A DNA stretch of 64,000 nt, from NCBI GenBank assembly GCA_963727455.1, contig CAVSGG010000005.1, forward strand, positions 512,001-576,000. Direction: 5' to 3'. Shown here piece by piece: positions 1-64,000 of the stretch; position 1 is the first letter of the stretch, and the number at the start of each line of letters is the position of its first letter. The position numbers and the translations under genes were made by a program. Origin of the DNA: Candidatus Krumholzibacteriota bacterium. GTDB taxonomy: Bacteria > Krumholzibacteriota > Krumholzibacteriia > JAJRXK01. The notes under the pieces are model-generated. The model was given only the letters and a program-made list of their open reading frames with translations. It searched no databases and had not been told where the DNA came from.

Positions 1-659
1 CTCGTATTTTCGCGACCGCCCCGGATACCATGCAGGCGCCCCCGGTCTACCGCATCGGCAGTGGCGATGTTCTGGAGGTCGTCTTCTTTACGCACCCAGC
101 TCAGAACCGCTTCGTGACGGTACGGCCGGATGGACGAATTACCTTGCCCTACGTGGGAGAGTTGATGGCACGCGGCAAGGAACCCGAGAAGCTCGCAGCG
201 GAAATCCAGAAGGACTACAGCACGGTGCTGGTGGATCCCAAGGTCGACATTCTGCTCAACAAGATCGGGGGACGGTACTACGTGTTGGGGGAAGTGAGGG
301 CCCCGGGGGAATTCGACTATGAGAAGCCAGTTACCCTGCTTCAGGCCATTGCAAGAGCGGGCGGCTATACCGATGAAGCAAGGCTTAGCAACTTTGTTCT
401 CATTCGTGCCGATGAGGAAGGCGGGCGCTTCGCCGCTGTATTCAATTTACGTGAGTACATGGGGGAGCGGAGTAAACGGGGAGATGTCTACGTGCAACCG
501 GACGACATCGTCTGGGCACCAAAAGACAATATCAGCCGATGGGACAATAGCGCTCGCAAAGCGCTCACCGGTCTGCTTCAAACGCAAGACTTGATCTTCA
601 AGGGACAGCAAATCGCCAATTTCGATAACGTATACCCTGGTAGATTCTACGGTCCTTGA
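1..659 (+). CDS. wza: Polysaccharide export outer-membrane protein (Wza/Poly_export + SLBB), 5'-truncated
   Basis: YRIGSGDVLEV, VRPDGRITLPYVG, VLGEVRAPG and LLQAIARAGG motifs. The frame stays open upstream of the ATG at 30 to the window edge. Confidence 0.9.
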   Translation, partial: RIFATAPDTMQAPPVYRIGSGDVLEVVFFTHPAQNRFVTVRPDGRITLPYVGELMARGKEPEKLAAEIQKDYSTVLVDPKVDILLNKIGGRYYVLGEVRAPGEFDYEKPVTLLQAIARAGGYTDEARLSNFVLIRADEEGGRFAAVFNLREYMGERSKRGDVYVQPDDIVWAPKDNISRWDNSARKALTGLLQTQDLIFKGQQIANFDNVYPGRFYGP

Positions 660-689
660 GATTGCAACGCCGATTGGGAGAAGTAAGCC

Positions 690-2135
690 ATGTCAGGACT
701 CTATAGCCAAGGTCCGGTGCAGGGAGAACGTGATACCACGATGCGCGACCTTCTGTCGGTCGTATTCAAACGCAAGTGGCTCATCATTATTTTCTTTCTC
801 GGCACCTCCGCCCTCGTTGCACTGAAAGTAGTGACCACGCCGGAGACCTGGTCAGCCGATGCCACGCTCATGCTGCAACGGCAGGGGCGAACCAGCGTTC
901 TCGAAAAAAGTGGAAGAGCGTTACCCTGGGTCGAGGTCATGGAGTCCGAGGTCGAAATTGCCCGCAGCGTCCCAGTACTTCAACTCGCTCGGGCCAAGCT
1001 CAAGGAGCCCACCAAAGACTTTCCCGAAGGCATTGACATGGGGATCGGGGCACTAGGATCCCACATCAACCCCGGCGGCGTCGGTGAGTCGAACGTAGTA
1101 TTCATTACAGGTACCGGAGAGCAACCGAAATTAGCCATTCGGATCGCAAACAAAGTGGCCGAGGCTTATGTGGAATATCACAAGAAGATGTTTGCACTGC
1201 CCGACGCTTCAGGTGCGGTCAGAGTGCAGGCGGATTCAACCTTAAGGGCTCTCTCCGATCTGCAGGGAGAACGTCAAGAGGTTCTCAAGGAGGCCGGGGT
1301 CACCGATCTGGCGACCGAGGAAGAAAATTTCCACCTCTTGCTTCGCAAGCTGAGGTCTGATCTCAGCGAGGTCGAACTCGAGATCAACACTCTACAGGCG
1401 CAGGTAGCAGCAATCCCAAAGGACGTGGACGGAATCAACGTGGATCTTCCTTTTGATTTGTCCCGGGGCAAAGCACAACCAGAAGTTATGTTGACTGCCT
1501 TGGACAAGTATCGGAAGAGCCTGCAAAACCTCCAGGAACTCAAGTCGCAGTACACAGAGGCCCACCCTCGAGTGAAGTTGGCTGAAGTTGATCTGCAGGA
1601 GAGTCGCCGGAGCTTGGAGAACTCCATTCGCCAGTTAGCTTCTCTGAAGACCGAGGAACTGAATGTGGCAAAAGCCAAGCGCGATGGAGTTCAGCGTCAG
1701 ATTCATGAAATCGAGGCGAAGCTCGCCAAAATGCCCGAATACACGAGAAAGGTGAGCTTCTTGGACACGCAGATCAGCAGTGCGGAGAAACAGTACGCTC
1801 AGCTGAACGAGAAGTATGTGGATACCCACATCAACCAGGTGGGCTATCAGGACTATGGTGTATCTCTTCTGTCACCGGCAATGTCGGCCTACAAGAACAC
1901 GCGCGGCGACCTGGTGCGTATGGCCCTGGCGCCGCTCTTGAGCCTCTTGGCCGGAATCGGTCTGGCTTTCTATCTGGAAAACCTGGACCACTCCATGAAG
2001 ACAAGGGAGGACGTGGAACATCATCTCGAGATCCCCGTCTTGGCGAGCTTTCCCGATGTGGACGAAGGAGAGTCCGATCTCGAGCCCGAAGTGAGACGAA
2101 CCCCGTTTTGGAAGGGCCGCCGTAGCGGCCGCTGA
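690..2135 (+). CDS. Polysaccharide chain-length determinant (Wzz/GumC, Wzc N-terminal half)
   Basis: N-terminal 'RDLLSVVFKRKWLII' plus TM helix, long coiled coil with YTEAHP, C-terminal TM followed by 'LENLDHSMKTREDVEHHLEIPVLASFP'. Confidence 0.9.
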   Translation: MSGLYSQGPVQGERDTTMRDLLSVVFKRKWLIIIFFLGTSALVALKVVTTPETWSADATLMLQRQGRTSVLEKSGRALPWVEVMESEVEIARSVPVLQLARAKLKEPTKDFPEGIDMGIGALGSHINPGGVGESNVVFITGTGEQPKLAIRIANKVAEAYVEYHKKMFALPDASGAVRVQADSTLRALSDLQGERQEVLKEAGVTDLATEEENFHLLLRKLRSDLSEVELEINTLQAQVAAIPKDVDGINVDLPFDLSRGKAQPEVMLTALDKYRKSLQNLQELKSQYTEAHPRVKLAEVDLQESRRSLENSIRQLASLKTEELNVAKAKRDGVQRQIHEIEAKLAKMPEYTRKVSFLDTQISSAEKQYAQLNEKYVDTHINQVGYQDYGVSLLSPAMSAYKNTRGDLVRMALAPLLSLLAGIGLAFYLENLDHSMKTREDVEHHLEIPVLASFPDVDEGESDLEPEVRRTPFWKGRRSGR

Positions 2136-2160
2136 AGCTCTGCTTGAGGAGCGGTAGAAG

Positions 2161-3168
2161 ATGTATCGGCACCATTTCGGCCTGAGAGAGAAGCCCTTTC
2201 AGATCGCTCCCAGTCCGAGGTTTCTCTTTCCGTCGGAGACCCACGACGAAAGTCGCGCCAGAATCCTTTATGGCATCGAGGACAACCGCGGCTTCGTGGT
2301 GGTCTACGGCAGAGTGGGTCTGGGGAAGACGACGGTGCTGTTGTCGGTGCTGGAGGAGCTCGATGCCAAGACTCGGACAGCGCTCATCTACCAGCCGGTC
2401 ACCAGCTTCTACAACCTGCTGCGCATGTGCGCGCACGAATTCGGCCTGGGCAGCGAGAATCGGGACGAAGTCAATCTCATTTGGGATCTAAACGAGTTCT
2501 TCATCCAGCGACTGTCCGAGGGCGAGAAGTGTGTGCTCATTATCGACGAGGCGCAGAACCTCAGCCTCGAAATTCTGGAGAAGCTGCGCACGCTCAGCAA
2601 TCTGCAGACGGAAAATGCCTCCCTCTTGCAAATCGTGCTCGTGGGCCAACCCGAACTCTACGACAAGCTTTCGGATCCTCGTCTGCTGCAGTTGCGGCAA
2701 CGGGTGGGGGTATGGCACGAAATCGAGGCTCTCGATCAGGAAGAGACCACGGACTACATCTTGCATCGTCTGCATCGAGCGGGAGCGCGCCGGCCGAAGG
2801 ATATCTTTTCGGTAAAGGTGTGTGAGCGTGTCCACCGCCTTTCGGGCGGCGTCCCGCGCGTGGTCAATCAGGTCTGCGATACCGCCCTGATGATCGCATT
2901 TGGCAAGGAGACTCCCAAAGTCACTGAAGAGGAGGTGGTGGAGGCTGCGCGGGAGCTGCATCTTTTGGAGGAAGAACCGAAGCCAGAGCGGCCGCCAAGC
3001 AAGAGAAAATGCCGATCGACGCCGAGGGGCGCTCCGCTGCTGGACGCGTTTGAGCTTCGCCGCAGTCGTTCTCCTGGTCGTTCTTGGAGCGATCTGGGTG
3101 CTCTTCGGCAGCAATCTGCAGCTCTCACTGCGGGGAAAGGGTATGGCCACCGAAAGCGGGGTCGTTGA
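2161..3168 (+). CDS. ExeA/GspA-like AAA+ ATPase, N-terminal part (probably frameshifted near 2990-3230)
   Basis: MYRHHFGLREKPF start, Walker A GRVGLGKT, Walker B LIIDEAQNL, LVGQPEL and GGVPRVVNQVCD. The sequence after ~3000 looks out of frame. Confidence 0.85.
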   Translation: MYRHHFGLREKPFQIAPSPRFLFPSETHDESRARILYGIEDNRGFVVVYGRVGLGKTTVLLSVLEELDAKTRTALIYQPVTSFYNLLRMCAHEFGLGSENRDEVNLIWDLNEFFIQRLSEGEKCVLIIDEAQNLSLEILEKLRTLSNLQTENASLLQIVLVGQPELYDKLSDPRLLQLRQRVGVWHEIEALDQEETTDYILHRLHRAGARRPKDIFSVKVCERVHRLSGGVPRVVNQVCDTALMIAFGKETPKVTEEEVVEAARELHLLEEEPKPERPPSKRKCRSTPRGAPLLDAFELRRSRSPGRSWSDLGALRQQSAALTAGKGYGHRKRGR

Positions 3169-3324
3169 TGCCGTGGCGGCACCCTCCGGGCCGGACTCGA
3201 GTGTCGATGCCCCGGCTTCGGTTTCTCGCCGCAAAAAGGCACGCAGGAGAGCCTTGCCCCACATAGTGGGCAAGCTGGCGCTGAGGAACCCGCACTGGCC
3301 ATCTCGACGCAGCAAGAGCAGCGC

Positions 3325-3681
3325 ATGAGGGCCCACCTGGAGAATCTGCGAAAGCTTCGTGCCGCCGGCAAGCCGGTCTATACGGTGCACCTCAAGTCCT
3401 TCAAGGAGCTGGCACGTGCCCGAGAATTCGCTACTGATGTCGCGAGGGAACAAAATTGGGGACAGCCGGTATTTATGGAACGAAGTGACGGTGGAACGGT
3501 GTGGTACCGAGTGTTCGCGGGAGAGTTTGCCAAGAGCAGCGATGCTTTGGCTTGGATCGCAGAGCTGAAGAGCAGCGGCAAGCTGAGCTACGCCAATTTG
3601 ATAAGACTGAGCCGGGATGTCGAAGTTCTCGTGCCGGCTGAGGCCGACACCAGGGTGTCTTTGAATGGAGTTGAGGGATGA
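3325..3681 (+). CDS. SPOR peptidoglycan-binding domain (likely the C-terminus of the ExeA-like protein)
   Basis: YTVHLKSF...WYRVFAGEF..A SPOR pattern. It is in the same frame as the ATPase, and the frame is open from 3169. Confidence 0.7.
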   Translation: MRAHLENLRKLRAAGKPVYTVHLKSFKELARAREFATDVAREQNWGQPVFMERSDGGTVWYRVFAGEFAKSSDALAWIAELKSSGKLSYANLIRLSRDVEVLVPAEADTRVSLNGVEG

Positions 3682-4508
3682 GCAGCATTCGTGATGCGCT
3701 CAAGCGCGCCGAGCGTGAGCGGCTTCGGCGCCAAGAAGATGCAAAGGTCTTGAGAGAGGTGCGTGCCTCAAACGAGGAGTCGCGTTCTGGCTCGGTCGAA
3801 AGCGATACTCATGGAGTGGACGCCGATCCTCGCCGTGAACTCAAGGTCATCGACAGTCCGCGCATTTTCACGGTGGAAGTCCCCATGGGCTTCGCCGAGG
3901 AGCTGGCGCTGTTCCGGCATGGGGTGGAAGCAGCGGTGCCGAAACCGAGACGTTCTCTACTCCTCAGCGGCGCCACCGCGGGCGAGGGAGTGACGACTCT
4001 CACGACATTCCTGGGGACCAGCCTGGCCGTGCGCGATGGCAAGAAAACCGTGGTGATCGACGCCAGTTTCAAGTCACCGCGCTTTTCGCGCATCTTTGGG
4101 CTTCTGGGCCGTCCCGGTCTCTCTGATTACTGTAGTGGATCCGCGGAGTTGGCGGACGTGTTGGCGAAGACCGACTGCGACCAGCTCTTTCTCATGGGTG
4201 TGGGGACGGAGCTCTACAATCCTTCCCTCATTCTCAGCTCGGATCGGGCCCGTAGTCTCGCCTCCGAACTCACCCAGCGCTTCGACTATGTTCTTTTCGA
4301 TACGGGTGCTGTCCTGGCTCATGCCGAAACCTCCATGCTCGCCTCCAGCGTCGACGGCGTGGTACTGATCGTACGCTCGGGAAAGACCAAACGCGAAGTT
4401 CTGCTCAAGGCGGAGAAACTCATCCGCTTCAGCGGTGGCCGCGTGATCGGTTCAGTCTTGAACCGGCGTCAATATCCCATTCCCGATTCGATCTACAAGC
4501 GACTTTAG
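3678..4508 (+). CDS. CpsD/CapB-family tyrosine-kinase-like protein (degenerate Walker A)
   Basis: MSSIRDALKRA start, GEGVTT, VVIDAS, PGLSD, FDYVLFDT, DGVVLIVR and GSVLN. ATGA overlap with the upstream ORF. Confidence 0.85.
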   Translation: MSSIRDALKRAERERLRRQEDAKVLREVRASNEESRSGSVESDTHGVDADPRRELKVIDSPRIFTVEVPMGFAEELALFRHGVEAAVPKPRRSLLLSGATAGEGVTTLTTFLGTSLAVRDGKKTVVIDASFKSPRFSRIFGLLGRPGLSDYCSGSAELADVLAKTDCDQLFLMGVGTELYNPSLILSSDRARSLASELTQRFDYVLFDTGAVLAHAETSMLASSVDGVVLIVRSGKTKREVLLKAEKLIRFSGGRVIGSVLNRRQYPIPDSIYKRL

Positions 4509-4524
4509 GCCGGCGACAGAAGCG

Positions 4525-5733
4525 ATGTCTCTCGCCCTCGACGTCCCTCTACTGCCGCCCGCTTGCCACTCCTACGAGGTCCGTGTGCGAGATCATCTCG
4601 GCGATCTCATCGAGAACGCACGCGCCGCACTCGGTTCGCGGCTGGTTGCGGTGGTTTTGGGAGGTAGCCTGGCGCGCGCCGAGGGAGTGGTGCTGCTCTC
4701 GCGCGATGGCGACAAACTGCTCTCGGACATCGATCTCTATCTCGTGGTCGAGAACTGCGAGAGGGAGGAATCTCGCGGATTGGAGAAGTCCCTCCGCGAG
4801 AAGGCAAGTGGAGAGAAATTTTTCGCGGCGCCCCTCGATCTGGGCTTCGTGCAAAGAAGATGGTTTCGCAACCTGAAGTCCACGATTCCCGCGCATCAAC
4901 TCGCCTTTGGGCATCGAGTACTCTATGACCGCTCCGGAGAATTCGAAGTGGAGATCCCCGCGGTGCAGTCGACCTCGCCGCCGCGAATCGATCGAGATGA
5001 TGCGCTTCGGCTCTTGATGAATCGCTACGCCGAGCAGATTCTCCAGGACGCGAGTCAGCCCGGTTCGGACTTCACGCACTACCACCGCTGGAAGCTCTAT
5101 CTGGATGCCCCATTGGCCTGGCTCGCGACGACCGGCCGCTATCATCCCCGACGCGAAGTCCAGCGCGAGCGCTTGGCCGAGCTCGAGGGATCCAGAAGCT
5201 TGCAGGAGTGGCTGGGTGCCGGCTTGGAGAGGCTGGAGCAAATCCGGCAGGCGATGCGGGGCGGTCCCGTCGACCGCGCGGAGCTGCAGGCTTTGCAGGG
5301 AGACGAACTCGCGTGGAGTTGGCCCTTTTTTCGGGCGGGTCTGCGGGTGGCGATCGGAGAGCCGGGCAGTTCTGACGCCGCAAGCTTGGCGAAGGCGGTG
5401 CAAGAGGGCGCTCCCGGGAAGGGAGATCGCGAACTGGGAATTCGCTGGCTGCAGCGCCGTCCTCTCTTGGCGCGCCTGAGGGAGTCGAGGCGATGGGCGC
5501 GGGTGGGACCCTCTACCTCGCGCTCCTGGATCTCCCACGCGCGAGGCGGAACCGGTCGCGACCGGGTGCAGCTGGCCTGCGCGCTCTACTTTGGCGGTCT
5601 GGACACTTGGGTCGATGCTCTGCGCGATCTCATCCCCGACGGGGAGCTAAAGCGGCGCAGCGCGGGGGGCGACCAAGCGGAATGGTTGGGGGGACTCTGG
5701 TCTGATTGGGTCATGGGAGGGACCCGCTCGTGA
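4525..5733 (+). CDS. Pol-beta-superfamily nucleotidyltransferase-domain protein
   Basis: hG[GS]...DhD signature: VLGGSLARAEG...SDIDLYLV, third Asp in LDLG, followed by a helical C-terminal region. Confidence 0.65.
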   Translation: MSLALDVPLLPPACHSYEVRVRDHLGDLIENARAALGSRLVAVVLGGSLARAEGVVLLSRDGDKLLSDIDLYLVVENCEREESRGLEKSLREKASGEKFFAAPLDLGFVQRRWFRNLKSTIPAHQLAFGHRVLYDRSGEFEVEIPAVQSTSPPRIDRDDALRLLMNRYAEQILQDASQPGSDFTHYHRWKLYLDAPLAWLATTGRYHPRREVQRERLAELEGSRSLQEWLGAGLERLEQIRQAMRGGPVDRAELQALQGDELAWSWPFFRAGLRVAIGEPGSSDAASLAKAVQEGAPGKGDRELGIRWLQRRPLLARLRESRRWARVGPSTSRSWISHARGGTGRDRVQLACALYFGGLDTWVDALRDLIPDGELKRRSAGGDQAEWLGGLWSDWVMGGTRS

Positions 5734-6884
5734 GTAAGCGGAAGATGGCACTCATGGTGATGGTCGACGCGCTGGGAGGACGCTTTCTGCGCGAACACAA
5801 TTTCTTGCCCGAACTGGAGTATCGTGCCTCTCTACGTACGGTACTGGGGTTCTCGTGCGCATGTCAGCCGGCTTTGCTCAGCGGCAAGAACCCTTCGGAA
5901 AATGGCCACGGCGCCATGTACGTGCGCAGAGGCGAGGAGTCCGTTCTGGATGCGGCCAGGCCCTTCGACAAGCTCCCCGCCTTTCTCGGGGAAAACCACC
6001 GAGTGCGCGCGAAGATCTACGGACGCGTGGCCTCGCGAATCGAGGGATACTTCAGCCTCTATGATGTACCGACTCGCCTGCTTCCCCGATTCGATCTCTC
6101 GGAAAAGGGCAGGATCTTCCGGCCCCAGGGACTCAACCGGGGAAAGAGTATTTTCGATCGCCTCGTCGAACTGGGTCTCAACTTCCGCAGCTACGACTGG
6201 AGCACGCCGGAGGTCGACAACCTGCAGGCTTGCGAATACGACATTCGCAGCCGGAGAGTGGATTACATCTTCCTCTATTTGCCGGGCCTCGATGGACTCT
6301 TGCACGCGCACGGACCGGGCGGGCAGGAAGTTCTGAAGCACCTTTCTTGGTACGAGGCTCGTCTGCGGCGCCTCATCAGTCTGGGAGAGGAGAGCACAGA
6401 CAGCTTCGAGTTCTTCCTGTTCAGCGATCACGGCATGAGCCCGGTGCACGGGGGAATCGACCTCATCTCCAAGATCGAGCCAACGATGGGCCGCAATGGA
6501 AAGCGCTATCTCGCTTTCTATGATTCCACCATGGCTCGCTTCTGGTACGAGGACGAAGAGGTGGGAGCTCAGTTGGTGGCTTTGCTCAACAACATCGAAG
6601 GGGGACGCCTGATTCCCGAAGATGAACGGGCCGAACTGGGGGTGCGCTTTGCCGACCGCAGCCAGGGGGATCTGCTTTTCGTGGTGCAGGAAGGTCTCCT
6701 GATTCTACCCAGCTACATGGGCAAGACCATGCTCGCCGGCATGCACGGCTACCATCCGGATGCGCAACACGCTGACGCCTGCCTTCTGGGCTCCTACGCC
6801 CCGGACCTCGGCATGAGTCACATCCGTGACCTTTACCGCCTCATGGATTCCATCGCGGTCAGCGTGAAGGAATCGAAATCGTGA
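5730..6884 (+). CDS. Alkaline-phosphatase-superfamily phosphodiesterase/nucleotide pyrophosphatase
   Basis: MVDALG, LDGLLHAHG, FSDHGM and GMHGYHP metal-binding motifs. The GTG start overlaps the upstream TGA. No signal peptide. Confidence 0.85.
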   Translation: MSKRKMALMVMVDALGGRFLREHNFLPELEYRASLRTVLGFSCACQPALLSGKNPSENGHGAMYVRRGEESVLDAARPFDKLPAFLGENHRVRAKIYGRVASRIEGYFSLYDVPTRLLPRFDLSEKGRIFRPQGLNRGKSIFDRLVELGLNFRSYDWSTPEVDNLQACEYDIRSRRVDYIFLYLPGLDGLLHAHGPGGQEVLKHLSWYEARLRRLISLGEESTDSFEFFLFSDHGMSPVHGGIDLISKIEPTMGRNGKRYLAFYDSTMARFWYEDEEVGAQLVALLNNIEGGRLIPEDERAELGVRFADRSQGDLLFVVQEGLLILPSYMGKTMLAGMHGYHPDAQHADACLLGSYAPDLGMSHIRDLYRLMDSIAVSVKESKS

Positions 6885-8431
6885 GCCGGGATCTCGCACG
6901 CTACGCACGCTCCGGAGCTTGGTCCACCGTGGCCTATGCAATCCAGGTAACAGGGGCGCTGGCCGTGAGCATCGTCGTGGTGCGTGCGCTGGGGGAGAAA
7001 CAGTGGGGCGTCCTGAGCGAGATCCGTCAATTGGTTCAACTCTGCACCATCTTGGGTGGAATGGCGCTCGAGCGCAGCATCCTGCGCTTTCTCCCGCAGC
7101 TGATCAGCGAGAAGAACGAAGCCGGAGCGCGTTCGCTCTTCAGGAAGACAATGGGCGTGCGCCTGCTGCTCTGGCTTCCCTTGTTCGTGCTCGCACTTGT
7201 CTTTGGAAGGCACCTCGATCGCTTCTTCCACCTTCCCGTCTTCGAACTAGTCCTGATCGGGGTTGCCAGTTCTCTGGTCTTCTCGCTCTTCAACCACGTC
7301 CGTGCCGCGGCCTCCGCGCGCTTTAGGACCCGCAGTGTGGCCCTTGGCACCGCGGTGGGGAGCTTGGTTACGCTGGCGGCCACACTCTGGGTGCTCGCCA
7401 ATGGCAAGGGAGTGGCCGGCGTACTGGTCGCAGCTGCCCTTGGAATGGGCGTTGCCGCGGTCGTGCAGTTGCCCGCCGCGATGGGAGGAGGTGCGCAGGC
7501 AGAAGCGAGTTCAAAGAGCAATGATAGCTTCTCGCTGCGCGAGCACCGATTCCTCGCTTATGCGTTTCCCTTCGCCGGAATTGCGATCCTCAATTATGTA
7601 GTGCACTCGGCCACCGAGGTTTTCTTCCTGGGACACTTTCACGGACCAATTCTGGCCGGCTTCTACGTACTGGGATTCAGTTTCGCCCAGAGGCTCATCG
7701 ACTTTTTGCCTCTGGCTCTCTGGGAAGTCTCCATGGCAGGCTTTGCCGAAGTCGCGGTGCGCGACGCGCGGCGTCTTCCGGCCGCACTCTTGGGCTATGT
7801 GAAGCTGCTGTACATTGTGCTGCTCCCCCTCGCATGTCTGGGGGTAGCCTTTTCACCAGCACTCATTCGGGTTTTATATGGGGAGGCGATGGTGCCCTCG
7901 GCATTGGTCAGCCAGGCATATTTTGCCATTGCTGCTGTCGCAGCCGTGGGCGCACCCATCGGGATGGTGGTATACGCGCGCGATCGAACCGCGTCTGCAC
8001 TCAAGGCATATACGGTCTTCGCAGTTGCGAACATCGGACTCGATTGGGTGCTGATCCCCTCTTTGGGTTTATGGGGTGCAATCCTGGGTTTGGGAACCGC
8101 AAAAATACTCTCGGTGCTTCTGATGTCACGCATCGCGTGGCAGGAGAGTCCGGCACTTCGCATACCCTGGACTTTCCTGCTCAAAGCGCTGCTTGCCTGT
8201 TCACCCGTATTTCTGTGGTGGCTGGTTCCCTCTTCGTTGCATTCGCCGCTTCCTTTGGTAGGCGGACTCGTGGGTTCTGTTCTCTTGCTCATAGTCTCAT
8301 TCCGACTCGTCGGGGTTATCGGCATATCGGAAGCCTCTCTTATTCGAGGTACGCAGTTACCGCTTCGTAATAGTCTGTTGCAACTACTCGGGGCCCCAAC
8401 AAGTGGTGCTGAACCCACTGGAGCGGTCTAG
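6881..8431 (+). CDS. wzx: Wzx/MOP-family oligosaccharide flippase 1
   Basis: About 12-14 hydrophobic segments, 'RALGEKQWG', 'IRVLYGEAM' and 'LIPSLGLWGAILG'. Confidence 0.85.
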   Translation: MSRDLARYARSGAWSTVAYAIQVTGALAVSIVVVRALGEKQWGVLSEIRQLVQLCTILGGMALERSILRFLPQLISEKNEAGARSLFRKTMGVRLLLWLPLFVLALVFGRHLDRFFHLPVFELVLIGVASSLVFSLFNHVRAAASARFRTRSVALGTAVGSLVTLAATLWVLANGKGVAGVLVAAALGMGVAAVVQLPAAMGGGAQAEASSKSNDSFSLREHRFLAYAFPFAGIAILNYVVHSATEVFFLGHFHGPILAGFYVLGFSFAQRLIDFLPLALWEVSMAGFAEVAVRDARRLPAALLGYVKLLYIVLLPLACLGVAFSPALIRVLYGEAMVPSALVSQAYFAIAAVAAVGAPIGMVVYARDRTASALKAYTVFAVANIGLDWVLIPSLGLWGAILGLGTAKILSVLLMSRIAWQESPALRIPWTFLLKALLACSPVFLWWLVPSSLHSPLPLVGGLVGSVLLLIVSFRLVGVIGISEASLIRGTQLPLRNSLLQLLGAPTSGAEPTGAV

Positions 8432-8442
8432 GAGGTCGATTC

Positions 8443-8814
8443 ATGCGAAATGTCGTGGTTCTGCTCACGTGCCTGGGGCTCATGGTGACAGCCCAGGTAT
8501 TGTGGAAGTCGGCTCTCAGCAGGGTGGGAGTGGTTGATGTAATGTCCTCGAGCTTACCGAGCCGGATCCTCTTACTCGCCCGGTCCTGGCGGATCCTGGG
8601 CGGATTGATCATGTTCGGCCTGGCAACCGTTCTGTGGTTCGATTTGCTCAGCCGCTGGGAATTGTCACTCCTCTATCCTTTCATGAGCTTGAGCTATGTC
8701 TTTGCCTTCCTCGCGGGTTGGATTTTTCTCGGTGAACATCCGCAGCCACTTCGCATCATGGGTATTCTCGTGATCATTTTGGGGATCGTACTGGTCTCAA
8801 GGAGCGCTCCCTGA
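8443..8814 (+). CDS. SMR/EamA-like small transporter (ArnE/ArnF-type lipid-linked sugar flippase)
   Basis: 123 aa with 4 TM helices; AQVLWK, LSRWELSLLYP, FLGE and GILVIILG. Confidence 0.8.
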   Translation: MRNVVVLLTCLGLMVTAQVLWKSALSRVGVVDVMSSSLPSRILLLARSWRILGGLIMFGLATVLWFDLLSRWELSLLYPFMSLSYVFAFLAGWIFLGEHPQPLRIMGILVIILGIVLVSRSAP

Positions 8815-8815
8815 C

Positions 8816-11281
8816 GTGATTTCCGTTGCCTCGATCGGGACACGACGGGGATGGCGCTTCCTCTTGGGAACCGCCTGTACTTTGCTGTTTTGGGTTCTTT
8901 TGGGGGCAACGTTCCTGCCGCTGCCTATGAGGGTAACCGGCGCGTGGCTCGTACTCTTGCTCGGTCCCGGGCTGGTGCTTCGAGTCGACGCCTGGTGGGA
9001 CGGGGCTGAACTCTTGGCCCGTATCGGGTCCTTACTTCTGGCCTCGTGTAGCTGGGTTCTTCTCACCATTTTTCTCGTTCAAGTTTTCGGCGGTGGATTG
9101 CGTCTGGGCCTCTTCGTCTTCAGCGCGAGTTTGCCGCTGCTTGCCCTGAGCCCGTGTCCTGCGCGGTGTCAGCGCAGCGTCTCTCCTTGGCGCGGCGCCA
9201 TTTTGCTCTTCTTGGTCCTCGCTCTTCTCTTCATTCATCTCACGAGACAACCGCCGCAACTTAGGCTCGATAGTGATGTTCCAGCTCATCTTGGGGCCAT
9301 TCACGACGCCCTCCAACAGAATCGCTTTCTTCCTTTCGACGGTTCATTTCCTGGCGCACCACCTGCGCGGGATCCGCGGATGGGTCTCCTCCACGGGGTA
9401 CACGCGGCGCTCGCCAAGGTGCTGGCTGTCGATCCGGCACGTGCATGGGGTCTCAGTGGCGGCGTTTTCAGCCTCATGTTTCTGATCTGTTTTGCTTGGC
9501 TGTTTCTGGAGTGGGGACTTGCCCAATGGCAGGCATTCGCGGCCGCATTCCTGCTGGCGGCGGGTAGCGGTGGGGGGGCCTCCCTGGGGATTTGGGGCGC
9601 CGTGTATCCCTCGCAGTTCGCCCTGGCCCTGGCTGGGGCTTCAGGTGCGTGGTTTCTGCGTACGAGGAAAAATTCCGGCGCTGGAAAACACTGGTGGTTG
9701 GGGTCCCTGGCGCTCGCGCTCTCAGTTTTGGTGCATCCCTTCGCGTGGTGGGGAATGTGTCTGGTGCTGGCCCACGTTCTCATCCTCTCCTGGATCACCA
9801 GGAAGCCCAAGGATCTGAGTCTGGCCCTCTTGCGATTTCTAGCATTGGCGGTGGGGGTTGGAGGTGCGTTGGCTCTTCCCCTGATGCTGCACAGACCAGG
9901 TAACACCGGACAATGGGAGCGAGCAGGAATTCTTCTATTCGGCCACGATCTTTTCACGATGGATCCTCTCATCGTACTTCGCTGGTGCGGCGTTCTCGCG
10001 CCTCTAGCCATCCTTCTCGCTGTCTGGCGGTGGAGACGCTGGAGGCGAGACGTTCGGGGACTCTTCGTCATTGCGAGTGTGTTGCCGATCTGGACGATTG
10101 CTTTCGACCCTTTGCTCGAGCCATTCGTTTTCTCGCACGCAGGATATCTCTCGGAGCGTTTGGGTCTGTTGGCGGGGGCTCCGGCCGTGCTGCTCTTGGC
10201 CCTGGCGCCCGAGAGCGGACAGACTTGGGGGCTCCTGCGGAGGACCGTGCTCGCAGCGGTAGTCTTGGGCCTGTTTGTCACGGTGTGGCCCAAGCTCGCA
10301 GCCTCTCCCTATCGGGTTCAGAAGTCCTTCTCGGCCCCGTTGAGAGAGGCGGTGGCCGCATCGCGGGGGACACTGTTGACCGACCCGCGCACCTCTTATG
10401 CCTTGCGGGGGATGAGAGGTGGAGCGTATAGCCTGTTACCCGTGGCACATGCCAGCCCCTTGGACGGTTCGGTCGAGATGCGGACGGGGTGGTACCGAAG
10501 AATGCTCGCGCGGGAGTGCACGCCGACTCAATTTGAGCACGCCCGCAATGAGCTAGGGGCATCCACCTTGCTACTCATGAAACAGGTCGAGGCGGAATAT
10601 GGGAAGATGCCAGAGTATGGGTTCGTGCCGTCCGACCGCCGGCAGGAGGATTTGGGCAAGCGACTGAAAGAGACGGGATTTGCCCCCAGGGCAAAAGGGA
10701 CGGAATGGGCTCTGTTCGACTGCAGAGATCTCACGGTTGTGCCCTCGGAGGATGTTGCCAACTCGAGTATCTGCGGAAAGCATCATCCTGGGGCTAGGAA
10801 AGGGGAGAGAGGCAGGAAGCTCACGAGTATTGAAATCAAGCCTGGCTCGGCGAGTCCGGGTGACAGCCTGACGGTCCGGATCTGCTACTCTGATGGCGCC
10901 GGGTCGATAGCGAACTCGAGCTGGGAGAAGGTACAATTGCGTTTTCTCGGACCGCACGAGCCGGTGCCACAACCTTTCCAGAGAGTAAGCAAGGTCTACC
11001 GCAAACTGATTCAAGAGAAGTCCTTGCGCTCGCAAAGTCGCTTCACCGTTACTTTCTTTCCCAACGACGGATATCCACTTAACCGAGAAGTGTGGGGAGA
11101 GTATAGAACAGTGGTCATTCCCGCTTGGATAAAGGAAGGACAGTACGAGGTACTCGCGGACTTGAAAGCGGAGAGATGGAGACCGGTAAGAAGGTTGGCC
11201 GACTATCTGGACGATCGAGCTCGATGGTCGGGGAAAAGTATGGGCCGAGTGATCGTGAAGTCTGAGGAAGGAAGGCGGTAA
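8816..11281 (+). CDS. Large polytopic membrane protein, putative GT-C/OST-like transferase (paralog A)
   Basis: About 13 TM helices, loop motifs DSDVPAH and DPRMG, then a soluble C-terminal domain containing HASP. Shares ordered motifs with 20087..22531. Confidence 0.6.
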   Translation: MISVASIGTRRGWRFLLGTACTLLFWVLLGATFLPLPMRVTGAWLVLLLGPGLVLRVDAWWDGAELLARIGSLLLASCSWVLLTIFLVQVFGGGLRLGLFVFSASLPLLALSPCPARCQRSVSPWRGAILLFLVLALLFIHLTRQPPQLRLDSDVPAHLGAIHDALQQNRFLPFDGSFPGAPPARDPRMGLLHGVHAALAKVLAVDPARAWGLSGGVFSLMFLICFAWLFLEWGLAQWQAFAAAFLLAAGSGGGASLGIWGAVYPSQFALALAGASGAWFLRTRKNSGAGKHWWLGSLALALSVLVHPFAWWGMCLVLAHVLILSWITRKPKDLSLALLRFLALAVGVGGALALPLMLHRPGNTGQWERAGILLFGHDLFTMDPLIVLRWCGVLAPLAILLAVWRWRRWRRDVRGLFVIASVLPIWTIAFDPLLEPFVFSHAGYLSERLGLLAGAPAVLLLALAPESGQTWGLLRRTVLAAVVLGLFVTVWPKLAASPYRVQKSFSAPLREAVAASRGTLLTDPRTSYALRGMRGGAYSLLPVAHASPLDGSVEMRTGWYRRMLARECTPTQFEHARNELGASTLLLMKQVEAEYGKMPEYGFVPSDRRQEDLGKRLKETGFAPRAKGTEWALFDCRDLTVVPSEDVANSSICGKHHPGARKGERGRKLTSIEIKPGSASPGDSLTVRICYSDGAGSIANSSWEKVQLRFLGPHEPVPQPFQRVSKVYRKLIQEKSLRSQSRFTVTFFPNDGYPLNREVWGEYRTVVIPAWIKEGQYEVLADLKAERWRPVRRLADYLDDRARWSGKSMGRVIVKSEEGRR

Positions 11282-12744
11282 TGGGATTCCGGGAGAAACT
11301 CGGAGGTCGACCACCTCAGGGCCTGAAGGCGGAGCGTATCTGGCCGGCGCTAACAACGATCTTGTTTGGAGTTATCGGCGCGTACCTGGTGACCAGCGTA
11401 GTCATCGACACTTCCAAGCGGAACGTAGAGATCTTGGCCGCCCTGGTCTTCCTTGGCTTCGTACTAGTCACCCACCCCTATAAGGCCCTTCTCTTTGCGG
11501 TTGTGGTCCTGTTTTTCCCCGCGTCGACGACCGTTGGTACTACGAGCACCTTGCTCATTTTTGCCGTGGGCGGCTTGGCGCTCATGAAAACTCGGCTGCT
11601 CCATATCCAATCACCATTTGTCAACCGAAAGATAGACCTGGCTCTAGCGGGCTTCATGGTGACGATGCTGCTCAGTCTTTACATGCAGGACTTCAGCAGT
11701 TTCAAGGCAGTCTTCCGACCAATCACCGGATTCGTATCCGGAATCGTGCTGTACTATCTCATCATTCAGCTCGTGGACACCAAGGAGAGATTTTTCAAAT
11801 TGGCGCAACTCTTCGAGGTCATGGCCGTACTCATGGGCATTCTGGCCGTCCTGCAGGCTACGTTTCCCGGGACGCACTTCCTCCCGGAGTTTTTCTCTTT
11901 TTCCAATGACGCCGCGACACTGAAGCAAATTCGCCTGGGGTATGTTCGGGCCCGTGCGACATTTAGCGGATTTGAACTCTTTGCTGAATTCTGTGCCATC
12001 AACCTTGTTTTGCAGTATTTCATGTTTCGACGCGCTCGCAGTATCAATGGGAAGTTATTTTGGGTAACGGGAGCGGCCATCATGCTTATGGCGCTCTTCG
12101 GTACGATCACGCGAGGCGGAATCATTATCTTGTTGTTTGGATGTGCGTACGCCATCGTCATGTCCGGACTTGCGATCCCACGCAAGGAGCTTCTCCGAGT
12201 TGCTTTTGTAGGCATGATGCTATTCTATCTCATACTTCCATTCATCGGAAGCTATACCGGCCACATGTTCGAGCGTCTATCGAAATTGGGAACAGACGAC
12301 AGTAGTGTGCATAGTCGGGAAATCGTCATGCAGCAGGCATTGGCGGCAATCCCCAGAAGCCCTTTCCTCGGCCATGGCATCTACACTCCCGTCGGGACCT
12401 TCCGTGGAGGAGTGTCGCAGAACATTCACAGCTTGTACGTGAGCCTTGCCTACAAGTTAGGGATCCCCAATCTGCTGTTGTTCCTGTGGTTCGTGTCAAT
12501 TCTCGTACGGACCAGTTGGAGGCAAAGTCAAAACCGACAAGCCCCGCGTGAATTAAGAGAATTCATGTTCGGACTCCACGTTGTCCTCATAATGTTTTTG
12601 CTGGACGAAGTAAAAATCGAGTTTCTTCGATCAGCACAGAGTACGCACATAGTATTTCTATACTTCGGGCTCATCATGAGCTTGAACGAAATCATCAAGC
12701 GTTCTACCAGAGACACTCTTCCGAGCTCGGCGCGGCGCGCGTAA
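11281..12744 (+). CDS. O-antigen polymerase/ligase (Wzy_C family)
   Basis: Multi-TM protein with RARATF, TITRGG, 'SR..' and PFLGHG...NIHSLYV...GI motifs. Confidence 0.85.
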   Translation: MGFREKLGGRPPQGLKAERIWPALTTILFGVIGAYLVTSVVIDTSKRNVEILAALVFLGFVLVTHPYKALLFAVVVLFFPASTTVGTTSTLLIFAVGGLALMKTRLLHIQSPFVNRKIDLALAGFMVTMLLSLYMQDFSSFKAVFRPITGFVSGIVLYYLIIQLVDTKERFFKLAQLFEVMAVLMGILAVLQATFPGTHFLPEFFSFSNDAATLKQIRLGYVRARATFSGFELFAEFCAINLVLQYFMFRRARSINGKLFWVTGAAIMLMALFGTITRGGIIILLFGCAYAIVMSGLAIPRKELLRVAFVGMMLFYLILPFIGSYTGHMFERLSKLGTDDSSVHSREIVMQQALAAIPRSPFLGHGIYTPVGTFRGGVSQNIHSLYVSLAYKLGIPNLLLFLWFVSILVRTSWRQSQNRQAPRELREFMFGLHVVLIMFLLDEVKIEFLRSAQSTHIVFLYFGLIMSLNEIIKRSTRDTLPSSARRA

Positions 12745-12848
12745 CGGAGATGGATCGACGTTTGCGCAATGTACAGTTATAAGGACTCTCCAAAGTACGA
12801 CGGGTCGGATCGAGTTAGGTTCATGGCGCAGGGAAAGCAGGGTCGCGC

Positions 12849-14702
12849 ATGTGTGGGATTGCCGGGATTGCTATGGCGGGGAGAATCCCCGCGAACACGG
12901 GTCTCCTGCGAGAGCTGACCGATTCCCTCTACCACCGCGGTCCCGATTCTGGCGGAACCTGGGTCAAGGGCAATGTGGGTCTGGGCCACCGTCGCTTGAA
13001 GATCATCGATCTCAGCGATCTTGCGCTGCAGCCAATGCAGACCGAGGATGGCGGAATCTGCCTCACCTTCAATGGCGAGATCTACAACTTCCAGGAGTTA
13101 CGTCGGCAACTCCAAAAAAAGGGCCACAGCTTCCGTTCGACTTCGGATACGGAAGTCCTTCTGCGGATGTATGTCGAGTACGGGATCGAGATGGTCCATC
13201 AGCTTAGGGGGATGTTCGCCTTTGGACTCTGGGATGAGAGCGCGCGTACGCTGTATCTCTGTCGGGACAGGATCGGCATCAAACCGCTTCTCTATTTCCC
13301 CGCGCCGAGCGGACTCTATTTCGCCAGTGAACTGCACGCTCTGAAGCTCGTGCCGTCTATATCCTCGACTCTCGATATGACTGCAATCGCCGACTTCTTG
13401 ACATTTGGCTATGTACCGGGACGGAAGACACTCTACTCGAGCATCTTTCGCCTTCCGCCCGGGCATATCCTCGAATATCGACCGGATACCGGAGCTCCGC
13501 CTCGGCTGAGGAAATATTGGTCTCTGAGCGATTCGGTCACGTCGACAGAGCGAGTCGCCTATGAAGATCGTGTAGCTGAGATCCGCGCGAAGGTCAGCGA
13601 ATGTGTGGAGTTGAGGATGGTCAGCGATGCCCCCATCGGTTCTTTTTTGAGTGGCGGCGTTGACTCGAGCTTTGTGTCTGGTTGTATGGCGAGTCTATCC
13701 CCAGATCCCATCGAGACGTTTTGTATCGGATTCGAGGATTCCAATGTAGACGAACGCCATTTTGCGAGAATCGTAGCAGAAAAATATGGAACAAAGCATT
13801 CCGAGCGGGTTGTCAACCCCAACGACCTCTCTTCACTGGAGGCCATGCCCGCCCTGCTCGCCGATCCGACAGCGGACAACTCGATTGTACCCACATATTT
13901 CGTTTCCCAACTCGCGAGGAGTTCTGTCACCGTGGTTCTCAGTGGTGATGGTGGAGACGAAGGCTTCGGCGGTTACAACCGGTATTCGAGAATGAGAGAT
14001 GGGACTCCGTTCGATCTTCTGCCGTACGGACTGCGCAAGCCCTTGTTCGCCACCTTATCAGCGCTATGGCCCAGCCACCTGAGGGGGAAGGGGTGGCTTC
14101 AGCGTACTGCAAATGCATTCCTTGAGAGGTACCTGAATATGATTGCCATTTTCCCGGCAGGGGAATGGCGGCAGATGTTGACACCAGATCTACGGGCCCA
14201 GCTGGAGGGATACGATCCCTATGAGGAATACCGCAAGATCTACAATGCCTTACCTGGTCAGCCTGTCGAGCGTCTTCTTCGTCTGGACGTGGAGACCTAT
14301 CTTCCCTCCGATATCCTCTCGAAGGTTGATTTGGCCAGTATGTCCGTGTCACTGGAAACTCGGGTGCCATTGTTGGATCATGAACTGCTGGAGCTGTCCT
14401 TCAAGATCCCAATCGATGTGAAAATGAAGGAAGGACGACGCAAGGCGCTGCTGAAGGATGCAGCCAGAAAGTTCGTTCCTTCCGAACTGCTGGGTCCCCG
14501 GAAACAGGGATTCGTCATGCCTCTTGGTGAGTGGTTCCGGGGGCCACTGGCTTCGACTCTGCAGAAGCAGAAGTCAGATCCGGTATTTGAACAGTCAGGC
14601 ATCGACAAGCTGGTGGAGCTTCACCGGAGGGGACACCGAGATTTTGGACGTCGTCTTTGGGCTATCCTAATGCTCCGAAGGTCGTTGGCCCAGATTCTTT
14701 AG
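12849..14702 (+). CDS. asnB: Asparagine synthase-like glutamine amidotransferase 1
   Basis: MCGIAG, HRGPD, GHRRLKIIDL, FNGEIYNF, LSGGVDSS, LSGDGGDE and ETRVPLLD. Confidence 0.95.
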   Translation: MCGIAGIAMAGRIPANTGLLRELTDSLYHRGPDSGGTWVKGNVGLGHRRLKIIDLSDLALQPMQTEDGGICLTFNGEIYNFQELRRQLQKKGHSFRSTSDTEVLLRMYVEYGIEMVHQLRGMFAFGLWDESARTLYLCRDRIGIKPLLYFPAPSGLYFASELHALKLVPSISSTLDMTAIADFLTFGYVPGRKTLYSSIFRLPPGHILEYRPDTGAPPRLRKYWSLSDSVTSTERVAYEDRVAEIRAKVSECVELRMVSDAPIGSFLSGGVDSSFVSGCMASLSPDPIETFCIGFEDSNVDERHFARIVAEKYGTKHSERVVNPNDLSSLEAMPALLADPTADNSIVPTYFVSQLARSSVTVVLSGDGGDEGFGGYNRYSRMRDGTPFDLLPYGLRKPLFATLSALWPSHLRGKGWLQRTANAFLERYLNMIAIFPAGEWRQMLTPDLRAQLEGYDPYEEYRKIYNALPGQPVERLLRLDVETYLPSDILSKVDLASMSVSLETRVPLLDHELLELSFKIPIDVKMKEGRRKALLKDAARKFVPSELLGPRKQGFVMPLGEWFRGPLASTLQKQKSDPVFEQSGIDKLVELHRRGHRDFGRRLWAILMLRRSLAQIL

Positions 14703-15863
14703 AGAAATTCCCGTGGCGATCCCCTCATACACTCGCAGGTGACTCTCAACCTCACGGTGGGCGCCATACTGCTCGCGTACGAGAGATGGTGCCGAAACCT
14801 TGACCGAGGTTCGCCAGTCGCTATCCGCCAGGGCAGCCGCGATCCTCCGCGCCAGGGTTATATCATCGTGTGTTGGAAAGGACCTCACTGCGAACCGGAG
14901 CGGGCCCAAGTCCTCGAGGTAGGGGAGTTCGGAACTAATGACGGAGACCCCCACCCCAAGGGCCTCCACCACGACATTCGGGAAGCCCTCCCTGAGGGAG
15001 GCGACGATCAAGAGGTCGAGCAGCTGCAGAACCGGGAATACATCCAAGAGCCGGCCAGTCCAGACGATGTGATTCTCCATACCTATCTCCTGGGCGAGGC
15101 GCCGCAATCTTGGGCCCTCCGCGCCGTCGCCAACCATAATCAGAGTGATCTCCGGGAAATCTTGGATGAGAGAAGGGAGCGCTTTGATCACTGTTGAGTG
15201 GTCTTTCAAGGGAAGCAGCGATCCAATCATCCCAAGGAAGGGGCCAGCACCCAATCCGGGAAATCTCTGACGCAGCTGGGCTAGACTGGTTGCTCGGGCG
15301 GGTTCTGATATTGATTCGGGCACCAAGCCATCATAGCCATTGGGGACGACGAAGATGTTCTCGGGATCAATGTTTTCCCGTGCAGCCAGTTTCCAGCCGA
15401 TCGAGCGACTATTGACCACAACTCTATCCGTACAAGCCCGCGTAACCCACCCCGCCAAGAGCTTCTTCGGAGGCCGCAGCTTCCAATCAAATTCATTGCG
15501 CTCACTCGTTATGATGTTCTCCACGCCCGCAAACTTGGCAGCGAGTGGACCAATGATCAGAGTGTCTGTGAGCAGGGAATGGAAGACATCGTAGCGGTTC
15601 CGGCGGAGGTGAACATAGAGGTCGAGAGGAAAGAATAGGGAGCGAATTTTTGAGGAGCTTCTGAGTTCGATGATCGGACAACCAAGCGAACGAAACTCTT
15701 CGGTGAGAGACCCCATCGCTTTGAAGCAGATAATCTCTACCTGGTGATTTCTCTCGAGCAGTCCTCTGACCAGTCTCAAGGCATGGCGTTCCGTTCCCCC
15801 AATTTCAAACCACCAAAGAAAGATGCCAATTCTGAGCCTGTTGAACTCGCCATGGAAGTCCAT
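14667..15863 (-). CDS. Glycosyltransferase family 4
   Basis: IGGTERH, VPNG, KDH and EGFPNVVVEA (EX7E). Overlaps the asnB 3' end convergently. Confidence 0.9.
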   Translation of the reverse strand: MDFHGEFNRLRIGIFLWWFEIGGTERHALRLVRGLLERNHQVEIICFKAMGSLTEEFRSLGCPIIELRSSSKIRSLFFPLDLYVHLRRNRYDVFHSLLTDTLIIGPLAAKFAGVENIITSERNEFDWKLRPPKKLLAGWVTRACTDRVVVNSRSIGWKLAARENIDPENIFVVPNGYDGLVPESISEPARATSLAQLRQRFPGLGAGPFLGMIGSLLPLKDHSTVIKALPSLIQDFPEITLIMVGDGAEGPRLRRLAQEIGMENHIVWTGRLLDVFPVLQLLDLLIVASLREGFPNVVVEALGVGVSVISSELPYLEDLGPLRFAVRSFPTHDDITLARRIAAALADSDWRTSVKVSAPSLVREQYGAHREVESHLRVYEGIATGISLKNLGQRPSEH

Positions 15864-16526
15864 GGTGAACTAACTCCCCTTCGTCGACGAAGACTATCGT
15901 TCCTCTGTGGATCGTCTGACCTTACTCTAGGTTTGCCTAGACTCAATGCCGATAGGCGAAGTGTATCACGAAGATGAAATACGGGCTAATAGCTGAATCT
16001 GGATCTGCCGTCTCGCGGAGTCGAGGCTAGTATCTCGATCGCCGGAATCAAGACAGCGGCGAGCTTCTGCTCATCTTGACGGGCACTCTGAGTTGGGTTG
16101 CATTTGCTCCTTTCGGGCTTGACACGATAGGAAAGCCAACGGAGCGCTTCTTCTTCTCTCGAGTATCAAATCTCTGTTTCTCTCAGGCCAATCCCAAGCA
16201 GACGGAGCTTTGCTGTGGGGGTAAGTGCTCTGATATCGAGGATCTCTCGGATTGGAATATCGTAGTCGGGCTTTCTGACTGCGAGAGCCGCCGTAGGCTA
16301 GGTTACCCCAAAATCCTGTCTAGTTCTGAGCTAGTGAAGCGTGGTTGACGGCATTGGGGCTGAACCTTTTAAGCTACATGGGGTTACAGCATTTGCGAAC
16401 CTTCAATGGCCCTTACAATGAGGCCGTATATTTGGTAGAATTGTATTGGGCTTGCCGAGGAGTTACCGCTCCATGGAAGTTGATTTTCGGGTGCGGTAGC
16501 TTACCCGCGATGCAAGGTGCTAAGTC

Positions 16527-17453
16527 ATGAAATCGGAACTTCCTGGGCTTCCAGATGTCTCCTTTGTACGGCAGGGTCAGAGGCTCGCATCTTATACTAC
16601 CTTCGGAATCGGAGGACCCGCGGAGTACCTGGCAAAGCCCCAGACTCTAGATCAAATGCAGGCATTGTTAGCCTGGAGCGCTCATCATGGACTCCGTCTC
16701 ACCTACCTGGGTGGGGGGAGTAATGTGCTCATTGACGATTCAGGGATCGAGGGCTTGACAGTCATTACCCGGCGCTTCAAATCAATGCAACGCATTTCGC
16801 GACACCAAGTGTATTGCGAGAGTGGCTGCTTTCTTCCGCATCTGTCCCGGTATGCGGACGAGAAACGTCGGGGAGGATGGGAGTTCATGGCTGCGATTCC
16901 CGGTACAGTTGGGGCGAGCGTCCGAATAAACGCGGGTTTAGGTAGTGGAGGTCAGATGGCAGATTGGGTTGTATCTGTCGACACGATCGATAGGAAGGGA
17001 ACCGTACTTCGACTCTCGAAAGACGATCTCAAATACGGCTATCGTTTCTCCTCCTTACTCAGGAGAAGCGATCTTTTTGTGACCGGAGCCGTGCTGAATC
17101 TGGGTCCGAAGGAACCTCTTGAAGACATTGTGGCACGCAAGAAAGAACTTCTTTCCCGTAGAAAAGCGAAGTCACCTACGAACCCAAGAAATTGTGGAAG
17201 TGTGTTTCGCCGCACTGAAGACAATAGCCCACCAGGACTTTTGATCGACAGAGCGGGGCTCAAGGGTTATAGAATTGGTCAGTGTCAGGTATCTCTTCAA
17301 CACGCCAACTGGATCGTGAATCTAGGTGGGGGCACTGCTTCCGAGGTCAAGGCAATTATCGACCACGTACAAAAAGTGGTTGAAGCCACTTCGGGGGTCA
17401 AGCTTCGCCGTGAAGTCGTCTACTTGCCGCAGGATCAGGAGGGGATGTCATGA
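16527..17453 (+). CDS. murB: UDP-N-acetylenolpyruvylglucosamine reductase (MurB homolog)
   Basis: TTFGIGGPA, GGGSN, IPGTVGA..INAG, YGYRFS, CGSVF, HANWIVN and LRREV. Confidence 0.93.
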   Translation: MKSELPGLPDVSFVRQGQRLASYTTFGIGGPAEYLAKPQTLDQMQALLAWSAHHGLRLTYLGGGSNVLIDDSGIEGLTVITRRFKSMQRISRHQVYCESGCFLPHLSRYADEKRRGGWEFMAAIPGTVGASVRINAGLGSGGQMADWVVSVDTIDRKGTVLRLSKDDLKYGYRFSSLLRRSDLFVTGAVLNLGPKEPLEDIVARKKELLSRRKAKSPTNPRNCGSVFRRTEDNSPPGLLIDRAGLKGYRIGQCQVSLQHANWIVNLGGGTASEVKAIIDHVQKVVEATSGVKLRREVVYLPQDQEGMS

Positions 17454-18745
17454 GTGATAGTCCCAATCACGAACAACTGGTAGTCGAGCGATCCTGCCTT
17501 GACGGTTCTGTCGTGCTAAGCGGAGCGAAAAACAGCGCGCTCAAGCTGATTGCTGCCTCAATTCTGACGGATGAGCCGCTGCGACTGCAGAGTTTTCCTC
17601 TGAAGCTCACGGATGTACAAGTCATGCTTGGCATGGTCCGATCGCTCGGAAAGAAAGTAGTCGAGGGTGATTCTGCCGTAAGGATAGAGGGACCCTGCAA
17701 GGTGATGACTCTTGAGTGGCGGGAAAGATCAGTTCGGACCAGCCTCTTGTTGCTCGCGACTCTATTGGGACGATTTGGTAGAGGCGCAGTACCCATTCCA
17801 GGCGGATGCAAGATCGGAGAGAGGAAGTACGATCTCCACCAGATGGTTCTGGAGCGACTTGGTGCGGAGATTTGGGAGGAGGATGGGCTTCTGTGTGGTA
17901 AGGCCAAAAGTCGACTTCGGGGTACGGAGATTCACCTGCCGATTCGGTCGACTGGAGCCACAGAAAGCGCAATACTTGCAGGTTGCCTGGCAACGGGCAG
18001 AACAGTACTCTGGAACCCACACGTCCGTCCCGAAATCCTAGATCTTATCAACTTGCTGGGGAAGATGGGTGCTCGAATTCGAGTTTACGGGCAGGAGAGG
18101 ATTGAGATAGATGGTGTGGACTGCCTTTATGGCGCTCGGCATGCAGTCATCGTAGACAATATGGAGGCCTTCACTTTTCTCGTAGCCGCAGCGGTCACGG
18201 AAGGTAGTGTCGAAATTCTGGGCTTTCCGAAGCATGATCTAGAAGTTCCGCTTATCTTCGCGAAGGCAGCGGGCGTTCATGTCTATGAAGGCCCTGAGTC
18301 GATAATTGTCAATGGGAGTGAGCATTGGCCCATTGAGTTGAGTACCGGACCTTATCCTGGGATCAATAGCGATATGCAACCGCTTTTCGCCGTGCTGGGT
18401 TCGTGCGCCCACGGAGAGAGCCGCATCACCGATCTTCGCTTTCCGGACCGATTTGGCTATGTCGAGGAACTTGCTCGTTTTGGGGGTGATTATAAGGTTG
18501 AAGGAAATCTACTGCGCATAAGGGGGGGTGGAACTCGTCATGGAGCTGCGGTACGCGCATTGGACTTACGGTGTGGAGCCGCTCTGTTAGTGGCGGGAAT
18601 GGTGGCGGATGGAACAACCAGAATTTTGGACTGTCATCAGATCGATCGTGGCTATGAGAACATCGTGGGTAAGCTTCAGGGTCTAGGGGGGAGACTCCAC
18701 AGGGAGCCAAGCGGATTACAGACATCGGAAAGCGTGCTCGAGTGA
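17450..18745 (+). CDS. murA: UDP-N-acetylglucosamine 1-carboxyvinyltransferase (MurA homolog)
   Basis: SGAKNSAL, PGGCKIGER (catalytic Cys), STGATE, YPGINSDMQ, DLRCGA and IDRGYE. ATGA overlap with murB. Confidence 0.93.
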   Translation: MSDSPNHEQLVVERSCLDGSVVLSGAKNSALKLIAASILTDEPLRLQSFPLKLTDVQVMLGMVRSLGKKVVEGDSAVRIEGPCKVMTLEWRERSVRTSLLLLATLLGRFGRGAVPIPGGCKIGERKYDLHQMVLERLGAEIWEEDGLLCGKAKSRLRGTEIHLPIRSTGATESAILAGCLATGRTVLWNPHVRPEILDLINLLGKMGARIRVYGQERIEIDGVDCLYGARHAVIVDNMEAFTFLVAAAVTEGSVEILGFPKHDLEVPLIFAKAAGVHVYEGPESIIVNGSEHWPIELSTGPYPGINSDMQPLFAVLGSCAHGESRITDLRFPDRFGYVEELARFGGDYKVEGNLLRIRGGGTRHGAAVRALDLRCGAALLVAGMVADGTTRILDCHQIDRGYENIVGKLQGLGGRLHREPSGLQTSESVLE

Positions 18746-18749
18746 TTTC

Positions 18750-20090
18750 ATGACAGCGTCGTCACCGCGTTCGCAACCATCCGCTCTCCGTCACATTCTC
18801 CAGACACTTGGGACACAGGTTCTTGTGCTCCTGCTCGGAGTTATCGGAGGGGTGCTCGTAGCAAGAATTTTGGGGCCTTCCGGGCGTGGACGCTACGCCC
18901 TTCTGATGATGATTCCCAACTTGGCCTTCACCTTTGGAAATCTGGGTTTTGGCAGTGCCGGTACCTACTTTCTCAATCGAGGAAGCATTGCGCGCGGTCA
19001 GGTTGTTGGATCACTCTATGCTATCGGGATTGCTCTTGCGCTTCTGAGTGCAGCAGTAGTGTTAGTGATTCATCCCCAAAGAATCTCTGTCTGGCAGGAC
19101 CTTCCAACGCTACAGATCCTCATTGCAATTCTCACAACGCCTTTTCTCTTTCTCTTGAATTTCTCAAGCCGGGTACTTCTGGGAACCGGCTCCATCGGGA
19201 AAATGAACATAGGTAGACTGCTGCAGGCCGGAAGCCGAGTGGTCGTAGTCGTAGCTCTTGTTGGAATACTCAGTTATGGCGTTACCGGAGCAATGGTCGC
19301 ATTTGCACTCTCGACGGCAATTGGCGCAGCGTACAGTGCCTCTGTAGGATTGAAATCGGTTGGGCGTCCGATCAAATTCTCTTCTCGGTTCCTCACTCAT
19401 GGGCTCAGTTATGGCCTGCCCTCCTTCCTGATTCTGCTGGCTAATTACCTAAATCATAATTTCGATGTGCTCATGGTGAAGCACTACCTCGACAACACAA
19501 ATGTCGGTCTCTATACCTTGGTAGTCGCTTGGGTGGAGAGACTATTTTATCTTCCTCAGTCCGTGGGAGCCGTGATCTTTCAACGCGTGGCGTCGGATGA
19601 GAAAAGCGGGAGCCGCGCTCTCGTGATGAAGAGCGGGCGACATTCCCTTGCCCTAGTAGTGCTTGGAGCGCTGGTGCTGTCACTCTGCGGACCGGTATTA
19701 GTCGTAGGGCTGTACGGAGCCGAGTTTCGGGGCTCCATTCCGGCTCTTTACTGCCTATTGCCCGCAATTGTAATGCTATCCCTCTATCAAGTCTATGCTG
19801 TAGCACTCGCGGCCGATGGACATCCGCGCGTCGGGGCAATCGCTTCTGCACTATCTTTCGCCATCAATTTTGCGCTAAACACCGTACTGATTCCCCGCAT
19901 GGGTATAGTGGGCGCGGGACTCGCAACAACGGTCTCCTACGGGATCATGTCGGGGATAGTAGTCACCGCATACAAGCGCAGATATGGAGTATCCCTAGGA
20001 GAGATGTTGGTGATCCGGAAAAGTGAGATCAGGTCCTCTCTAGCGCGGCTCTTGAGCCATCTTCCACTGTCGAATCGAACGAGATCATGA
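18750..20090 (+). CDS. wzx: Wzx/MOP-family oligosaccharide flippase 2
   Basis: ARILGPSGRG, 'FDVLMV..YL..VGLY', LYGAEF and LIPRMGIVGAGLAT. Confidence 0.9.
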   Translation: MTASSPRSQPSALRHILQTLGTQVLVLLLGVIGGVLVARILGPSGRGRYALLMMIPNLAFTFGNLGFGSAGTYFLNRGSIARGQVVGSLYAIGIALALLSAAVVLVIHPQRISVWQDLPTLQILIAILTTPFLFLLNFSSRVLLGTGSIGKMNIGRLLQAGSRVVVVVALVGILSYGVTGAMVAFALSTAIGAAYSASVGLKSVGRPIKFSSRFLTHGLSYGLPSFLILLANYLNHNFDVLMVKHYLDNTNVGLYTLVVAWVERLFYLPQSVGAVIFQRVASDEKSGSRALVMKSGRHSLALVVLGALVLSLCGPVLVVGLYGAEFRGSIPALYCLLPAIVMLSLYQVYAVALAADGHPRVGAIASALSFAINFALNTVLIPRMGIVGAGLATTVSYGIMSGIVVTAYKRRYGVSLGEMLVIRKSEIRSSLARLLSHLPLSNRTRS

Positions 20091-22531
20091 TATCGCGAGA
20101 GGAACTGCTTCGCCGGATGTTGCTGCCTGGGTTGGTTATCCTGACGCTACTGGCAGCGCGGTGGCTGGGGCTCCCAGAGGGCTTTGGGGTGTCCGCAGCC
20201 TGGCTATTGCTCGTCATCATGCCGGGGATACTGATTCTAGAATGTGTACCGGAGCTACGCTGCCAAGAACAGATCAGCTTTGGGATATTGGACCGCTGGC
20301 TTGAATCGACGGCAATCGGAGTGCTTTGTCTGTCGATCTGGCTCGGGATCTCAGATGCAATCCGAATCCCCCTCGATCTTGCCATTATCGTGTATGGAGG
20401 CGCCGGTGTCGTTGTGTGGTGGTATACCGGCCCAAGCATCAACTGGCAAGTTAAGAAAGTCAGTTGGGAGATTCTCCTGGTAGGGGCGATCATTGCAGTC
20501 TCTGTGATCCGGATATTGTCACTTCCTTATGTAACCTCAGCCAGCTCCGATCTGCTGGCCCATCTCGATGGTATAAGGCAAGTGAGATTTACCGGTGAGG
20601 TCTTTCCTCACATGCTCTCGACGGACGGTATGGCTGGTGTAAAGCCAGATCCCCGCTTCGGCACATGGCACGGAATGGTCGAGGGAATCTGGTATCTTGG
20701 AGCATCGTCATTACAAGGGGCATGGACCTGTGCTGCAGCGTGGATGGTAGGCCCCATTTTGCTGGCATCGGAGCGGTTGGGGCGAGAGATCTTCCGTAAT
20801 GTCAAAGCCGGCGTAGTATGTCTCGTCGTGTATTTGCTTCTAATGTCTACCGTGGAGGGAGATCTTCTCTCGATGTCCGCCTTGCCGTCGGTAGTTGCAC
20901 GCTGCATTTTTGGAGTAGTGTTGATTTGGTGCCTGCGAGGCCTCGATGGAGTTGGGGGCGCACGGTGGTATTGGAGCCTTGCAGTCGCTGCAGCGGGACT
21001 CGCGCTTTTCCGGTTGGATTATTTCATGATGGTTGGTGCTGTGCTAGGGATCCTGGCATGCGCCGGAATATTGGGTTTCATAGGAGAAGGTCGTTGGCTC
21101 TGGACTAAACGTCTGGGAATCTGGATCTGCGGTGCGGTTCCACTGCTCGCGTACAAATACTCGATCTCCTTGCCAACGCCGCCCGGCTACCTGTCTCAGT
21201 TTCGCGCTGGCGTGTTGCTACTCGGTTCCAAGTGGTGGATGACGGATATTTTTCGTTTCGGCCCAACGATTTTTATCCTCTTGGTGATGGGTTTGATTTG
21301 GTTGGTTCGAGCGCGACACACACTGACGCGCAGTTCATGGCTCCTCCTCACGGTTCTTACCATCGGAGGTCTCCAGGCGTTTAATCCGCTTTTCTGCCGC
21401 CTATTCGAGCCTATTGTGAGCGCTCCGTATATCGTACGACTTGCCAGGTTGGTACCCATATATCTCCTGGTGACTGGAGTTCTACTGGACTCGACTGGTT
21501 TTCGAATCTGGGCGAAACCTTCGAAGAGACGCCCTTTGGTTGCGGGTCTCGCTCTTGGGCTAATCGGTGTTAGCGTTATCCCCGAGTTGCCTGGCTGGCT
21601 CCAAAGGCCCACCGTCTCTGAGAACTCGGTACTTGAGTCAGGGATGACAAATTGGCTCCGGGACCACGCTGAGGTGGATACGACAGTCCTGGCGAGCCCC
21701 ATCGTTGCATATTGTATCGCGGGCTTGACTGATTTGAAGGTAGTCGCAGTTCCTCCCAGCCATGCCTCACCCTGGGTGACGGACGCCAAACAGCGTGAGA
21801 GAGACGCTTATCGGGCGCTCAGCGATTGCACATCCTTGGTCGACAGAATGTCCATCTTGAGGAAATATGGCGCAAACTGGGTTCTATTTAGAGAAGAACC
21901 GGGAGTTGCTGATGATTGGGGCGCCTCCCAGGTCCTACACGAGGACCACGAGTTGGTACTTCTCTCGGTTGACCCTGCACATGGTTCCGCAGAGGGAGAA
22001 GGGAGGGTGTGTGGTTCCACCAGCCTCCCCAATCAGGCTAACATTCGTCCCATTTCCCTTGAGCAGGGACTCGAGGCATACGTGGCTTGGCCGGATACCC
22101 TAGAGGGCACACGTGGAGCGATCCTGGAGCTTCCCGTAGTCTGGAGACCGAACAATCCGATCATGGAAAAGAAAATCTGGGCGCTGCGGTTCGAGAGTGG
22201 TTATCCCCGTAGCTTTTTGTACTCCCCAGTGTGGAGTAAGCCGTACCGCAAACTGGAGGAGCTTCTCACAGGCAGGCGATACCGATTTCGTGTACAAGGC
22301 AATCCTTGTGAGGATCGCCCCCCAATTTTCATCTGGGGCGCTAATCGAAGCTACAGCGATACCCTGAAGGTTCGAATTCCAGCTGATGTTCACGATGGCT
22401 ACTACCGGGTTCAGCTGAAAGTGGTTACAGATAGCTTCATGAGAAATCACAGACCCCGTGATTATTTTAGTGATCGTGATCTCTGGACGGGCCAGGATTG
22501 CGGCGTCGTCTTGTCAATTCAGAACGAATAA
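20087..22531 (+). CDS. Large polytopic membrane protein, putative GT-C/OST-like transferase (paralog B)
   Basis: About 13 TM helices, SSDLLAH, DPRFG, then a C-terminal domain with 'TTVLASPIVAYCIAG', HASP and 'ILRKYGANWVL'. Confidence 0.6.
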   Translation: MISREELLRRMLLPGLVILTLLAARWLGLPEGFGVSAAWLLLVIMPGILILECVPELRCQEQISFGILDRWLESTAIGVLCLSIWLGISDAIRIPLDLAIIVYGGAGVVVWWYTGPSINWQVKKVSWEILLVGAIIAVSVIRILSLPYVTSASSDLLAHLDGIRQVRFTGEVFPHMLSTDGMAGVKPDPRFGTWHGMVEGIWYLGASSLQGAWTCAAAWMVGPILLASERLGREIFRNVKAGVVCLVVYLLLMSTVEGDLLSMSALPSVVARCIFGVVLIWCLRGLDGVGGARWYWSLAVAAAGLALFRLDYFMMVGAVLGILACAGILGFIGEGRWLWTKRLGIWICGAVPLLAYKYSISLPTPPGYLSQFRAGVLLLGSKWWMTDIFRFGPTIFILLVMGLIWLVRARHTLTRSSWLLLTVLTIGGLQAFNPLFCRLFEPIVSAPYIVRLARLVPIYLLVTGVLLDSTGFRIWAKPSKRRPLVAGLALGLIGVSVIPELPGWLQRPTVSENSVLESGMTNWLRDHAEVDTTVLASPIVAYCIAGLTDLKVVAVPPSHASPWVTDAKQRERDAYRALSDCTSLVDRMSILRKYGANWVLFREEPGVADDWGASQVLHEDHELVLLSVDPAHGSAEGEGRVCGSTSLPNQANIRPISLEQGLEAYVAWPDTLEGTRGAILELPVVWRPNNPIMEKKIWALRFESGYPRSFLYSPVWSKPYRKLEELLTGRRYRFRVQGNPCEDRPPIFIWGANRSYSDTLKVRIPADVHDGYYRVQLKVVTDSFMRNHRPRDYFSDRDLWTGQDCGVVLSIQNE

Positions 22532-22533
22532 CG

Positions 22534-23817
22534 ATGGCTAGATCACTCAGAATCCTCATCCACCTGGATTTTTTGGGCCTGGGCGGCCATATGCTTTCGA
22601 CCATCAGCCTCGCTGAAGCAATCAAGTGTAGAGGCCACGAAGTATTGATTGCTGGAGAGATGGGATCTCTCCGGTCCAAACTCGAGGAAAGAGACCTGCC
22701 TTATGCCGAATTGGCGCTCGGGCTCGATCCAATTCCCAATGCCCCTGTACTGGCGCCGCCAAACGAACAACTGAACATCACTCGGCTGAGTCGGCTAGCA
22801 AGGGAATGGTCGGCCGATCTGGTTCACGCCTTTCATCCTTTCAATCTGCCAACCGCACGACGCGCTGCCCTTTCCTCGGGGATTCCTGCCATTTTGACGG
22901 TATGCGGGGGCAAACCAGCATATTCGTTACCGGCAAAGCAAACCGAGACCATTGTTTTCAGCGAGGAGTTGCGCGATGCCTACGTGCGCAAGCGGCTGGT
23001 CCAGGAAGACCGGATTCATGTAGTTGCGAATCGGCTCCCCCTGGGTGAATTGATGGATCGAACCTGGGAACTCGAGGAAGAGCTGTCAAGTCAGTTGAAG
23101 CCTGGTTCAAAGCGGATTTTGATGATTGGGCGATTGGATGGTGCGAAAACAACAGCCGCTCTTCATGTCATTGAGGCGTGCGCACTGCTCCGACAGAAGT
23201 TCTCGTCGCTTCAACTCTTGCTTGTCGGATCCGGGTCAGGCGTCGGGACTGTCAAGATGAGGGCAAAGAAAGTGGGGCTCACGACCGAGGGCGGCGTCTT
23301 TGTGCACTATGGGCGCGTTCTAGACGCGTATCGCTTGATTCCTCATGCAGATATTTGTGTCGGGGTGGGGAGGAGCATTTTCGAGGCAATGGCGATCGGG
23401 CGTCCCTGTGTCATTGTGGGCTCCGAGGGTTACGCGGGCCTGGTCTCGCCTGAGGCAATCGAAAAGATTGCCTACTTCAATTTCTCCGGACGTAACGCGC
23501 GAAAGCGGGAGGGGGTTGCGGTGCTGTCGGAGGCTTGCGAGGAAATTCTGGGCAACGAACGGCACGCCAGGTTCCTTGCGGATTTTGCACAGAAGTATGC
23601 CTCGAGAAATTTGGACGCGGCCGTTGGTGCGGAGAAATACGAGGTGATCTATGAGAAGCTCCTGAGACGATGGAGGGAGGGAATGATTCCACGTGACGAT
23701 GAATCTTCGATCAGTCGATATGCCCAAGCTCTCAGGAAGAAAGAAGCGCGGCAAAATCTTTCTGGTATGCCCAGGAGGATATTGCGGCGGGTTCTCCCGT
23801 GGTCAGGTCGTCAATGA
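22534..23817 (+). CDS. Glycosyltransferase family 4
   Basis: LGGH, RGHEV, IGRLD and GRSIFEAMAIGRP. Confidence 0.85.
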   Translation: MARSLRILIHLDFLGLGGHMLSTISLAEAIKCRGHEVLIAGEMGSLRSKLEERDLPYAELALGLDPIPNAPVLAPPNEQLNITRLSRLAREWSADLVHAFHPFNLPTARRAALSSGIPAILTVCGGKPAYSLPAKQTETIVFSEELRDAYVRKRLVQEDRIHVVANRLPLGELMDRTWELEEELSSQLKPGSKRILMIGRLDGAKTTAALHVIEACALLRQKFSSLQLLLVGSGSGVGTVKMRAKKVGLTTEGGVFVHYGRVLDAYRLIPHADICVGVGRSIFEAMAIGRPCVIVGSEGYAGLVSPEAIEKIAYFNFSGRNARKREGVAVLSEACEEILGNERHARFLADFAQKYASRNLDAAVGAEKYEVIYEKLLRRWREGMIPRDDESSISRYAQALRKKEARQNLSGMPRRILRRVLPWSGRQ

Positions 23818-23832
23818 GAAAATCACGGTGAA

Positions 23833-24504
23833 CTAGGCCCTGTGCATCAGCCGCCGCAGAATCAGTTTGGCCAGCGTCTTCAGCCCGACCGTGAAGCTCT
23901 GTCCCTTCGAAAGAGAATAATCGGTATAGATTGCTTTGATAGGGATTTCCACCAGGTTCAATCCGTGACGCCGAGATTCTGCGATGATCTCTGAGGACAC
24001 CTCCATCCTGTCCGTCTTGATGTCGATCTGCTCCAGAGCCTCGCGCCGAAAGCCGCGATACCCGGATTGGGAATCCGTGACCCAGGCCCCGAAGAGAAAA
24101 AACGTGACGAGGTTACCCACCCAGTTTGCAAGCTGACGGTGTTTCGGCATTCCCTCAGGCTCTAGGAGTCGAGAACCGATGACCACATCCGCTCCGTCAT
24201 CGAGGGCTTCGAGGAATCGAGGTATGTCCTCCGGATCATGCTGTCCATCTGCATCCAGGCAAATGACCGCCTCTCCGCCGCGCCTCAGAGCCGCGGCAAA
24301 ACCAGTTCCCAAGGATGCACCGAGTCCGCGGTTGATTACATGACGAACCAGGCATGCCCCTCCCTGTCGCGCGATCACTCCGGTTGCATCTCTCGAGCCG
24401 TCATCGACGACGATCACTTCGTCCACTCGGGGCCTGACTCGCTCGAGAACTTGCGCCAGAGTCGACTCTTCATTGTATGCGGGGATGACGACGATGGTCT
24501 TCAT
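23833..24504 (-). CDS. Glycosyltransferase family 2 (polyprenol-phosphate glycosyltransferase, DPM1-like)
   Basis: IPAYNEE, VVDDGSRD, NRGLG, DADGQH, GSR and DSQSGYR. Confidence 0.92.
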   Translation of the reverse strand: MKTIVVIPAYNEESTLAQVLERVRPRVDEVIVVDDGSRDATGVIARQGGACLVRHVINRGLGASLGTGFAAALRRGGEAVICLDADGQHDPEDIPRFLEALDDGADVVIGSRLLEPEGMPKHRQLANWVGNLVTFFLFGAWVTDSQSGYRGFRREALEQIDIKTDRMEVSSEIIAESRRHGLNLVEIPIKAIYTDYSLSKGQSFTVGLKTLAKLILRRLMHRA

Positions 24505-24699
24505 GCATCGATTGTAAACGGGCCTACTGGGCGAAGCAAGTGCCCTGGAACCGGTGATGCAAAGGAGGGGTCGGCGGTCCTGCGCGTGGTCTGCGGCGAA
24601 GTGCTGCGCGTTGGGGACGAGGCAGTCTCATCGTTTCCTGGGCCGCCCGAAAGCACCCTTTCGTGGCCCAGATGCGCCTATCTCCCGAACGAGAAGTTG

Positions 24700-24708
24700 T
24701 GCTAGGCT
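24700..24708 (+). promoter_or_regulatory. Putative extended -10 promoter (TGnTAGGCT)
   Basis: TGCTAGGCT about 50 nt upstream of the ATG at 24758. The same motif class occurs at 26492, 44145 and 49849. Confidence 0.4.
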
Positions 24709-24757
24709 CCCCCCTCATTTTGGGGCGGCGAGCAGCAAGCAGGGGCTGGATCTTGCG

Positions 24758-25801
24758 ATGAGAGTTCTCTTGATATCCGAGCGATGGGAGGACGTAACTG
24801 ATGAAGGTATGCTTGGTTTCCTTGATGAGTTCGCTCAGTTTCTCAAAATGAAGTTCTCCCTCCTCATCGTGTACGATCATGGAAGTGGCGCGGGAGATCT
24901 TCCGTCGCGGCGGCTTCCCTTGGGCAAGCGTCTCGTCACACCCGAACTGAAGGGGTGTCTGGAGAGCTTCCGCCCCAACTTGGTTCTCTACTGCCCCACG
25001 GCATGCGCGACTTTCAATGCGCTCCTCCGTCACTCCCGATTGGAGCGTCTCGTTCCGGGAGCGCGCTGCGCATTGATGAGCTTACAATCGAGAGAGTACT
25101 CCTGGTGGCAGAAGCCGCTCCTGCGCTTCGTGCGTCCTTGGCGTCTGGTGGTGCTCTCGCGGGCGCAGGAGGAGTACTACCGGGAACGCGGGTTTGAGGC
25201 CCTCGCGGTGCGGGCGGGAGTCGATCTGACGCGCTTTTGTCCCGCGAATGCTCAGGAGCGGAAGTTACTCCGTAAGAGACTTGGGTGGCCTTCGGAAAAG
25301 CGAGTGATCTTCCATGCGGGCCATCTACGCGCCGGCAGGGGCCTCGATGCCATGAGCGCGTTGGCCCGACAGGAGGAGTTTCATCTGGTGATGGCTGCGA
25401 GCACCGCGAATCCCGCGGATGACTCTCTGCGGGAGGAACTGGTGGCGGCGGGAATCGAGATACACCACGAATATCTTCCCAAGATCGAGGATTTTTATCG
25501 TGCAGCTGATCTCTACCTGTTTCCGGTGCGGGAGGCGAGCGAAAGTATCGAGTTTCCCCTGTCCGTACTGGAGGCCATGGCCTGCAATCTTGCCATCGTC
25601 ACCACTCCGTTTGGGGCATTGACGGAGCATTTTACCGCTAGAGATGGTCTGCGATATTTTCAGAACTTGCGAGATCTGCCTGGCGCTGTGGATGCCGCAT
25701 TGAGTCAGAAGGTAAACACGAGGGCGAAGGTGGAGAGCTTTGGTTGGCATGCGGGAATGGAGGAATTGATGTCCAAACTTCGAGAGGCAATGAGCGCGTG
25801 A
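24758..25801 (+). CDS. Glycosyltransferase family 4
   Basis: MRVLLI start, GVDLTRF, AGHL and EFPLSVLEAMAC. Confidence 0.85.
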   Translation: MRVLLISERWEDVTDEGMLGFLDEFAQFLKMKFSLLIVYDHGSGAGDLPSRRLPLGKRLVTPELKGCLESFRPNLVLYCPTACATFNALLRHSRLERLVPGARCALMSLQSREYSWWQKPLLRFVRPWRLVVLSRAQEEYYRERGFEALAVRAGVDLTRFCPANAQERKLLRKRLGWPSEKRVIFHAGHLRAGRGLDAMSALARQEEFHLVMAASTANPADDSLREELVAAGIEIHHEYLPKIEDFYRAADLYLFPVREASESIEFPLSVLEAMACNLAIVTTPFGALTEHFTARDGLRYFQNLRDLPGAVDAALSQKVNTRAKVESFGWHAGMEELMSKLREAMSA

Positions 25802-26481
25802 AGTCGACCTTGGTCTATCTTGCCGGACTCGATGGCTCGGGAAAGAGCACACAAGCGCAGCTCTACCTTTCACAGGCCCGTTTGCGGGGCCAGGACTGGA
25901 ACTATCGCTGGGCTCGCTGGGAGCCGTGCCTCACTGCTCCTCTGATGCGTCTGGCCCGCAAGGTCCTCGGGCGGGGCACAGAACGCGGATCGAGCCGCCC
26001 GGAAGACGATGCTGGGTACGCCAGCTTCACCCAAGGGAAGCAGCGCATCTTTCGCCACGCCTGGTCGCGGCGACTCTGGACGACTGCAGTGCTGCTGGAG
26101 TACTTACCCCAGGTTTGGTGGCGACTTGGCGCCACCCGCATGCGAGGCAAACGGCTACTCTGCGACCGCTATCTCCCCGACCTTTGGGTTGATCTGGCAG
26201 TGAATTTCGCTACGGGAGTTCGGGGCGTAGAGGAACTGGCGCGCCATCCACTATGTCATCTCTTTCCAAAAGTGGATCGGATGATTTTCCTGGACGTCGA
26301 TCCTCGCGTGGGTTTTGAGCGCAAGAGTGACGGGACCCCGCGTGCGTATCTCGAGGAGCGAAGGCCGCTGTATCTGGCGCTCACTAGGATCCTGCCATCG
26401 CGCGTAATCGATGCAAACGGCACGGTGGAAGAGGTGGCTCGCGAGCTGCGGGATGCCGTGGAAAACGACGCGGGCTGTTAG
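25798..26481 (+). CDS. Thymidylate-kinase-like P-loop kinase
   Basis: GLDGSGKST P-loop, LLCDRY, FLDVDP...RK and IDANG. GTG start overlaps the upstream stop. Confidence 0.8.
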   Translation: MKSTLVYLAGLDGSGKSTQAQLYLSQARLRGQDWNYRWARWEPCLTAPLMRLARKVLGRGTERGSSRPEDDAGYASFTQGKQRIFRHAWSRRLWTTAVLLEYLPQVWWRLGATRMRGKRLLCDRYLPDLWVDLAVNFATGVRGVEELARHPLCHLFPKVDRMIFLDVDPRVGFERKSDGTPRAYLEERRPLYLALTRILPSRVIDANGTVEEVARELRDAVENDAGC

Positions 26482-26491
26482 GATCACCATG

Positions 26492-26500
26492 TGCTAAACT
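26492..26500 (+). promoter_or_regulatory. Putative extended -10 promoter (TGnTAAACT)
   Basis: TGCTAAACT in the short gap before the ATG at 26544. Confidence 0.4.
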
Positions 26501-26543
26501 CATATGACGTCTTGGCTCCCCTTAACCTAAGTTCGGGAAGAAC

Positions 26544-28061
26544 ATGAAGCGGCTCATCATCATCGGAATCGACGGCATGGACGCGGATTTCGTGGCGGAC
26601 CATCCCAAAGAGATGCCCAATTTCCACCGGCTCGGACAAAAGGGTTATGGGGGAGGCCTGTACACGGTATTTCCTTCGGATTCGATCCCCTCGTGGATCA
26701 CGATCTTTACCGGCATCCCGCCCGTCGATCACGGTATCCTCGATGCCATTGACTACTTCAAGAAGAACCACACCGATTTTTCCGTCGATACTTCCGTATT
26801 CAAGGGCCGCACTTTCTGGGACATCGCGTCCGATGCGGGTAAGAAAGTATGTGTCATCAATCCCTTCATGGCCTATCCGCCCTGGCGAGTGAATGGCTAT
26901 ATGGTCTCCGGGCCGGTCTTCGTGACGGACGGGAAGGAAGCCTCCTGGCCGGAGGAACTCGCGGCGGAGATGCCGATCCCTTCGATGGGAGGAATCGTCG
27001 ACTTCCCGTCCAAGGACACGCTCGGTCAGTTCCGCAAGGAGAGCATCGGATACACCGAAGCTCAACACCGCTTCTCGTTGGATCTGTTGCGGAAGAAGGG
27101 TCCCTTCGATCTCTTCTTCTCCACTTACCTCACGCTGGACCGAGTGCAGCATTTCTACTGGCGATATCACGACCGCCACGATCCCACGTACCCCGGACCC
27201 AGCGAACACGAAGGGGTGGTGTTGGAGTTTTATCAGCTCTTCGATCGTATCGTGGGTGAATACATGGAAGCAGCCGGCGACGACTATGAGATCATGGTGG
27301 TCAGCGACCACGGCCATGGGCGTCGCTGCACCAAGGTCGCGAACGTCAACGAGTACCTGCGGAGAAAGGGATGGCTGCATGCGCGGGGAGGAAACAAGAA
27401 TCTCCTGAACCCGCGGCGAATGGTCCAGAAGCTCAAGACCTCCGCCCTGAATACGCTGGACCGGCTCGACATGGTCGACGTGGCACATCGTATCGTGAAG
27501 ACTGTTCCCAAAGTGCGTGAATTAAAGAAGACCTCATTCCTCGTCGATGAGAAGGACAATCTCGTCTTTACTCCTCGTTTTGCCGGCACCAATCCCTGTG
27601 GGGGGGTATCCATAAACCGCGCCCTGTGTGAGGCGAGGGGTCTGAAGTACGACGAGCTTCGGGCCGAACTCAAGCGAGATCTTCTGGCCATGAAGGATGA
27701 AGCGACGAGCGAGGGACTCTTTCAATGGGTGCTGACACGCGAGGAGTACGTGGGAGACGGGCAGGCGATCGAGAAATTCCCCGATCTCGTGTTTCTCTTG
27801 AAGATGCAATACGGAACAGGTTGGGATCTGTTTGGCGATCTGGTCGATACGAATCCCACCCACCGCAAGATCTCCGGGGGACACAAACTGAGGGGCGTCC
27901 TCTACACGACTCTCAATCCGCATGCGGCGAACGGTGACATCGAGGAAACCCCTGCCGTTCACGACATCGCACCGTTGGTGCTGCGCACTTTCGGACTGCC
28001 GCGCCAACCATGGATGCGGCGAGTAGGGTACGCGAAGCCAGAGGTGGCATGCGAATCCTGA
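26544..28061 (+). CDS. AlkP-superfamily type I phosphodiesterase/nucleotide pyrophosphatase
   Basis: IGIDGMD, PSDSIPSW...TG..P..HG, DRVQH, VSDHGHG, SGGH and DIAP. No signal peptide. Confidence 0.9.
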   Translation: MKRLIIIGIDGMDADFVADHPKEMPNFHRLGQKGYGGGLYTVFPSDSIPSWITIFTGIPPVDHGILDAIDYFKKNHTDFSVDTSVFKGRTFWDIASDAGKKVCVINPFMAYPPWRVNGYMVSGPVFVTDGKEASWPEELAAEMPIPSMGGIVDFPSKDTLGQFRKESIGYTEAQHRFSLDLLRKKGPFDLFFSTYLTLDRVQHFYWRYHDRHDPTYPGPSEHEGVVLEFYQLFDRIVGEYMEAAGDDYEIMVVSDHGHGRRCTKVANVNEYLRRKGWLHARGGNKNLLNPRRMVQKLKTSALNTLDRLDMVDVAHRIVKTVPKVRELKKTSFLVDEKDNLVFTPRFAGTNPCGGVSINRALCEARGLKYDELRAELKRDLLAMKDEATSEGLFQWVLTREEYVGDGQAIEKFPDLVFLLKMQYGTGWDLFGDLVDTNPTHRKISGGHKLRGVLYTTLNPHAANGDIEETPAVHDIAPLVLRTFGLPRQPWMRRVGYAKPEVACES

Positions 28062-29290
28062 TGGCGAACACCTACCACTATCTCCGCGGGGGAGATAGTG
28101 CGTACGCCTTGGGCATCTCCTCCGCCTTGGAGCAAGAGGGGCACCAAGTCATTCCCTTCGCGATGAAGGGTGACGCGAATTTCGCCTCGGACTTCGCGCC
28201 CTACTTCACACCTGAGCTTGATTACCCTGCAATGCAAGCAGAGGGTGGACTGACAAATTCGTGGAGAGTGGTCAGTAATTCCATCTACAATCGACGGGCC
28301 CGGCGCAATCTTAGCCGGCTCTTGGACGAGCACCAGGTCGACCTGGTTCACCTTCACTCCATCATGCATCACCTCACCGCCTCCATCGTTCTGGAGTGTC
28401 GACAACGTGGTATCCCCATCGTGTGGACTCTCCACGACGCCAAGGCGTGCTGTCCAACCACTCGGTTCATGCGCGAGGGAAGAGTGTGTCACGACTGCGC
28501 ACAAGGACGCTTCTACCGTGCGGTGACCACCCGTTGCAAGCGCGGCAGTCTTGCCGCCTCGGCCATCGTGGCCTTCGAACTCTATCTACACCGTTGGTGG
28601 CGAATCTACGAGAGAGCCAACCTACTTTTAGCTCCCAGCCGGTTTCTGAGAGACCTTCTCGTCAACACGGGGCTTCGTCCCCATCGCTTCGAAGTGTTGC
28701 CGAACTACGTGGATGTCGCGGGCTTCGATCCCGCTCAGGGGAGCGGTGAGTATGCACTCTATGTCGGGAGACTCTCCCCCGAGAAGGGTCTCGATGTACT
28801 CTTGAAGGCGGCCGCCCGGGAGCCGAGGATGCCCCTGCGGATCGCCGGTTCGGGTGAAATGGAGGGCCAGTTGCGCCAGGAGTGTCGCGAGCGAGGTCTC
28901 GCCAACGTGCACTTCGAAGGGCATGTCGATCAGAGACGAGTGAAGGAACTGCTGCACGATGCCCGCTGTCTCGTCCTTCCGAGTATCTGGGACGAGAATT
29001 GCCCCATCTCCATCCTGGAAGCGTTTGCCGCCGGAAGAGCGGTCCTGGCCAGTCGGAGTGGTGGGGTGCCCGAATTGGTCAGCCAGGGCGAGACGGGTCG
29101 CCTCGTCGAGCCCGGGAGGGTCGGTCCTCTGGCGGTTGCGCTCAAGGAGCTCGTGGAGGCGCCTGATGAATGGGTGCGTATGGGGCAGAAGGCTCGTGAG
29201 CAGGCCGAGCTTCGCTTCGACGCGAGCACCCACCTGGACTCCTTGCTCGGCTATTACGAAGAGGTATTGGCTGTGCGGAAGAACGACTGA
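28049..29290 (+). CDS. Glycosyltransferase family 4
   Basis: RGGD, WTLHD...CP, GRLSPEKG and ENCPISILEA. Confidence 0.92.
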   Translation: MRILMANTYHYLRGGDSAYALGISSALEQEGHQVIPFAMKGDANFASDFAPYFTPELDYPAMQAEGGLTNSWRVVSNSIYNRRARRNLSRLLDEHQVDLVHLHSIMHHLTASIVLECRQRGIPIVWTLHDAKACCPTTRFMREGRVCHDCAQGRFYRAVTTRCKRGSLAASAIVAFELYLHRWWRIYERANLLLAPSRFLRDLLVNTGLRPHRFEVLPNYVDVAGFDPAQGSGEYALYVGRLSPEKGLDVLLKAAAREPRMPLRIAGSGEMEGQLRQECRERGLANVHFEGHVDQRRVKELLHDARCLVLPSIWDENCPISILEAFAAGRAVLASRSGGVPELVSQGETGRLVEPGRVGPLAVALKELVEAPDEWVRMGQKAREQAELRFDASTHLDSLLGYYEEVLAVRKND

Positions 29291-29299
29291 GGTTCAGCG

Positions 29300-30412
29300 G
29301 TGCGTATTACCTTCGTCTCTCCTCCTCTGTACGCCATGTTCGCGCGCCCCGACCTGCATTTTGCCGGGGGAGCGGAGTTTCAGCAGCTATCCCTGGCCCG
29401 GTGGCTGCGCGACCACGGACACGAGGTCTCGTTCGTGGTGGCCAACTTTGGACAGGGTGAGGTGGAGACGGCCGAAGGATTTCGCTTCTACCGCTCCTTC
29501 GTGCTGGGGGAGGGAAATCGCAAACTGCGCTTTCTTCCTGATATGATCAAGTTGCGCGAGGCCATTCACCGAAGTCGACCCGAAGTCGTCAACCAGCGCT
29601 CGACCTCCTTCTACACCGGCCAGTGCTGCTGGTTCAGCCACCAATGTGGCGCGGCCTTCACCTTTTCCCTGGGAATCGATTACAACTGCTGGCCCGATCT
29701 GCAGGGACGGGCCCCGAGGCCCATCCAGCAGCTCTACCGCTGGGGGGTCGAGCATGCAGAGCTGGTTTTGGCCCAGACCGAGTGGCAAGCTGCTCTGATG
29801 GAGAGAAACTTTCAATGCACTCCGGACGTGCTTCCCAACGTCCTGGAGATTCCCCCCGAGAGAAGCGACGGCGAAGAGGGGGATTACATCCTGTGGGTGG
29901 GCAGCCTCGCCAAGCGGAAGAGGCCCGAACTCTTCGTAGAGCTCGCGCGTGCGCTCCCGCAGCAGAACTTCGTTTTGGTTGGAGGGCCGGGAGAGGACCC
30001 GGGCTATGACGATGAAATGAAAAAGCACGCTTCCGATCTGCAAAATCTCGAGTGGCGTGGCTTCGTGTCTCCGTCGGAAATCGAAGAGGTGTATCGGGGT
30101 GCCCATCTTCTGGTCGGAACCTCGCGCCTGGAGGGTCTTCCCAACACCTATCTGCAAGCCTGGTCGCATGGGGTTCCCGTGATCACGGTGAGTGTCGATC
30201 CTGACGGAGCCATCGCGGAGAAGGGTCTAGGGGAAGTGGTGGGAGAAGAGGGAAACCTGGCTCTGGCAGTGGAGAAATGGATCCGTGACGCTCGGCTCTG
30301 TCGAGAGGCCGGGGCGCGAGGGCGCGAGCACGTGCGCGCGCGACATGACATCGAGAACGTGGCCCCGCGAGCGGTCGAACTCTTCGAGCGAGCACGGAGG
30401 GGCCATGTCTGA
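29300..30412 (+). CDS. Glycosyltransferase family 4
   Basis: GGAEFQ, KRP and EGLPNTYLQAW. Confidence 0.9.
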   Translation: MRITFVSPPLYAMFARPDLHFAGGAEFQQLSLARWLRDHGHEVSFVVANFGQGEVETAEGFRFYRSFVLGEGNRKLRFLPDMIKLREAIHRSRPEVVNQRSTSFYTGQCCWFSHQCGAAFTFSLGIDYNCWPDLQGRAPRPIQQLYRWGVEHAELVLAQTEWQAALMERNFQCTPDVLPNVLEIPPERSDGEEGDYILWVGSLAKRKRPELFVELARALPQQNFVLVGGPGEDPGYDDEMKKHASDLQNLEWRGFVSPSEIEEVYRGAHLLVGTSRLEGLPNTYLQAWSHGVPVITVSVDPDGAIAEKGLGEVVGEEGNLALAVEKWIRDARLCREAGARGREHVRARHDIENVAPRAVELFERARRGHV

Positions 30413-31520
30413 GAAAGTCCTTCGCGTTGCGATTCTCGGGACGCGCGGACTGCCGCCCCGCTACGGGGGACGGGAGACCGCAGCCGATGAGATCGGACGT
30501 CGCCTTGCCGCGCGTGGACACGAGGTAGTGGTGTACTGTCGTAACTACAACGTTTCCACCCCGCGACCGGCCGAGTATCAGGGCATTCGACTGGTTCATC
30601 TGCCGTCCATCCAGGAGAAGAACCTCGACACCCCTTTTCATCTTGTACTTTCTCTCATCCATTTGATTCTACGAGAAAGACCCCAGGTAGTGATTCTCAG
30701 CGGTTCAGGTACCGCCTTTGCCATCCCCATCCTGCATCTTTTCAGGAAGAAAACCGTCATGTGGGTGGACGGGAAAGCGTGGACCCGCGGCAAGTGGGGA
30801 GCATTCGCGCGCTGGTATTTGAAGCGTTCCGCACTGTTCGGTGTCAGGCACAGTGATGCGATCATCACCGACACTCCTCTGGCGCATCGCTTCTATCTGG
30901 AGGAGATGGGCCGTGAGACCGACTACATTCCCTACGGCGCGCAGGTGGAGACGGGTGGAGGGACGGAAACGCTCGATCGCTTGGGACTCGTCCCCGAGCA
31001 ATACCTGCTCTTCGTGGGGCGGTTGGTGCCGGAAAAGGGTGTGCAGTATCTCATCGAGGCCTTCGAGAGGATCGAAACCCCAAGACGCCTGGTGATCGTG
31101 GGGGATGACCCCTACCAGAAGGAGTTCGTCCAGGAGCTGAAGAGCACTCCGGACCCGCGGATACTCTTTACTGGCTATATCTTCGGGAAAGGCTTCCACG
31201 AGCTGATGCGCAACTGCCGCATCTATGTCCAGCCCAGTGACGTGGAGGGAACGAGTCCTGTACTCTTGAGTGCGATGGCCTACGGCCGGGCTGTCGTGGT
31301 CAACGGGATTCCGGAGAACTTGAATACCATGGGAGATGCCGGTCTTTCGTTTGCGCCAGGCGATGTTTCCCAACTGCAGGACAGACTCGAGGAACTGATG
31401 GAGGACGAAGAGAAGATTCGAGAACTCGGACGCCGTGCATCAGATCGAGTGCGTGCCCTGTACGATTGGGACAAGATTACTGACACCTTTGCTGCTCTAC
31501 TCACAAGTTTGACAGATTGA
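30405..31520 (+). CDS. Glycosyltransferase family 4 (DUF1972-type N-terminus)
   Basis: ILGTRGLPPRYGG, IPYGA, GRLVPEKG and EGTSPVLL.AM. Confidence 0.9.
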   Translation: MSEKVLRVAILGTRGLPPRYGGRETAADEIGRRLAARGHEVVVYCRNYNVSTPRPAEYQGIRLVHLPSIQEKNLDTPFHLVLSLIHLILRERPQVVILSGSGTAFAIPILHLFRKKTVMWVDGKAWTRGKWGAFARWYLKRSALFGVRHSDAIITDTPLAHRFYLEEMGRETDYIPYGAQVETGGGTETLDRLGLVPEQYLLFVGRLVPEKGVQYLIEAFERIETPRRLVIVGDDPYQKEFVQELKSTPDPRILFTGYIFGKGFHELMRNCRIYVQPSDVEGTSPVLLSAMAYGRAVVVNGIPENLNTMGDAGLSFAPGDVSQLQDRLEELMEDEEKIRELGRRASDRVRALYDWDKITDTFAALLTSLTD

Positions 31521-31561
31521 CCGCGCACAACTGACGGGAGGATGAACGGTCTGCCACTCGA

Positions 31562-33109
31562 CTACTTATCCTCTCTCGATTTTGGAGCCCAGTAGATCGC
31601 TTTGCCCATACCACTTGTGTCGTGGCGCAGCTCGTATTCCTCCTGCCATCTTCGACGTTGCGCCTTGGTGCGAAAAAGCGCGTAATGAATGAAATCCTCT
31701 TTGATAACGCTCTCACCCTTTAAGCTTCTATCCAGAATGAAAACCCGCGGATGGTAAGTATCCATGAGGTCACCGATGAAAACCGAATCACTTCTGGAAT
31801 GCTCGAGCGCGAGATCGCGTGAGACCAGAGCACCCAAATCCAAGATTTTGCGCTTGGAGGCCCAGCCAATCAGACCAATGTCACCGGTCGCCACCAGATC
31901 GTCGCGATTCGTGTTGGATTGAAGCCAATCCGCAACTTTCTGATAACGGCCACCTACGGATTCTCGAATCCTCGCGCTTCGATAGCTCTGAAGGGTCATG
32001 GAAATCAGGATGAGTCCAATAGCGAAGGTGGTTGCTACGGATGGCTTCCGCAGTATGCGCAAGATTCCTGTGGGAAGAGTGATGCTGAGCAGAAGAACGA
32101 AACAGAGACAGCTGGGGACGCCGTACCAGGAGAAGAGCCGACCCGGATGTCCGAGCAAGTAGAAGGAAATGTAGGCGAGTAGCGAAAGCGTCAGCAAAAA
32201 TCCCATGCTCGAAATGGCTCTTAGGTGACGCTTCAAAAACCAAGCGAGAAGGATGAGGCAGAGTAGGCCCAAAACAGAGGTTGCAAGAACCCCCATCCGG
32301 AGAAATACAGTATCGGGTAAACCAAAGAGCAAAGAGCTAATGTAGAGTGACAGATCAGCAAAGCTGTGAACGGCATTCAGCGAAGTACTGGCCTTCGCAA
32401 GAGCCGAATTGGGAAGAATGGAGCCATACTGAGTGATCGCAAGTATGAACCAACCCAAGCCCATGACTGCGGCAATTACCGCACTGATCAAGGCCGATGT
32501 GAATCTCCGGAATGCCGCGACAGCCAATAAGACTCCAAAGAGGATGACGCCCTCCGGGCGTGTCAATCCGGTGACTCCACCCCAAACTCCTCGCACTACG
32601 CTTCGGCCCTTCAAATGTGCTTCCCACATCCCGAGGATACCCAAGAGGAATAGCGGCGTTTCCATGCCCTCGATCGAACTGTCCACGAAAGCAAACCATA
32701 CGGTAAAGATCATTGCTCCGAAGAGCGCACTCTCCTGTGAGAAAGAAGTCAAGAGTCTCCAGATGAACCACAGTCCCACGAGGTAGCAAAGAATCCCTAA
32801 CCAGGGAAGAAAGGCAATGAGTGTTGCATCGGGAAGCATTTTCGCCAAGGCGGCGAGGAGGTACATGTATAGGGGCGAGGTGAACCCCATTACAATTTCG
32901 CCCTGATTGTATACTAGGCCCAGGCCAGCCCGAAAATTCTCTGCATATCGCAGGTAGATGTAGGTATCATCGATGAAGAGGCCGCCGCTCAGTCGGTGGG
33001 CAAGAAGCCTCAGGACGATTCCTATCCCTGCCAACAGCAGGAGATACCCAGGAATAGTCTCTTGAAGCTCGGCCTTCCTCGGAGAACCTTTAGCTGCAGA
33101 GTTCCACAT
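31562..33109 (-). CDS. GT-C-fold membrane glycosyltransferase (DD-motif family)
   Basis: 'IDDTYIYLRYAEN...GLVYN.GE...GFTSPLY', GMETPL, TRPEG, PNSALAK and 'DIGLIG...ILDLGALV'. ATG at 33109 preferred over the track start. Confidence 0.8.
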   Translation of the reverse strand: MWNSAAKGSPRKAELQETIPGYLLLLAGIGIVLRLLAHRLSGGLFIDDTYIYLRYAENFRAGLGLVYNQGEIVMGFTSPLYMYLLAALAKMLPDATLIAFLPWLGILCYLVGLWFIWRLLTSFSQESALFGAMIFTVWFAFVDSSIEGMETPLFLLGILGMWEAHLKGRSVVRGVWGGVTGLTRPEGVILFGVLLAVAAFRRFTSALISAVIAAVMGLGWFILAITQYGSILPNSALAKASTSLNAVHSFADLSLYISSLLFGLPDTVFLRMGVLATSVLGLLCLILLAWFLKRHLRAISSMGFLLTLSLLAYISFYLLGHPGRLFSWYGVPSCLCFVLLLSITLPTGILRILRKPSVATTFAIGLILISMTLQSYRSARIRESVGGRYQKVADWLQSNTNRDDLVATGDIGLIGWASKRKILDLGALVSRDLALEHSRSDSVFIGDLMDTYHPRVFILDRSLKGESVIKEDFIHYALFRTKAQRRRWQEEYELRHDTSGMGKAIYWAPKSREDK

Positions 33110-33119
33110 ATTGCAGCCC

Positions 33120-34394
33120 TTATTCGACAGTGTTGACGTAATTGCGCCCGGACTTGATCTGAATGGCGCGTGCAACGAAGACCGGAAGAAAGGCGCCCAG
33201 TCGGTAGACGTTTTCGGGATAGCGGAGATAGCGGGCGATCCCGAAGTACAGGGGGTGCATCACGGGCACGAAGACTCCACCAACGGCTCGAGCCGCCCGA
33301 AAATGGGTCAGGAAGTTGTCCCGAAGGTTCACGGGGAAACTCCTGTCTCCCGCTGCGGAAATGTCCGCGAAGTGCTGCCCGATGCTCAGTGTCCTTCGAA
33401 CACCTTTCGTCGTCGGGAGGTGCAGGGGCAAATAGTAGCCATTGCGATACATGGTTTCATAACGATAGCCGGCCGCTTCCACCGCATCCCGCGTGCGTGG
33501 AGTGGTGTTGGTGCGGAGCTCACCTCCATGCATACAGACACCCTCGACCTCTGCCCCAACTAGCTCCGCCAGAGTTCTCTTCTCTTCGATCGCAGCGGCT
33601 TCTTCGGTCCCAAAACGGCTCTGGGCCGTGGTCACGAACTCACCATGAAGCGCAACCTCGTGCCCACGCATCTTCGCGACGCAATTGCGAATTTCCCGGT
33701 TGCCGTAGAACAGCCCCATGGGTCGCAAGTAAACGGTGCTTCTCAGTCCGAAGGTTTCTTCGAGCGCATGGATGGCGGGGAGGTTCACGATGGCCTTGTC
33801 GACGTCGTAGCGTGTCGATACTGCCGCACGATAGGGGCGACCATCACGGTGCGGCAGGGTCCAGATCCGAAGCTCCGGAAGGCCCTTTGCCCGGTGGGCT
33901 TCTCTCAGGAGATTACGCAGTCTATCTAGAGCCTTCTCGTCGAAACGTTGGTGCTTTTCAGCAGAGCGGCGGAGTTCTTCGAGCTGGATTCGTGCCGCCC
34001 TGGATTCGAGGCTCGGGTCGTTTTCCGGCGACCCGAGCATATGCCCGTAACCAAGGTGAGAAATCACTTCCCGCGCGAAGGGATCCGAGAACTCTGTTCC
34101 GAGAGTCGGCAGTCCCTGATCAGGTGAAGTGGAATCGAGAGGAAAGGGAGGGATGCGGAGTTCGGTTCTGTCCACCTCGACGACCGCATTCTCCAGATGG
34201 GTGTCCAGGCGGCCCTCGGCGTCCAGTGTCAGACTAGCCTCTTGGCGTTGCTCCCACCAGCTTGCGATCTCCCTTTGGGGGACACACCACACGTCTCCAT
34301 CGGCGCGTACTTCTTCCAGGAATTCGCGGTAGGCGGGGGCATCCTTCATGAAGCGATGACGCGCGATCGCACGCTTGATCATCGCCAGATTCAT
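33120..34394 (-). CDS. Polysaccharide deacetylase-like (NodB/CE4 fold) protein
   Basis: TRYDVD, ST.YL, EVALHG, MHGG, Y.YET and GGVFVPVMHP. Confidence 0.7.
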   Translation of the reverse strand: MNLAMIKRAIARHRFMKDAPAYREFLEEVRADGDVWCVPQREIASWWEQRQEASLTLDAEGRLDTHLENAVVEVDRTELRIPPFPLDSTSPDQGLPTLGTEFSDPFAREVISHLGYGHMLGSPENDPSLESRAARIQLEELRRSAEKHQRFDEKALDRLRNLLREAHRAKGLPELRIWTLPHRDGRPYRAAVSTRYDVDKAIVNLPAIHALEETFGLRSTVYLRPMGLFYGNREIRNCVAKMRGHEVALHGEFVTTAQSRFGTEEAAAIEEKRTLAELVGAEVEGVCMHGGELRTNTTPRTRDAVEAAGYRYETMYRNGYYLPLHLPTTKGVRRTLSIGQHFADISAAGDRSFPVNLRDNFLTHFRAARAVGGVFVPVMHPLYFGIARYLRYPENVYRLGAFLPVFVARAIQIKSGRNYVNTVE

Positions 34395-34657
34395 TCCGAA
34401 GAATCCTCGAGAGAGCTCTCCACGAAGCTGATCATTTGATCCAAACTGTCGAAGATCTGGAAGTTATCGTCGTCGATATAGATGCCAAATCGCTCTTCGA
34501 TCGCGGTCAGGAGTTCGATGCCGCTCATGGAGTCCATACCCAAGCCTCCTGAAAAGACGGGCACATCAGTGGGCAAGTCCTCCGGTGCGATGGCACCGTC
34601 CAGCGCTCGGGAAACGATGGCTCGAATGTCCGTTTCGATCGCCTCGCGCGAACTCAT
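34391..34657 (-). CDS. Acyl carrier protein
   Basis: Acidic 88-aa protein with GMDSM (phosphopantetheine Ser) and IEERFGI. Overlaps both neighbours by ATGA. Confidence 0.9.
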   Translation of the reverse strand: MSSREAIETDIRAIVSRALDGAIAPEDLPTDVPVFSGGLGMDSMSGIELLTAIEERFGIYIDDDNFQIFDSLDQMISFVESSLEDSSE

Positions 34658-35718
34658 GAGGGTTCCCCAATCGATCGCGGTGTCAAGGTCACCCAACTCG
34701 GACATTCGATGCTACCCTTGGAAAGGTCGAAGACGAACACGCTCGACTCTTCGTTGCTCAAGTTCTGGTCTTTTTCGAAGCCCATAATCTTGTAGAGAAG
34801 TCCGATCTGACGATTTCGCTCGGTTCGGATGTATTTAGCTCTAAGCCAACGGCAGCCGCTTTCTTGGGCGAGTCGACCCAGGTGAGAGAGAAAGGCTGTC
34901 CCGAGTCCTCTTCCTGCAACTCGGCAGGAGAGGAGTAGAATCTCGATATTCCATGCATCGGGTTCGTGGCGGATGAGCGACACGCCACAGCGTCCATAAT
35001 CTCCGTGTTTGTCCTCGAGAGAGCACACGTGAAACGACATTTCCTTCGCACGGAAGAACTCCAAGATCTCCTCGTCGCTGTAGCGGATTCCAGTGGAATT
35101 GAACTGGTTGGTTCTCGTCACCAGTTCACTGATTCTGGGGAGATCATCTTCGTCTGCGAGCCACGGAGTTGCGACCATATCGAGAGACGTGAGGAAAGCT
35201 TCACGGCGGCCCTCGTGCTCTTCTTCCAGTCGCTTGCGCTCCGCCTCTTCGACGTACATGCGTCCTCTGGCACGCGCCTCGGGGGTATCGTAGTTGAGCT
35301 GGAATTCGGGAAGCTCGATCAACTTTCGATAATCCAGAGCGTCATAAGTGCGCACTTCCGGCAGCATGGCTTGCACGGACTCTCGCTCGAAGGGATTGTC
35401 ATCGACGAAAGCCACTGCATCGAGTCCGATGTTGAGGGTCTCCACGATCCTCTTGATGTTGTCTTCCTTCGGATCCCAATTCACTTGCGGATGGACGAAG
35501 TACTGCATGAGGCCGAAGTTCTCCACAAATTCGAGGGCCTTTTCCTCGTTCTTGGAGGCGATCGACTGCACGAGTCCTCGTTCTTTCAATTCCGCGAGCA
35601 CGTCGGTGATGCCCGGACGGAGTTGAACCTCCGGATCCTCCAGACAAATCCCGTCCCACAGCGTATTATCGAGGTCCCAGATCACACATTTGATGCCGGC
35701 CATGTGGGAATCTCCCAT
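34654..35718 (-). CDS. fkbH: FkbH-family glyceryl-ACP synthase (HAD-IIIC phosphatase + acyltransferase domain)
   Basis: KCVIWDLDNTLWDG, SIASKN, WDPK, FVDDNPFER, RTNQFN, DKHGDYG and LLSCRV (Cys). Confidence 0.93.
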   Translation of the reverse strand: MGDSHMAGIKCVIWDLDNTLWDGICLEDPEVQLRPGITDVLAELKERGLVQSIASKNEEKALEFVENFGLMQYFVHPQVNWDPKEDNIKRIVETLNIGLDAVAFVDDNPFERESVQAMLPEVRTYDALDYRKLIELPEFQLNYDTPEARARGRMYVEEAERKRLEEEHEGRREAFLTSLDMVATPWLADEDDLPRISELVTRTNQFNSTGIRYSDEEILEFFRAKEMSFHVCSLEDKHGDYGRCGVSLIRHEPDAWNIEILLLSCRVAGRGLGTAFLSHLGRLAQESGCRWLRAKYIRTERNRQIGLLYKIMGFEKDQNLSNEESSVFVFDLSKGSIECPSWVTLTPRSIGEPS

Positions 35719-35720
35719 AC

Positions 35721-36251
35721 TCAGGGGAGCTTTCGCTCCATTCGCTGTGCTGAGGGCTTGCGCAAAGGGCGCAGGCCCTTCTTGAATTCTTCCATGCTCT
35801 TGCGATAGCCGAGTGTCTTGGTGACACGGGCCATGGGCTTGGCCTCCGGCGATCCACCGACCAGAGTATAGTCGGGGACACTCTTGGTAACCACGGATCC
35901 CGCGGCTACCACCGCGCCCTCGCCAATGCGAACGTTGGGCATGATGACGGAGTTGGGACCGATAAAGGCGTCTGGACCAATTTCGACCGACCCTACCCCT
36001 CTCATGTGCGAGATGATGATCACCGAAATTCCGATCACGGAGCGGTCGTGGATGGTCACTTTCTCCGGATACTCGTCATCGATGTAGACGTTCGCTCCCA
36101 GGAAGATCTTACCATCGATCTTGACGCCCCGGGCGCGGTGAAGCCACACACGTAGGCTCTCCGAGCCTGGGCAGAGTCTCGCCCATACGTGCAAGACTCT
36201 CTGAAAAACTCGTTGAGGAAGTCGGAGGAATCGCGATAATTCGCTATTCAT
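35721..36251 (-). CDS. Left-handed beta-helix (hexapeptide) acyltransferase
   Basis: IGPDAFIGPNSVIMPNVRIGEGAVVAAGSVVTKSVP hexapeptide repeats. Confidence 0.9.
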   Translation of the reverse strand: MNSELSRFLRLPQRVFQRVLHVWARLCPGSESLRVWLHRARGVKIDGKIFLGANVYIDDEYPEKVTIHDRSVIGISVIIISHMRGVGSVEIGPDAFIGPNSVIMPNVRIGEGAVVAAGSVVTKSVPDYTLVGGSPEAKPMARVTKTLGYRKSMEEFKKGLRPLRKPSAQRMERKLP

Positions 36252-36312
36252 GGTAAGCTCGATTTTATCGCAGGATCCTGAAGTTCTGCAAGAGTTTAGG
36301 GAGATCAAGCGG

Positions 36313-38181
36313 ATGTGTGGGATCGCCGGCGCTGCGTTCGGTCGCGAGGAATTCCTCGAGGACGGTGAGCTGCGCGAGCGCCTTCAGCGGATGAGTCGGG
36401 CCATCCGTCACCGTGGACCGGACGATGCCGGGATCGAGACCTTTGGCCGCTGCGGACTGGCGTTCGTTCGTCTCTCGATCATCGACCTCGAGGGCGGTCA
36501 CCAGCCCATGGCCAGCCCATCCGGGCGCTACACCGTCGTCTTCAATGGCGAAATTTACAACTTCCGCGAACTTCGCCGAGACCTCGAGTCCCGGGGCTGG
36601 CAATTCCGGACCAAGAGCGATACCGAAGTCCTGTTGGCGATGTACGAGGTCCATGGCGAAGACATGCTGGCACGGCTTAACGGCATGTTCGCCTTCATGA
36701 TCTATGATCGGGAACGAAATGTACTTTTCGGTGCCCGGGACCGCCTCGGAATCAAACCGCTCTTCTATGCACCGACGGAGGGGGGCATGGTCTTCGCCAG
36801 CGAACTTCCCTCCATTCGGGCGTGGGGCCTGCCGGCCGCAGAGATCGATCCGCAGGCTTTCTCGGACTATTTGAGCTATGGCTTCGTATGCTCACCCCGG
36901 ACCATCTATCGAAATGTGTATTCTCTGCCGCCTGGACACTCGATACGCCTCGAGGATGGCAAGATCGAGACTCAGCGCTACTGGCAAGTAATGCGCGACG
37001 ACAGCGTTCCGAGGAACATGGATGAAGCCGTCGATGCCCTCGAAGCACTCCTGGAATCCGCAGTCAGCCTGCGCACCGTCGCCGATGTTCCTCTCGGCGC
37101 TCTCTTGAGCGGGGGGATCGATTCCGGCCTCGTGACCGTCATGCTGGCCCGGTCCTCGTCGAGTGCAGTTCGCACCTTTTCCGTAGGTTTCGAGGAGGAA
37201 GGATTCGACGAGCTTCCCTGGGCGCGGCGGGTCGCGGAGATGTACGGAACGGAGCATACCGAAATCATGTGCCGTCCCTCGATTCGCGATCTGGTCGCCA
37301 AGCTCGCTGTCGGCTACGGACAGCCCTTCGGCGATTCGAGTGCAATTCCCTCGTTTCTGGTTTGTCAGGAGGCTCGTCGCCACGTGACGGTCGCCCTCAG
37401 TGGCGATGGTGGAGATGAAGTTTTCGCCGGATATCAGAGACACACAGAGATGGCTCGTTGGAGGCCCTCACCCTTGCGCCCAGGAGCTGCGCTGCTTTAT
37501 CAGCTTCTGCACCGGCTCTTGCCACCCATGACCAAGGGGATGAGTCGCATGCGACGGGCGGGCTTGTCAGAGCGGGAGCGACAGATAGATACGCTCGTCG
37601 TTCTAAGCGAAGGCTATAAAGAGTGGCTGGCGGGCCCACGACTTTTCCCGGCCTTAAGTCGAGAGACAAGTCTCGAACTGGCTCGTCGTGCGGGTGGACC
37701 CTTCGAAAGGGAAGGGGGGGTCCGACGATTTCAGCACCAGGATCTCGTCATGTACTTGCCGAACGATGTTCTTCAGAAAGTGGATCGCGCCAGCATGCTC
37801 AATTCCCTGGAGGTGCGCGTTCCACTCCTGGATCACCGTATCGTGGAATTCGGTCTCAATTTGGCAACGTCCCTTAAGAACGACGGAGCAAACGGCAAGC
37901 TGGTCCTCAGAGAACTCGGGAGAAAGGTTTTGCCAGAGGGACACCTCAAGAAGCCCAAGACCGGTTTCTCGGTTCCCATCGATCGTTGGCTTCGCGAGGA
38001 GCTGGATGATCTGGTCCAGGACTCCCTGGAACATTCCCATCTGGCAGAAGAGGGGTGGTTGAAGCAGACTTCACTACACCAGATCATGGATTCGCACCGG
38101 CAAGGGCGTTCAATGGCCAGCGCGTTGTGGTTCTTGATGATGGCGGAGCTCTGGTACCGGGATGCTCGCACATATCGGTAG
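36313..38181 (+). CDS. asnB: Asparagine synthase-like glutamine amidotransferase 2
   Basis: MCGIAG at 36313, HRGPDD, RLSIIDL, LSGGIDS, LSGDGGDE and KVDRASM..SLEVRVP. Confidence 0.95.
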   Translation: MCGIAGAAFGREEFLEDGELRERLQRMSRAIRHRGPDDAGIETFGRCGLAFVRLSIIDLEGGHQPMASPSGRYTVVFNGEIYNFRELRRDLESRGWQFRTKSDTEVLLAMYEVHGEDMLARLNGMFAFMIYDRERNVLFGARDRLGIKPLFYAPTEGGMVFASELPSIRAWGLPAAEIDPQAFSDYLSYGFVCSPRTIYRNVYSLPPGHSIRLEDGKIETQRYWQVMRDDSVPRNMDEAVDALEALLESAVSLRTVADVPLGALLSGGIDSGLVTVMLARSSSSAVRTFSVGFEEEGFDELPWARRVAEMYGTEHTEIMCRPSIRDLVAKLAVGYGQPFGDSSAIPSFLVCQEARRHVTVALSGDGGDEVFAGYQRHTEMARWRPSPLRPGAALLYQLLHRLLPPMTKGMSRMRRAGLSERERQIDTLVVLSEGYKEWLAGPRLFPALSRETSLELARRAGGPFEREGGVRRFQHQDLVMYLPNDVLQKVDRASMLNSLEVRVPLLDHRIVEFGLNLATSLKNDGANGKLVLRELGRKVLPEGHLKKPKTGFSVPIDRWLREELDDLVQDSLEHSHLAEEGWLKQTSLHQIMDSHRQGRSMASALWFLMMAELWYRDARTYR

Positions 38182-38193
38182 AGGAGTAGGTGA

Positions 38194-39033
38194 ATGGACG
38201 ACAGGCGGGTTTGTCCTTGCTGTGAAGGATCGATGGAGGCCTGGAAGAGCTGGCTTTGGGGATGTCCGAACTGCAGGTTTCTGAGTTCGACCCTAAGTCC
38301 TGGTGCGGGGGCTCCGATCGAAGGGGTTGAGGAACTTCGAAGGAGAAACTTTGCGAGTCTCCTCGATTGGGTGCAGAGACATAGAGAGCTCAAAGGAGCG
38401 CGGCTACTGGAGGTAGGATGTTCCACCGGGACTTTCTTACTTGAAGCTCGCTCCCGTGGATCCGAGGTGCGCGCGATCGAACCCGAGCTGAAGGCGGTTC
38501 TGAGAGCCCGTGAGTTGGGATTCGAAGTGGATCATGGGTTTTTCCCGACTGACCTCAGCTGTGAGGGGCCATTCGACATTGTCGTCTTCAACGATGTCTT
38601 CGAGCATCTGCCCAATCCACGAGAATCCCTGGCTGCAGCGCGTGACCTCATCACAAAGAGCGGCCTTTTCGTGTTGAATCTGCCGAGTTCCAATGGCGTG
38701 CTGTACCGCACGGCCGAAGTGCTCGATCGATTGGGAATATCAGGGGCACTTGAGCGGCTTTGGCAGCGTGGTCTGAGTTCTCCACATCTCAGCTACTTCA
38801 ATGGAGGGAATCTGCACGAGTTCCTGACGCGGAATTCCGATCTCGAGATCTTGGAGCACGGAAGCCTATTGACGATGAGTCGTAGCGGGCTGCTAGCGCG
38901 CATACAAAGTACTGTCAGTGGCCCGGCAAGTTGGTTCGTTTACGGGTGTTTGTATCTGTTGGTAGGATTGCTCGAGAAGATGCCTTCAGACATCCAGTTC
39001 GTTATCGCAAGACCTGCTGGAGATGGCCCCTGA
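38194..39033 (+). CDS. Class I SAM-dependent methyltransferase with N-terminal Zn-finger
   Basis: CPCC...CPNC, LLEVGCSTG, DVFEHLPNP and HLSYF. Confidence 0.88.
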   Translation: MDDRRVCPCCEGSMEAWKSWLWGCPNCRFLSSTLSPGAGAPIEGVEELRRRNFASLLDWVQRHRELKGARLLEVGCSTGTFLLEARSRGSEVRAIEPELKAVLRARELGFEVDHGFFPTDLSCEGPFDIVVFNDVFEHLPNPRESLAAARDLITKSGLFVLNLPSSNGVLYRTAEVLDRLGISGALERLWQRGLSSPHLSYFNGGNLHEFLTRNSDLEILEHGSLLTMSRSGLLARIQSTVSGPASWFVYGCLYLLVGLLEKMPSDIQFVIARPAGDGP

Positions 39034-39041
39034 CATTAGTT

Positions 39042-40043
39042 CTACTCCGTGGAGGCCGATGCTTGAGGTTGAGTTTCTTGGCCGAGCCAGGGCATGGCGA
39101 GATAGTGCAGCCTACGCGCCTCCAGCCTGCCGTGAGTGACCGTGTCGAGGATAAGTCCACAGGTAATACTGAGGGATGCGATCAATGCGATTCCGGTTGC
39201 TAGGATAGCAGTGGGGAAACGCGGGACGAGACCGGTTCTCAGAAATTCTGTGACGATCGGCCAACCCAGTCCTATCGAGACGAGGAAGAGGAGTATCCCC
39301 AGGCTGCCGAAGAATGCAAGGGGCCGTTCCTCCTTCACGAGAAAGAGAATGGTCCGGAGAATGACGAAGCCGTCACGGATGGTGTTTAGTTTACTGGCTG
39401 AGCCTTCCGGTCTCTCTTTATAGGGGGCGATCTGCTCGCGAGTTGGCATGTTCAACTCGAGTGCGTGCACGGTCAGTTCGGTCTCAATTTCAAAACCATG
39501 AGAAAGCGCCGGGAATGACTTCACGAACCGCCGGGAAAAAATCCTGTAACCGGAAAGCATGTCTCGAAGGCGATCTCCAAAGATAGCTCGCACGAGATTG
39601 GTCAAGACCACATTCCCGATCCTGTGACCAGTTCGGAAGGCCGCGGTGACGTTCTTTTCCCGGGCAACGTTCACCATGTCGAGCCGCTCATCGAGCAACA
39701 TTTCTATGAGACGAGGGGCCACGCCGGCATCGTAGGTATCATCTCCGTCCACGAGCACATAGATATCGGCTTCGACATCCGCAAACATGCGCCTGACAAC
39801 GTGACCCTTCCCTTGGAGAGTCTCATGACGCACGACTGCGGAGGCCTGCCTCGCGAACTCTACAGTATTATCACTCGAGTTGTTGTCGTAGACGTAGATC
39901 GTAGCGTAAGGCAGGACGGCACGGAAGTCGTAGACTACTTTCTGAATCGCAGCTTCCTCGTTATAGCACGGAATCAGCACAGCGATTCTGGGGGTACGTT
40001 CCACTATAGAGGCCTCTGACTGTCTAATAATGTGAACACCCAA
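39042..40043 (-). CDS. GT2 undecaprenyl-phosphate glycosyltransferase (GtrB/ArnC-like, two C-terminal TM helices)
   Basis: IPCYNEE, YDNNSSD, GKG, DGDDTY, DMLSGYR, FEIETE and SKLNT.RDG. Confidence 0.92.
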   Translation of the reverse strand: MGVHIIRQSEASIVERTPRIAVLIPCYNEEAAIQKVVYDFRAVLPYATIYVYDNNSSDNTVEFARQASAVVRHETLQGKGHVVRRMFADVEADIYVLVDGDDTYDAGVAPRLIEMLLDERLDMVNVAREKNVTAAFRTGHRIGNVVLTNLVRAIFGDRLRDMLSGYRIFSRRFVKSFPALSHGFEIETELTVHALELNMPTREQIAPYKERPEGSASKLNTIRDGFVILRTILFLVKEERPLAFFGSLGILLFLVSIGLGWPIVTEFLRTGLVPRFPTAILATGIALIASLSITCGLILDTVTHGRLEARRLHYLAMPWLGQETQPQASASTE

Positions 40044-40110
40044 CCGCGGCTATGCCGCACTGCCGTAAATCTCGATCCTGGAGATTGAATGGTCGAATTA
40101 ATAGTGTACT

Positions 40111-41634
40111 ATGAAGCCTTCAAATGTGTCCATCGTCATGCGACTCTCCTGTCGAGAGCAAGAGGTTGCCGAGATTATGATGACTGAAGGGCAGGCGCGC
40201 TCTCTATGGGGCTACTCGACCGTACACCCGCATCGGGCTTTGGCCGTAATTCTACTTCTTCATCTCCTTCTTGCCCTTCGCTTTGCGAGCGTGGGCTTGG
40301 ACATCGACGAGTTCGAGTTCGTACGCGAGCCCTATGAACTCCTGGGTGGGGATTACACGAAGGGGTATCTGAAGCAGAGGGAATTCGGGAAAGCGCTGGA
40401 CGTCGCTCGCCGCGCGTACTGGTTCTATTGGAAGTATCGACCTCTCAATGCACCGTTGGTCGCTCCGAAGGATCGCCGGACCTTCGCCGAAGAGGAGAGA
40501 GAATTTGGATACGTCGCGCCTACCAGGATTGCCAGAGACGACCCAGAAGCTGTTGCCAAGTACAAATCTCGATTAATCGTTCCCGAGCCTGACAGAATGT
40601 ATCGGCATGGAGCCGGTAAGCCACTTTTGCCTGCGCTATTGATGGTCCCCCAGTTGGGGCTAACTTCAGCAGTATTGGGCTCACCGAGGCGTCTACTGGA
40701 GATTCAGTTCTCAAGTGGCTACCACGCGGCCTTCATTCTCGTTCGCTTGGACTTTGTTCTAGCTGGGCTTCTGGCAGTTTTCTTGACATACTGGCTTCTG
40801 CAAGGCTTCGCCAGCCCAGGAGTGGCGTTGGTAGGGGCCGCAATTCTTGGCTTGAATCCAATCTCCGTAAGTTACTTTCCGAACATCCATCATGATGCGA
40901 TCATGGTGCCCTTTCTACTCGGAAGCATGGGCTTGCTTATCAGACGCAAACTCGTTCTTGGTGGAATCGCATTTGGCTTGGCCCTAGCAAGCAAGAACTC
41001 AGCGATACTTGTTGCTCCTGCAATGGCCTATCTCCTTCTGTCTGAAAAAGTCTGGTCGGGCGAAAGTTTGTCGTCGCACGCGAAGATAGTCGGATGCGCG
41101 AAGAGGATTTTGCTGTTCGCAGTAACTGCAATCGTGGTCTTGGTGCCATTCGCTAACCCAATCTCTTACACGAAAGAACTACTCACTCCGGTCAGTGGTC
41201 GAGCCTACGACTCTCGTGGTGAGAACATCGCCGGCTACTCGCTCGTCGAGCGGGGTGGGGATGCGGATGACTCGCAGTCGATTTCGCACTCCGTGGTGAG
41301 GCCGGAGATCGACTTTTTGCAGAGAGTCACTGGGTTCAAGTTTACTCTTTGGTTTCCTGCGCTTCTGGGTATGCTCTTAATGGCTCTCCACCTGCAAGAG
41401 ACAGGATCGCGGGCAGCCTGGATTTGGATGCTCGCGATCTTCCCTGCTGGCGCCGTCTTCAGCTACTCGATGAATTATAGGGCCCTCATGTTTCTGCCAC
41501 CATTCGCAATACTCGGAGCAACCTTGTTGCCGCGACGCTGGGCATGGTTACTAGTTCTTGCCCTTTGTTGCGCGAGCGTGGTCTATGCATGGGATCCAAT
41601 GACCGTGAATATCTACCACACTCCGGTGCGATAG
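40111..41634 (+). CDS. ArnT/PMT-like GT-C membrane glycosyltransferase
   Basis: TM1 followed by DIDE, 'HHD', GLALASKN and YRAL..LP. The start may be 40177. Confidence 0.7.
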   Translation: MKPSNVSIVMRLSCREQEVAEIMMTEGQARSLWGYSTVHPHRALAVILLLHLLLALRFASVGLDIDEFEFVREPYELLGGDYTKGYLKQREFGKALDVARRAYWFYWKYRPLNAPLVAPKDRRTFAEEEREFGYVAPTRIARDDPEAVAKYKSRLIVPEPDRMYRHGAGKPLLPALLMVPQLGLTSAVLGSPRRLLEIQFSSGYHAAFILVRLDFVLAGLLAVFLTYWLLQGFASPGVALVGAAILGLNPISVSYFPNIHHDAIMVPFLLGSMGLLIRRKLVLGGIAFGLALASKNSAILVAPAMAYLLLSEKVWSGESLSSHAKIVGCAKRILLFAVTAIVVLVPFANPISYTKELLTPVSGRAYDSRGENIAGYSLVERGGDADDSQSISHSVVRPEIDFLQRVTGFKFTLWFPALLGMLLMALHLQETGSRAAWIWMLAIFPAGAVFSYSMNYRALMFLPPFAILGATLLPRRWAWLLVLALCCASVVYAWDPMTVNIYHTPVR

Positions 41635-41636
41635 TA

Positions 41637-44045
41637 GTGTGGCGACGCATCGCTCGGATTAGCTTTCTGCTGGTTGCATGCATTCTGGGCCTCGTACTCC
41701 TTGCCCTCATACCCCTGACCATCGTGCTTCGCTCCAGTCTGCCCCGTCTCGAAGGCGAGTGTAGACTGGTTGGTCTACAACAAGTCGTGAGCGTGACCCG
41801 CGATTCTCTTGGCGTTCCGGAGATCGAAGCGCAGAATCGCATGGATGCAGCACGTGCCCTTGGCTTCCTCCACGCGCAGGACCGTTTTTTCCAGATGGAC
41901 CTCTTGCGGCGCAGCGCGGCGGGAGAACTGTCCGCGCTCTTGGGTCCAGCTCTCTTGCCAACGGATCATTCCCTGCGCCGGCACCGCTTTCGTGAGAGAG
42001 CCAAGCTGCTCGTATCTCGATGCCATGGACGCAATCACCAGATCCTCCTGGCCTACACTGAAGGCGTGAACGAGGGCCTGACCGCTCTGCGCGCGCGACC
42101 CTTCGAATATCTGCTGCTGCGCCAGAAACCCAAACCATGGCGTCCCGAGGACACCTATTTGACGCTGTACGCCATGTTCTTGGATCTGGGTCTCTCCGGA
42201 GCGCACGCCGAGGAGACTTACGAGAGCGTGAGGGAGATGCTCCCGCCAGCTCTCGCCACGATGCTCCTGCCGAGGGGCAATCGCTGGGACGCTCCTCTGG
42301 AGCGGGGAGAAATGGAAGGGGTGGTCCTTCCCGGCGCGAGCCAGGTGGATTTGCGTCACGACCAACGCTATGAAACCAGCAACGGCCCGATGGAAGAGCC
42401 TGCCCCGCCGGAGCCGGCCGGTTCGAACAACTGGGCCGTGGCGGGCTCGCTCACCGGGCACGGCGGAGCCCTGCTGGCCAACGATATGCATTTGGGACAC
42501 GCTCTCCCCAACATCTGGTATAGGGCTCTCATGAGTTGGCCCGAGGGCGGGGGAGTTCGCTCGGTGGTGGGAGTCACTCTGCCCGGCGCGCCGGCGCTGG
42601 TCGCAGGTAGCAACGGAGATGTGGCCTGGGGCTTCACCAACAGCCAGGGGGATTGGTGCGATCTCGTCCGGGTCGACCTCGCCGCGGACGACTCGAGCCT
42701 CTACCGCACGCCGACTGGCTGGAGACACCTACAGCCTTTCGCGGAGCGCTTTGAGGTCGCCGGTGCCGAGGCGGATACCAACTGGGTGGACGAGACCATC
42801 TGGGGCCCCATCTGGACGCACGACGACGAAGGACGTCCGCTCGCCCTGCACTGGACGGCCTATGACACGAGCGCGGTGAATCTGAAACTTATGGATTTGG
42901 AGTCAGTCACTAGCGTCGATTCCGTGGTGGCGATGGGCGCTTACCTGGGGATTCCCGAGCAGAACTTGGTCTGTGCCGACCGCAACGGGCGCATCGCCTG
43001 GACGTTGGCCGGAGCCATCCCCGAACGGATCGGTTTCAGCGGTCGTTTTCCTCGCTCCTGGGCCGACGGCAGTTGCCGTTGGGAGGGGTACTGTGATGCG
43101 CAAACTCAACCCAAACTGCTCGACCCTCCCGAGGGACGACTGTGGACGGCCAACAACCGGGTGACCGTAGGCAAAGACCTCGATCGGATCGGGAACGGGG
43201 GCTACGCGCTGGGCGCGCGCGCCACACAGATCCGCGACGACCTGCGCGCATTGAACCATCCGGTGGAGAAAGACATGCTGGCGATCCAACTGGATGACCG
43301 GGCCGACTTCATGGGCCAGTGGCGAGAGCTTTTTCTCGGAGTTCTGCAACGAACACATCCCGGACTGAATGAGCCGAGGGCGGAGTTCGCAAGGATCGTG
43401 CGCGACAATTGGTCGGGCCGCGCGGACACGGAGTCAGTGGCATATCGCTTGGTGCGCGAGACCACCGAGCGCTGCGTGGCGGAGATCTACGCCATGCTCA
43501 CCGCACCCTGTCGCGAGGCGAATCCGAACTTCCGATCCTCATGGCTACCCTTCCGTCACGCAGTGTGCTGGAAGCTGCTGAAAGAACAGCCGTCGAATCT
43601 CCTCACGGACCGTTACGCGAGTTGGGATGCCCTTGCGCTCACCGCCATCGATCATGTTATCGAAGAGGCCGTCGCCGATGGCCGCGCACTCGAGGATTAC
43701 CGCTGGGGAGAACGCAACATGGTGGACATCGCCCATCCCTTCTGCCGTCTCTTTCCCTGGCTCAGACGCTGGCTCTCGCTTCCCAGGCGCGCTCTGCCGG
43801 GAGACTCCTGGATGCCGCGCGTACAACATCCACGGCGGGGGGCGAGCGAAAGGCTGGTGGTTTCTCCGGGACGCGAGGAGCAAGGCATTTTCGAGATGCC
43901 GGGGGGACAGAGCGGTCATCCGCTCTCGCCCTTCTTCAGGGCCGGTACGCGGGCCTGGGAGGAGGGCAAAGCCACGCCGCTACTCCCCGGGCCCGCAAAA
44001 TACCGGCTCGTCCTCAGGCCCCCGCAATTAGAGGACAGAGACTAG
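41637..44045 (+). CDS. Penicillin acylase family Ntn-hydrolase (membrane-anchored)
   Basis: RDSLGVPEI, GFLHAQDRFFQMDLLRR, GSNNWAV (nucleophile Ser), LANDMHL, TANNR and PGGQSGHPLSP. Confidence 0.93.
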   Translation: MWRRIARISFLLVACILGLVLLALIPLTIVLRSSLPRLEGECRLVGLQQVVSVTRDSLGVPEIEAQNRMDAARALGFLHAQDRFFQMDLLRRSAAGELSALLGPALLPTDHSLRRHRFRERAKLLVSRCHGRNHQILLAYTEGVNEGLTALRARPFEYLLLRQKPKPWRPEDTYLTLYAMFLDLGLSGAHAEETYESVREMLPPALATMLLPRGNRWDAPLERGEMEGVVLPGASQVDLRHDQRYETSNGPMEEPAPPEPAGSNNWAVAGSLTGHGGALLANDMHLGHALPNIWYRALMSWPEGGGVRSVVGVTLPGAPALVAGSNGDVAWGFTNSQGDWCDLVRVDLAADDSSLYRTPTGWRHLQPFAERFEVAGAEADTNWVDETIWGPIWTHDDEGRPLALHWTAYDTSAVNLKLMDLESVTSVDSVVAMGAYLGIPEQNLVCADRNGRIAWTLAGAIPERIGFSGRFPRSWADGSCRWEGYCDAQTQPKLLDPPEGRLWTANNRVTVGKDLDRIGNGGYALGARATQIRDDLRALNHPVEKDMLAIQLDDRADFMGQWRELFLGVLQRTHPGLNEPRAEFARIVRDNWSGRADTESVAYRLVRETTERCVAEIYAMLTAPCREANPNFRSSWLPFRHAVCWKLLKEQPSNLLTDRYASWDALALTAIDHVIEEAVADGRALEDYRWGERNMVDIAHPFCRLFPWLRRWLSLPRRALPGDSWMPRVQHPRRGASERLVVSPGREEQGIFEMPGGQSGHPLSPFFRAGTRAWEEGKATPLLPGPAKYRLVLRPPQLEDRD

Positions 44046-44123
44046 GCCAGAGGGCCCATCCGCCGCCGCCGTGCGGCTTCGCCCTCAAAGCCGCCCCTCG
44101 CGAGATTTCTCGGGGCCGCTAGA

Positions 44124-44153
44124 TTGCTTGCGATGGGGCAAGAGTGCTATACT
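44124..44153 (+). promoter_or_regulatory. Putative sigma70 promoter (TTGCTT-N18-TATACT, extended -10)
   Basis: TTGCTT at 44124-44129 and TG-c-TATACT at 44145-44153. Confidence 0.55.
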
Positions 44154-44306
44154 GATTCTCCTGGCGGGGATCCCAGTAGAAAAAGGCTTTAGAGCCACAC
44201 CATGCGACGTTTGCGGCAGCATCTCCGTCTCTTCCGAACATGCGGAAAGGGCTCCCATCCTCTCCGAGAGTTGCGCGTCGTTCCTTTCGAATCTTCGAGG
44301 TGATCC

Positions 44307-45440
44307 ATGGATCTGTCCGTGATCCTCACTTACCGCTGTGACTCGCGCTGCTCGATGTGCAACATCTGGCAGAATCCGACGCGGACCAGTAGCGAAGTGA
44401 CCCTCGAAACTCTGGAACAGCTCCCGGGCGGCTTCGACCACCTGAACCTCACTGGGGGCGAGCCGACCCTCCGCAAGGACCTCGCAGAGATCGTCGATGT
44501 CCTCTCGCCCAAGGCATGCACGACGGAAATTTCGACCAACGGCCTTCATCCGGACAAGTTGGTTCCCATCGTGAAGCGCCATCCCAACATCAAGATCCGC
44601 ATCAGCGTGGAGGGCTTCGAGGCCACGAACAATTGCATCCGCGGCGAGAAAGAGGGCTTCACCAAGAAGATGGAGTGCATGGATGCCCTGATCGAAGCGG
44701 GAGGAAGGGACCTGGGCTTCGCCACCACCTTCCAGGACGAAAACGTGGACGAAATCGTGGACCTCTACGTCATGAGCCGCGACAAAAAAGTTGAATTTGC
44801 GACCTCCGCGCTGCACAACGGCTTCCAGTTCCACAAGGACGACAACGTTCCCTACGATCGCCGGGCCATCGCAGCGAGGGTGGAGGATCTGGTCAGCGAG
44901 ATGATGAAGGCCTGGGATGCGAAGACACTGTTCCGCGCCTACTTGAACCTCGGTCTCATTGCGAAAGTCCTCGGACACGACCGGCTCATCCCGTGTACGG
45001 CAGGTAGCATGTTCGCCTTCATCGACCCCTGGAGCGACGTCTACGCCTGCAACGTTCGCCCTGATCTCAAAATGGGCAACCTCCTCGAGGCCAACTGGAA
45101 GGAGATCATGAACTCGCCGCTGGCCAAGGAGCAGCGGCAGAAAGTTGCGGCCTGTACCCAGAACTGTTGGATGGTGGCTTCGGCCAAGACCGCGATGCGG
45201 AACGAGCACTACGCGAAACTCCCGCGGATGAAGCCACTGCTCTGGGTGATGCGAAACAAGGTGCGGAGCATCCTGGGAATTCGCATTCCGTTCGAGAAGT
45301 ACGTCGACTATTCCATCGTGCATCAGGACGAGAACATCGTGCGGCGCGAAAGCTATCTGGGGAAACGTCAGAAGGCAGTCATGCAGCCCGACGAGAGCCG
45401 GCAGTACGGCCAGTTTGAAAACGGTTTCTTCAATCGCTAG
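44307..45440 (+). CDS. Radical SAM protein with SPASM/twitch domain
   Basis: CDSRCSMC (CX3CX2C), TGGEP, STNG, and C-terminal PCTAG...VYAC...MGNL...CTQNC. Confidence 0.92.
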   Translation: MDLSVILTYRCDSRCSMCNIWQNPTRTSSEVTLETLEQLPGGFDHLNLTGGEPTLRKDLAEIVDVLSPKACTTEISTNGLHPDKLVPIVKRHPNIKIRISVEGFEATNNCIRGEKEGFTKKMECMDALIEAGGRDLGFATTFQDENVDEIVDLYVMSRDKKVEFATSALHNGFQFHKDDNVPYDRRAIAARVEDLVSEMMKAWDAKTLFRAYLNLGLIAKVLGHDRLIPCTAGSMFAFIDPWSDVYACNVRPDLKMGNLLEANWKEIMNSPLAKEQRQKVAACTQNCWMVASAKTAMRNEHYAKLPRMKPLLWVMRNKVRSILGIRIPFEKYVDYSIVHQDENIVRRESYLGKRQKAVMQPDESRQYGQFENGFFNR

Positions 45441-45451
45441 GGGTCTCGCGG

Positions 45452-46615
45452 ATGAATGTCGCCATCCTGGGGATCAAGACTCTGCCCGCGGTGGCGGGAG
45501 CCGATCGGGTCGTCGAGAAGCTCCTGGAGAACTTCTCCGGAGAAAATGACTATTGGATCTACCTGCGGAAGGACACGTCCTCAAAGACCGTCTGCCACGA
45601 CAATCTGCATTTCATCCACGTCCCTGCGCTCAGTGGAAAGCATCTCGGGTCGTTCAGCTACTTCTTCCTGTGCTGTGTGCACTATCTGCTCAAGGGTCGC
45701 TACGATCTCGCCCACGTGCACAATTCGGATTTCGGTTTCTTCGTGCCCCTCCTGCGCCTCAAATTCAGGGTTCCCATCCTGGGCACCTTCCACGGCGATC
45801 CCTACACGCGCCAGAAGTGGGGACGCTTCGCAAAGTTCTACTTGAGGCTCTCCGAGAGATTCTTCGTGCAGTTCTGCCACCGCCTGAGTTCGGTTTCTCG
45901 CTTCAAAGGGCGGGTCAATGGGCTGTGGAGCAGCAAGCAAGTGGACTACATCCCTAACGGCGTTGACCCCTACTTTCAGGAGAGTCACCCCGAGAGTCTC
46001 GATCTCGCGGATATGGCTTTGATGCCCGGGGCCTACGTCCTCTTCGCCTGTGGCCGGCTCGATTCCACGAAGGGACTGCACCATCTCCTGAGTGCTTGGG
46101 AGAGTGTGGATACCCCGTTGAAGTTGTGCGTCGTGGGCGACTTCACGCACGATGCGGCCTACAGCGCGAGAGTGGACGCAAGGATCGCTGCCGATGCTTC
46201 GATCGTTGCGCAACGAAGGCTGCTGGGGAGGGAGGCCCTTTTGGAGTTGGTGCGAAACTGCAAGCTCTTCGTGTTTCCTTCCGAATACGAGGCGATGTCG
46301 ATGATGCTGCTCGAGGCGATCTCCTGCAAACGCCCCGTTCTCTGTTCAGACATTCCCGCCAACCGTGAGCTTCTCGTCCCCGACTATCCCTACCTTCATC
46401 GCACAAAGGATTCGGATTCGCTCGCCGAGCGACTTCAGGCCGCGTTGACGGATACGCGGCTCGAGGATTGGAGCTCGCGGCTCTACGAGCGCTGCATGCA
46501 CGAGTACGCATGGGACTCCATCGCGTCCGCCTATGAGAGTCTCTATGCCTCGCTGAAAGGAGAGCCGCTCTCCGAAAGTTCGGTGGGGATGCCGGCGCAG
46601 AACGGGAGTGCCTAG
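45452..46615 (+). CDS. Glycosyltransferase family 4
   Basis: AGADRV, IPNGV, GRL..TKG and EAMSMMLLEA. Confidence 0.9.
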   Translation: MNVAILGIKTLPAVAGADRVVEKLLENFSGENDYWIYLRKDTSSKTVCHDNLHFIHVPALSGKHLGSFSYFFLCCVHYLLKGRYDLAHVHNSDFGFFVPLLRLKFRVPILGTFHGDPYTRQKWGRFAKFYLRLSERFFVQFCHRLSSVSRFKGRVNGLWSSKQVDYIPNGVDPYFQESHPESLDLADMALMPGAYVLFACGRLDSTKGLHHLLSAWESVDTPLKLCVVGDFTHDAAYSARVDARIAADASIVAQRRLLGREALLELVRNCKLFVFPSEYEAMSMMLLEAISCKRPVLCSDIPANRELLVPDYPYLHRTKDSDSLAERLQAALTDTRLEDWSSRLYERCMHEYAWDSIASAYESLYASLKGEPLSESSVGMPAQNGSA

Positions 46616-46616
46616 G

Positions 46617-48725
46617 ATGCGCGCGCGCGGTCCACTCGCCTTGCTCGTTGCGCTGGGGCTTCTTGCCGGATTGCCAGTCTATGCCCTCGGAAACTCCTTT
46701 CTGGTGCTGGGCGGCCACATGTACGGTGTAACGGCGGACAAGAAACCCTGCCCCGGATTTCAGGCCATCGTGGACAGCCTGCCGCACTACGGTCCCGATG
46801 CCTACATTGCTGGAGGGGACTGCACCTTCTCCGGAGCTCCCGCCGAATGGGACAGCCTGGAAGCCACCTACGCCGGGAAGTGGAGCTTCCCCTTCGTGCC
46901 TGTGCTGGGCAATCACGACAGCGAGAACTTGGTCGAGTGGTATTCGCGATGGGGGGACGACACCTGGCGCAGCGACTACGATTCGACGCGAGTGCTCTTT
47001 CTGTGGTCCTCGCAGTCCCCCAACGGAAACCCCGACCAAGAGCATTTTGATTTCATCGTCAACGAGCTGGCACAGGCTGCCAGCGATCCCAGCGTCAGCG
47101 ATCTTCTGATCGTGCAGCATCACTTGGCTTGGGTGAAGACGCACCCGCGCTACGAGGTCATTCGCCAGATGGGGAACGCCTGGTACGACGAGTTCTCCAG
47201 CCGAGGCTATGATGTAAACGGGTTCTTCGACGAGATCTGGCCGCACATCAAGGCGGTGGCGCAGGTCAAACCGGTGACGATGTACTGCGGGGATACCGGC
47301 TATACCATTCTGAACCCAGCGATCTTCTATGACGTACTCGATGGAGTCACCCTCGTATCCTGCGGCTATCACGCCAGCGGTAATCCGAGTGGAGACGCGG
47401 TGATCTTCTATCGTTCGAGTGGGGGACAGGTCTCCCTCCAGCTCTTCTCTCCCTGGGGTACGGACTTCAATTCTCTTACGAGCTATAATTTGGACTACTG
47501 GACCGCCAAGCTAGCCGGAGCCAGTGATCCGGTCCCGACTGTCACACCGGGACCCGAGCCACCGTTCGTCTCGGATCTCCCTGCGGGGACCTTCGACTTG
47601 GGGGACCACATCGATCCGCGCTTCGAAACCTACCAGGAATCAACGGGATACACGGTAACTCTCTCTCCTTTCGTAATGTCTGTCACCGAGATCACAGTGG
47701 CCCAATACCTGGCCTTCTTGAACGATGCGGGGACGAACCTCTACGCCGGGTACTCTTGCGTCGACCTCGTCGATGCCCAGTGCCAAATACAGGATATCGG
47801 GGGGGTCTATTCCGCCAAGGATTCGGTAAATGTACAGGAGCCCATCGTAGAGGTGAGTTGGTACGGAGCCCTGGCCTACTGCAACTGGCGAAGCGGGCTG
47901 GATGGAACCACCCCGGCCTACGACGGGGTCGCCCCGGTCCCCGGGAGCGATGGCTGGCGGCTGCCCACCGACGCGGAGTTCGAGTACGCGATGCGCGGGG
48001 GCTATGGAGCAACTCCAGGGACACCCGGCTACACGCGCTTCTGGTGGGGGGATGACTCGTCCGACTACGTGCACGATTACGCCAACTACTATGGAACCGG
48101 AGGCGCCGACGTTTGGGAGGGTCTGGCTCCCGTCGGTTCGTTCCCGCCCAACCTCTTCGGACTGAGAGACATGGCCGGAAACGCCTTCGAGTGGTGCGAG
48201 GATCCCTGGACTTGGTCCTATCAGCTCTCGGGCAACGTGAACGATCCCCTCGAAAGCGGTTCCTTGGGCTACACCCAATACCGCGTGATCCGTGGCGGCG
48301 GTTACAATTTCGATTGGGCCGGCTGTCGCAACGGTTATCGCAGCGGGGAACTCGCCCATGAAAGCCAGAGCTATATCGGTTTCCGTATCGTACGGTCGGG
48401 CAGTGACGTGGTAACGAGTGGACCCCCGGTGACGCGCATTTCCACCGCCGTACGCCTGAAGCCGGCCTTCCCGAACCCGTTCAATCCTCGCACGACCCTG
48501 CACTACGAGTTGCCTCCGGGTCTCGATACTGCCAGCCTCTTCATCTACGACGCGCGAGGGAGGCTGGTGCGCCGACTCAGGAGCGGCGGGGGTTGGCCCT
48601 CCCAGGGAGACATCGTCTGGGATGGACTGGACGAGACGGGGGGAGCGGTGTCGTCAGGGAGCTACTTTGCAACCCTGAGAGCCGGGGGCCAGAGCAGTAC
48701 GCAGAAGCTGAGCCTCATCCGCTGA
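46617..48725 (+). CDS. Secreted multidomain protein: metallophosphoesterase + FGE-sulfatase (SUMF1-like) + FlgD/T9SS-type C-terminal domain
   Basis: Signal peptide; GHMYG, GGD, LGNHD; TEITVAQY, RLPTDAEFEYA, DMAGNAFEW, RGGG, GFRIV; PNPFNP...IYDARGRLVR...WDG.D..G...SG.YF. Confidence 0.8.
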   Translation: MRARGPLALLVALGLLAGLPVYALGNSFLVLGGHMYGVTADKKPCPGFQAIVDSLPHYGPDAYIAGGDCTFSGAPAEWDSLEATYAGKWSFPFVPVLGNHDSENLVEWYSRWGDDTWRSDYDSTRVLFLWSSQSPNGNPDQEHFDFIVNELAQAASDPSVSDLLIVQHHLAWVKTHPRYEVIRQMGNAWYDEFSSRGYDVNGFFDEIWPHIKAVAQVKPVTMYCGDTGYTILNPAIFYDVLDGVTLVSCGYHASGNPSGDAVIFYRSSGGQVSLQLFSPWGTDFNSLTSYNLDYWTAKLAGASDPVPTVTPGPEPPFVSDLPAGTFDLGDHIDPRFETYQESTGYTVTLSPFVMSVTEITVAQYLAFLNDAGTNLYAGYSCVDLVDAQCQIQDIGGVYSAKDSVNVQEPIVEVSWYGALAYCNWRSGLDGTTPAYDGVAPVPGSDGWRLPTDAEFEYAMRGGYGATPGTPGYTRFWWGDDSSDYVHDYANYYGTGGADVWEGLAPVGSFPPNLFGLRDMAGNAFEWCEDPWTWSYQLSGNVNDPLESGSLGYTQYRVIRGGGYNFDWAGCRNGYRSGELAHESQSYIGFRIVRSGSDVVTSGPPVTRISTAVRLKPAFPNPFNPRTTLHYELPPGLDTASLFIYDARGRLVRRLRSGGGWPSQGDIVWDGLDETGGAVSSGSYFATLRAGGQSSTQKLSLIR

Positions 48726-48738
48726 CGCGCCTCGCAGC

Positions 48739-49617
48739 CTAGCGGAAGGTGGTCTGTACGTACTCGCTCAGGGCGATGCGCCAGTGTCGCATCGGCGCAA
48801 GTCCGATCAGCTTGGCGCGGAGTCCCTCGATTGCCTCGGAAGCGGGACGGAACGCGGCCAGGGGAAACTGGGCCGAGGAGCAGGGTTGTACCTCACAAGT
48901 TTCGATCCCAGCGGCTTTCAGAATTTCCTGCGCCATCTCGAAGCGCGTACACGATCCCTCGTTCGCGGCGTGGTAAGTGCCGAACCTCTCCGTCGGCAAT
49001 AGCTCGAGGCAGCGGTGCGCGATGTCCACGGTGTAAGTGGGGGAACCTGACTTGTCGTCCACCGCCAAGAGGAGCTCGCTGGTGCGCGCGCGTTCGATCA
49101 TCTTGGCCACGAACTTCTTGTCCTCGGGCCCTCCTCCGAACATCCAACCCGCGCGAACGAGGTAGTGTTTGGGAACCAGGCGGCGCACCGCTTCCTCACC
49201 GAAGTACTTGCTGCGCGCATAGACGCTCACCGGTCCGGGAGAATCGAACTCGTGATAGGGGAGGTTCTTGTCACCGGGGAATACGCTTCCGGTCGAAACG
49301 TAGAGGAGTCCGCAGTCGCGCTCGTGGCAGAGAATGGCCAGACTCTCGGTGCCCATGGCGTTCACGCGCCAGGCATCCTCCGGCTCACGCTCGCAGTAGT
49401 CCACGTCGGTGAGGGCGGCCAGATGGAGCACCCAGTCGGGCTGGAAGCGATCCAGGGCCCTGGCCAGCTCCTCATGGGAGGTGATATCCAGGCGGTCCTT
49501 GGGGTCCTTTTCCAGCTTGGCGATGTCGGTCCCCCAGGCCTCGTGCCCCGCCGCCTCCGCCGCAGCGCGAAGGTCTCTTCCCATCATACCCCGCGCGCCG
49601 GTGATGAGCAGCCTCAT
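48739..49617 (-). CDS. rfbD: dTDP-4-dehydrorhamnose reductase
   Basis: LITGARGMMG, AALTDVD.CE, YARSK and GSPTY. Confidence 0.9.
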   Translation of the reverse strand: MRLLITGARGMMGRDLRAAAEAAGHEAWGTDIAKLEKDPKDRLDITSHEELARALDRFQPDWVLHLAALTDVDYCEREPEDAWRVNAMGTESLAILCHERDCGLLYVSTGSVFPGDKNLPYHEFDSPGPVSVYARSKYFGEEAVRRLVPKHYLVRAGWMFGGGPEDKKFVAKMIERARTSELLLAVDDKSGSPTYTVDIAHRCLELLPTERFGTYHAANEGSCTRFEMAQEILKAAGIETCEVQPCSSAQFPLAAFRPASEAIEGLRAKLIGLAPMRHWRIALSEYVQTTFR

Positions 49618-49827
49618 GGAATCCTCCCAGAAAGTGCGCTTCTCGGCCCCAACTCGGAGATTAGCAGAGTGCGGGCCAGCTGGCGAGGGGAGAGCTGGGG
49701 CCGGTCCGGCACCTTCCGTTCCGGTCAGGCGGGGCCGAGGGGATCCGCGGCGACGGGACCGGGGCGGGCGGGCTAAGCTCCTCTTGGAAGGGAACTTGCT
49801 TGAGCGAAAAGTGTCGCATTGAGCCTC

Positions 49828-49857
49828 TTGGATTCCTCCGATTTTCTATGCTATACT
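49828..49857 (+). promoter_or_regulatory. Putative sigma70 promoter (TTGGAT-N18-TATACT, extended -10)
   Basis: TG-c-TATACT at 49849-49857, only 9 nt before the ATG at 49867. Confidence 0.5.
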
Positions 49858-49866
49858 GCGGAGGTC

Positions 49867-50979
49867 ATGCGAACCGATATCCAACAGGTACCGTTCCTGG
49901 ACCTGATGGCCCAAAACGGCCCCCTTCGTGACCAGATCAATACCGCGATGGCGCGCGTCATCGACCAGAATGCGTTTATTTTGGGACCTTCGCTGGTTTC
50001 CTTCGAAACCGCATTCGCGGATTACTGCGAAGCCGCGCGCTGCGTTGGCGTCAGCTCGGGCTGTATGGCCCTTCAGCTGATGATGCAGGCGGCCGGGGTT
50101 GGACCCGGGGACGAAGTCATCACCGTCCCCAATACCTTCGTGGCCACGGTCGAGGCAATTCTCGCGGTGGGAGCGACACCCGTGCTCAGCGATGTCGACC
50201 CCGAAACCTGGCTCATGGATCCCGCCGCGGTGAAGGAGAAGATCACTCCGCGTACCAAGGCAATCCTCGCAGTTCACCTCTACGGCATTCCCTGCGATCT
50301 CGATGCCCTGCGCGCACTCGCGCAAGCGCATGAGCTCGTGCTATTGGAGGATGCGGCGCAGGCGCACGGCGCGCGTTGGAAATCGTCTCGCATTGGCAGC
50401 AGCAGCACCGCCGCGGCCTTTTCGTTCTACCCGGGGAAGAACCTGGGAGCGATGGGCGACGGTGGCGCCGTGGTGACGGACGATCCTGATCTGGCCGAGA
50501 AAGTGGTGGCGTTGCGCCATCACGGTCAGCTCGAGAAGAACATCCATAGCCTCGTGGGAACCACCGGGAGACTCGATTCTCTGCAGGCGGCGGTTCTCGA
50601 GGTGAAGTTGGCACACCTGGACGACTGGAACGACGGACGCCGTCGCGTGGCCAAGCGGTATCGAGAACGACTCGCCGGTACTCGGTATCGGATGCCGCAA
50701 CCCCCAAAGGGGGCGGAGCCTGTCTATCATCTGTTCGTGGTCAACCATCCGGAGGTAGAGAAGCTCAGGGAGCTACTGAGGGAGCACCGAATCGGACATG
50801 GGGCGCATTACCCCATGGCGGTACACCAGCATCCTGCTTTCTCTAGCCTAGGTCGCAACGGTGAATTCCCGATTGCCGAAGGGATTTGCAACCACATCGT
50901 CTCGCTTCCGATCTTCGCGGAGCTGGACGATGAGATGGTGGACTACGTCAGTGAGGTGTTGCTGAAGCTCGAATCCTGA
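49867..50979 (+). CDS. DegT/DnrJ/EryC1/StrS PLP-dependent sugar aminotransferase
   Basis: VPFLDL, GDEVI, VHLYG, EDAAQAHGA, FSFYPGKNLGA.GDGG and RLDSLQAA. Confidence 0.95.
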   Translation: MRTDIQQVPFLDLMAQNGPLRDQINTAMARVIDQNAFILGPSLVSFETAFADYCEAARCVGVSSGCMALQLMMQAAGVGPGDEVITVPNTFVATVEAILAVGATPVLSDVDPETWLMDPAAVKEKITPRTKAILAVHLYGIPCDLDALRALAQAHELVLLEDAAQAHGARWKSSRIGSSSTAAAFSFYPGKNLGAMGDGGAVVTDDPDLAEKVVALRHHGQLEKNIHSLVGTTGRLDSLQAAVLEVKLAHLDDWNDGRRRVAKRYRERLAGTRYRMPQPPKGAEPVYHLFVVNHPEVEKLRELLREHRIGHGAHYPMAVHQHPAFSSLGRNGEFPIAEGICNHIVSLPIFAELDDEMVDYVSEVLLKLES

Positions 50980-51113
50980 GGCGAACTTCTTGTTTCGGGT
51001 TTCGGATGGAGAACCTGTAGAACATCGTGCCTGGTTTGAAAGGGCCGGGCGCCTGATTCGGGTCGGCCATTGATCACCGTGAAGTGCAGCTCAGCGCAGG
51101 GACGGCTCCAGAA

Positions 51114-51839
51114 ATGAAGAAAGACGCGACAGCCTTGAATCTCGCAACGCTCGAAAAGCAATTGGAAGCGGCGGAAGTCTTCAGTCTTCGCATCGGCAGG
51201 CTGGAACAATCACAGCTCCAGTTGGGCGTGAAGCGCGCGATGGATCTCTTCTTTTCGGCACTGGTGTTGGTGGGGGGAGCTCCGCTCTTTCTCTTCCTCG
51301 CCCTCGCCGTGAAGTGCAGCTCGCGCGGCCCGGTATTTTTCCGGCAAACCCGTTTGGGTAAGAACGGTATCCCTTTTACTTTTTATAAGTTCCGGACGAT
51401 GCATCATAACAATGATGAATCGGTTCACCGCAGCTTCGCTCAGAGTTTCATCAACGGAAAGATGGAGAGTCACCAGGGAGGTCGTGTCTTCAAAATGATC
51501 AGCGACCCGCGTGTGACTCGCATCGGAACTTTCCTGCGGCAGAGCAGTCTCGATGAACTCCCGCAGTTCTGGAACATTCTGAAGGGCGAGATGAGCCTCG
51601 TCGGGCCGCGACCGCCCATTCATTACGAATTGGATCACTATCAGGACTGGCACAAGGATCGCTTGAAAGCCAAGCCGGGACTCACCGGTCTCTGGCAGGT
51701 CAGCGGCCGCAGCCGAGTGCCCTTCGACGAGATGGTAATGCTGGACTTGCATTACATCACCCATTGGAGTCTCGCGATGGATCTGAGGATCATCTTCAAG
51801 ACGATTCCCGTGCTCCTGAAGGGAGATGGGGCGTACTGA
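51114..51839 (+). CDS. Priming sugar-phosphate transferase (Bac_transf domain only)
   Basis: KRAMD, GPVFFRQ.R.G, KFRTM, DPRVT, SLDELPQ, SLVGPRP and [12 protein letters not shown]. Confidence 0.95.
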
Positions 51840-51890
51840 TCACCCCCGATTCCAAATGCCAGATTTCAGACCCTAAATCGAGGACCACCA

Positions 51891-52928
51891 ATGAGCGCTC
51901 CCATTCGCGTTGGTGTCATTGGGGTTGGGTACTGGGGACCCAATCTCGTACGAAATTTCTCATCTCTTCCCAATACGCAGTGCGTCTGGGCCGTGGACTT
52001 GGACCAAGAGCGCCTGACTCACATGCAGGGGCTCTATCCCTCTCTGCAAGTCAGCCAGAGGGCCTCCGACGCGATCGAGGACCCCTCGGTTGACGCTATC
52101 GTATTGGCCACCCCCGTGGACAAGCACGAGGAGATCGCGGTCAAGGCTCTGGACTATGGAAAACACGTCTTCGTGGAGAAGCCGATGGCCACCACGGTGG
52201 AGGAGTGTCACCGCATGATCGCCGCCGCCGAGCGTAACGGGAAGGTCCTGATGGTGGGGCACACCTTTCTCTATAATTCGGTGGTGCGGAGGATCCGTCA
52301 GCTCATCGAGGAAGGCGAGTTGGGAGAGATCTTCTACATCAACATGACCCGCGTGAATCTCGGTCTCTTCCGGGAAGACGTGAACGTCGTCTGGGACCTC
52401 GCTCCGCATGACATTTCCATCCTGGGGTACTTGCTCGACTCGCATCCTCTGAAAGTTCACGCCACCGGCAACGCATTCGTGCAGCCGGGAATCGAGGACG
52501 TGGCTTTCGTGGACCTGGAATACCCAGGTAGCGTGCGAGCGCATCTCCACGTGAGTTGGCTCGACCCCAACAAGATTCGCCGGGTCACCGTGGTCGGAAG
52601 CAGGAAGATGTTGGTCTACGACGACACTTCCAATCTCGAGAAACTGCGTGTATACGACAAGGGCGTCACCAAGATGCCGCACTACGACAGCTTCGGAGAG
52701 TTTCATCTGAGCTACCGTTACGGAGATATCGTCCTGCCCCGCATCGAAGAGGCCGAACCCCTCAAGACCGAAGCCCAGCATTTCCTTCAGTGCATTCGGG
52801 AGGGAAAGAAGCCCTTGAGCGATGGAGCCAATGGCCTCAAGGTGGTGGAAGTTCTGGAAGCCGCCTGTCGATCCATTACCGACGGCGGCGCGGCCATCGA
52901 GTTGAATGGGGTGGGGAGCCCGCGCTGA
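51891..52928 (+). CDS. Gfo/Idh/MocA NAD-dependent oxidoreductase (WbpB/WlbA-like)
   Basis: GVIGVGYWG.N..RN, VEKP, MVGH, WDLAPHD and SWLDP.K.R. Confidence 0.9.
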   Translation: MSAPIRVGVIGVGYWGPNLVRNFSSLPNTQCVWAVDLDQERLTHMQGLYPSLQVSQRASDAIEDPSVDAIVLATPVDKHEEIAVKALDYGKHVFVEKPMATTVEECHRMIAAAERNGKVLMVGHTFLYNSVVRRIRQLIEEGELGEIFYINMTRVNLGLFREDVNVVWDLAPHDISILGYLLDSHPLKVHATGNAFVQPGIEDVAFVDLEYPGSVRAHLHVSWLDPNKIRRVTVVGSRKMLVYDDTSNLEKLRVYDKGVTKMPHYDSFGEFHLSYRYGDIVLPRIEEAEPLKTEAQHFLQCIREGKKPLSDGANGLKVVEVLEAACRSITDGGAAIELNGVGSPR

Positions 52929-52945
52929 AGTCCCCTAGCACCAAA

Positions 52946-54067
52946 TTGAGGGTTCGTTTTCTGGCCGATCGCTTGCCTGTGGGAGGTGCAGAGCGGGTGG
53001 TCGAATCTCTCTGTCTGGGATTGCGGGAGCAAGGCTTCGAAACGGCTCTCACAACCTTTCGCGGACTGGGAGAAATTGGAGCACAAATCGCCGAGGCCAA
53101 AGTCCCAGTGGAGGGGAAGCTGCTCTCAGAACCCAAGTCTCCCTTCGCCCTACCCCGACTAATCCAGCATCTGGCGCGCGAGTCCTGTGACTTGCTCTAC
53201 GTCCTCGATCATGGCAATGCACTCTTCTTGGGCCGGATCGCGGCGCGCCTGGCCGGCGTGCCACATCAGGTCTGCGCAGTGCATCGCACGAGAAGAGCTG
53301 ACGGCAGCCCCAGTCTCAATCTTCTGGATCGAATCCTGATGCCTCTGTCCGATAAGGTGATCGCGGTAAGCAATCGGCAGGCGAGGTATCTCCAGGAGGA
53401 GATGGGAATCTCCCCAGAGCGGGTTTCCGTCATCCACAACGGGATCGACACCCGCCGTTTCGCGCCACGTCCTTATGGCGAGGAACGTATCGCGCGCCGT
53501 CGAGAACTTGGACTTCCTCTGCAGACTCCTCTGTTGGCCATCGTTGCTGCTCTGCGTCCCGAAAAGCACCACGAGTTGATTCTGGAGGCTCTGCAGCGCA
53601 GCACCCACGCGCCGAGTCCGCACCTATTGATCGTCGGGGCGGGAGCGCGCGAGTCAGCCATCCGCACCTACGCGGAGAAGCTCGGCGTCAGCGATCGCGT
53701 GCACTGGCTGGGGCTGCGCAATGACGTGCCCCAGATTCTCTCGATCGCCGATCTCCTGGTTCTCTCTTCGCACCCCGTCGTCGAAACCTTCCCGCTCTGT
53801 GTCCTGGAGGGGATGGCAGCTCAGCTTCCCGTCGTCTCCACTCGGGTGGGTTCGATCGAGGAAATGGTGTTGGAAGGCGAGACCGGATTGCTCGTGCCAC
53901 CCTCCGATGCCCGCGCCCTGGCCAATGCAATCGATCAGCTCCTTCGCGAACCTGGTCGGGCCAACGCCATGGGAGAAGCCGGCCGCGAGCATGTGTTGCG
54001 GAACTTCGATCAGGAGATCATGGTAAAGGCTACGGCACGCTTGCTTCGCCGGGTGCTGGCGAGGTAG
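52946..54067 (+). CDS. Glycosyltransferase family 4
   Basis: GGAER, IHNGID, LRPEK and ETFPLCVLEGMA. The upstream part of the track ORF overlaps the oxidoreductase, so the start is uncertain (52925 or 52946). Confidence 0.88.
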   Translation: MRVRFLADRLPVGGAERVVESLCLGLREQGFETALTTFRGLGEIGAQIAEAKVPVEGKLLSEPKSPFALPRLIQHLARESCDLLYVLDHGNALFLGRIAARLAGVPHQVCAVHRTRRADGSPSLNLLDRILMPLSDKVIAVSNRQARYLQEEMGISPERVSVIHNGIDTRRFAPRPYGEERIARRRELGLPLQTPLLAIVAALRPEKHHELILEALQRSTHAPSPHLLIVGAGARESAIRTYAEKLGVSDRVHWLGLRNDVPQILSIADLLVLSSHPVVETFPLCVLEGMAAQLPVVSTRVGSIEEMVLEGETGLLVPPSDARALANAIDQLLREPGRANAMGEAGREHVLRNFDQEIMVKATARLLRRVLAR

Positions 54068-54089
54068 GAGCGGCAAGGGAGGAACGAAA

Positions 54090-54974
54090 GTGGGGGATGC
54101 GTCTCTCGCGAAGTATTTGGAAGAGTTTGCGTGCCGTCTCCATCCTCGGCTTCTCGCGGCCGTCGAAGCGGAGGACCACGCTCACACCCCCCGTCTGCGG
54201 GAGGCTCTTGGCTACACCCTCCTCGCTCCCGGCAAACGAATTCGTGCCGCTGTCATCGATCTATGGTCACGTTCCGCCATGGGGGCGGACGAAGATCTCG
54301 TGCTGGACGCCGCGACCGCGGTGGAACTGATCCACAGCGCCTCTTTGGTGCTGGATGACTTGCCCAGCATGGATGACGCGCGCACGCGTCGGGGATTGCC
54401 TTGCTGCCATCTGGTCTTTGGGGTTGACACTGCCATCTTGGTCGCCATCGCCAATCTGGCTCGGGCGTTCGAAATCCTGGGAGAAATCGACGCGAAGAGC
54501 CGTCGTCCGAAGCTTACCGCGCTCTTCGCCAGAGCAGTCGGTGTGAATGGAATGATCGGCGGCCAGCACGTCGATCTCCATCTGGAACAGCAGGAGCGCG
54601 ATCTTGATACGCTCGAGTACATTCACCGGCACAAGACCGGCGAACTCTTCAGTGCGTGTGCGCGCGCCGGAGTTCGCTTGAGCGAGGGAGAGGAACGCCT
54701 GGAGGAGATCGCGGCCAACTATGCGCGCAATCTCGGCCTCGCCTTCCAGATCAAGGACGATCTCCTGGACGCCTTTGGTCATGCGCAGGAAATGGGGAAG
54801 GACGCGCGCAAGGATCGGGGCAAAGCGACTTTCGTCAGCTCCCTGGGAGCCGAGGCCAGCGAGGAGATCATGAACCGACTCTTGGCGACGGCCAAGGAGA
54901 GCCTACTCCATCTGCAGAGACCGGATCCGCTTCTGGACGAACTCTGTTCCTTCGTCGCCTCCCGAAGGAACTAG
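54090..54974 (+). CDS. ispA: Polyprenyl diphosphate synthase (FPP/GGPP synthase)
   Basis: GKRIR, SLVLDDLPSMDD...RRG, GQ..D, KTG and GLAFQIKDDLLD. Confidence 0.92.
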   Translation: MGDASLAKYLEEFACRLHPRLLAAVEAEDHAHTPRLREALGYTLLAPGKRIRAAVIDLWSRSAMGADEDLVLDAATAVELIHSASLVLDDLPSMDDARTRRGLPCCHLVFGVDTAILVAIANLARAFEILGEIDAKSRRPKLTALFARAVGVNGMIGGQHVDLHLEQQERDLDTLEYIHRHKTGELFSACARAGVRLSEGEERLEEIAANYARNLGLAFQIKDDLLDAFGHAQEMGKDARKDRGKATFVSSLGAEASEEIMNRLLATAKESLLHLQRPDPLLDELCSFVASRRN

Positions 54975-54977
54975 AGC

Positions 54978-56837
54978 ATGCCGCGCGGTCCCCAAGAGGA
55001 AGAGCGCCTCAGGCAAGGGCTGGCCCGGCTCCGTGAGCTGGGGTATTTGCGGTCTCCCGTGGAGAGCTTCGTCGCGGAGAAAGTCTCACGCGGCCACAGT
55101 CCCTCACGCAGCGCTCTTTTGGCCGGACTGTGGTTGGGAGCGGGCGGGGGAGCTCTCACCGGCCTCTTGCTCACGATCTCGGTGGCAGTGGCGCAGACGG
55201 AAATTCTCGACAACCTCCACGATCTCCTCTGGTTGAGCTTCGATCTCGTGCTGGCAGCCGCGATCCTGGGTGGCGTATTGGTGAGCTTGTTCAGTTATCC
55301 GCTCCTCCTCAGCGCACGACACAACGGCTTTTCCGCGCGACGCCGCGGTGAAATCGCAGTGTTCGTCCTGTCCTCGCTTCTCTTCGGATTGTATCTGAGC
55401 GACGTGGCAGGGCGCTTTGTCCTGCCCAAGATTCAGGGCTCCGCCTGGTTCGTGTTCGCCCTCCTGGCAAGTCTGGTGTGCGCCTCACTCGGAGTGGCCT
55501 GGGGACGCCTCTTTCGCGCCCTTCTCGCGGTCGCGCGATTGGACCATTTCGAGACGGACGCGAGCGAGACGAACCCACGCCACACCCCGCGCGTCATACT
55601 GCTCCTGTTTGCAGTGACAGCAGCTCTTCTACTCCTGGGCCCCTACCGACAATTGCGGCCGTTGCCTACCCTGGACGAGGTTCATCCCGCCGTGTCGTCT
55701 GCAAAGGGGCGGTCCCTCATCCTGTTCACGGTAGACGGCGAGAGTCCCACCGATCTTCCCGGACTCAAGCGCCGGCTCGATGGTCCCATGGTGGCCCTGA
55801 AAGCGCCGGGACTCGTGCTTCACCCCGAGAGCTTCTGGAACTGCGTCGCCACCGGATTCCCGCCGGAGGTGCACGGCCTCAATCGCGCGTCCTCCACCGG
55901 TCCCAAGGGAGTCGCGAGCGACCTGGCGCGGGCGCGCCGGCAACCTCTCCTGGCGCTGATGCTGCGCGGATTGTTGCCGGGGATCGGATTGGCCAAGGAG
56001 AAAGCGCACGATCAGCGCGAACTACTCCGGCCTCCGTTCTGGGAGATCGCCGTGCAGATGGGGCTGAACATGGAGGTGGTGAACGCCTGGGCCACTTTCC
56101 CGGCTGCGCGCCATGCGGGCCTCACCGTGGTCAGCGATCGCTGCTTTCTGCGTCTGTGGGAGGGCGCCGACGCGGCATCGGACAGCCTGCTCGTGCAGCC
56201 CGCGCAAGACGAGCTGCTGCCCGAGCTGCGGGATGCGCTCGCGGAGGAGCGTGGGTACTCTTCGCTGGTTCGCGGCGATTCCCTCTTGGACAAGCTCCCG
56301 CTGCACGATCTGCAGGAGGTGGCTGAGGCCTGGCGTTACGCGCTGGCCAGCGATCTCTTCCATTCCTATCTGATCCTCAAGAGGATGAAGAACCCGGACC
56401 AAGAGGGTCGCATCTGTCATCTGGGTGGCGCGGACATCCTGGAGCGCGCGGTGAAGCGTATTCCAGCTGGTCCTTCAAAGGAGATGGGGAGACGGCTGGA
56501 AGGCCTCTATGCGAATTTTCTGGATGAACTGCTACAAAAAGTGGTAGAGGAAGTTCCAAGGGGGAGCGAATTGTGCTTCGTGCTCTCGAGGATCGACAGG
56601 GGGGAGCGACATGCGTGGGCGTTTCCTTCTTCCTTGGTGAGGGGAGAGGGGAGTGTGCTTCAGCTCGCGCCCTCCTTCTTGCGAATCGTGGGCTTGCCTC
56701 CCGCCAGAGACATGGCCGACAGCGAGGAGAATGGTCCCGCGACCTGGGGACGACGAGCAGCTTGGACGCCGCACGCGAAACGTTCGTCTTCGGACCTCGA
56801 GCGGCTCAAGTCGCTGGGTTACATCGGCGGTTCTTGA
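54978..56837 (+). CDS. Membrane protein with degenerate C-terminal AlkP-like domain
   Basis: About 5 N-terminal TM helices, then LFTVDG, W..VATG.PP..HG, VVNAWATFPA and a terminal ERLKSLGYI. Confidence 0.6.
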   Translation: MPRGPQEEERLRQGLARLRELGYLRSPVESFVAEKVSRGHSPSRSALLAGLWLGAGGGALTGLLLTISVAVAQTEILDNLHDLLWLSFDLVLAAAILGGVLVSLFSYPLLLSARHNGFSARRRGEIAVFVLSSLLFGLYLSDVAGRFVLPKIQGSAWFVFALLASLVCASLGVAWGRLFRALLAVARLDHFETDASETNPRHTPRVILLLFAVTAALLLLGPYRQLRPLPTLDEVHPAVSSAKGRSLILFTVDGESPTDLPGLKRRLDGPMVALKAPGLVLHPESFWNCVATGFPPEVHGLNRASSTGPKGVASDLARARRQPLLALMLRGLLPGIGLAKEKAHDQRELLRPPFWEIAVQMGLNMEVVNAWATFPAARHAGLTVVSDRCFLRLWEGADAASDSLLVQPAQDELLPELRDALAEERGYSSLVRGDSLLDKLPLHDLQEVAEAWRYALASDLFHSYLILKRMKNPDQEGRICHLGGADILERAVKRIPAGPSKEMGRRLEGLYANFLDELLQKVVEEVPRGSELCFVLSRIDRGERHAWAFPSSLVRGEGSVLQLAPSFLRIVGLPPARDMADSEENGPATWGRRAAWTPHAKRSSSDLERLKSLGYIGGS

Positions 56838-56863
56838 ATTCCTTCCGCACTGAGGAGTCTGTG

Positions 56864-57559
56864 ATGCGAAGCGACTTTCAGGGGATGATTGCACGAGCTT
56901 TTCTCATCCTGCTTGCGATTGGTCTGGGCGCGTGTTCTTCGCCTCCCTCGTCGAGCGTAAAGACCGACTCCGCAGCCGAGCAAGAGAGCGTTCGAAAAGA
57001 GAGCGCGTCTACCAAATCGCAGGACGCCGAAAGCAGCGACGCCTATCGCCTTCAGAGTGAGGGTGAAGCTCCGGTCACCAAGGACGTGGAGTTCGAGGAG
57101 GACCGTCTCCCGCCTTCCCCCGAGGAAATCGAGGCAACAAAGCTCGAGAAAACCAAGGTGGCCCCAAGCGAGGTCGAGCAGATGCCCAAGGTGCAAGAGG
57201 AGGCCGCGACCGACAGCAACACGGAGAAGATTCCTCAGAGCGTCACGGCGCCGGTAGAGCCCAGTGTGAAGACGCCGATCGAGGGCAGCCGGCCGGCGGC
57301 GCGCAGAGGATTTCGCGTACAGATCGCGGCTTCGGGTAGCGAGAGCAGCGCGCAAGAGGTGGCCAGGGAGGCCCGCACCCGCGTTCCCGAGACGGTATAC
57401 GTGGTCTTCGAGAGCCCCTATTACAAGGTTCGCGTGGGAGACTTCAGCGATCGGGACCTCGCGTTGCAATTGCGGGATCGGCTCCGCGGGTACGGTTATG
57501 ACGGGGCCTGGGTGGTCACCACCACGATCCTGGAAAACAGCAAGGATTCCGGGTCTTGA
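56864..57559 (+). CDS. SPOR-domain lipoprotein
   Basis: Lipobox LGAC, low-complexity linker, then GFRVQI...YYKVRVGDF...GYDGAWVV. Confidence 0.85.
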   Translation: MRSDFQGMIARAFLILLAIGLGACSSPPSSSVKTDSAAEQESVRKESASTKSQDAESSDAYRLQSEGEAPVTKDVEFEEDRLPPSPEEIEATKLEKTKVAPSEVEQMPKVQEEAATDSNTEKIPQSVTAPVEPSVKTPIEGSRPAARRGFRVQIAASGSESSAQEVAREARTRVPETVYVVFESPYYKVRVGDFSDRDLALQLRDRLRGYGYDGAWVVTTTILENSKDSGS

Positions 57560-57583
57560 CGGGGGGCCCTCATTCGCTAAACT
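57556..57583 (+). promoter_or_regulatory. Stable-RNA-type sigma70 promoter for the tRNA operon
   Basis: TTGACG (57556-57561), 16-nt spacer, TAAACT (57578-57583), about 40 nt upstream of tRNA-Gly. Confidence 0.7.
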
Positions 57584-57622
57584 AATCAGTCCCACACGGT
57601 GGGAATCCTTGGTTTTCAAGGA

Positions 57623-57698
<76 letters not shown>

Positions 57699-57707
57699 TT
57701 GCTTCCT

Positions 57708-57784
57708 GGCGGCATAGCCAAGTGGTCCAAGGCGACGGTTTGCAAAACCGTTATTCCCCAGTTCGAATCTGGGTGCCGCCTCCA
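57708..57784 (+). tRNA. tRNA-Cys (GCA)
   Basis: Acceptor GGCGGCA/TGCCGCC, anticodon arm ACGGT-TTGCAAA-ACCGT, TTCGAAT, discriminator T plus CCA. Confidence 0.97.
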
Positions 57785-57847
57785 TCCGACCCGAGCACGG
57801 CCTGCGGACCCGAAAGAGGCCCGCCGAGCTTGGAATCGAGTTTGCCA

Positions 57848-57880
57848 CGCGGATGACGCCGCATGCGTCATCCGCGTTTT
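57848..57880 (+). terminator. Intrinsic terminator between tRNA-Cys and tRNA-Leu
   Basis: Perfect 12-bp stem CGCGGATGACGC/GCGTCATCCGCG, 5-nt loop, then TTTT. Confidence 0.7.
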
Positions 57881-57924
57881 CGCTTGCCCAATTCCCATAT
57901 GGCGCGGATTTTGGTACTCATGGA

Positions 57925-58009
57925 GCCCGGGTGGCGGAATTGGTAGACGCAGGGGACTTAAAATCCCCAGAAGCTTGTCTTCGTGAGGGTTCGATTCCCT
58001 CCCCGGGCA
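57925..58009 (+). tRNA. tRNA-Leu (TAA)
   Basis: Acceptor GCCCGGG/CCCGGGC, GGCGGAATTGGTAGAC, anticodon arm GGGGA-CTTAAAA-TCCCC, long variable arm; CCA is not encoded. Confidence 0.95.
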
Positions 58010-58082
58010 GAACTACCGCGCCTGCAAGCAGGGCAATCCAGATCTCAGGGAGCGTCTCGGCGCTTTGAGGCGGAAGGCACGC

Positions 58083-59216
58083 GTGCGCATCGCATACTTG
58101 AGCATAGGTCGGCATCTGCACACCGAGCGGTGGATCCAGTACTTCGCGCAGCGCGGTCACGAATGCCATTTGCTCACGGTACAGCCCGGACCCATCGAAG
58201 GGGTGCAGGTGCACGACATCCGCACACGCGCCCCCGGCAAGCCCTTGCGTTACTGGTTGAGCCTGAGAAAAGTGCGAACCATCCTGAAGGGCCTAAAGCC
58301 GGATCTGCTCCACACTCACTTTCTGACCGGCTACGGTTACTGGGGTCACTACTCGCGCTTCTCGCCCAACATCCTGACCGTGTGGGGAGATGACGTCTAT
58401 GTCACGCCGTACGAAAATTTCCTGAAGGGTTGGTTGGCCCGGCGCGCTTTGCGCTCGGCCAGCGCGCTCACCGGCGACTCGGTCGACATTCTCCAACGCT
58501 GCGTCGCACTCGGCGCCGCACCCGAGAGGTGTTACGAGATCCAATGGGGCGTGGACTTTTCCATCTTTTATCCCGGGCGTGGAAGCCGGGTTCGAGAAAA
58601 ACTGGGCATTCCCGAATCTGCGCCCGTCGTCTTCTCGCCGCGCTCCTTCACCCAGGCCTATTACAACATCGACATCATCATCGGTGCCGTAGCGCGTTTG
58701 CAGCAGGAACGCCCTGCGCTCCACGTAATCTTCGCGGGTTACGAGGGCGATCAAGCGCCCTTCCGCGCGTTGGCCGCGCGGGCCGGTCTGACCCGGCACA
58801 CGCATTTTGTGGGCAGAATCCCGCACGAAGACTTCGCGGACTACCTGGTGGCCAGTGAGGTCTTCGTAAGCGTTCCCTCTGTCGACGCGACTGCGGTTTC
58901 ACTGCTGGAGGCCATGGCCTGCGGCCGCGCGATCGTGGTCTCGTCTCTGGCATCCTCCTTGGAGTGGATTCGCGCGGAGGAAAACGGCCTGGTTGTGCCG
59001 CCGCGCGACGAAGGGGCCCTGGTAGATGCCTTGAGGAAACTCCTGGATGACGCTGCGCTGCGCGCGCGCTTTGGGAAGATCTGCGCAGAGGAAGTTCGCC
59101 GGCGCGCCGATCACGATCGGAACATGCAGTGGATGCTGCGCCTCTACGAACATTACACAGAGAACCAGCCTCTACCCGAGGAACTGCGCTCGATCAAAGA
59201 ACGGGGGCTCTCGTGA
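58083..59216 (+). CDS. Glycosyltransferase family 4
   Basis: HTERW, KPDLLHTH, WG.D, GVD and SLLEAMACG. Confidence 0.9.
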   Translation: MRIAYLSIGRHLHTERWIQYFAQRGHECHLLTVQPGPIEGVQVHDIRTRAPGKPLRYWLSLRKVRTILKGLKPDLLHTHFLTGYGYWGHYSRFSPNILTVWGDDVYVTPYENFLKGWLARRALRSASALTGDSVDILQRCVALGAAPERCYEIQWGVDFSIFYPGRGSRVREKLGIPESAPVVFSPRSFTQAYYNIDIIIGAVARLQQERPALHVIFAGYEGDQAPFRALAARAGLTRHTHFVGRIPHEDFADYLVASEVFVSVPSVDATAVSLLEAMACGRAIVVSSLASSLEWIRAEENGLVVPPRDEGALVDALRKLLDDAALRARFGKICAEEVRRRADHDRNMQWMLRLYEHYTENQPLPEELRSIKERGLS

Positions 59217-60151
59217 TCAGTGTCGTCGTTCCCACTCATCGCAAACCCCAACTTTTGCGACGCACCCTGAGAGCTCTCAGCCAACAGCGCTTCGTGCCGG
59301 ACTGGGAGTTGGTGGTGGTGGACGACGGATCCAACGACGACACAGGCGAGGTTCTGCGCGAGTGGGGGAGGTGGCTTCCCTTACGCGCCGTCGCGCTCTC
59401 CGAGAACGAGGGACGCTCCCGCGCCCGCAACCGCGGCTGGCGTCACGCACGCGGGGACAGCGTACTCTTCCTGGACGACGACATCTTGCTCACCCAGAAT
59501 GCGCTGGCCGCACACGCCGCGGCGCAGGCACGCGCCCCCGGGGTATGGTTGGCGGAGGTCAAGACTCTTCCGGAGATCGTGGACTCGACTCTCTTCGAGT
59601 ACCTCGATGCTCAAGGGCTCGCGAAGTGTTCTCCGGATGCTGCAGTGCCCGCGCGCTACTTCCTCACCCAAAACGTATCTCTGCCACGGGCCGCGCTTCT
59701 GCTCTGTGAGGGCTTCGACGAGCGCTTTCAATCCTATGGCTTCGAGGATATGGAGCTGGCGTTCCGTCTCGAGGACCGGGCGGGACTTCGGTTCCACTTC
59801 CTCGAGGGGGCTCTCGGCTACCACGTGCACCATCACACTCTCTCGGAGTATCTGCAGAAGAAGCGCGAGTGCGGACGCTCTTCTCTACCCCTGATCGCGC
59901 GTCTGCACCCCCATCGCCTGCGCGAGATGCAGCTCGATCTCTTGCTCGCGCCTCTTGCGGAACTCGGCGTGCGCAGACGCGCCCTGGCCCTGGGCCTGCG
60001 CCAGAGCTTTCGCCTCGGGGGCGCCAGCGCGGTCCAGGCCGCCGTGCGAGGCTTCGGTGGGGGTATCCCCCAGGGCCTCTGCCGGCGCCTCTACGACTAC
60101 CTGGTGCTCGCCTCGTACGCAAAGGGACTGGCAGAGAAGAACCTGTCATAA
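59213..60151 (+). CDS. Glycosyltransferase family 2
   Basis: SVVVPT, VVDDGS, ARNRG, FLDDD and GFDE.F..YG.EDMEL. Confidence 0.92.
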   Translation: MISVVVPTHRKPQLLRRTLRALSQQRFVPDWELVVVDDGSNDDTGEVLREWGRWLPLRAVALSENEGRSRARNRGWRHARGDSVLFLDDDILLTQNALAAHAAAQARAPGVWLAEVKTLPEIVDSTLFEYLDAQGLAKCSPDAAVPARYFLTQNVSLPRAALLLCEGFDERFQSYGFEDMELAFRLEDRAGLRFHFLEGALGYHVHHHTLSEYLQKKRECGRSSLPLIARLHPHRLREMQLDLLLAPLAELGVRRRALALGLRQSFRLGGASAVQAAVRGFGGGIPQGLCRRLYDYLVLASYAKGLAEKNLS

Positions 60152-60223
60152 CGACACAATTCTGCCACTATGTCACTGTCGAGGGCAGGAGCTGCTACGG
60201 GGCATACCAACTAATTTATTACA

Positions 60224-60268
60224 TAGCAATAGCTTAGTGATTCTACCTTGGCTTGGCATGGGGCTTGT
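60224..60268 (+). promoter_or_regulatory. Putative sigma54 (-24/-12) promoter with adjacent IHF-like site
   Basis: TGGCATG-GGGC-TTGT (60254-60268) against consensus TGGCACG-N4-TTGC; TAGCAATAGCTTA (60224-60236) has one mismatch to WATCAANNNNTTR and lies in an AT-rich patch. Confidence 0.5.
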
Positions 60269-60318
60269 TTTCTCTGGGGGCACCAGGAATCTATCGCAGA
60301 AGGAAAGGAAGCAAGAGA

Positions 60319-62247
60319 ATGGGCAAGATCATTGGAATCGACCTGGGCACGACGAACAGTTGCGTGGCCGTGGTCGAGGGTTCGGAAATCAAAGTCATCA
60401 CCAACGCCGAGGGACAAAAGACCACCCCCTCGGTCGTGGGGTGGAACAAGGACGGAGACCGTCTCGTAGGCGTCGTTGCCAAGCGCCAGGCGGTGACGCA
60501 ACCCGAGCACACGATTTATTCCATCAAGCGTTTCATGGGCCGCCAATTCAACGAAGTGGCCGAGGAGATCAGCGAGGTTCCCTACGAGCTCATCGAGGGA
60601 CCTGGCGGCAAGGTGGTCGTGAAGACTCCCTCGGGGGAATTCACCCCTCCGGAGGTCTCCGCCGTGATCTTGCAGAAGATGAAGGAAACCGCCGAAGCCT
60701 ACCTCGGCGAAGCGGTCACCGAAGCAGTGATTACGGTCCCCGCGTACTTCAACGATTCCCAGCGGCAGGCCACCAAGGACGCCGGACGCATCGCTGGACT
60801 CGATGTGAAGCGCATCATCAACGAACCGACCGCAGCCGCTTTGGCCTACGGACTCGACAAGAAGAAGAACGAGACGGTTGCCGTCTTCGACCTCGGAGGA
60901 GGAACCTTCGACATCTCCATTTTGGATTTGGGAGAGGGCGTCTTCGAGGTCAAGTCGACCAACGGCGACACCCATCTCGGCGGAGACGACTTCGACCAGG
61001 CCGTCATCGAGTGGCTCGTCCAAGAATTCAAGTCGGGGGAGGGCATCGATCTTTCCTTGGACAGCATGGCGATGCAGCGTCTAAAGGAAGCGGCTGAGCG
61101 CGCGAAGTGCGAACTCTCCAGTTCGACCCAGACCGAGATCAATCTTCCCTTCATCACCGCGGACGCGAGTGGCCCCAAGCATCTGGTGAAGACTCTGACC
61201 CGCTCACGCTTCGAGCAATTGGTCGATGCTCTGGTGCAGCGAACGGTGGAACCCTGTCAGAAGGCGCTGCAGGACGCGGGCCTCTCGACTTCGGACATCG
61301 ACGAGGTGATTCTCGTCGGGGGCTCGACTCGCATGCCAGTGATCCAGGAGAAGGTGAAAAGTCTGTTCGGGAAGGACCCGAATCATTCTGTCAATCCGGA
61401 CGAGTGTGTGGCGATGGGCGCCGCAATCCAGGGAGGCGTGCTTTCCGGCGAGTCTCACCTGAACGACGTGGTGCTCCTCGACGTCACGCCTCTGAGTCTG
61501 GGCATTGAAACTCTCGGCGGAGTGATGACGAAGCTCATCGAGCGCAACACCACGATTCCCACCAAGAAGTCGCAGACCTTCTCCACGGCCGACGACAATC
61601 AGAGCGTGGTGGAGATTCACGTTCTGCAGGGTGAGCGCGAGATGGCCGCGGGAAACAAGTCCATTGGCCGTTTCCAGCTCACGGGCATTCCGCCCGCGCC
61701 GCGTGGCATTCCGCAGATCGAAGTCAGCTTCGACATCGACGCCGACGGGATTCTCAACGTGAACGCCAAGGACAAGGCGACCGGCAAGGAGCAGAGCATC
61801 GTCATCCAGGCGTCGAGCGGCTTGGACGAATCGGAAATTCAGAGGATGGTCGAGGACGCCAAGTCCCACGCCAACGAAGACAAGCAGCGACGCGAGAAGG
61901 TGGACGCCAAGAATCAGGCGGAATCGCTGCTCTACCAGGCGCGAAAGCTGCTGAGCGAGACGGGCGACAAAATCCAGTCCGACACGAAGCAGGCGGTCGA
62001 GACGGCAATCTCGGAGTTGGAGTCCGCCAAGGATGGGGAGGATCTGGCCGCGGTGAAGAGCCGAACCCAGACCCTGAGCGATGCTCTCCAGAAGGCGGGA
62101 ACGGAAGCCTACCAGCAGGCCTCGGCCTCCCAGGGCGCCGCCGGCGAGTCTCACACGGATCAGGCGGAGGGCCAGGCTGAGGCCAAAGACGGCTCCTCCG
62201 GGCCGGTAGACGCCGATTTCGAGGTGGTGGACGAGGACAAATCCTGA
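60319..62247 (+). CDS. dnaK: Molecular chaperone DnaK
   Basis: [42 protein letters not shown] and terminal DADFEVV. Confidence 0.99.
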
Positions 62248-62286
62248 GCGATCGGGCCCGAGCTTGAGATTCCCAGAGCCCCTCGG

Positions 62287-62316
62287 TTGACAGAGCTAGG
62301 GCCCATGGTTCACAAT
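62287..62316 (+). promoter_or_regulatory. Putative sigma70 promoter (TTGACA-N18-CACAAT)
   Basis: Perfect -35 at 62287-62292 and CACAAT at 62311-62316, immediately before the structured leader. Confidence 0.55.
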
Positions 62317-62321
62317 AGCTT

Positions 62322-62541
62322 CGCGAGTTCTCCCGCAAACAAGGGTTTACCGCGAGTGTGAGCCCGATCCCGGCGAACGCGGCATCATCGCCGGGAACTG
62401 CTTCCAGGGAATGACGTAGGAGAAAAGAGCCTTCACGGTCATGGGCCGCCAGGAACCCACCGGGGTTCTTGGCTCCTAGGTCAGTTGCCTGAATAGAGGG
62501 AGGCAGTGGGAGTGTCGCGGTCGAGTTTGCATGGAGACGCG
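62322..62541 (+). ncRNA. Candidate structured RNA / 5' leader of the sigma factor gene
   Basis: Nested long-range stems plus four internal hairpins identified by eye (see findings). Confidence 0.45.
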
Positions 62542-62572
62542 CAACACGGGGCGTCCCAAGGTGGAGGAAATC

Positions 62573-63430
62573 ATGTATGAAGTCGAGCGGAGCCCTGATC
62601 GTCGTCAGGATCAGGCGCTTCAGCATTATTTGAAGGTGATCGGACGCTATCCCTTGCTCACCAAGGAGCAGGAGTTCGATCTGGCCTTCCGTATTCGTGG
62701 CGGCGACGATGCAGCTCTCGAGAAGCTGGTCTACTCGAATCTGCGCTTCGTCGTGAGTGTGGCGAAACGCTACGTCGGCCATGGGCTGTCCTTCCTCGAT
62801 CTCATCGCGGAAGGCAACATGGGTCTCATCACCGCTGCGCATCGCTTCGATGAACGCCGCAATTTCCGTTTCATCTCCTACGCGGTCTGGTGGATTCGCC
62901 AGGCCATTCAAAAGGCGCTTGCGGAGCAGACGCACACGGTGCGCCTGCCGATCAATCGCGCGCAGCAGGCCCAGCGATTGCGCAAGATCAACAACCGTAT
63001 GGAGCAGGAGAAGGGCGGCACCATTCCGCGCGAGGAGCTGGCCAAGCAACTCGACATCTCGGTGAGCAAGCTCAACGAGATCAACGCAGTGCTTCGTCCG
63101 CTGCTCTCGATCGACGAGAGTCTGCACGACGAGGAATCACAGCCTCTGCAGGAGATTCTCTCCAATCCCGAGGAATCCACTCCCGAAGACGAGTTCGTGC
63201 GGGACGAACTGCGCGATCAACTGGACTCCGCCATGAAAAACCTGACATCTCGCGAACGAGACATCGTGGTGCGCTACTACGGGCTCAGCGGGGAGGAGAG
63301 CACCTCACTGGAGGCGATTGGTGAGGACATCAACCTCTCTCGTGAACGCGTACGCCAGATTCGCAATGACGCGCTGCGCAAGATGCGTCATTCGGTTTCC
63401 GGCACCAACCTCACGGACTATCTCAGCTGA
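62573..63430 (+). CDS. RNA polymerase sigma-70 factor, RpoD/SigA family lacking region 1.1
   Basis: YL..IG.YPLL, NLRFVVSVAKRY, DLIAEGNMGL, FISYAVWWIRQAI and SRERVRQI. GGAGG RBS precedes the ATG at 62573. Confidence 0.95.
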   Translation: MYEVERSPDRRQDQALQHYLKVIGRYPLLTKEQEFDLAFRIRGGDDAALEKLVYSNLRFVVSVAKRYVGHGLSFLDLIAEGNMGLITAAHRFDERRNFRFISYAVWWIRQAIQKALAEQTHTVRLPINRAQQAQRLRKINNRMEQEKGGTIPREELAKQLDISVSKLNEINAVLRPLLSIDESLHDEESQPLQEILSNPEESTPEDEFVRDELRDQLDSAMKNLTSRERDIVVRYYGLSGEESTSLEAIGEDINLSRERVRQIRNDALRKMRHSVSGTNLTDYLS

Positions 63431-63452
63431 TCCGGAACGACCGGTCAGCGTG

Positions 63453-63484
63453 AAAGGGGCCTGTTCTTGCGGCAGGCCTTTTTT
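63453..63484 (+). terminator. Intrinsic terminator after the sigma factor gene
   Basis: GGCCTG/CAGGCC stem flanked by AAAGG and TTTTTT. Confidence 0.8.
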
Positions 63485-63504
63485 ATGAGAACGAGGCGAG
63501 GGTC

Positions 63505-63756
63505 GTGAAGAAAACTCTCACACTGCTCTATTTCGCCGAGGTGGCGCGCAGGACGGGAACTCGCGAGGAGTCGATCCCACTGCCTGAAGACGCGACCCTG
63601 GGCCAGCTTCAGGAGAGACTCTTCCAGAAATACCCGCAGCTGAAGGCTATGGAGAAGCACCTCCTGTGGTCGGTTGACGAAGAGATCGCCAGCAGCGAGA
63701 CACGACTGTCTCGGGCGCAGAGGGTGGGCGTCATGCCTCCCTTCAGTGGAGGGTGA
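63505..63756 (+). CDS. moaD: Molybdopterin synthase sulfur-carrier subunit
   Basis: LLYFA...G; 83 aa ending in PPFSGG. Confidence 0.9.
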   Translation: MKKTLTLLYFAEVARRTGTREESIPLPEDATLGQLQERLFQKYPQLKAMEKHLLWSVDEEIASSETRLSRAQRVGVMPPFSGG

Positions 63757-63763
63757 GGCGCCA

Positions 63764-64000
63764 GTGGACCGGATTCTCCTCAGCAACGAAACACTAGATT
63801 TGGTGGGGCTGGAGGCGGAGCTCTCCGGCGGCGAACGGGGTGCGATCGTCAGTTTTCAAGGCCGTGTTCGCAGCACCGAGGGCCAGATGAGGTTGCGCGG
63901 CATCGACTACGAAGCCTACGGCGCAATGGCCGAGAAGAAGCTCTCGGAGCTCCTGCAGGAGGCCCACGCAAAGTGGCCCGAGTTCGACGTGGTGGTGGCG
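63764..64000 (+). CDS. moaE: Molybdopterin synthase catalytic subunit, 3'-truncated
   Basis: GTG at 63764 reads ...GAIVSFQGRVR...IDYEAYGAMAEKKL; it follows moaD and is absent from the ORF track. Confidence 0.88.
   Translation, partial: MDRILLSNETLDLVGLEAELSGGERGAIVSFQGRVRSTEGQMRLRGIDYEAYGAMAEKKLSELLQEAHAKWPEFDVVVA

Follow-up and report, generated by a model that had tools for sequence, protein, structure and literature searches.

A putative carrier-protein-dependent sugar acylation cassette with an FkbH-family loader in Candidatus Krumholzibacteriota

A Compact Operon within an Exopolysaccharide Locus

The stretch of DNA that was analyzed, hereafter the window, comprises 64,000 nt from a Candidatus Krumholzibacteriota bacterium (GCA_963727455.1, contig CAVSGG010000005.1, positions 512,001 to 576,000, forward strand). 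The host is an uncultured wetland bacterium. Re-reading of the open reading frames (ORFs) yields five co-directional minus-strand genes at 31562-36251, as listed in the initial annotation:

35721-36251, minus strand: LbH acyltransferase, 176 aa (PF00132)
34654-35718, minus strand: FkbH-family protein, 354 aa, with a HAD-IIIC phosphatase domain and a GNAT-like C-terminal domain (TIGR01686)
34391-34657, minus strand: dedicated ACP, 88 aa (PF00550)
33120-34394, minus strand: X424, a 424-aa protein with a predicted CE4 (NodB-homology) fold (AF2 model and Foldseek)
31562-33109, minus strand: predicted membrane glycosyltransferase with a GT-C fold, 515 aa, encoded last in the operon (AF2 model and Foldseek)

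The gene calls of that annotation were correct, those of the CE4-like and GT-C proteins being verified only via structure prediction. Direct reading of the junctions confirms ATGA overlaps on both sides of the ACP gene, the first (34657-34654) joining the FkbH stop to the ACP start and the second (34394-34391) the ACP stop to the X424 start. The gap between the LbH stop and the FkbH ATG is 2 nt, and that between the X424 stop and the GT-C ATG is 10 nt. The LbH and GT-C ORFs extend upstream to TTG codons at 36308 and 33175, and the ACP start is the second ATG within ORF 34391-34705.

A ~60 kb exopolysaccharide locus of the Wzx/Wzy type encloses the cassette, and glycan genes of the window include Wzz, Wzy_C, Wzx, about ten GT4/GT2 genes, Bac_transf and DegT. 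The glycosyltransferases and AsnB previously placed on the flanks are indeed there:

28010-31520: three GT4 genes (profile search)
36313-38181, plus strand: AsnB-type glutamine amidotransferase, divergently transcribed (PF00733, 316 bits)
38194-39033, plus strand: class I SAM methyltransferase (PF13489, 63.9 bits)
39042-40043, minus strand: polyprenyl-phosphate-sugar synthase-like GT2 (TIGR04182, AglJ type, 198.8 bits, under the 325 cut-off)
40111-41634, plus strand: second GT-C, PMT_2 type (PF13231, 30.2 bits)
within 48739-51839, minus strand: RmlD-type reductase (PF04321, 266 bits)
within 48739-51839, plus strand: DegT-type sugar aminotransferase (PF01041, 381 bits)
within 48739-51839, plus strand: initiating phosphoglycosyl transferase (PF02397, 223 bits)

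The AsnB-type protein, whose start at 36313 reads MCGIAG, scores 464 bits against TIGR01536 (cut-off 267) and 558 bits against TIGR03108, the PEP-CTERM EPS amidotransferase family (under its cut-off of 817). A DegT/Gfo pair had been suggested as the source of an amino sugar; DegT is present in the window, but no Gfo/Idh/MocA gene occurs among the window ORFs scanned. The related locus L022 does have such a gene, and there the trio of RmlD, DegT and phosphoglycosyl transferase directly adjoins a cassette of the adenylation type described below. The operon's own GT-C protein has no Pfam matches. Its AF2 model (pLDDT 84.7), with 8 TM-like segments, retrieves AftB by Foldseek (3.2e-7), then AftA, PglB, STT3 and ArnT (TM 0.55-0.57); the Atlas look-alikes go by the name ArnT family or have PMT_2 in 38% of their members. 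Only 9 homologs are found at E≤1e-10.

A Putative FkbH-Family Loader and Its Carrier Protein

The FkbH-family protein, encoded by a single gene copy in the genome, exceeds the TIGR01686 cut-off of 146.65 with 253.7 bits. In an alignment of 24 sequences (A2), composed of the cassette type and a distant tier at 42-45% identity, it retains the DxDxT motif, 57 of 57 family-invariant positions and both invariant cysteines, which lie in KCVxWDLDNT and LLSCRV. Named members of the distant tier are cyanobacterial and Streptomyces HAD-IIIC phosphatases. The cassette proteins form a distinct clade, with 59-87% identity inside versus ≤48% outside. The adjacent ACP scores 35.2 bits against PF00550 (cut-off 20.8) and carries the serine motif GLGMDSMSG, of which GLGxDSxSG is invariant among 7 ACP orthologs. 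The genome has two PP-binding genes, AcpP and the cassette ACP. On the basis of these sequence features, we propose that the FkbH protein is a candidate glyceryl-S-ACP synthase.

Alternatively, the ~11% of the genome that is unassembled might encode a PKS, an NRPS or a hydroxymalonyl/methoxymalonyl extender pathway that the ACP serves. Most characterized FkbH proteins act in this way, and of 80 metagenome FkbH loci compared for contrast (40-47% identity, with L032 at 69% in addition), 63 have a megasynthase, acyl-CoA dehydrogenase or 3-hydroxyacyl-CoA dehydrogenase gene as a neighbor. With the genome 88.85% complete (6.68% contamination), the missing part could include a PKS. However, searches of the 3.46 Mb genome find no modular KS and no Condensation domains, the KS matches being one strong (FabF, beside AcpP) and three weak. 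Acyl-CoA dehydrogenase and 3-hydroxyacyl-CoA dehydrogenase, the companions of PKS-type FkbH proteins, are absent among ORFs scanned within ~10 kb of the cassette. A KS-bearing neighbor is likewise lacking at all 7 related loci of the FkbH-ACP type by similarity clustering, with Pfam applied to selected neighbors only, and the identity gap noted above sets the cassette FkbH clade off from the PKS type. We regard a PKS- or NRPS-related role as very improbable. The PKS- and NRPS-free setting described initially also holds in the window, where no KS, Condensation or MBOAT domain occurs among the ORFs scanned; one MBOAT gene is located on another contig.

The cassette LbH profile is found beside none of the 80 contrast FkbH genes, and X424 occurs in the metagenome set only at L032. 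At three of the 80 loci, FkbH has a canonical CE4 partner of the PF01522/PgaB-like kind, distinct from X424, which is an independent recurrence of the FkbH and CE4 combination.

X424 Is Predicted to Adopt a CE4 Fold

Searches of Pfam (including PF01522), NCBIfam and the PDB return no sequence matches for X424, and all 66 of its homolog clusters are without annotation. With its AF2 model (pLDDT 90.7), the best Foldseek match is HP0310 (1.4e-7), then PuuE, ArnD and WbmS. The best 16 matches (E≤1e-3) all have the CE4 fold and comprise deacetylases of polysaccharide or peptidoglycan and members of their family, PuuE allantoinase, ArnD and WbmS. Clusters of Atlas look-alikes have PF01522 in 58-85% of members. 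D197, D199 and H289 are conserved in every one of 33 sequences, and H250 and H380 in nearly all. The protein has an additional N-terminal ~170 aa beyond the CE4 fold and no predicted TM segment. Judging from the structural model, we propose X424 as a candidate sugar de-N-acetylase. It may be no deacetylase at all, and its sequence does not match PF01522. A different role is also favored by DegT genes adjoining the cassette in L010, L024 and L022, which could supply the amine themselves.

A Conserved Four-Gene Unit with Exchangeable Loaders

We compared 22 X424-bearing loci (the window, L010 and L011-L030). The LbH-FkbH-ACP-CE4-like order of the five-gene synteny proposed initially recurs, but the GT-C gene is not conserved with it. 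An adjacent GT-C ortholog is found in none of the 6 other genome-contig loci of the FkbH-ACP type; L017 has a match of 25% identity 4 kb off, and L010 carries a different PMT_2 GT-C on the opposite side of the cassette. The conserved unit is four genes, LbH-FkbH-ACP-X424. Seven further loci have it, three of which are cut at contig ends; most come from Krumholzibacteriota MAGs, and one is labelled Eisenbacteria. Because the gene order is shared with these MAGs at 44-76% amino-acid identity, the arrangement is beyond chance.

FkbH and ACP lie between LbH and X424 in 7 of the 22 loci, one of these cut (type A, with an FkbH-ACP loader), and an eighth FkbH-ACP-X424 locus, L032, comes from metagenomes. 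In 6 others (type B), an amino-acid adenylation enzyme accompanies LbH and X424, replacing FkbH; it scores 331 bits against TIGR01733 in L019 (cut-off 317) and 308 bits in L022, and a ~93-aa carrier is called in five of the six. Two loci (L012 and L018) have LbH and X424 alone and no carrier gene, and thus the pair can do without a carrier protein. X424 occurs without LbH in the fetched flank at four loci, and three loci are cut. The invariant core is the pair of LbH and the CE4-like protein, with the loader and carrier swapped between or beside them.

The LbH tree is sorted by cassette type, with an adenylation-type clade (100/99), an LbH-X424-only clade (100/100) and all FkbH-type sequences on one side of a 55/95 branch. 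It needs 2 label changes, the minimum, which 0 of 200 shuffles match, a signal that is overstated because related sequences are not independent. Exchange of loaders around a constant pair is what a module that deacetylates and then re-acylates from a carrier protein predicts. This earlier idea has accordingly gained from the coupling of the ACP to the LbH/CE4-like pair and lost its GT-C member.

LbH as a Candidate ACP-Dependent Acyltransferase

LbH matches PF00132 with 47.1 bits (cut-off 27), has no predicted TM segment and adjoins X424 or loader genes in 14 related loci; His82 is invariant across 13 cassette LbHs. Its closest NCBIfam and PDB relatives are CoA-dependent O- or N-acetyltransferases (YvoF-like, VatA, DapH, MAT/GAT), with all matches to these NCBIfam families far under the family cut-offs. 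Matches to the LpxA model (33 bits, cut-off 226) and the LpxD model (42 bits, cut-off 207) are weak and partial. With maltose, galactoside and streptogramin O-acetyltransferases and DapH as its top relatives, LbH could be an ordinary acetyl-CoA-dependent O- or N-acetyltransferase, or could carry out O-glyceroylation, with X424 an unrelated deacetylase. Glyceryl-S-ACP would then pass to another enzyme, or yield free glycerate or an ester as in glycerate-substituted polysaccharides. The carrier-free pairs in L012 and L018 are consistent with this reading.

Structure prediction for an LbH trimer with the ACP gives a score of 0.53, compared with 0.00 for the best of 3 controls; 3 runs agree on 76% or more of contacts, with partner pLDDT no lower than 78. 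The pass mark admits 58 of 80 solved complexes, along with 2 of 110 mismatched pairs, and passing scores of 0.60 or less come from 7 of the 80 solved complexes and both passing mismatches. The result is graded as weak support, a further point for the acetyltransferase reading, and it may be driven by memorised solved LpxA/LpxD-ACP complexes. The two proteins have net charges of -16 (ACP) and +12 (LbH).

Gene context argues the other way. In 13 of the 22 X424 loci, plus L032, a loader sits between LbH and X424 or immediately next to them, and a carrier is called in 12 of these 13 (the exception is L021), with tight ATGA coupling in the window. Moreover, LbH sequence follows loader type, and the conserved cassette holds no other acyltransferase candidate. 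An acetyl-CoA-dependent or O-glyceroylating LbH thus appears distinctly unlikely, and we propose LbH as a candidate ACP-dependent sugar acyltransferase.

A Proposed Route to Glyceroylated Sugars

The best explanation of the four-gene unit is a cytoplasmic carrier-protein-dependent sugar acylation cassette, which we give about an even chance of being right. By homology to OzmB/FkbH, the FkbH protein would convert 1,3-bisphosphoglycerate to a glyceryl-S-enzyme intermediate, dephosphorylate it and transfer glyceryl to holo-ACP. X424, as its fold suggests, would remove the N-acetyl group of a nucleotide- or polyprenyl-linked amino sugar to expose a free amine. LbH might then move glyceroyl from glyceryl-S-ACP to this amine, giving an N-glyceroyl sugar, as synteny and the LpxD precedent suggest. 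The chances that these three steps operate in this form are finely balanced. The modified sugar could enter exopolysaccharide, here perhaps by way of the downstream GT-C and a polyprenyl-phosphate-linked donor. In sister loci with an adenylation enzyme and carrier, the same LbH/X424 core would install an aminoacyl group instead.

It is also possible, although unlikely, that the genes act in an Arn-like order. DegT would make an NDP-amino sugar, LbH would acylate it with glyceroyl and an ArnC-like GT2 would transfer it to polyprenyl phosphate; X424 would then deacylate it on the lipid carrier as ArnD does, before an ArnT-like GT-C transfers it to its acceptor outside the cytoplasm. L010 combines SDR, ArnC/PgfS-like GT2 (174 and 196 bits, full length), DegT, PMT_2 GT-C, LbH, FkbH, ACP and X424 in one run, and in L024 an NTP-transferase, SDR, DegT and an ArnC/PgfS-like GT2 adjoin the cassette. 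In the window, the ArnT-matching GT-C is directly downstream of X424, and PpgS-like and AglJ-like polyprenyl-phosphate sugar synthases are present. ArnD (8t0j, E 1.3e-5) is among the fold matches of X424, but ranks only 11th. If X424 took off the same group that LbH puts on, a costly loader-carrier supply would provide no more than a transient protecting group, for which acetyl-CoA or formyl-THF would suffice, and the co-diversification of LbH with the loader suggests that delivering the acyl group is what the system is for. Furthermore, GT2, DegT and GT-C are absent from the fetched flanks of L011, L017 (bar the distant GT-C match) and L020.

In the fetched flanks of these same three type-A loci, glycan genes are not evident, which raises the question of whether a small metabolite is acylated, or a small glyceroyl- or aminoacyl natural product made, with the exopolysaccharide location incidental. 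Their neighbors include GNAT, thioredoxin-like and MaoC/SDR genes (L011), a sigma factor, DUF3307 and AAA genes (L017) and an M20 peptidase (L020), and similar hints are an OPT transporter downstream in L010 and amino-acid permease, acylphosphatase and inositol genes in L012. Nevertheless, the fold of X424 is that of carbohydrate esterase family 4, and glycosyltransferase, flippase, Wzy or NDP-sugar genes lie in the fetched flank of at least 12 of the 22 loci, Wzx-like flippases among them. The window cassette is mid-locus and co-transcribed with GT-C, and the sister cassette of L022 lies at an equivalent exopolysaccharide locus. We consider a non-glycan substrate quite improbable. Read as a sugar acylation system, the cassette appears to turn an antibiotic-pathway glycerate loader to cell-surface sugar decoration, and the loader swap points to modular attachment of unusual acyl groups on bacterial glycans.

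Comparison with Known Systems

FkbH/OzmB, acting with FkbJ/OzmE, supplies glyceryl-S-ACP for methoxymalonyl-ACP and tetronates, and FkbH domains also occur in NRPS lines (vioprolide, cystomanamide). The cassette protein belongs to the same family (354 aa versus 366 aa for OzmB), retains the HAD motifs and invariant Cys, and has a dedicated small ACP next door. Its scanned neighbors, by contrast, lack acyl-CoA dehydrogenase, 3-hydroxyacyl-CoA dehydrogenase, KS and C domains, its partners being an LbH acyltransferase and a CE4-fold protein. It shares only 42-45% identity with the distant-tier proteins of the alignment, a type that in metagenomes is found next to PKS/NRPS genes. Glyceryl-S-ACP formation by FkbH/OzmB is described in a review (PMC9057759), and the placement of glyceryl onto T domains by FkbH domains in PMC8949500.

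The proposed product, an N-glyceroyl amino sugar, falls in the same class as known glyceroyl glycans. Glyceroyl groups are borne by the Neisseria PglB2 sugar (GATDH), T. forsythia Pse5Am7Gra and the 2,3-di-O-methylglyceroyl nonulosonic acids of C. jejuni. PglB2, which has an ATP-grasp domain, is another kind of enzyme and works without an ACP. The C. jejuni fkbH-domain gene cj1302 is in the flagellin glycosylation locus (PMC7099621), glyceroyl-modified CMP-sugars are described for C. jejuni (bioRxiv 10.64898/2026.04.20.719630) and the genetic basis of the T. forsythia N-glyceroyl group is termed “a major challenge” (PMC5378307). No biochemical link of FkbH-ACP to any glycan was found in the searchable literature.

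The proposed cassette resembles the Arn pathway in its CE4-fold deacylase, DegT-type aminotransferase, ArnC-like GT2 (L010) and ArnT-like GT-C. That pathway (ArnA/B/C/D/T) places L-Ara4N on lipid A. The cassette has no formyltransferase, with ACP-linked acyl supply in that place, and its GT2, DegT and GT-C genes are inconsistently linked to it.

The closest analogs would be NodB/NodF/NodA and LpxC/LpxD, and their logic makes the proposed route less unprecedented than the initial annotation implied. In Nod-factor N-acylation, NodB (the founding CE4 deacetylase), NodF (a dedicated ACP) and NodA (an N-acyltransferase) act together. Likewise, a CE4-fold enzyme here would free a sugar amine, a dedicated ACP would hold an unusual acyl group and an acyltransferase would attach it. 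However, the cassette acyltransferase is LbH rather than NodA (none of the five genes matches the NodA family in Pfam), X424 is unrecognizable as NodB by sequence, and glyceryl derived from glycolysis would take the place of a fatty acid. In the LpxC/LpxD system, a UDP-sugar is deacetylated and then N-acylated by an LbH enzyme that draws on acyl-ACP. LpxC does not belong to CE4, and the cassette LbH scores well short of the cut-offs for LpxD (207) and LpxA (226). The cassette would thus share with LpxC/LpxD the order of deacetylation and LbH N-acylation, together with weak LbH matches to LpxD (42 bits) and LpxA (33 bits), while using a dedicated ACP in place of AcpP and a C3 hydroxy acid as the acyl group.

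An FkbH cassette within an exopolysaccharide locus

Five successive minus-strand open reading frames (ORFs) occupy positions 31562-36251 of the window, the first four of which (LbH to X424) are referred to here as the cassette:

35721-36251, minus strand, left-handed beta-helix (LbH) acyltransferase (PF00132)
34654-35718, minus strand, FkbH (TIGR01686)
34391-34657, minus strand, acyl carrier protein, ACP (PF00550)
33120-34394, minus strand, X424, an orphan protein of 424 amino acids (CE4 fold by AF2 model and Foldseek)
31562-33109, minus strand, GT-C membrane protein of 515 amino acids (AF2 model and Foldseek)

When the junctions are read directly, one ATGA is common to the FkbH stop and the ACP start and another to the ACP stop and the X424 start, with gaps of 2 nt between LbH and FkbH and 10 nt between X424 and GT-C. 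A divergent AsnB gene (beginning MCGIAG) starts only 61 bp from the LbH start. Eight transmembrane-like segments are found in GT-C and none in LbH, FkbH, ACP or X424. The initial annotation, which had described this five-gene run with its gene calls, ATGA overlaps and flanks, proved right in every detail that can be checked. ORF calls are heuristic (a GC3-weighted caller), and two genes of related loci, the carrier gene of L021 and the ACP of L106, were missed by the caller. The base composition of the cassette bears no mark of foreign origin, and no holder of RNA data is listed for it. Positions 29000-39500 are represented piecewise, at an identity of at least 99%, by Logan contigs of two runs from wetland metagenomes; as the source samples may themselves be these runs, this is not independent evidence.

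The run lies in one large exopolysaccharide locus (window positions ~690-60151) of a 3.46 Mb metagenome-assembled genome (MAG) of 18 contigs, with a completeness of 88.85% and a contamination of 6.68%, in which the window spans 512001-576000 of contig C5. By their names in the databases, the nearest homologues belong to Candidatus Krumholzibacteriota. The locus includes the following:

Wzz-like protein, AAA ATPase and Wzy_C
12849-14702 and 36313-38181, two AsnB-type amidotransferases
about ten GT4/GT2 genes
PpgS-like and AglJ-like polyprenyl-phosphate sugar synthases, and a second GT-C (PMT_2)
RmlD, DegT, the initiating transferase Bac_transf and a polyprenyl synthase
MurB, MurA-like paralogues, Wzx, a radical SAM/SPASM gene and a penicillin-amidase family gene

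No KS, Condensation, MBOAT, acyl-CoA dehydrogenase or 3-hydroxyacyl-CoA dehydrogenase domain occurs in the window ORFs scanned, a set that excludes the short ORFs at 30-659, 3325-3681, 8443-8814, 16076-16348, 51764-52093 and 63445-63786. Acyl-CoA dehydrogenase, 3-hydroxyacyl-CoA dehydrogenase, PKS and NRPS genes are likewise absent from the scanned ORFs of 17450-50979. The initial remark that no KS, NRPS or MBOAT gene lies near the cassette is therefore borne out in the window ORFs scanned. A genome-wide search found no modular KS and no Condensation domain; the KS matches are FabF, beside AcpP, and three weak ones, and the one MBOAT gene is on another contig. Judged by gene content, the cassette does not conform to an extender-unit pathway of the FkbG-K type, since the dehydrogenases and the PKS/NRPS partners are absent from the ORFs scanned.

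Several other features of the locus deserve mention. The second AsnB (36313-38181) resembles the PEP-CTERM/XrtA amidotransferase model (558 bits, below the cut-off of 817), and the locus starts with Wzz-like, AAA_22 and BcsQ-like genes; together, the two AsnB genes and the genes at the locus start suggest an exosortase-type exopolysaccharide system. A MurB gene (PF02873/PF01565) and a MurA-like gene of the EPSP-synthase family (16527-18745, plus strand) stand directly upstream of the Wzx flippase gene, which suggests that the polysaccharide contains an enolpyruvyl- or lactyl-ether sugar and that the two genes do not act in peptidoglycan synthesis. Beside the PMT_2 GT-C gene is a penicillin-amidase family (Ntn hydrolase) gene (41544-44045, plus strand, 833 aa, PF01804 at 461 bits), which is unusual among glycan genes and may encode an N-acyl amidase. 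At 44085-45440, a minus-strand ORF of 412 aa that has no Pfam match overlaps a plus-strand radical SAM/SPASM ORF (44307-45440); the latter is conserved in the related locus L022 and is probably the real gene of the pair.

FkbH and its carrier protein

The window FkbH scores 253.7 bits against TIGR01686 (cut-off 146.65), with residues 9-317 aligned to positions 3-322 of the 323 in the profile, and this curated full-domain profile assigns the predicted protein to the FkbH family. Its N-terminal half is of the HAD-IIIC type, and the C-terminal half gives weak GNAT-like matches. We aligned 24 FkbH sequences, comprising eight of the cassette type and 16 at 42-45% identity, the latter including cyanobacterial and Streptomyces olivaceus proteins. 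This alignment has 57 invariant columns, all present in the window FkbH by construction because that protein is part of the alignment, and they include D10, D12, T14, S47, K79, D101, D102, C6 and C260. The DxDxT motif, the remaining HAD motifs and both invariant cysteines (C6 and C260), candidates for the residue that bears the S-acyl-enzyme intermediate, are thus kept. A PDB sequence search returned no full-length FkbH structure, the sole match being to the HAD half (3slr). For the 366-aa homologue OzmB, the relevant section of a review describes the sequence phosphoglyceryl-S-enzyme, glyceryl-S-enzyme, glyceryl-ACP (PMC9057759). As a putative member of this family, the window protein would turn 1,3-bisphosphoglycerate into glyceryl-S-ACP.

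FkbH is single-copy in the genome. The cassette ACP matches PF00550 at 35.2 bits, its GLGxDSxSG motif is invariant in seven orthologues, and the only PP-binding genes found in the genome are AcpP and this ACP. The sole phosphopantetheinyl transferase found is of the AcpS type (PF01648, 64.8 bits; positions 508614-508898 of the contig). Its gene precedes the window by 3 kb, a little beyond the edge of the exopolysaccharide locus, and the enzyme would need to serve AcpP and the cassette ACP alike.

FkbH genes in other settings

FkbH genes at large keep different company. When metagenomes were scanned with the FkbH alignment, 586 loci were confirmed and 80 of them kept; the neighbors in the kept loci were clustered by BLAST, and Pfam was run on one representative per cluster. 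An acyl-CoA dehydrogenase neighbor is present in 52 of these 80 loci, a 3-hydroxyacyl-CoA dehydrogenase in 38, a megasynthase-type ORF in 38 (the representative carries Condensation and AMP-binding domains) and a KS-like ORF in 22, such that 63 have at least one of the two dehydrogenases or the megasynthase. The LbH profile matches none of the 80. X424 matches in one (L032), which is another FkbH-ACP-X424 locus and the sole one at 69% identity. Members of the cassette FkbH clade share 59-87% identity with one another and at most 48% with other FkbH proteins. Cassette FkbH proteins form a distinct clade whose fixed partners are ACP, LbH and the CE4-fold protein, and not PKS.

The 17 loci that have none of those neighbors are mostly short contigs. 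In three of them (L034:1-1662, L106:37-1971 and L107:5648-7693), with no PKS genes nearby, a membrane-anchored protein of 553-681 aa is encoded directly upstream of (ACP-)FkbH. It combines a domain of ~360 aa that has no assignment with a C-terminal canonical CE4 domain (PF01522, PgaB/BpsB-like), as indicated by Pfam for L106 and by a PDB match to BpsB for L107 (2.1e-11). By these domain matches, FkbH and CE4 occur together a second time, independently of the cassette, in the three loci. Two further ideas about these loci were discarded. A pair of 463-469-aa genes in L107, considered as MBOATs that would link FkbH-ACP to an extracytoplasmic CE4, encodes V-type ATPase subunits, and a DltD-like N-terminal domain in the CE4 fusions was dropped because it has no PDB sequence match.

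The LbH acyltransferase

LbH matches the Hexapep family PF00132 at 47.1 bits (cut-off 27), and 13 cassette homologues all retain His82; with both the repeats and the conserved histidine present, the sequence identifies a hexapeptide-repeat acyltransferase. Its nearest characterized relatives, all far below cut-offs, are CoA-dependent acetyltransferases (YvoF-like, Vat, DapH and MAT/GAT). Partial matches to the acyltransferases LpxD (NF002060, 42.1 bits, cut-off 207) and LpxA (NF003657, 33.1 bits, cut-off 226) do not reach membership of either family.

From synteny only, we infer that LbH may use acyl-ACP. A predicted complex of an LbH trimer with the ACP scores 0.53, compared to 0.00 for the best of three controls, and weakly supports the pairing. 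At least 76% of contacts agree between runs, and the partner pLDDT is at least 78. The pass mark admits 58 of 80 solved complexes and two of 110 mismatched pairs, yet passing scores of 0.60 or below include only seven of the 80 solved complexes and both passing mismatches. The pass may be explainable by solved LbH-ACP complexes.

X424 and GT-C are assigned by predicted fold

X424 has no Pfam match at E≤0.01, be it to PF01522 or to the related DUF2334 and WbmS-like models, no NCBIfam match and no PDB match by single sequence. A profile of 33 homologues searched against PDB sequences gave a best match of only E=0.23, to the C-terminal helix of a deacetylase. The homologues fall in 66 clusters, all of them unannotated and devoid of Pfam domains. 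An AF2 model from the 33 homologues has a pLDDT of 90.7, and all 16 of its Foldseek matches at E≤1e-3 are CE4-fold proteins (target-normalized TM 0.38-0.54), among them HP0310, PuuE, M. smegmatis and P. aeruginosa deacetylases, ArnD and WbmS. Among the Atlas feature look-alikes of X424, PF01522 occurs in 58-85% of members. X424 is thus predicted to adopt the distorted (beta/alpha) barrel fold of CE4 enzymes. Because sequence searches are empty and fold and feature comparisons are the only positive ones, its likeness to CE4 holds at fold level only: the earlier designation “CE4-like” agrees with the predicted fold and not with the sequence. Conservation singles out D197, D199, H289, E252 and E292, which never vary, and H250 and H380, which hardly vary, as candidates for the Asp-His-His metal triad and the catalytic Asp and His of CE4 enzymes.

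The GT-C gene likewise has no Pfam match. Its AF2 model (pLDDT 84.7) retrieves GT-C enzymes in all 31 Foldseek matches at E≤1e-3, including AftB, AftA, PglB, STT3, ArnT (TM 0.55-0.57), ALG9/12 and DPY19, so that the last gene is predicted to have a GT-C membrane fold. The motif FIDDTYIY, a candidate for the acidic motif that GT-C enzymes have in their first extracytoplasmic loop, follows the first transmembrane helix and appears in the consensus of nine homologues, falling short of invariance because some rows lack the N-terminus.

Related loci exchange the loader and carrier

FkbH is present in one of 40 related genomes (G037, 66% identity), and the X424 profile gives five strong and two weak matches in the same 40; both are patchy accessory genes. 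G037 carries LbH-FkbH-ACP-X424 in the same order, with no match to the GT-C or AsnB of the window. The synteny anticipated for all five genes therefore holds for four of them, and conservation does not support the role that the initial annotation had given GT-C in the pathway.

An X424-profile scan that took a single genome for each species yielded 20 loci, or 22 with the window and G037 (locus L010). All related loci are MAG-derived, some may be mis-binned and one is labeled Patescibacteria; Pfam checks covered selected neighbors.

Gene content of the 22 X424 loci
Type A, LbH-FkbH-ACP-X424: 7 loci (window, L010, L011, L017, L020, L024 and the cut L016)
Type B, LbH and X424 together with an AMP-binding enzyme (two arrangements of the genes): 6 loci (L013, L014, L019, L021, L022, L029)
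Type C, LbH-X424 only: 2 loci (L012, L018)
Type D, X424, no LbH in the fetched flank: 4 loci (L023, L025, L027, L028)
Cut at the critical side: 3 loci (L015, L026, L030)

The type-B loader matches TIGR01733 at 331 bits in L019 (cut-off 317) and 308 bits in L022, with DltA the next-best match, which marks it by sequence as an amino-acid adenylation domain. A small carrier was called in five of the six type-B loci, L021 being the exception; it has a DS motif and scores 20.2 bits against PF00550 (cut-off 20.8). L022 shares AsnB, GT4, radical SAM, RmlD, DegT and Bac_transf with the window, and so looks like an equivalent exopolysaccharide locus in which type B replaces type A. LbH and X424 make up the constant part of these gene sets, and the loader can be exchanged together with its carrier.

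In a maximum likelihood tree of 15 LbH proteins, the sequences group by cassette type, with support of 100/99 for type B and 100/100 for type C, and with type A all on one side of a 55/95 branch. Cassette-type labels require two changes on this tree, which is the minimum, and none of 200 shuffles equals this value, a test that overstates independence because the genomes are related.

Other features were noted in these loci. In the type-B locus L029 (7476-9212), X424 falls apart into four reading frames, and that of LbH, as extracted, continues beyond an in-frame stop into the X424 region, reflecting either a decaying copy or an assembly error. In two MAGs (L012:9560-16047 and L026), the carrier-less LbH-X424 pair is followed by the same set of genes: acylphosphatase, class-I glutamine amidotransferase, HtrA protease, myo-inositol-1-phosphate synthase and inositol monophosphatase. 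The substrates of acylphosphatases are acyl phosphates, 1,3-bisphosphoglycerate among them. Downstream of X424, many Krumholzibacteriia loci (L013, L015, L018, L019, L023, L025, L027, L029 and L030) encode a secreted M1 peptidase that has a FlgD-Ig domain, and G037 (L010:12933-14912) encodes an OPT oligopeptide transporter; these probably reflect a conserved chromosomal neighborhood and not a shared function.

A possible sugar N-acyl exchange system

The simplest reading of these gene sets is that the acyl group would be the variable, with the LbH/X424 pair processing one sugar nitrogen. X424 would strip the acetyl group from this nitrogen, and LbH would then attach a carrier-borne acyl group at the same position. 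It is possible, if still short of probable, that LbH and X424 form the fixed core of an undescribed modular “N-acyl exchange” system for sugars, in which X424 strips the N-acetyl and LbH installs whichever acyl group the loader supplies. Variants might deliver glyceroyl with FkbH-ACP, aminoacyl with an adenylation enzyme and carrier, or a CoA-borne acyl group where there is no carrier. The comparative data agree with the original proposal of deacetylation followed by re-acylation from ACP and strengthen it, with the chemistry itself putative.

Counting against re-acylation are the likeness of LbH to CoA-dependent acetyltransferases, the absence of a carrier gene in two loci and three type-A loci that have no obvious glycan genes nearby. 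In addition, DegT adjoins the cassette in L010, L024 and L022, such that the amine could arise without a deacetylase. A further idea, in which LbH and X424 would protect and deprotect the acyl group on its carrier, was rejected because the pair occurs without any carrier in two loci.

A serious rival is an Arn-like order, whereby the sugar is acylated, transferred to lipid and then deacylated, since L010 encodes a complete Arn-like set (SDR, ArnC-like GT2, DegT, GT-C, LbH, FkbH, ACP and X424). However, a costly carrier-borne acyl group would be an odd choice as a transient protecting group, and we rank the Arn-like order below re-acylation on account of this expense.

Bacterial surface sugars can bear N-glyceroyl, O-glyceroyl or N-aminoacyl substituents, whose biosynthetic origin is mostly unexplained. 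If N-acyl exchange takes place, it would provide a genetic and enzymatic source for the N-glyceroyl and N-aminoacyl amino sugars that chemical work has revealed in many bacterial glycans, and FkbH, a polyketide extender-unit enzyme, would have a second, glycan-directed life beyond PKS and NRPS. The cassette would extend FkbH, hitherto a marker of PKS/NRPS clusters, to glycan biosynthesis, affecting genome-mining tools that score this gene as evidence for secondary metabolism. Its direct biological impact is modest because the host is an uncultured wetland MAG of the Krumholzibacteriota type. As a compact, soluble set of four genes, the cassette lends itself to direct tests in vitro or in E. 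coli, where the ACP should acquire an adduct of +88 Da that would then pass to a de-N-acetylated sugar. An architecture with swappable loaders would be of use for glycoengineering.

Comparison with known systems

Deacetylation followed by re-acylation of a sugar nitrogen with a carrier-borne acyl group is carried out by NodB/NodF/NodA and by LpxC/LpxD. The cassette resembles the Nod-factor system (NodA/NodB/NodF) in logic only, and a Pfam search gives no match to the NodA family among the five proteins of the gene run.

Among the matches listed in a search of the open literature (subscription journals and supplements aside), an FkbH gene in a glycan locus is described only for C. jejuni, where the accessible text places cj1302, an fkbH-domain gene, in the flagellin glycosylation locus (PMC7099621). 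Other FkbH literature among these matches is PKS/NRPS work or unrelated, and no paper within the same scope joins FkbH, glyceryl and polysaccharide. In Neisseria, according to the section consulted, a glyceroyl sugar is installed by a different enzyme, PglB2 (PMC10425976). For the N-glyceroyl group of T. forsythia, the relevant passage calls the genetic basis “a major challenge” and states it to be unknown (PMC5378307). Every component of the cassette belongs to a known family or, for X424, has a known fold, and the overall logic has precedents.
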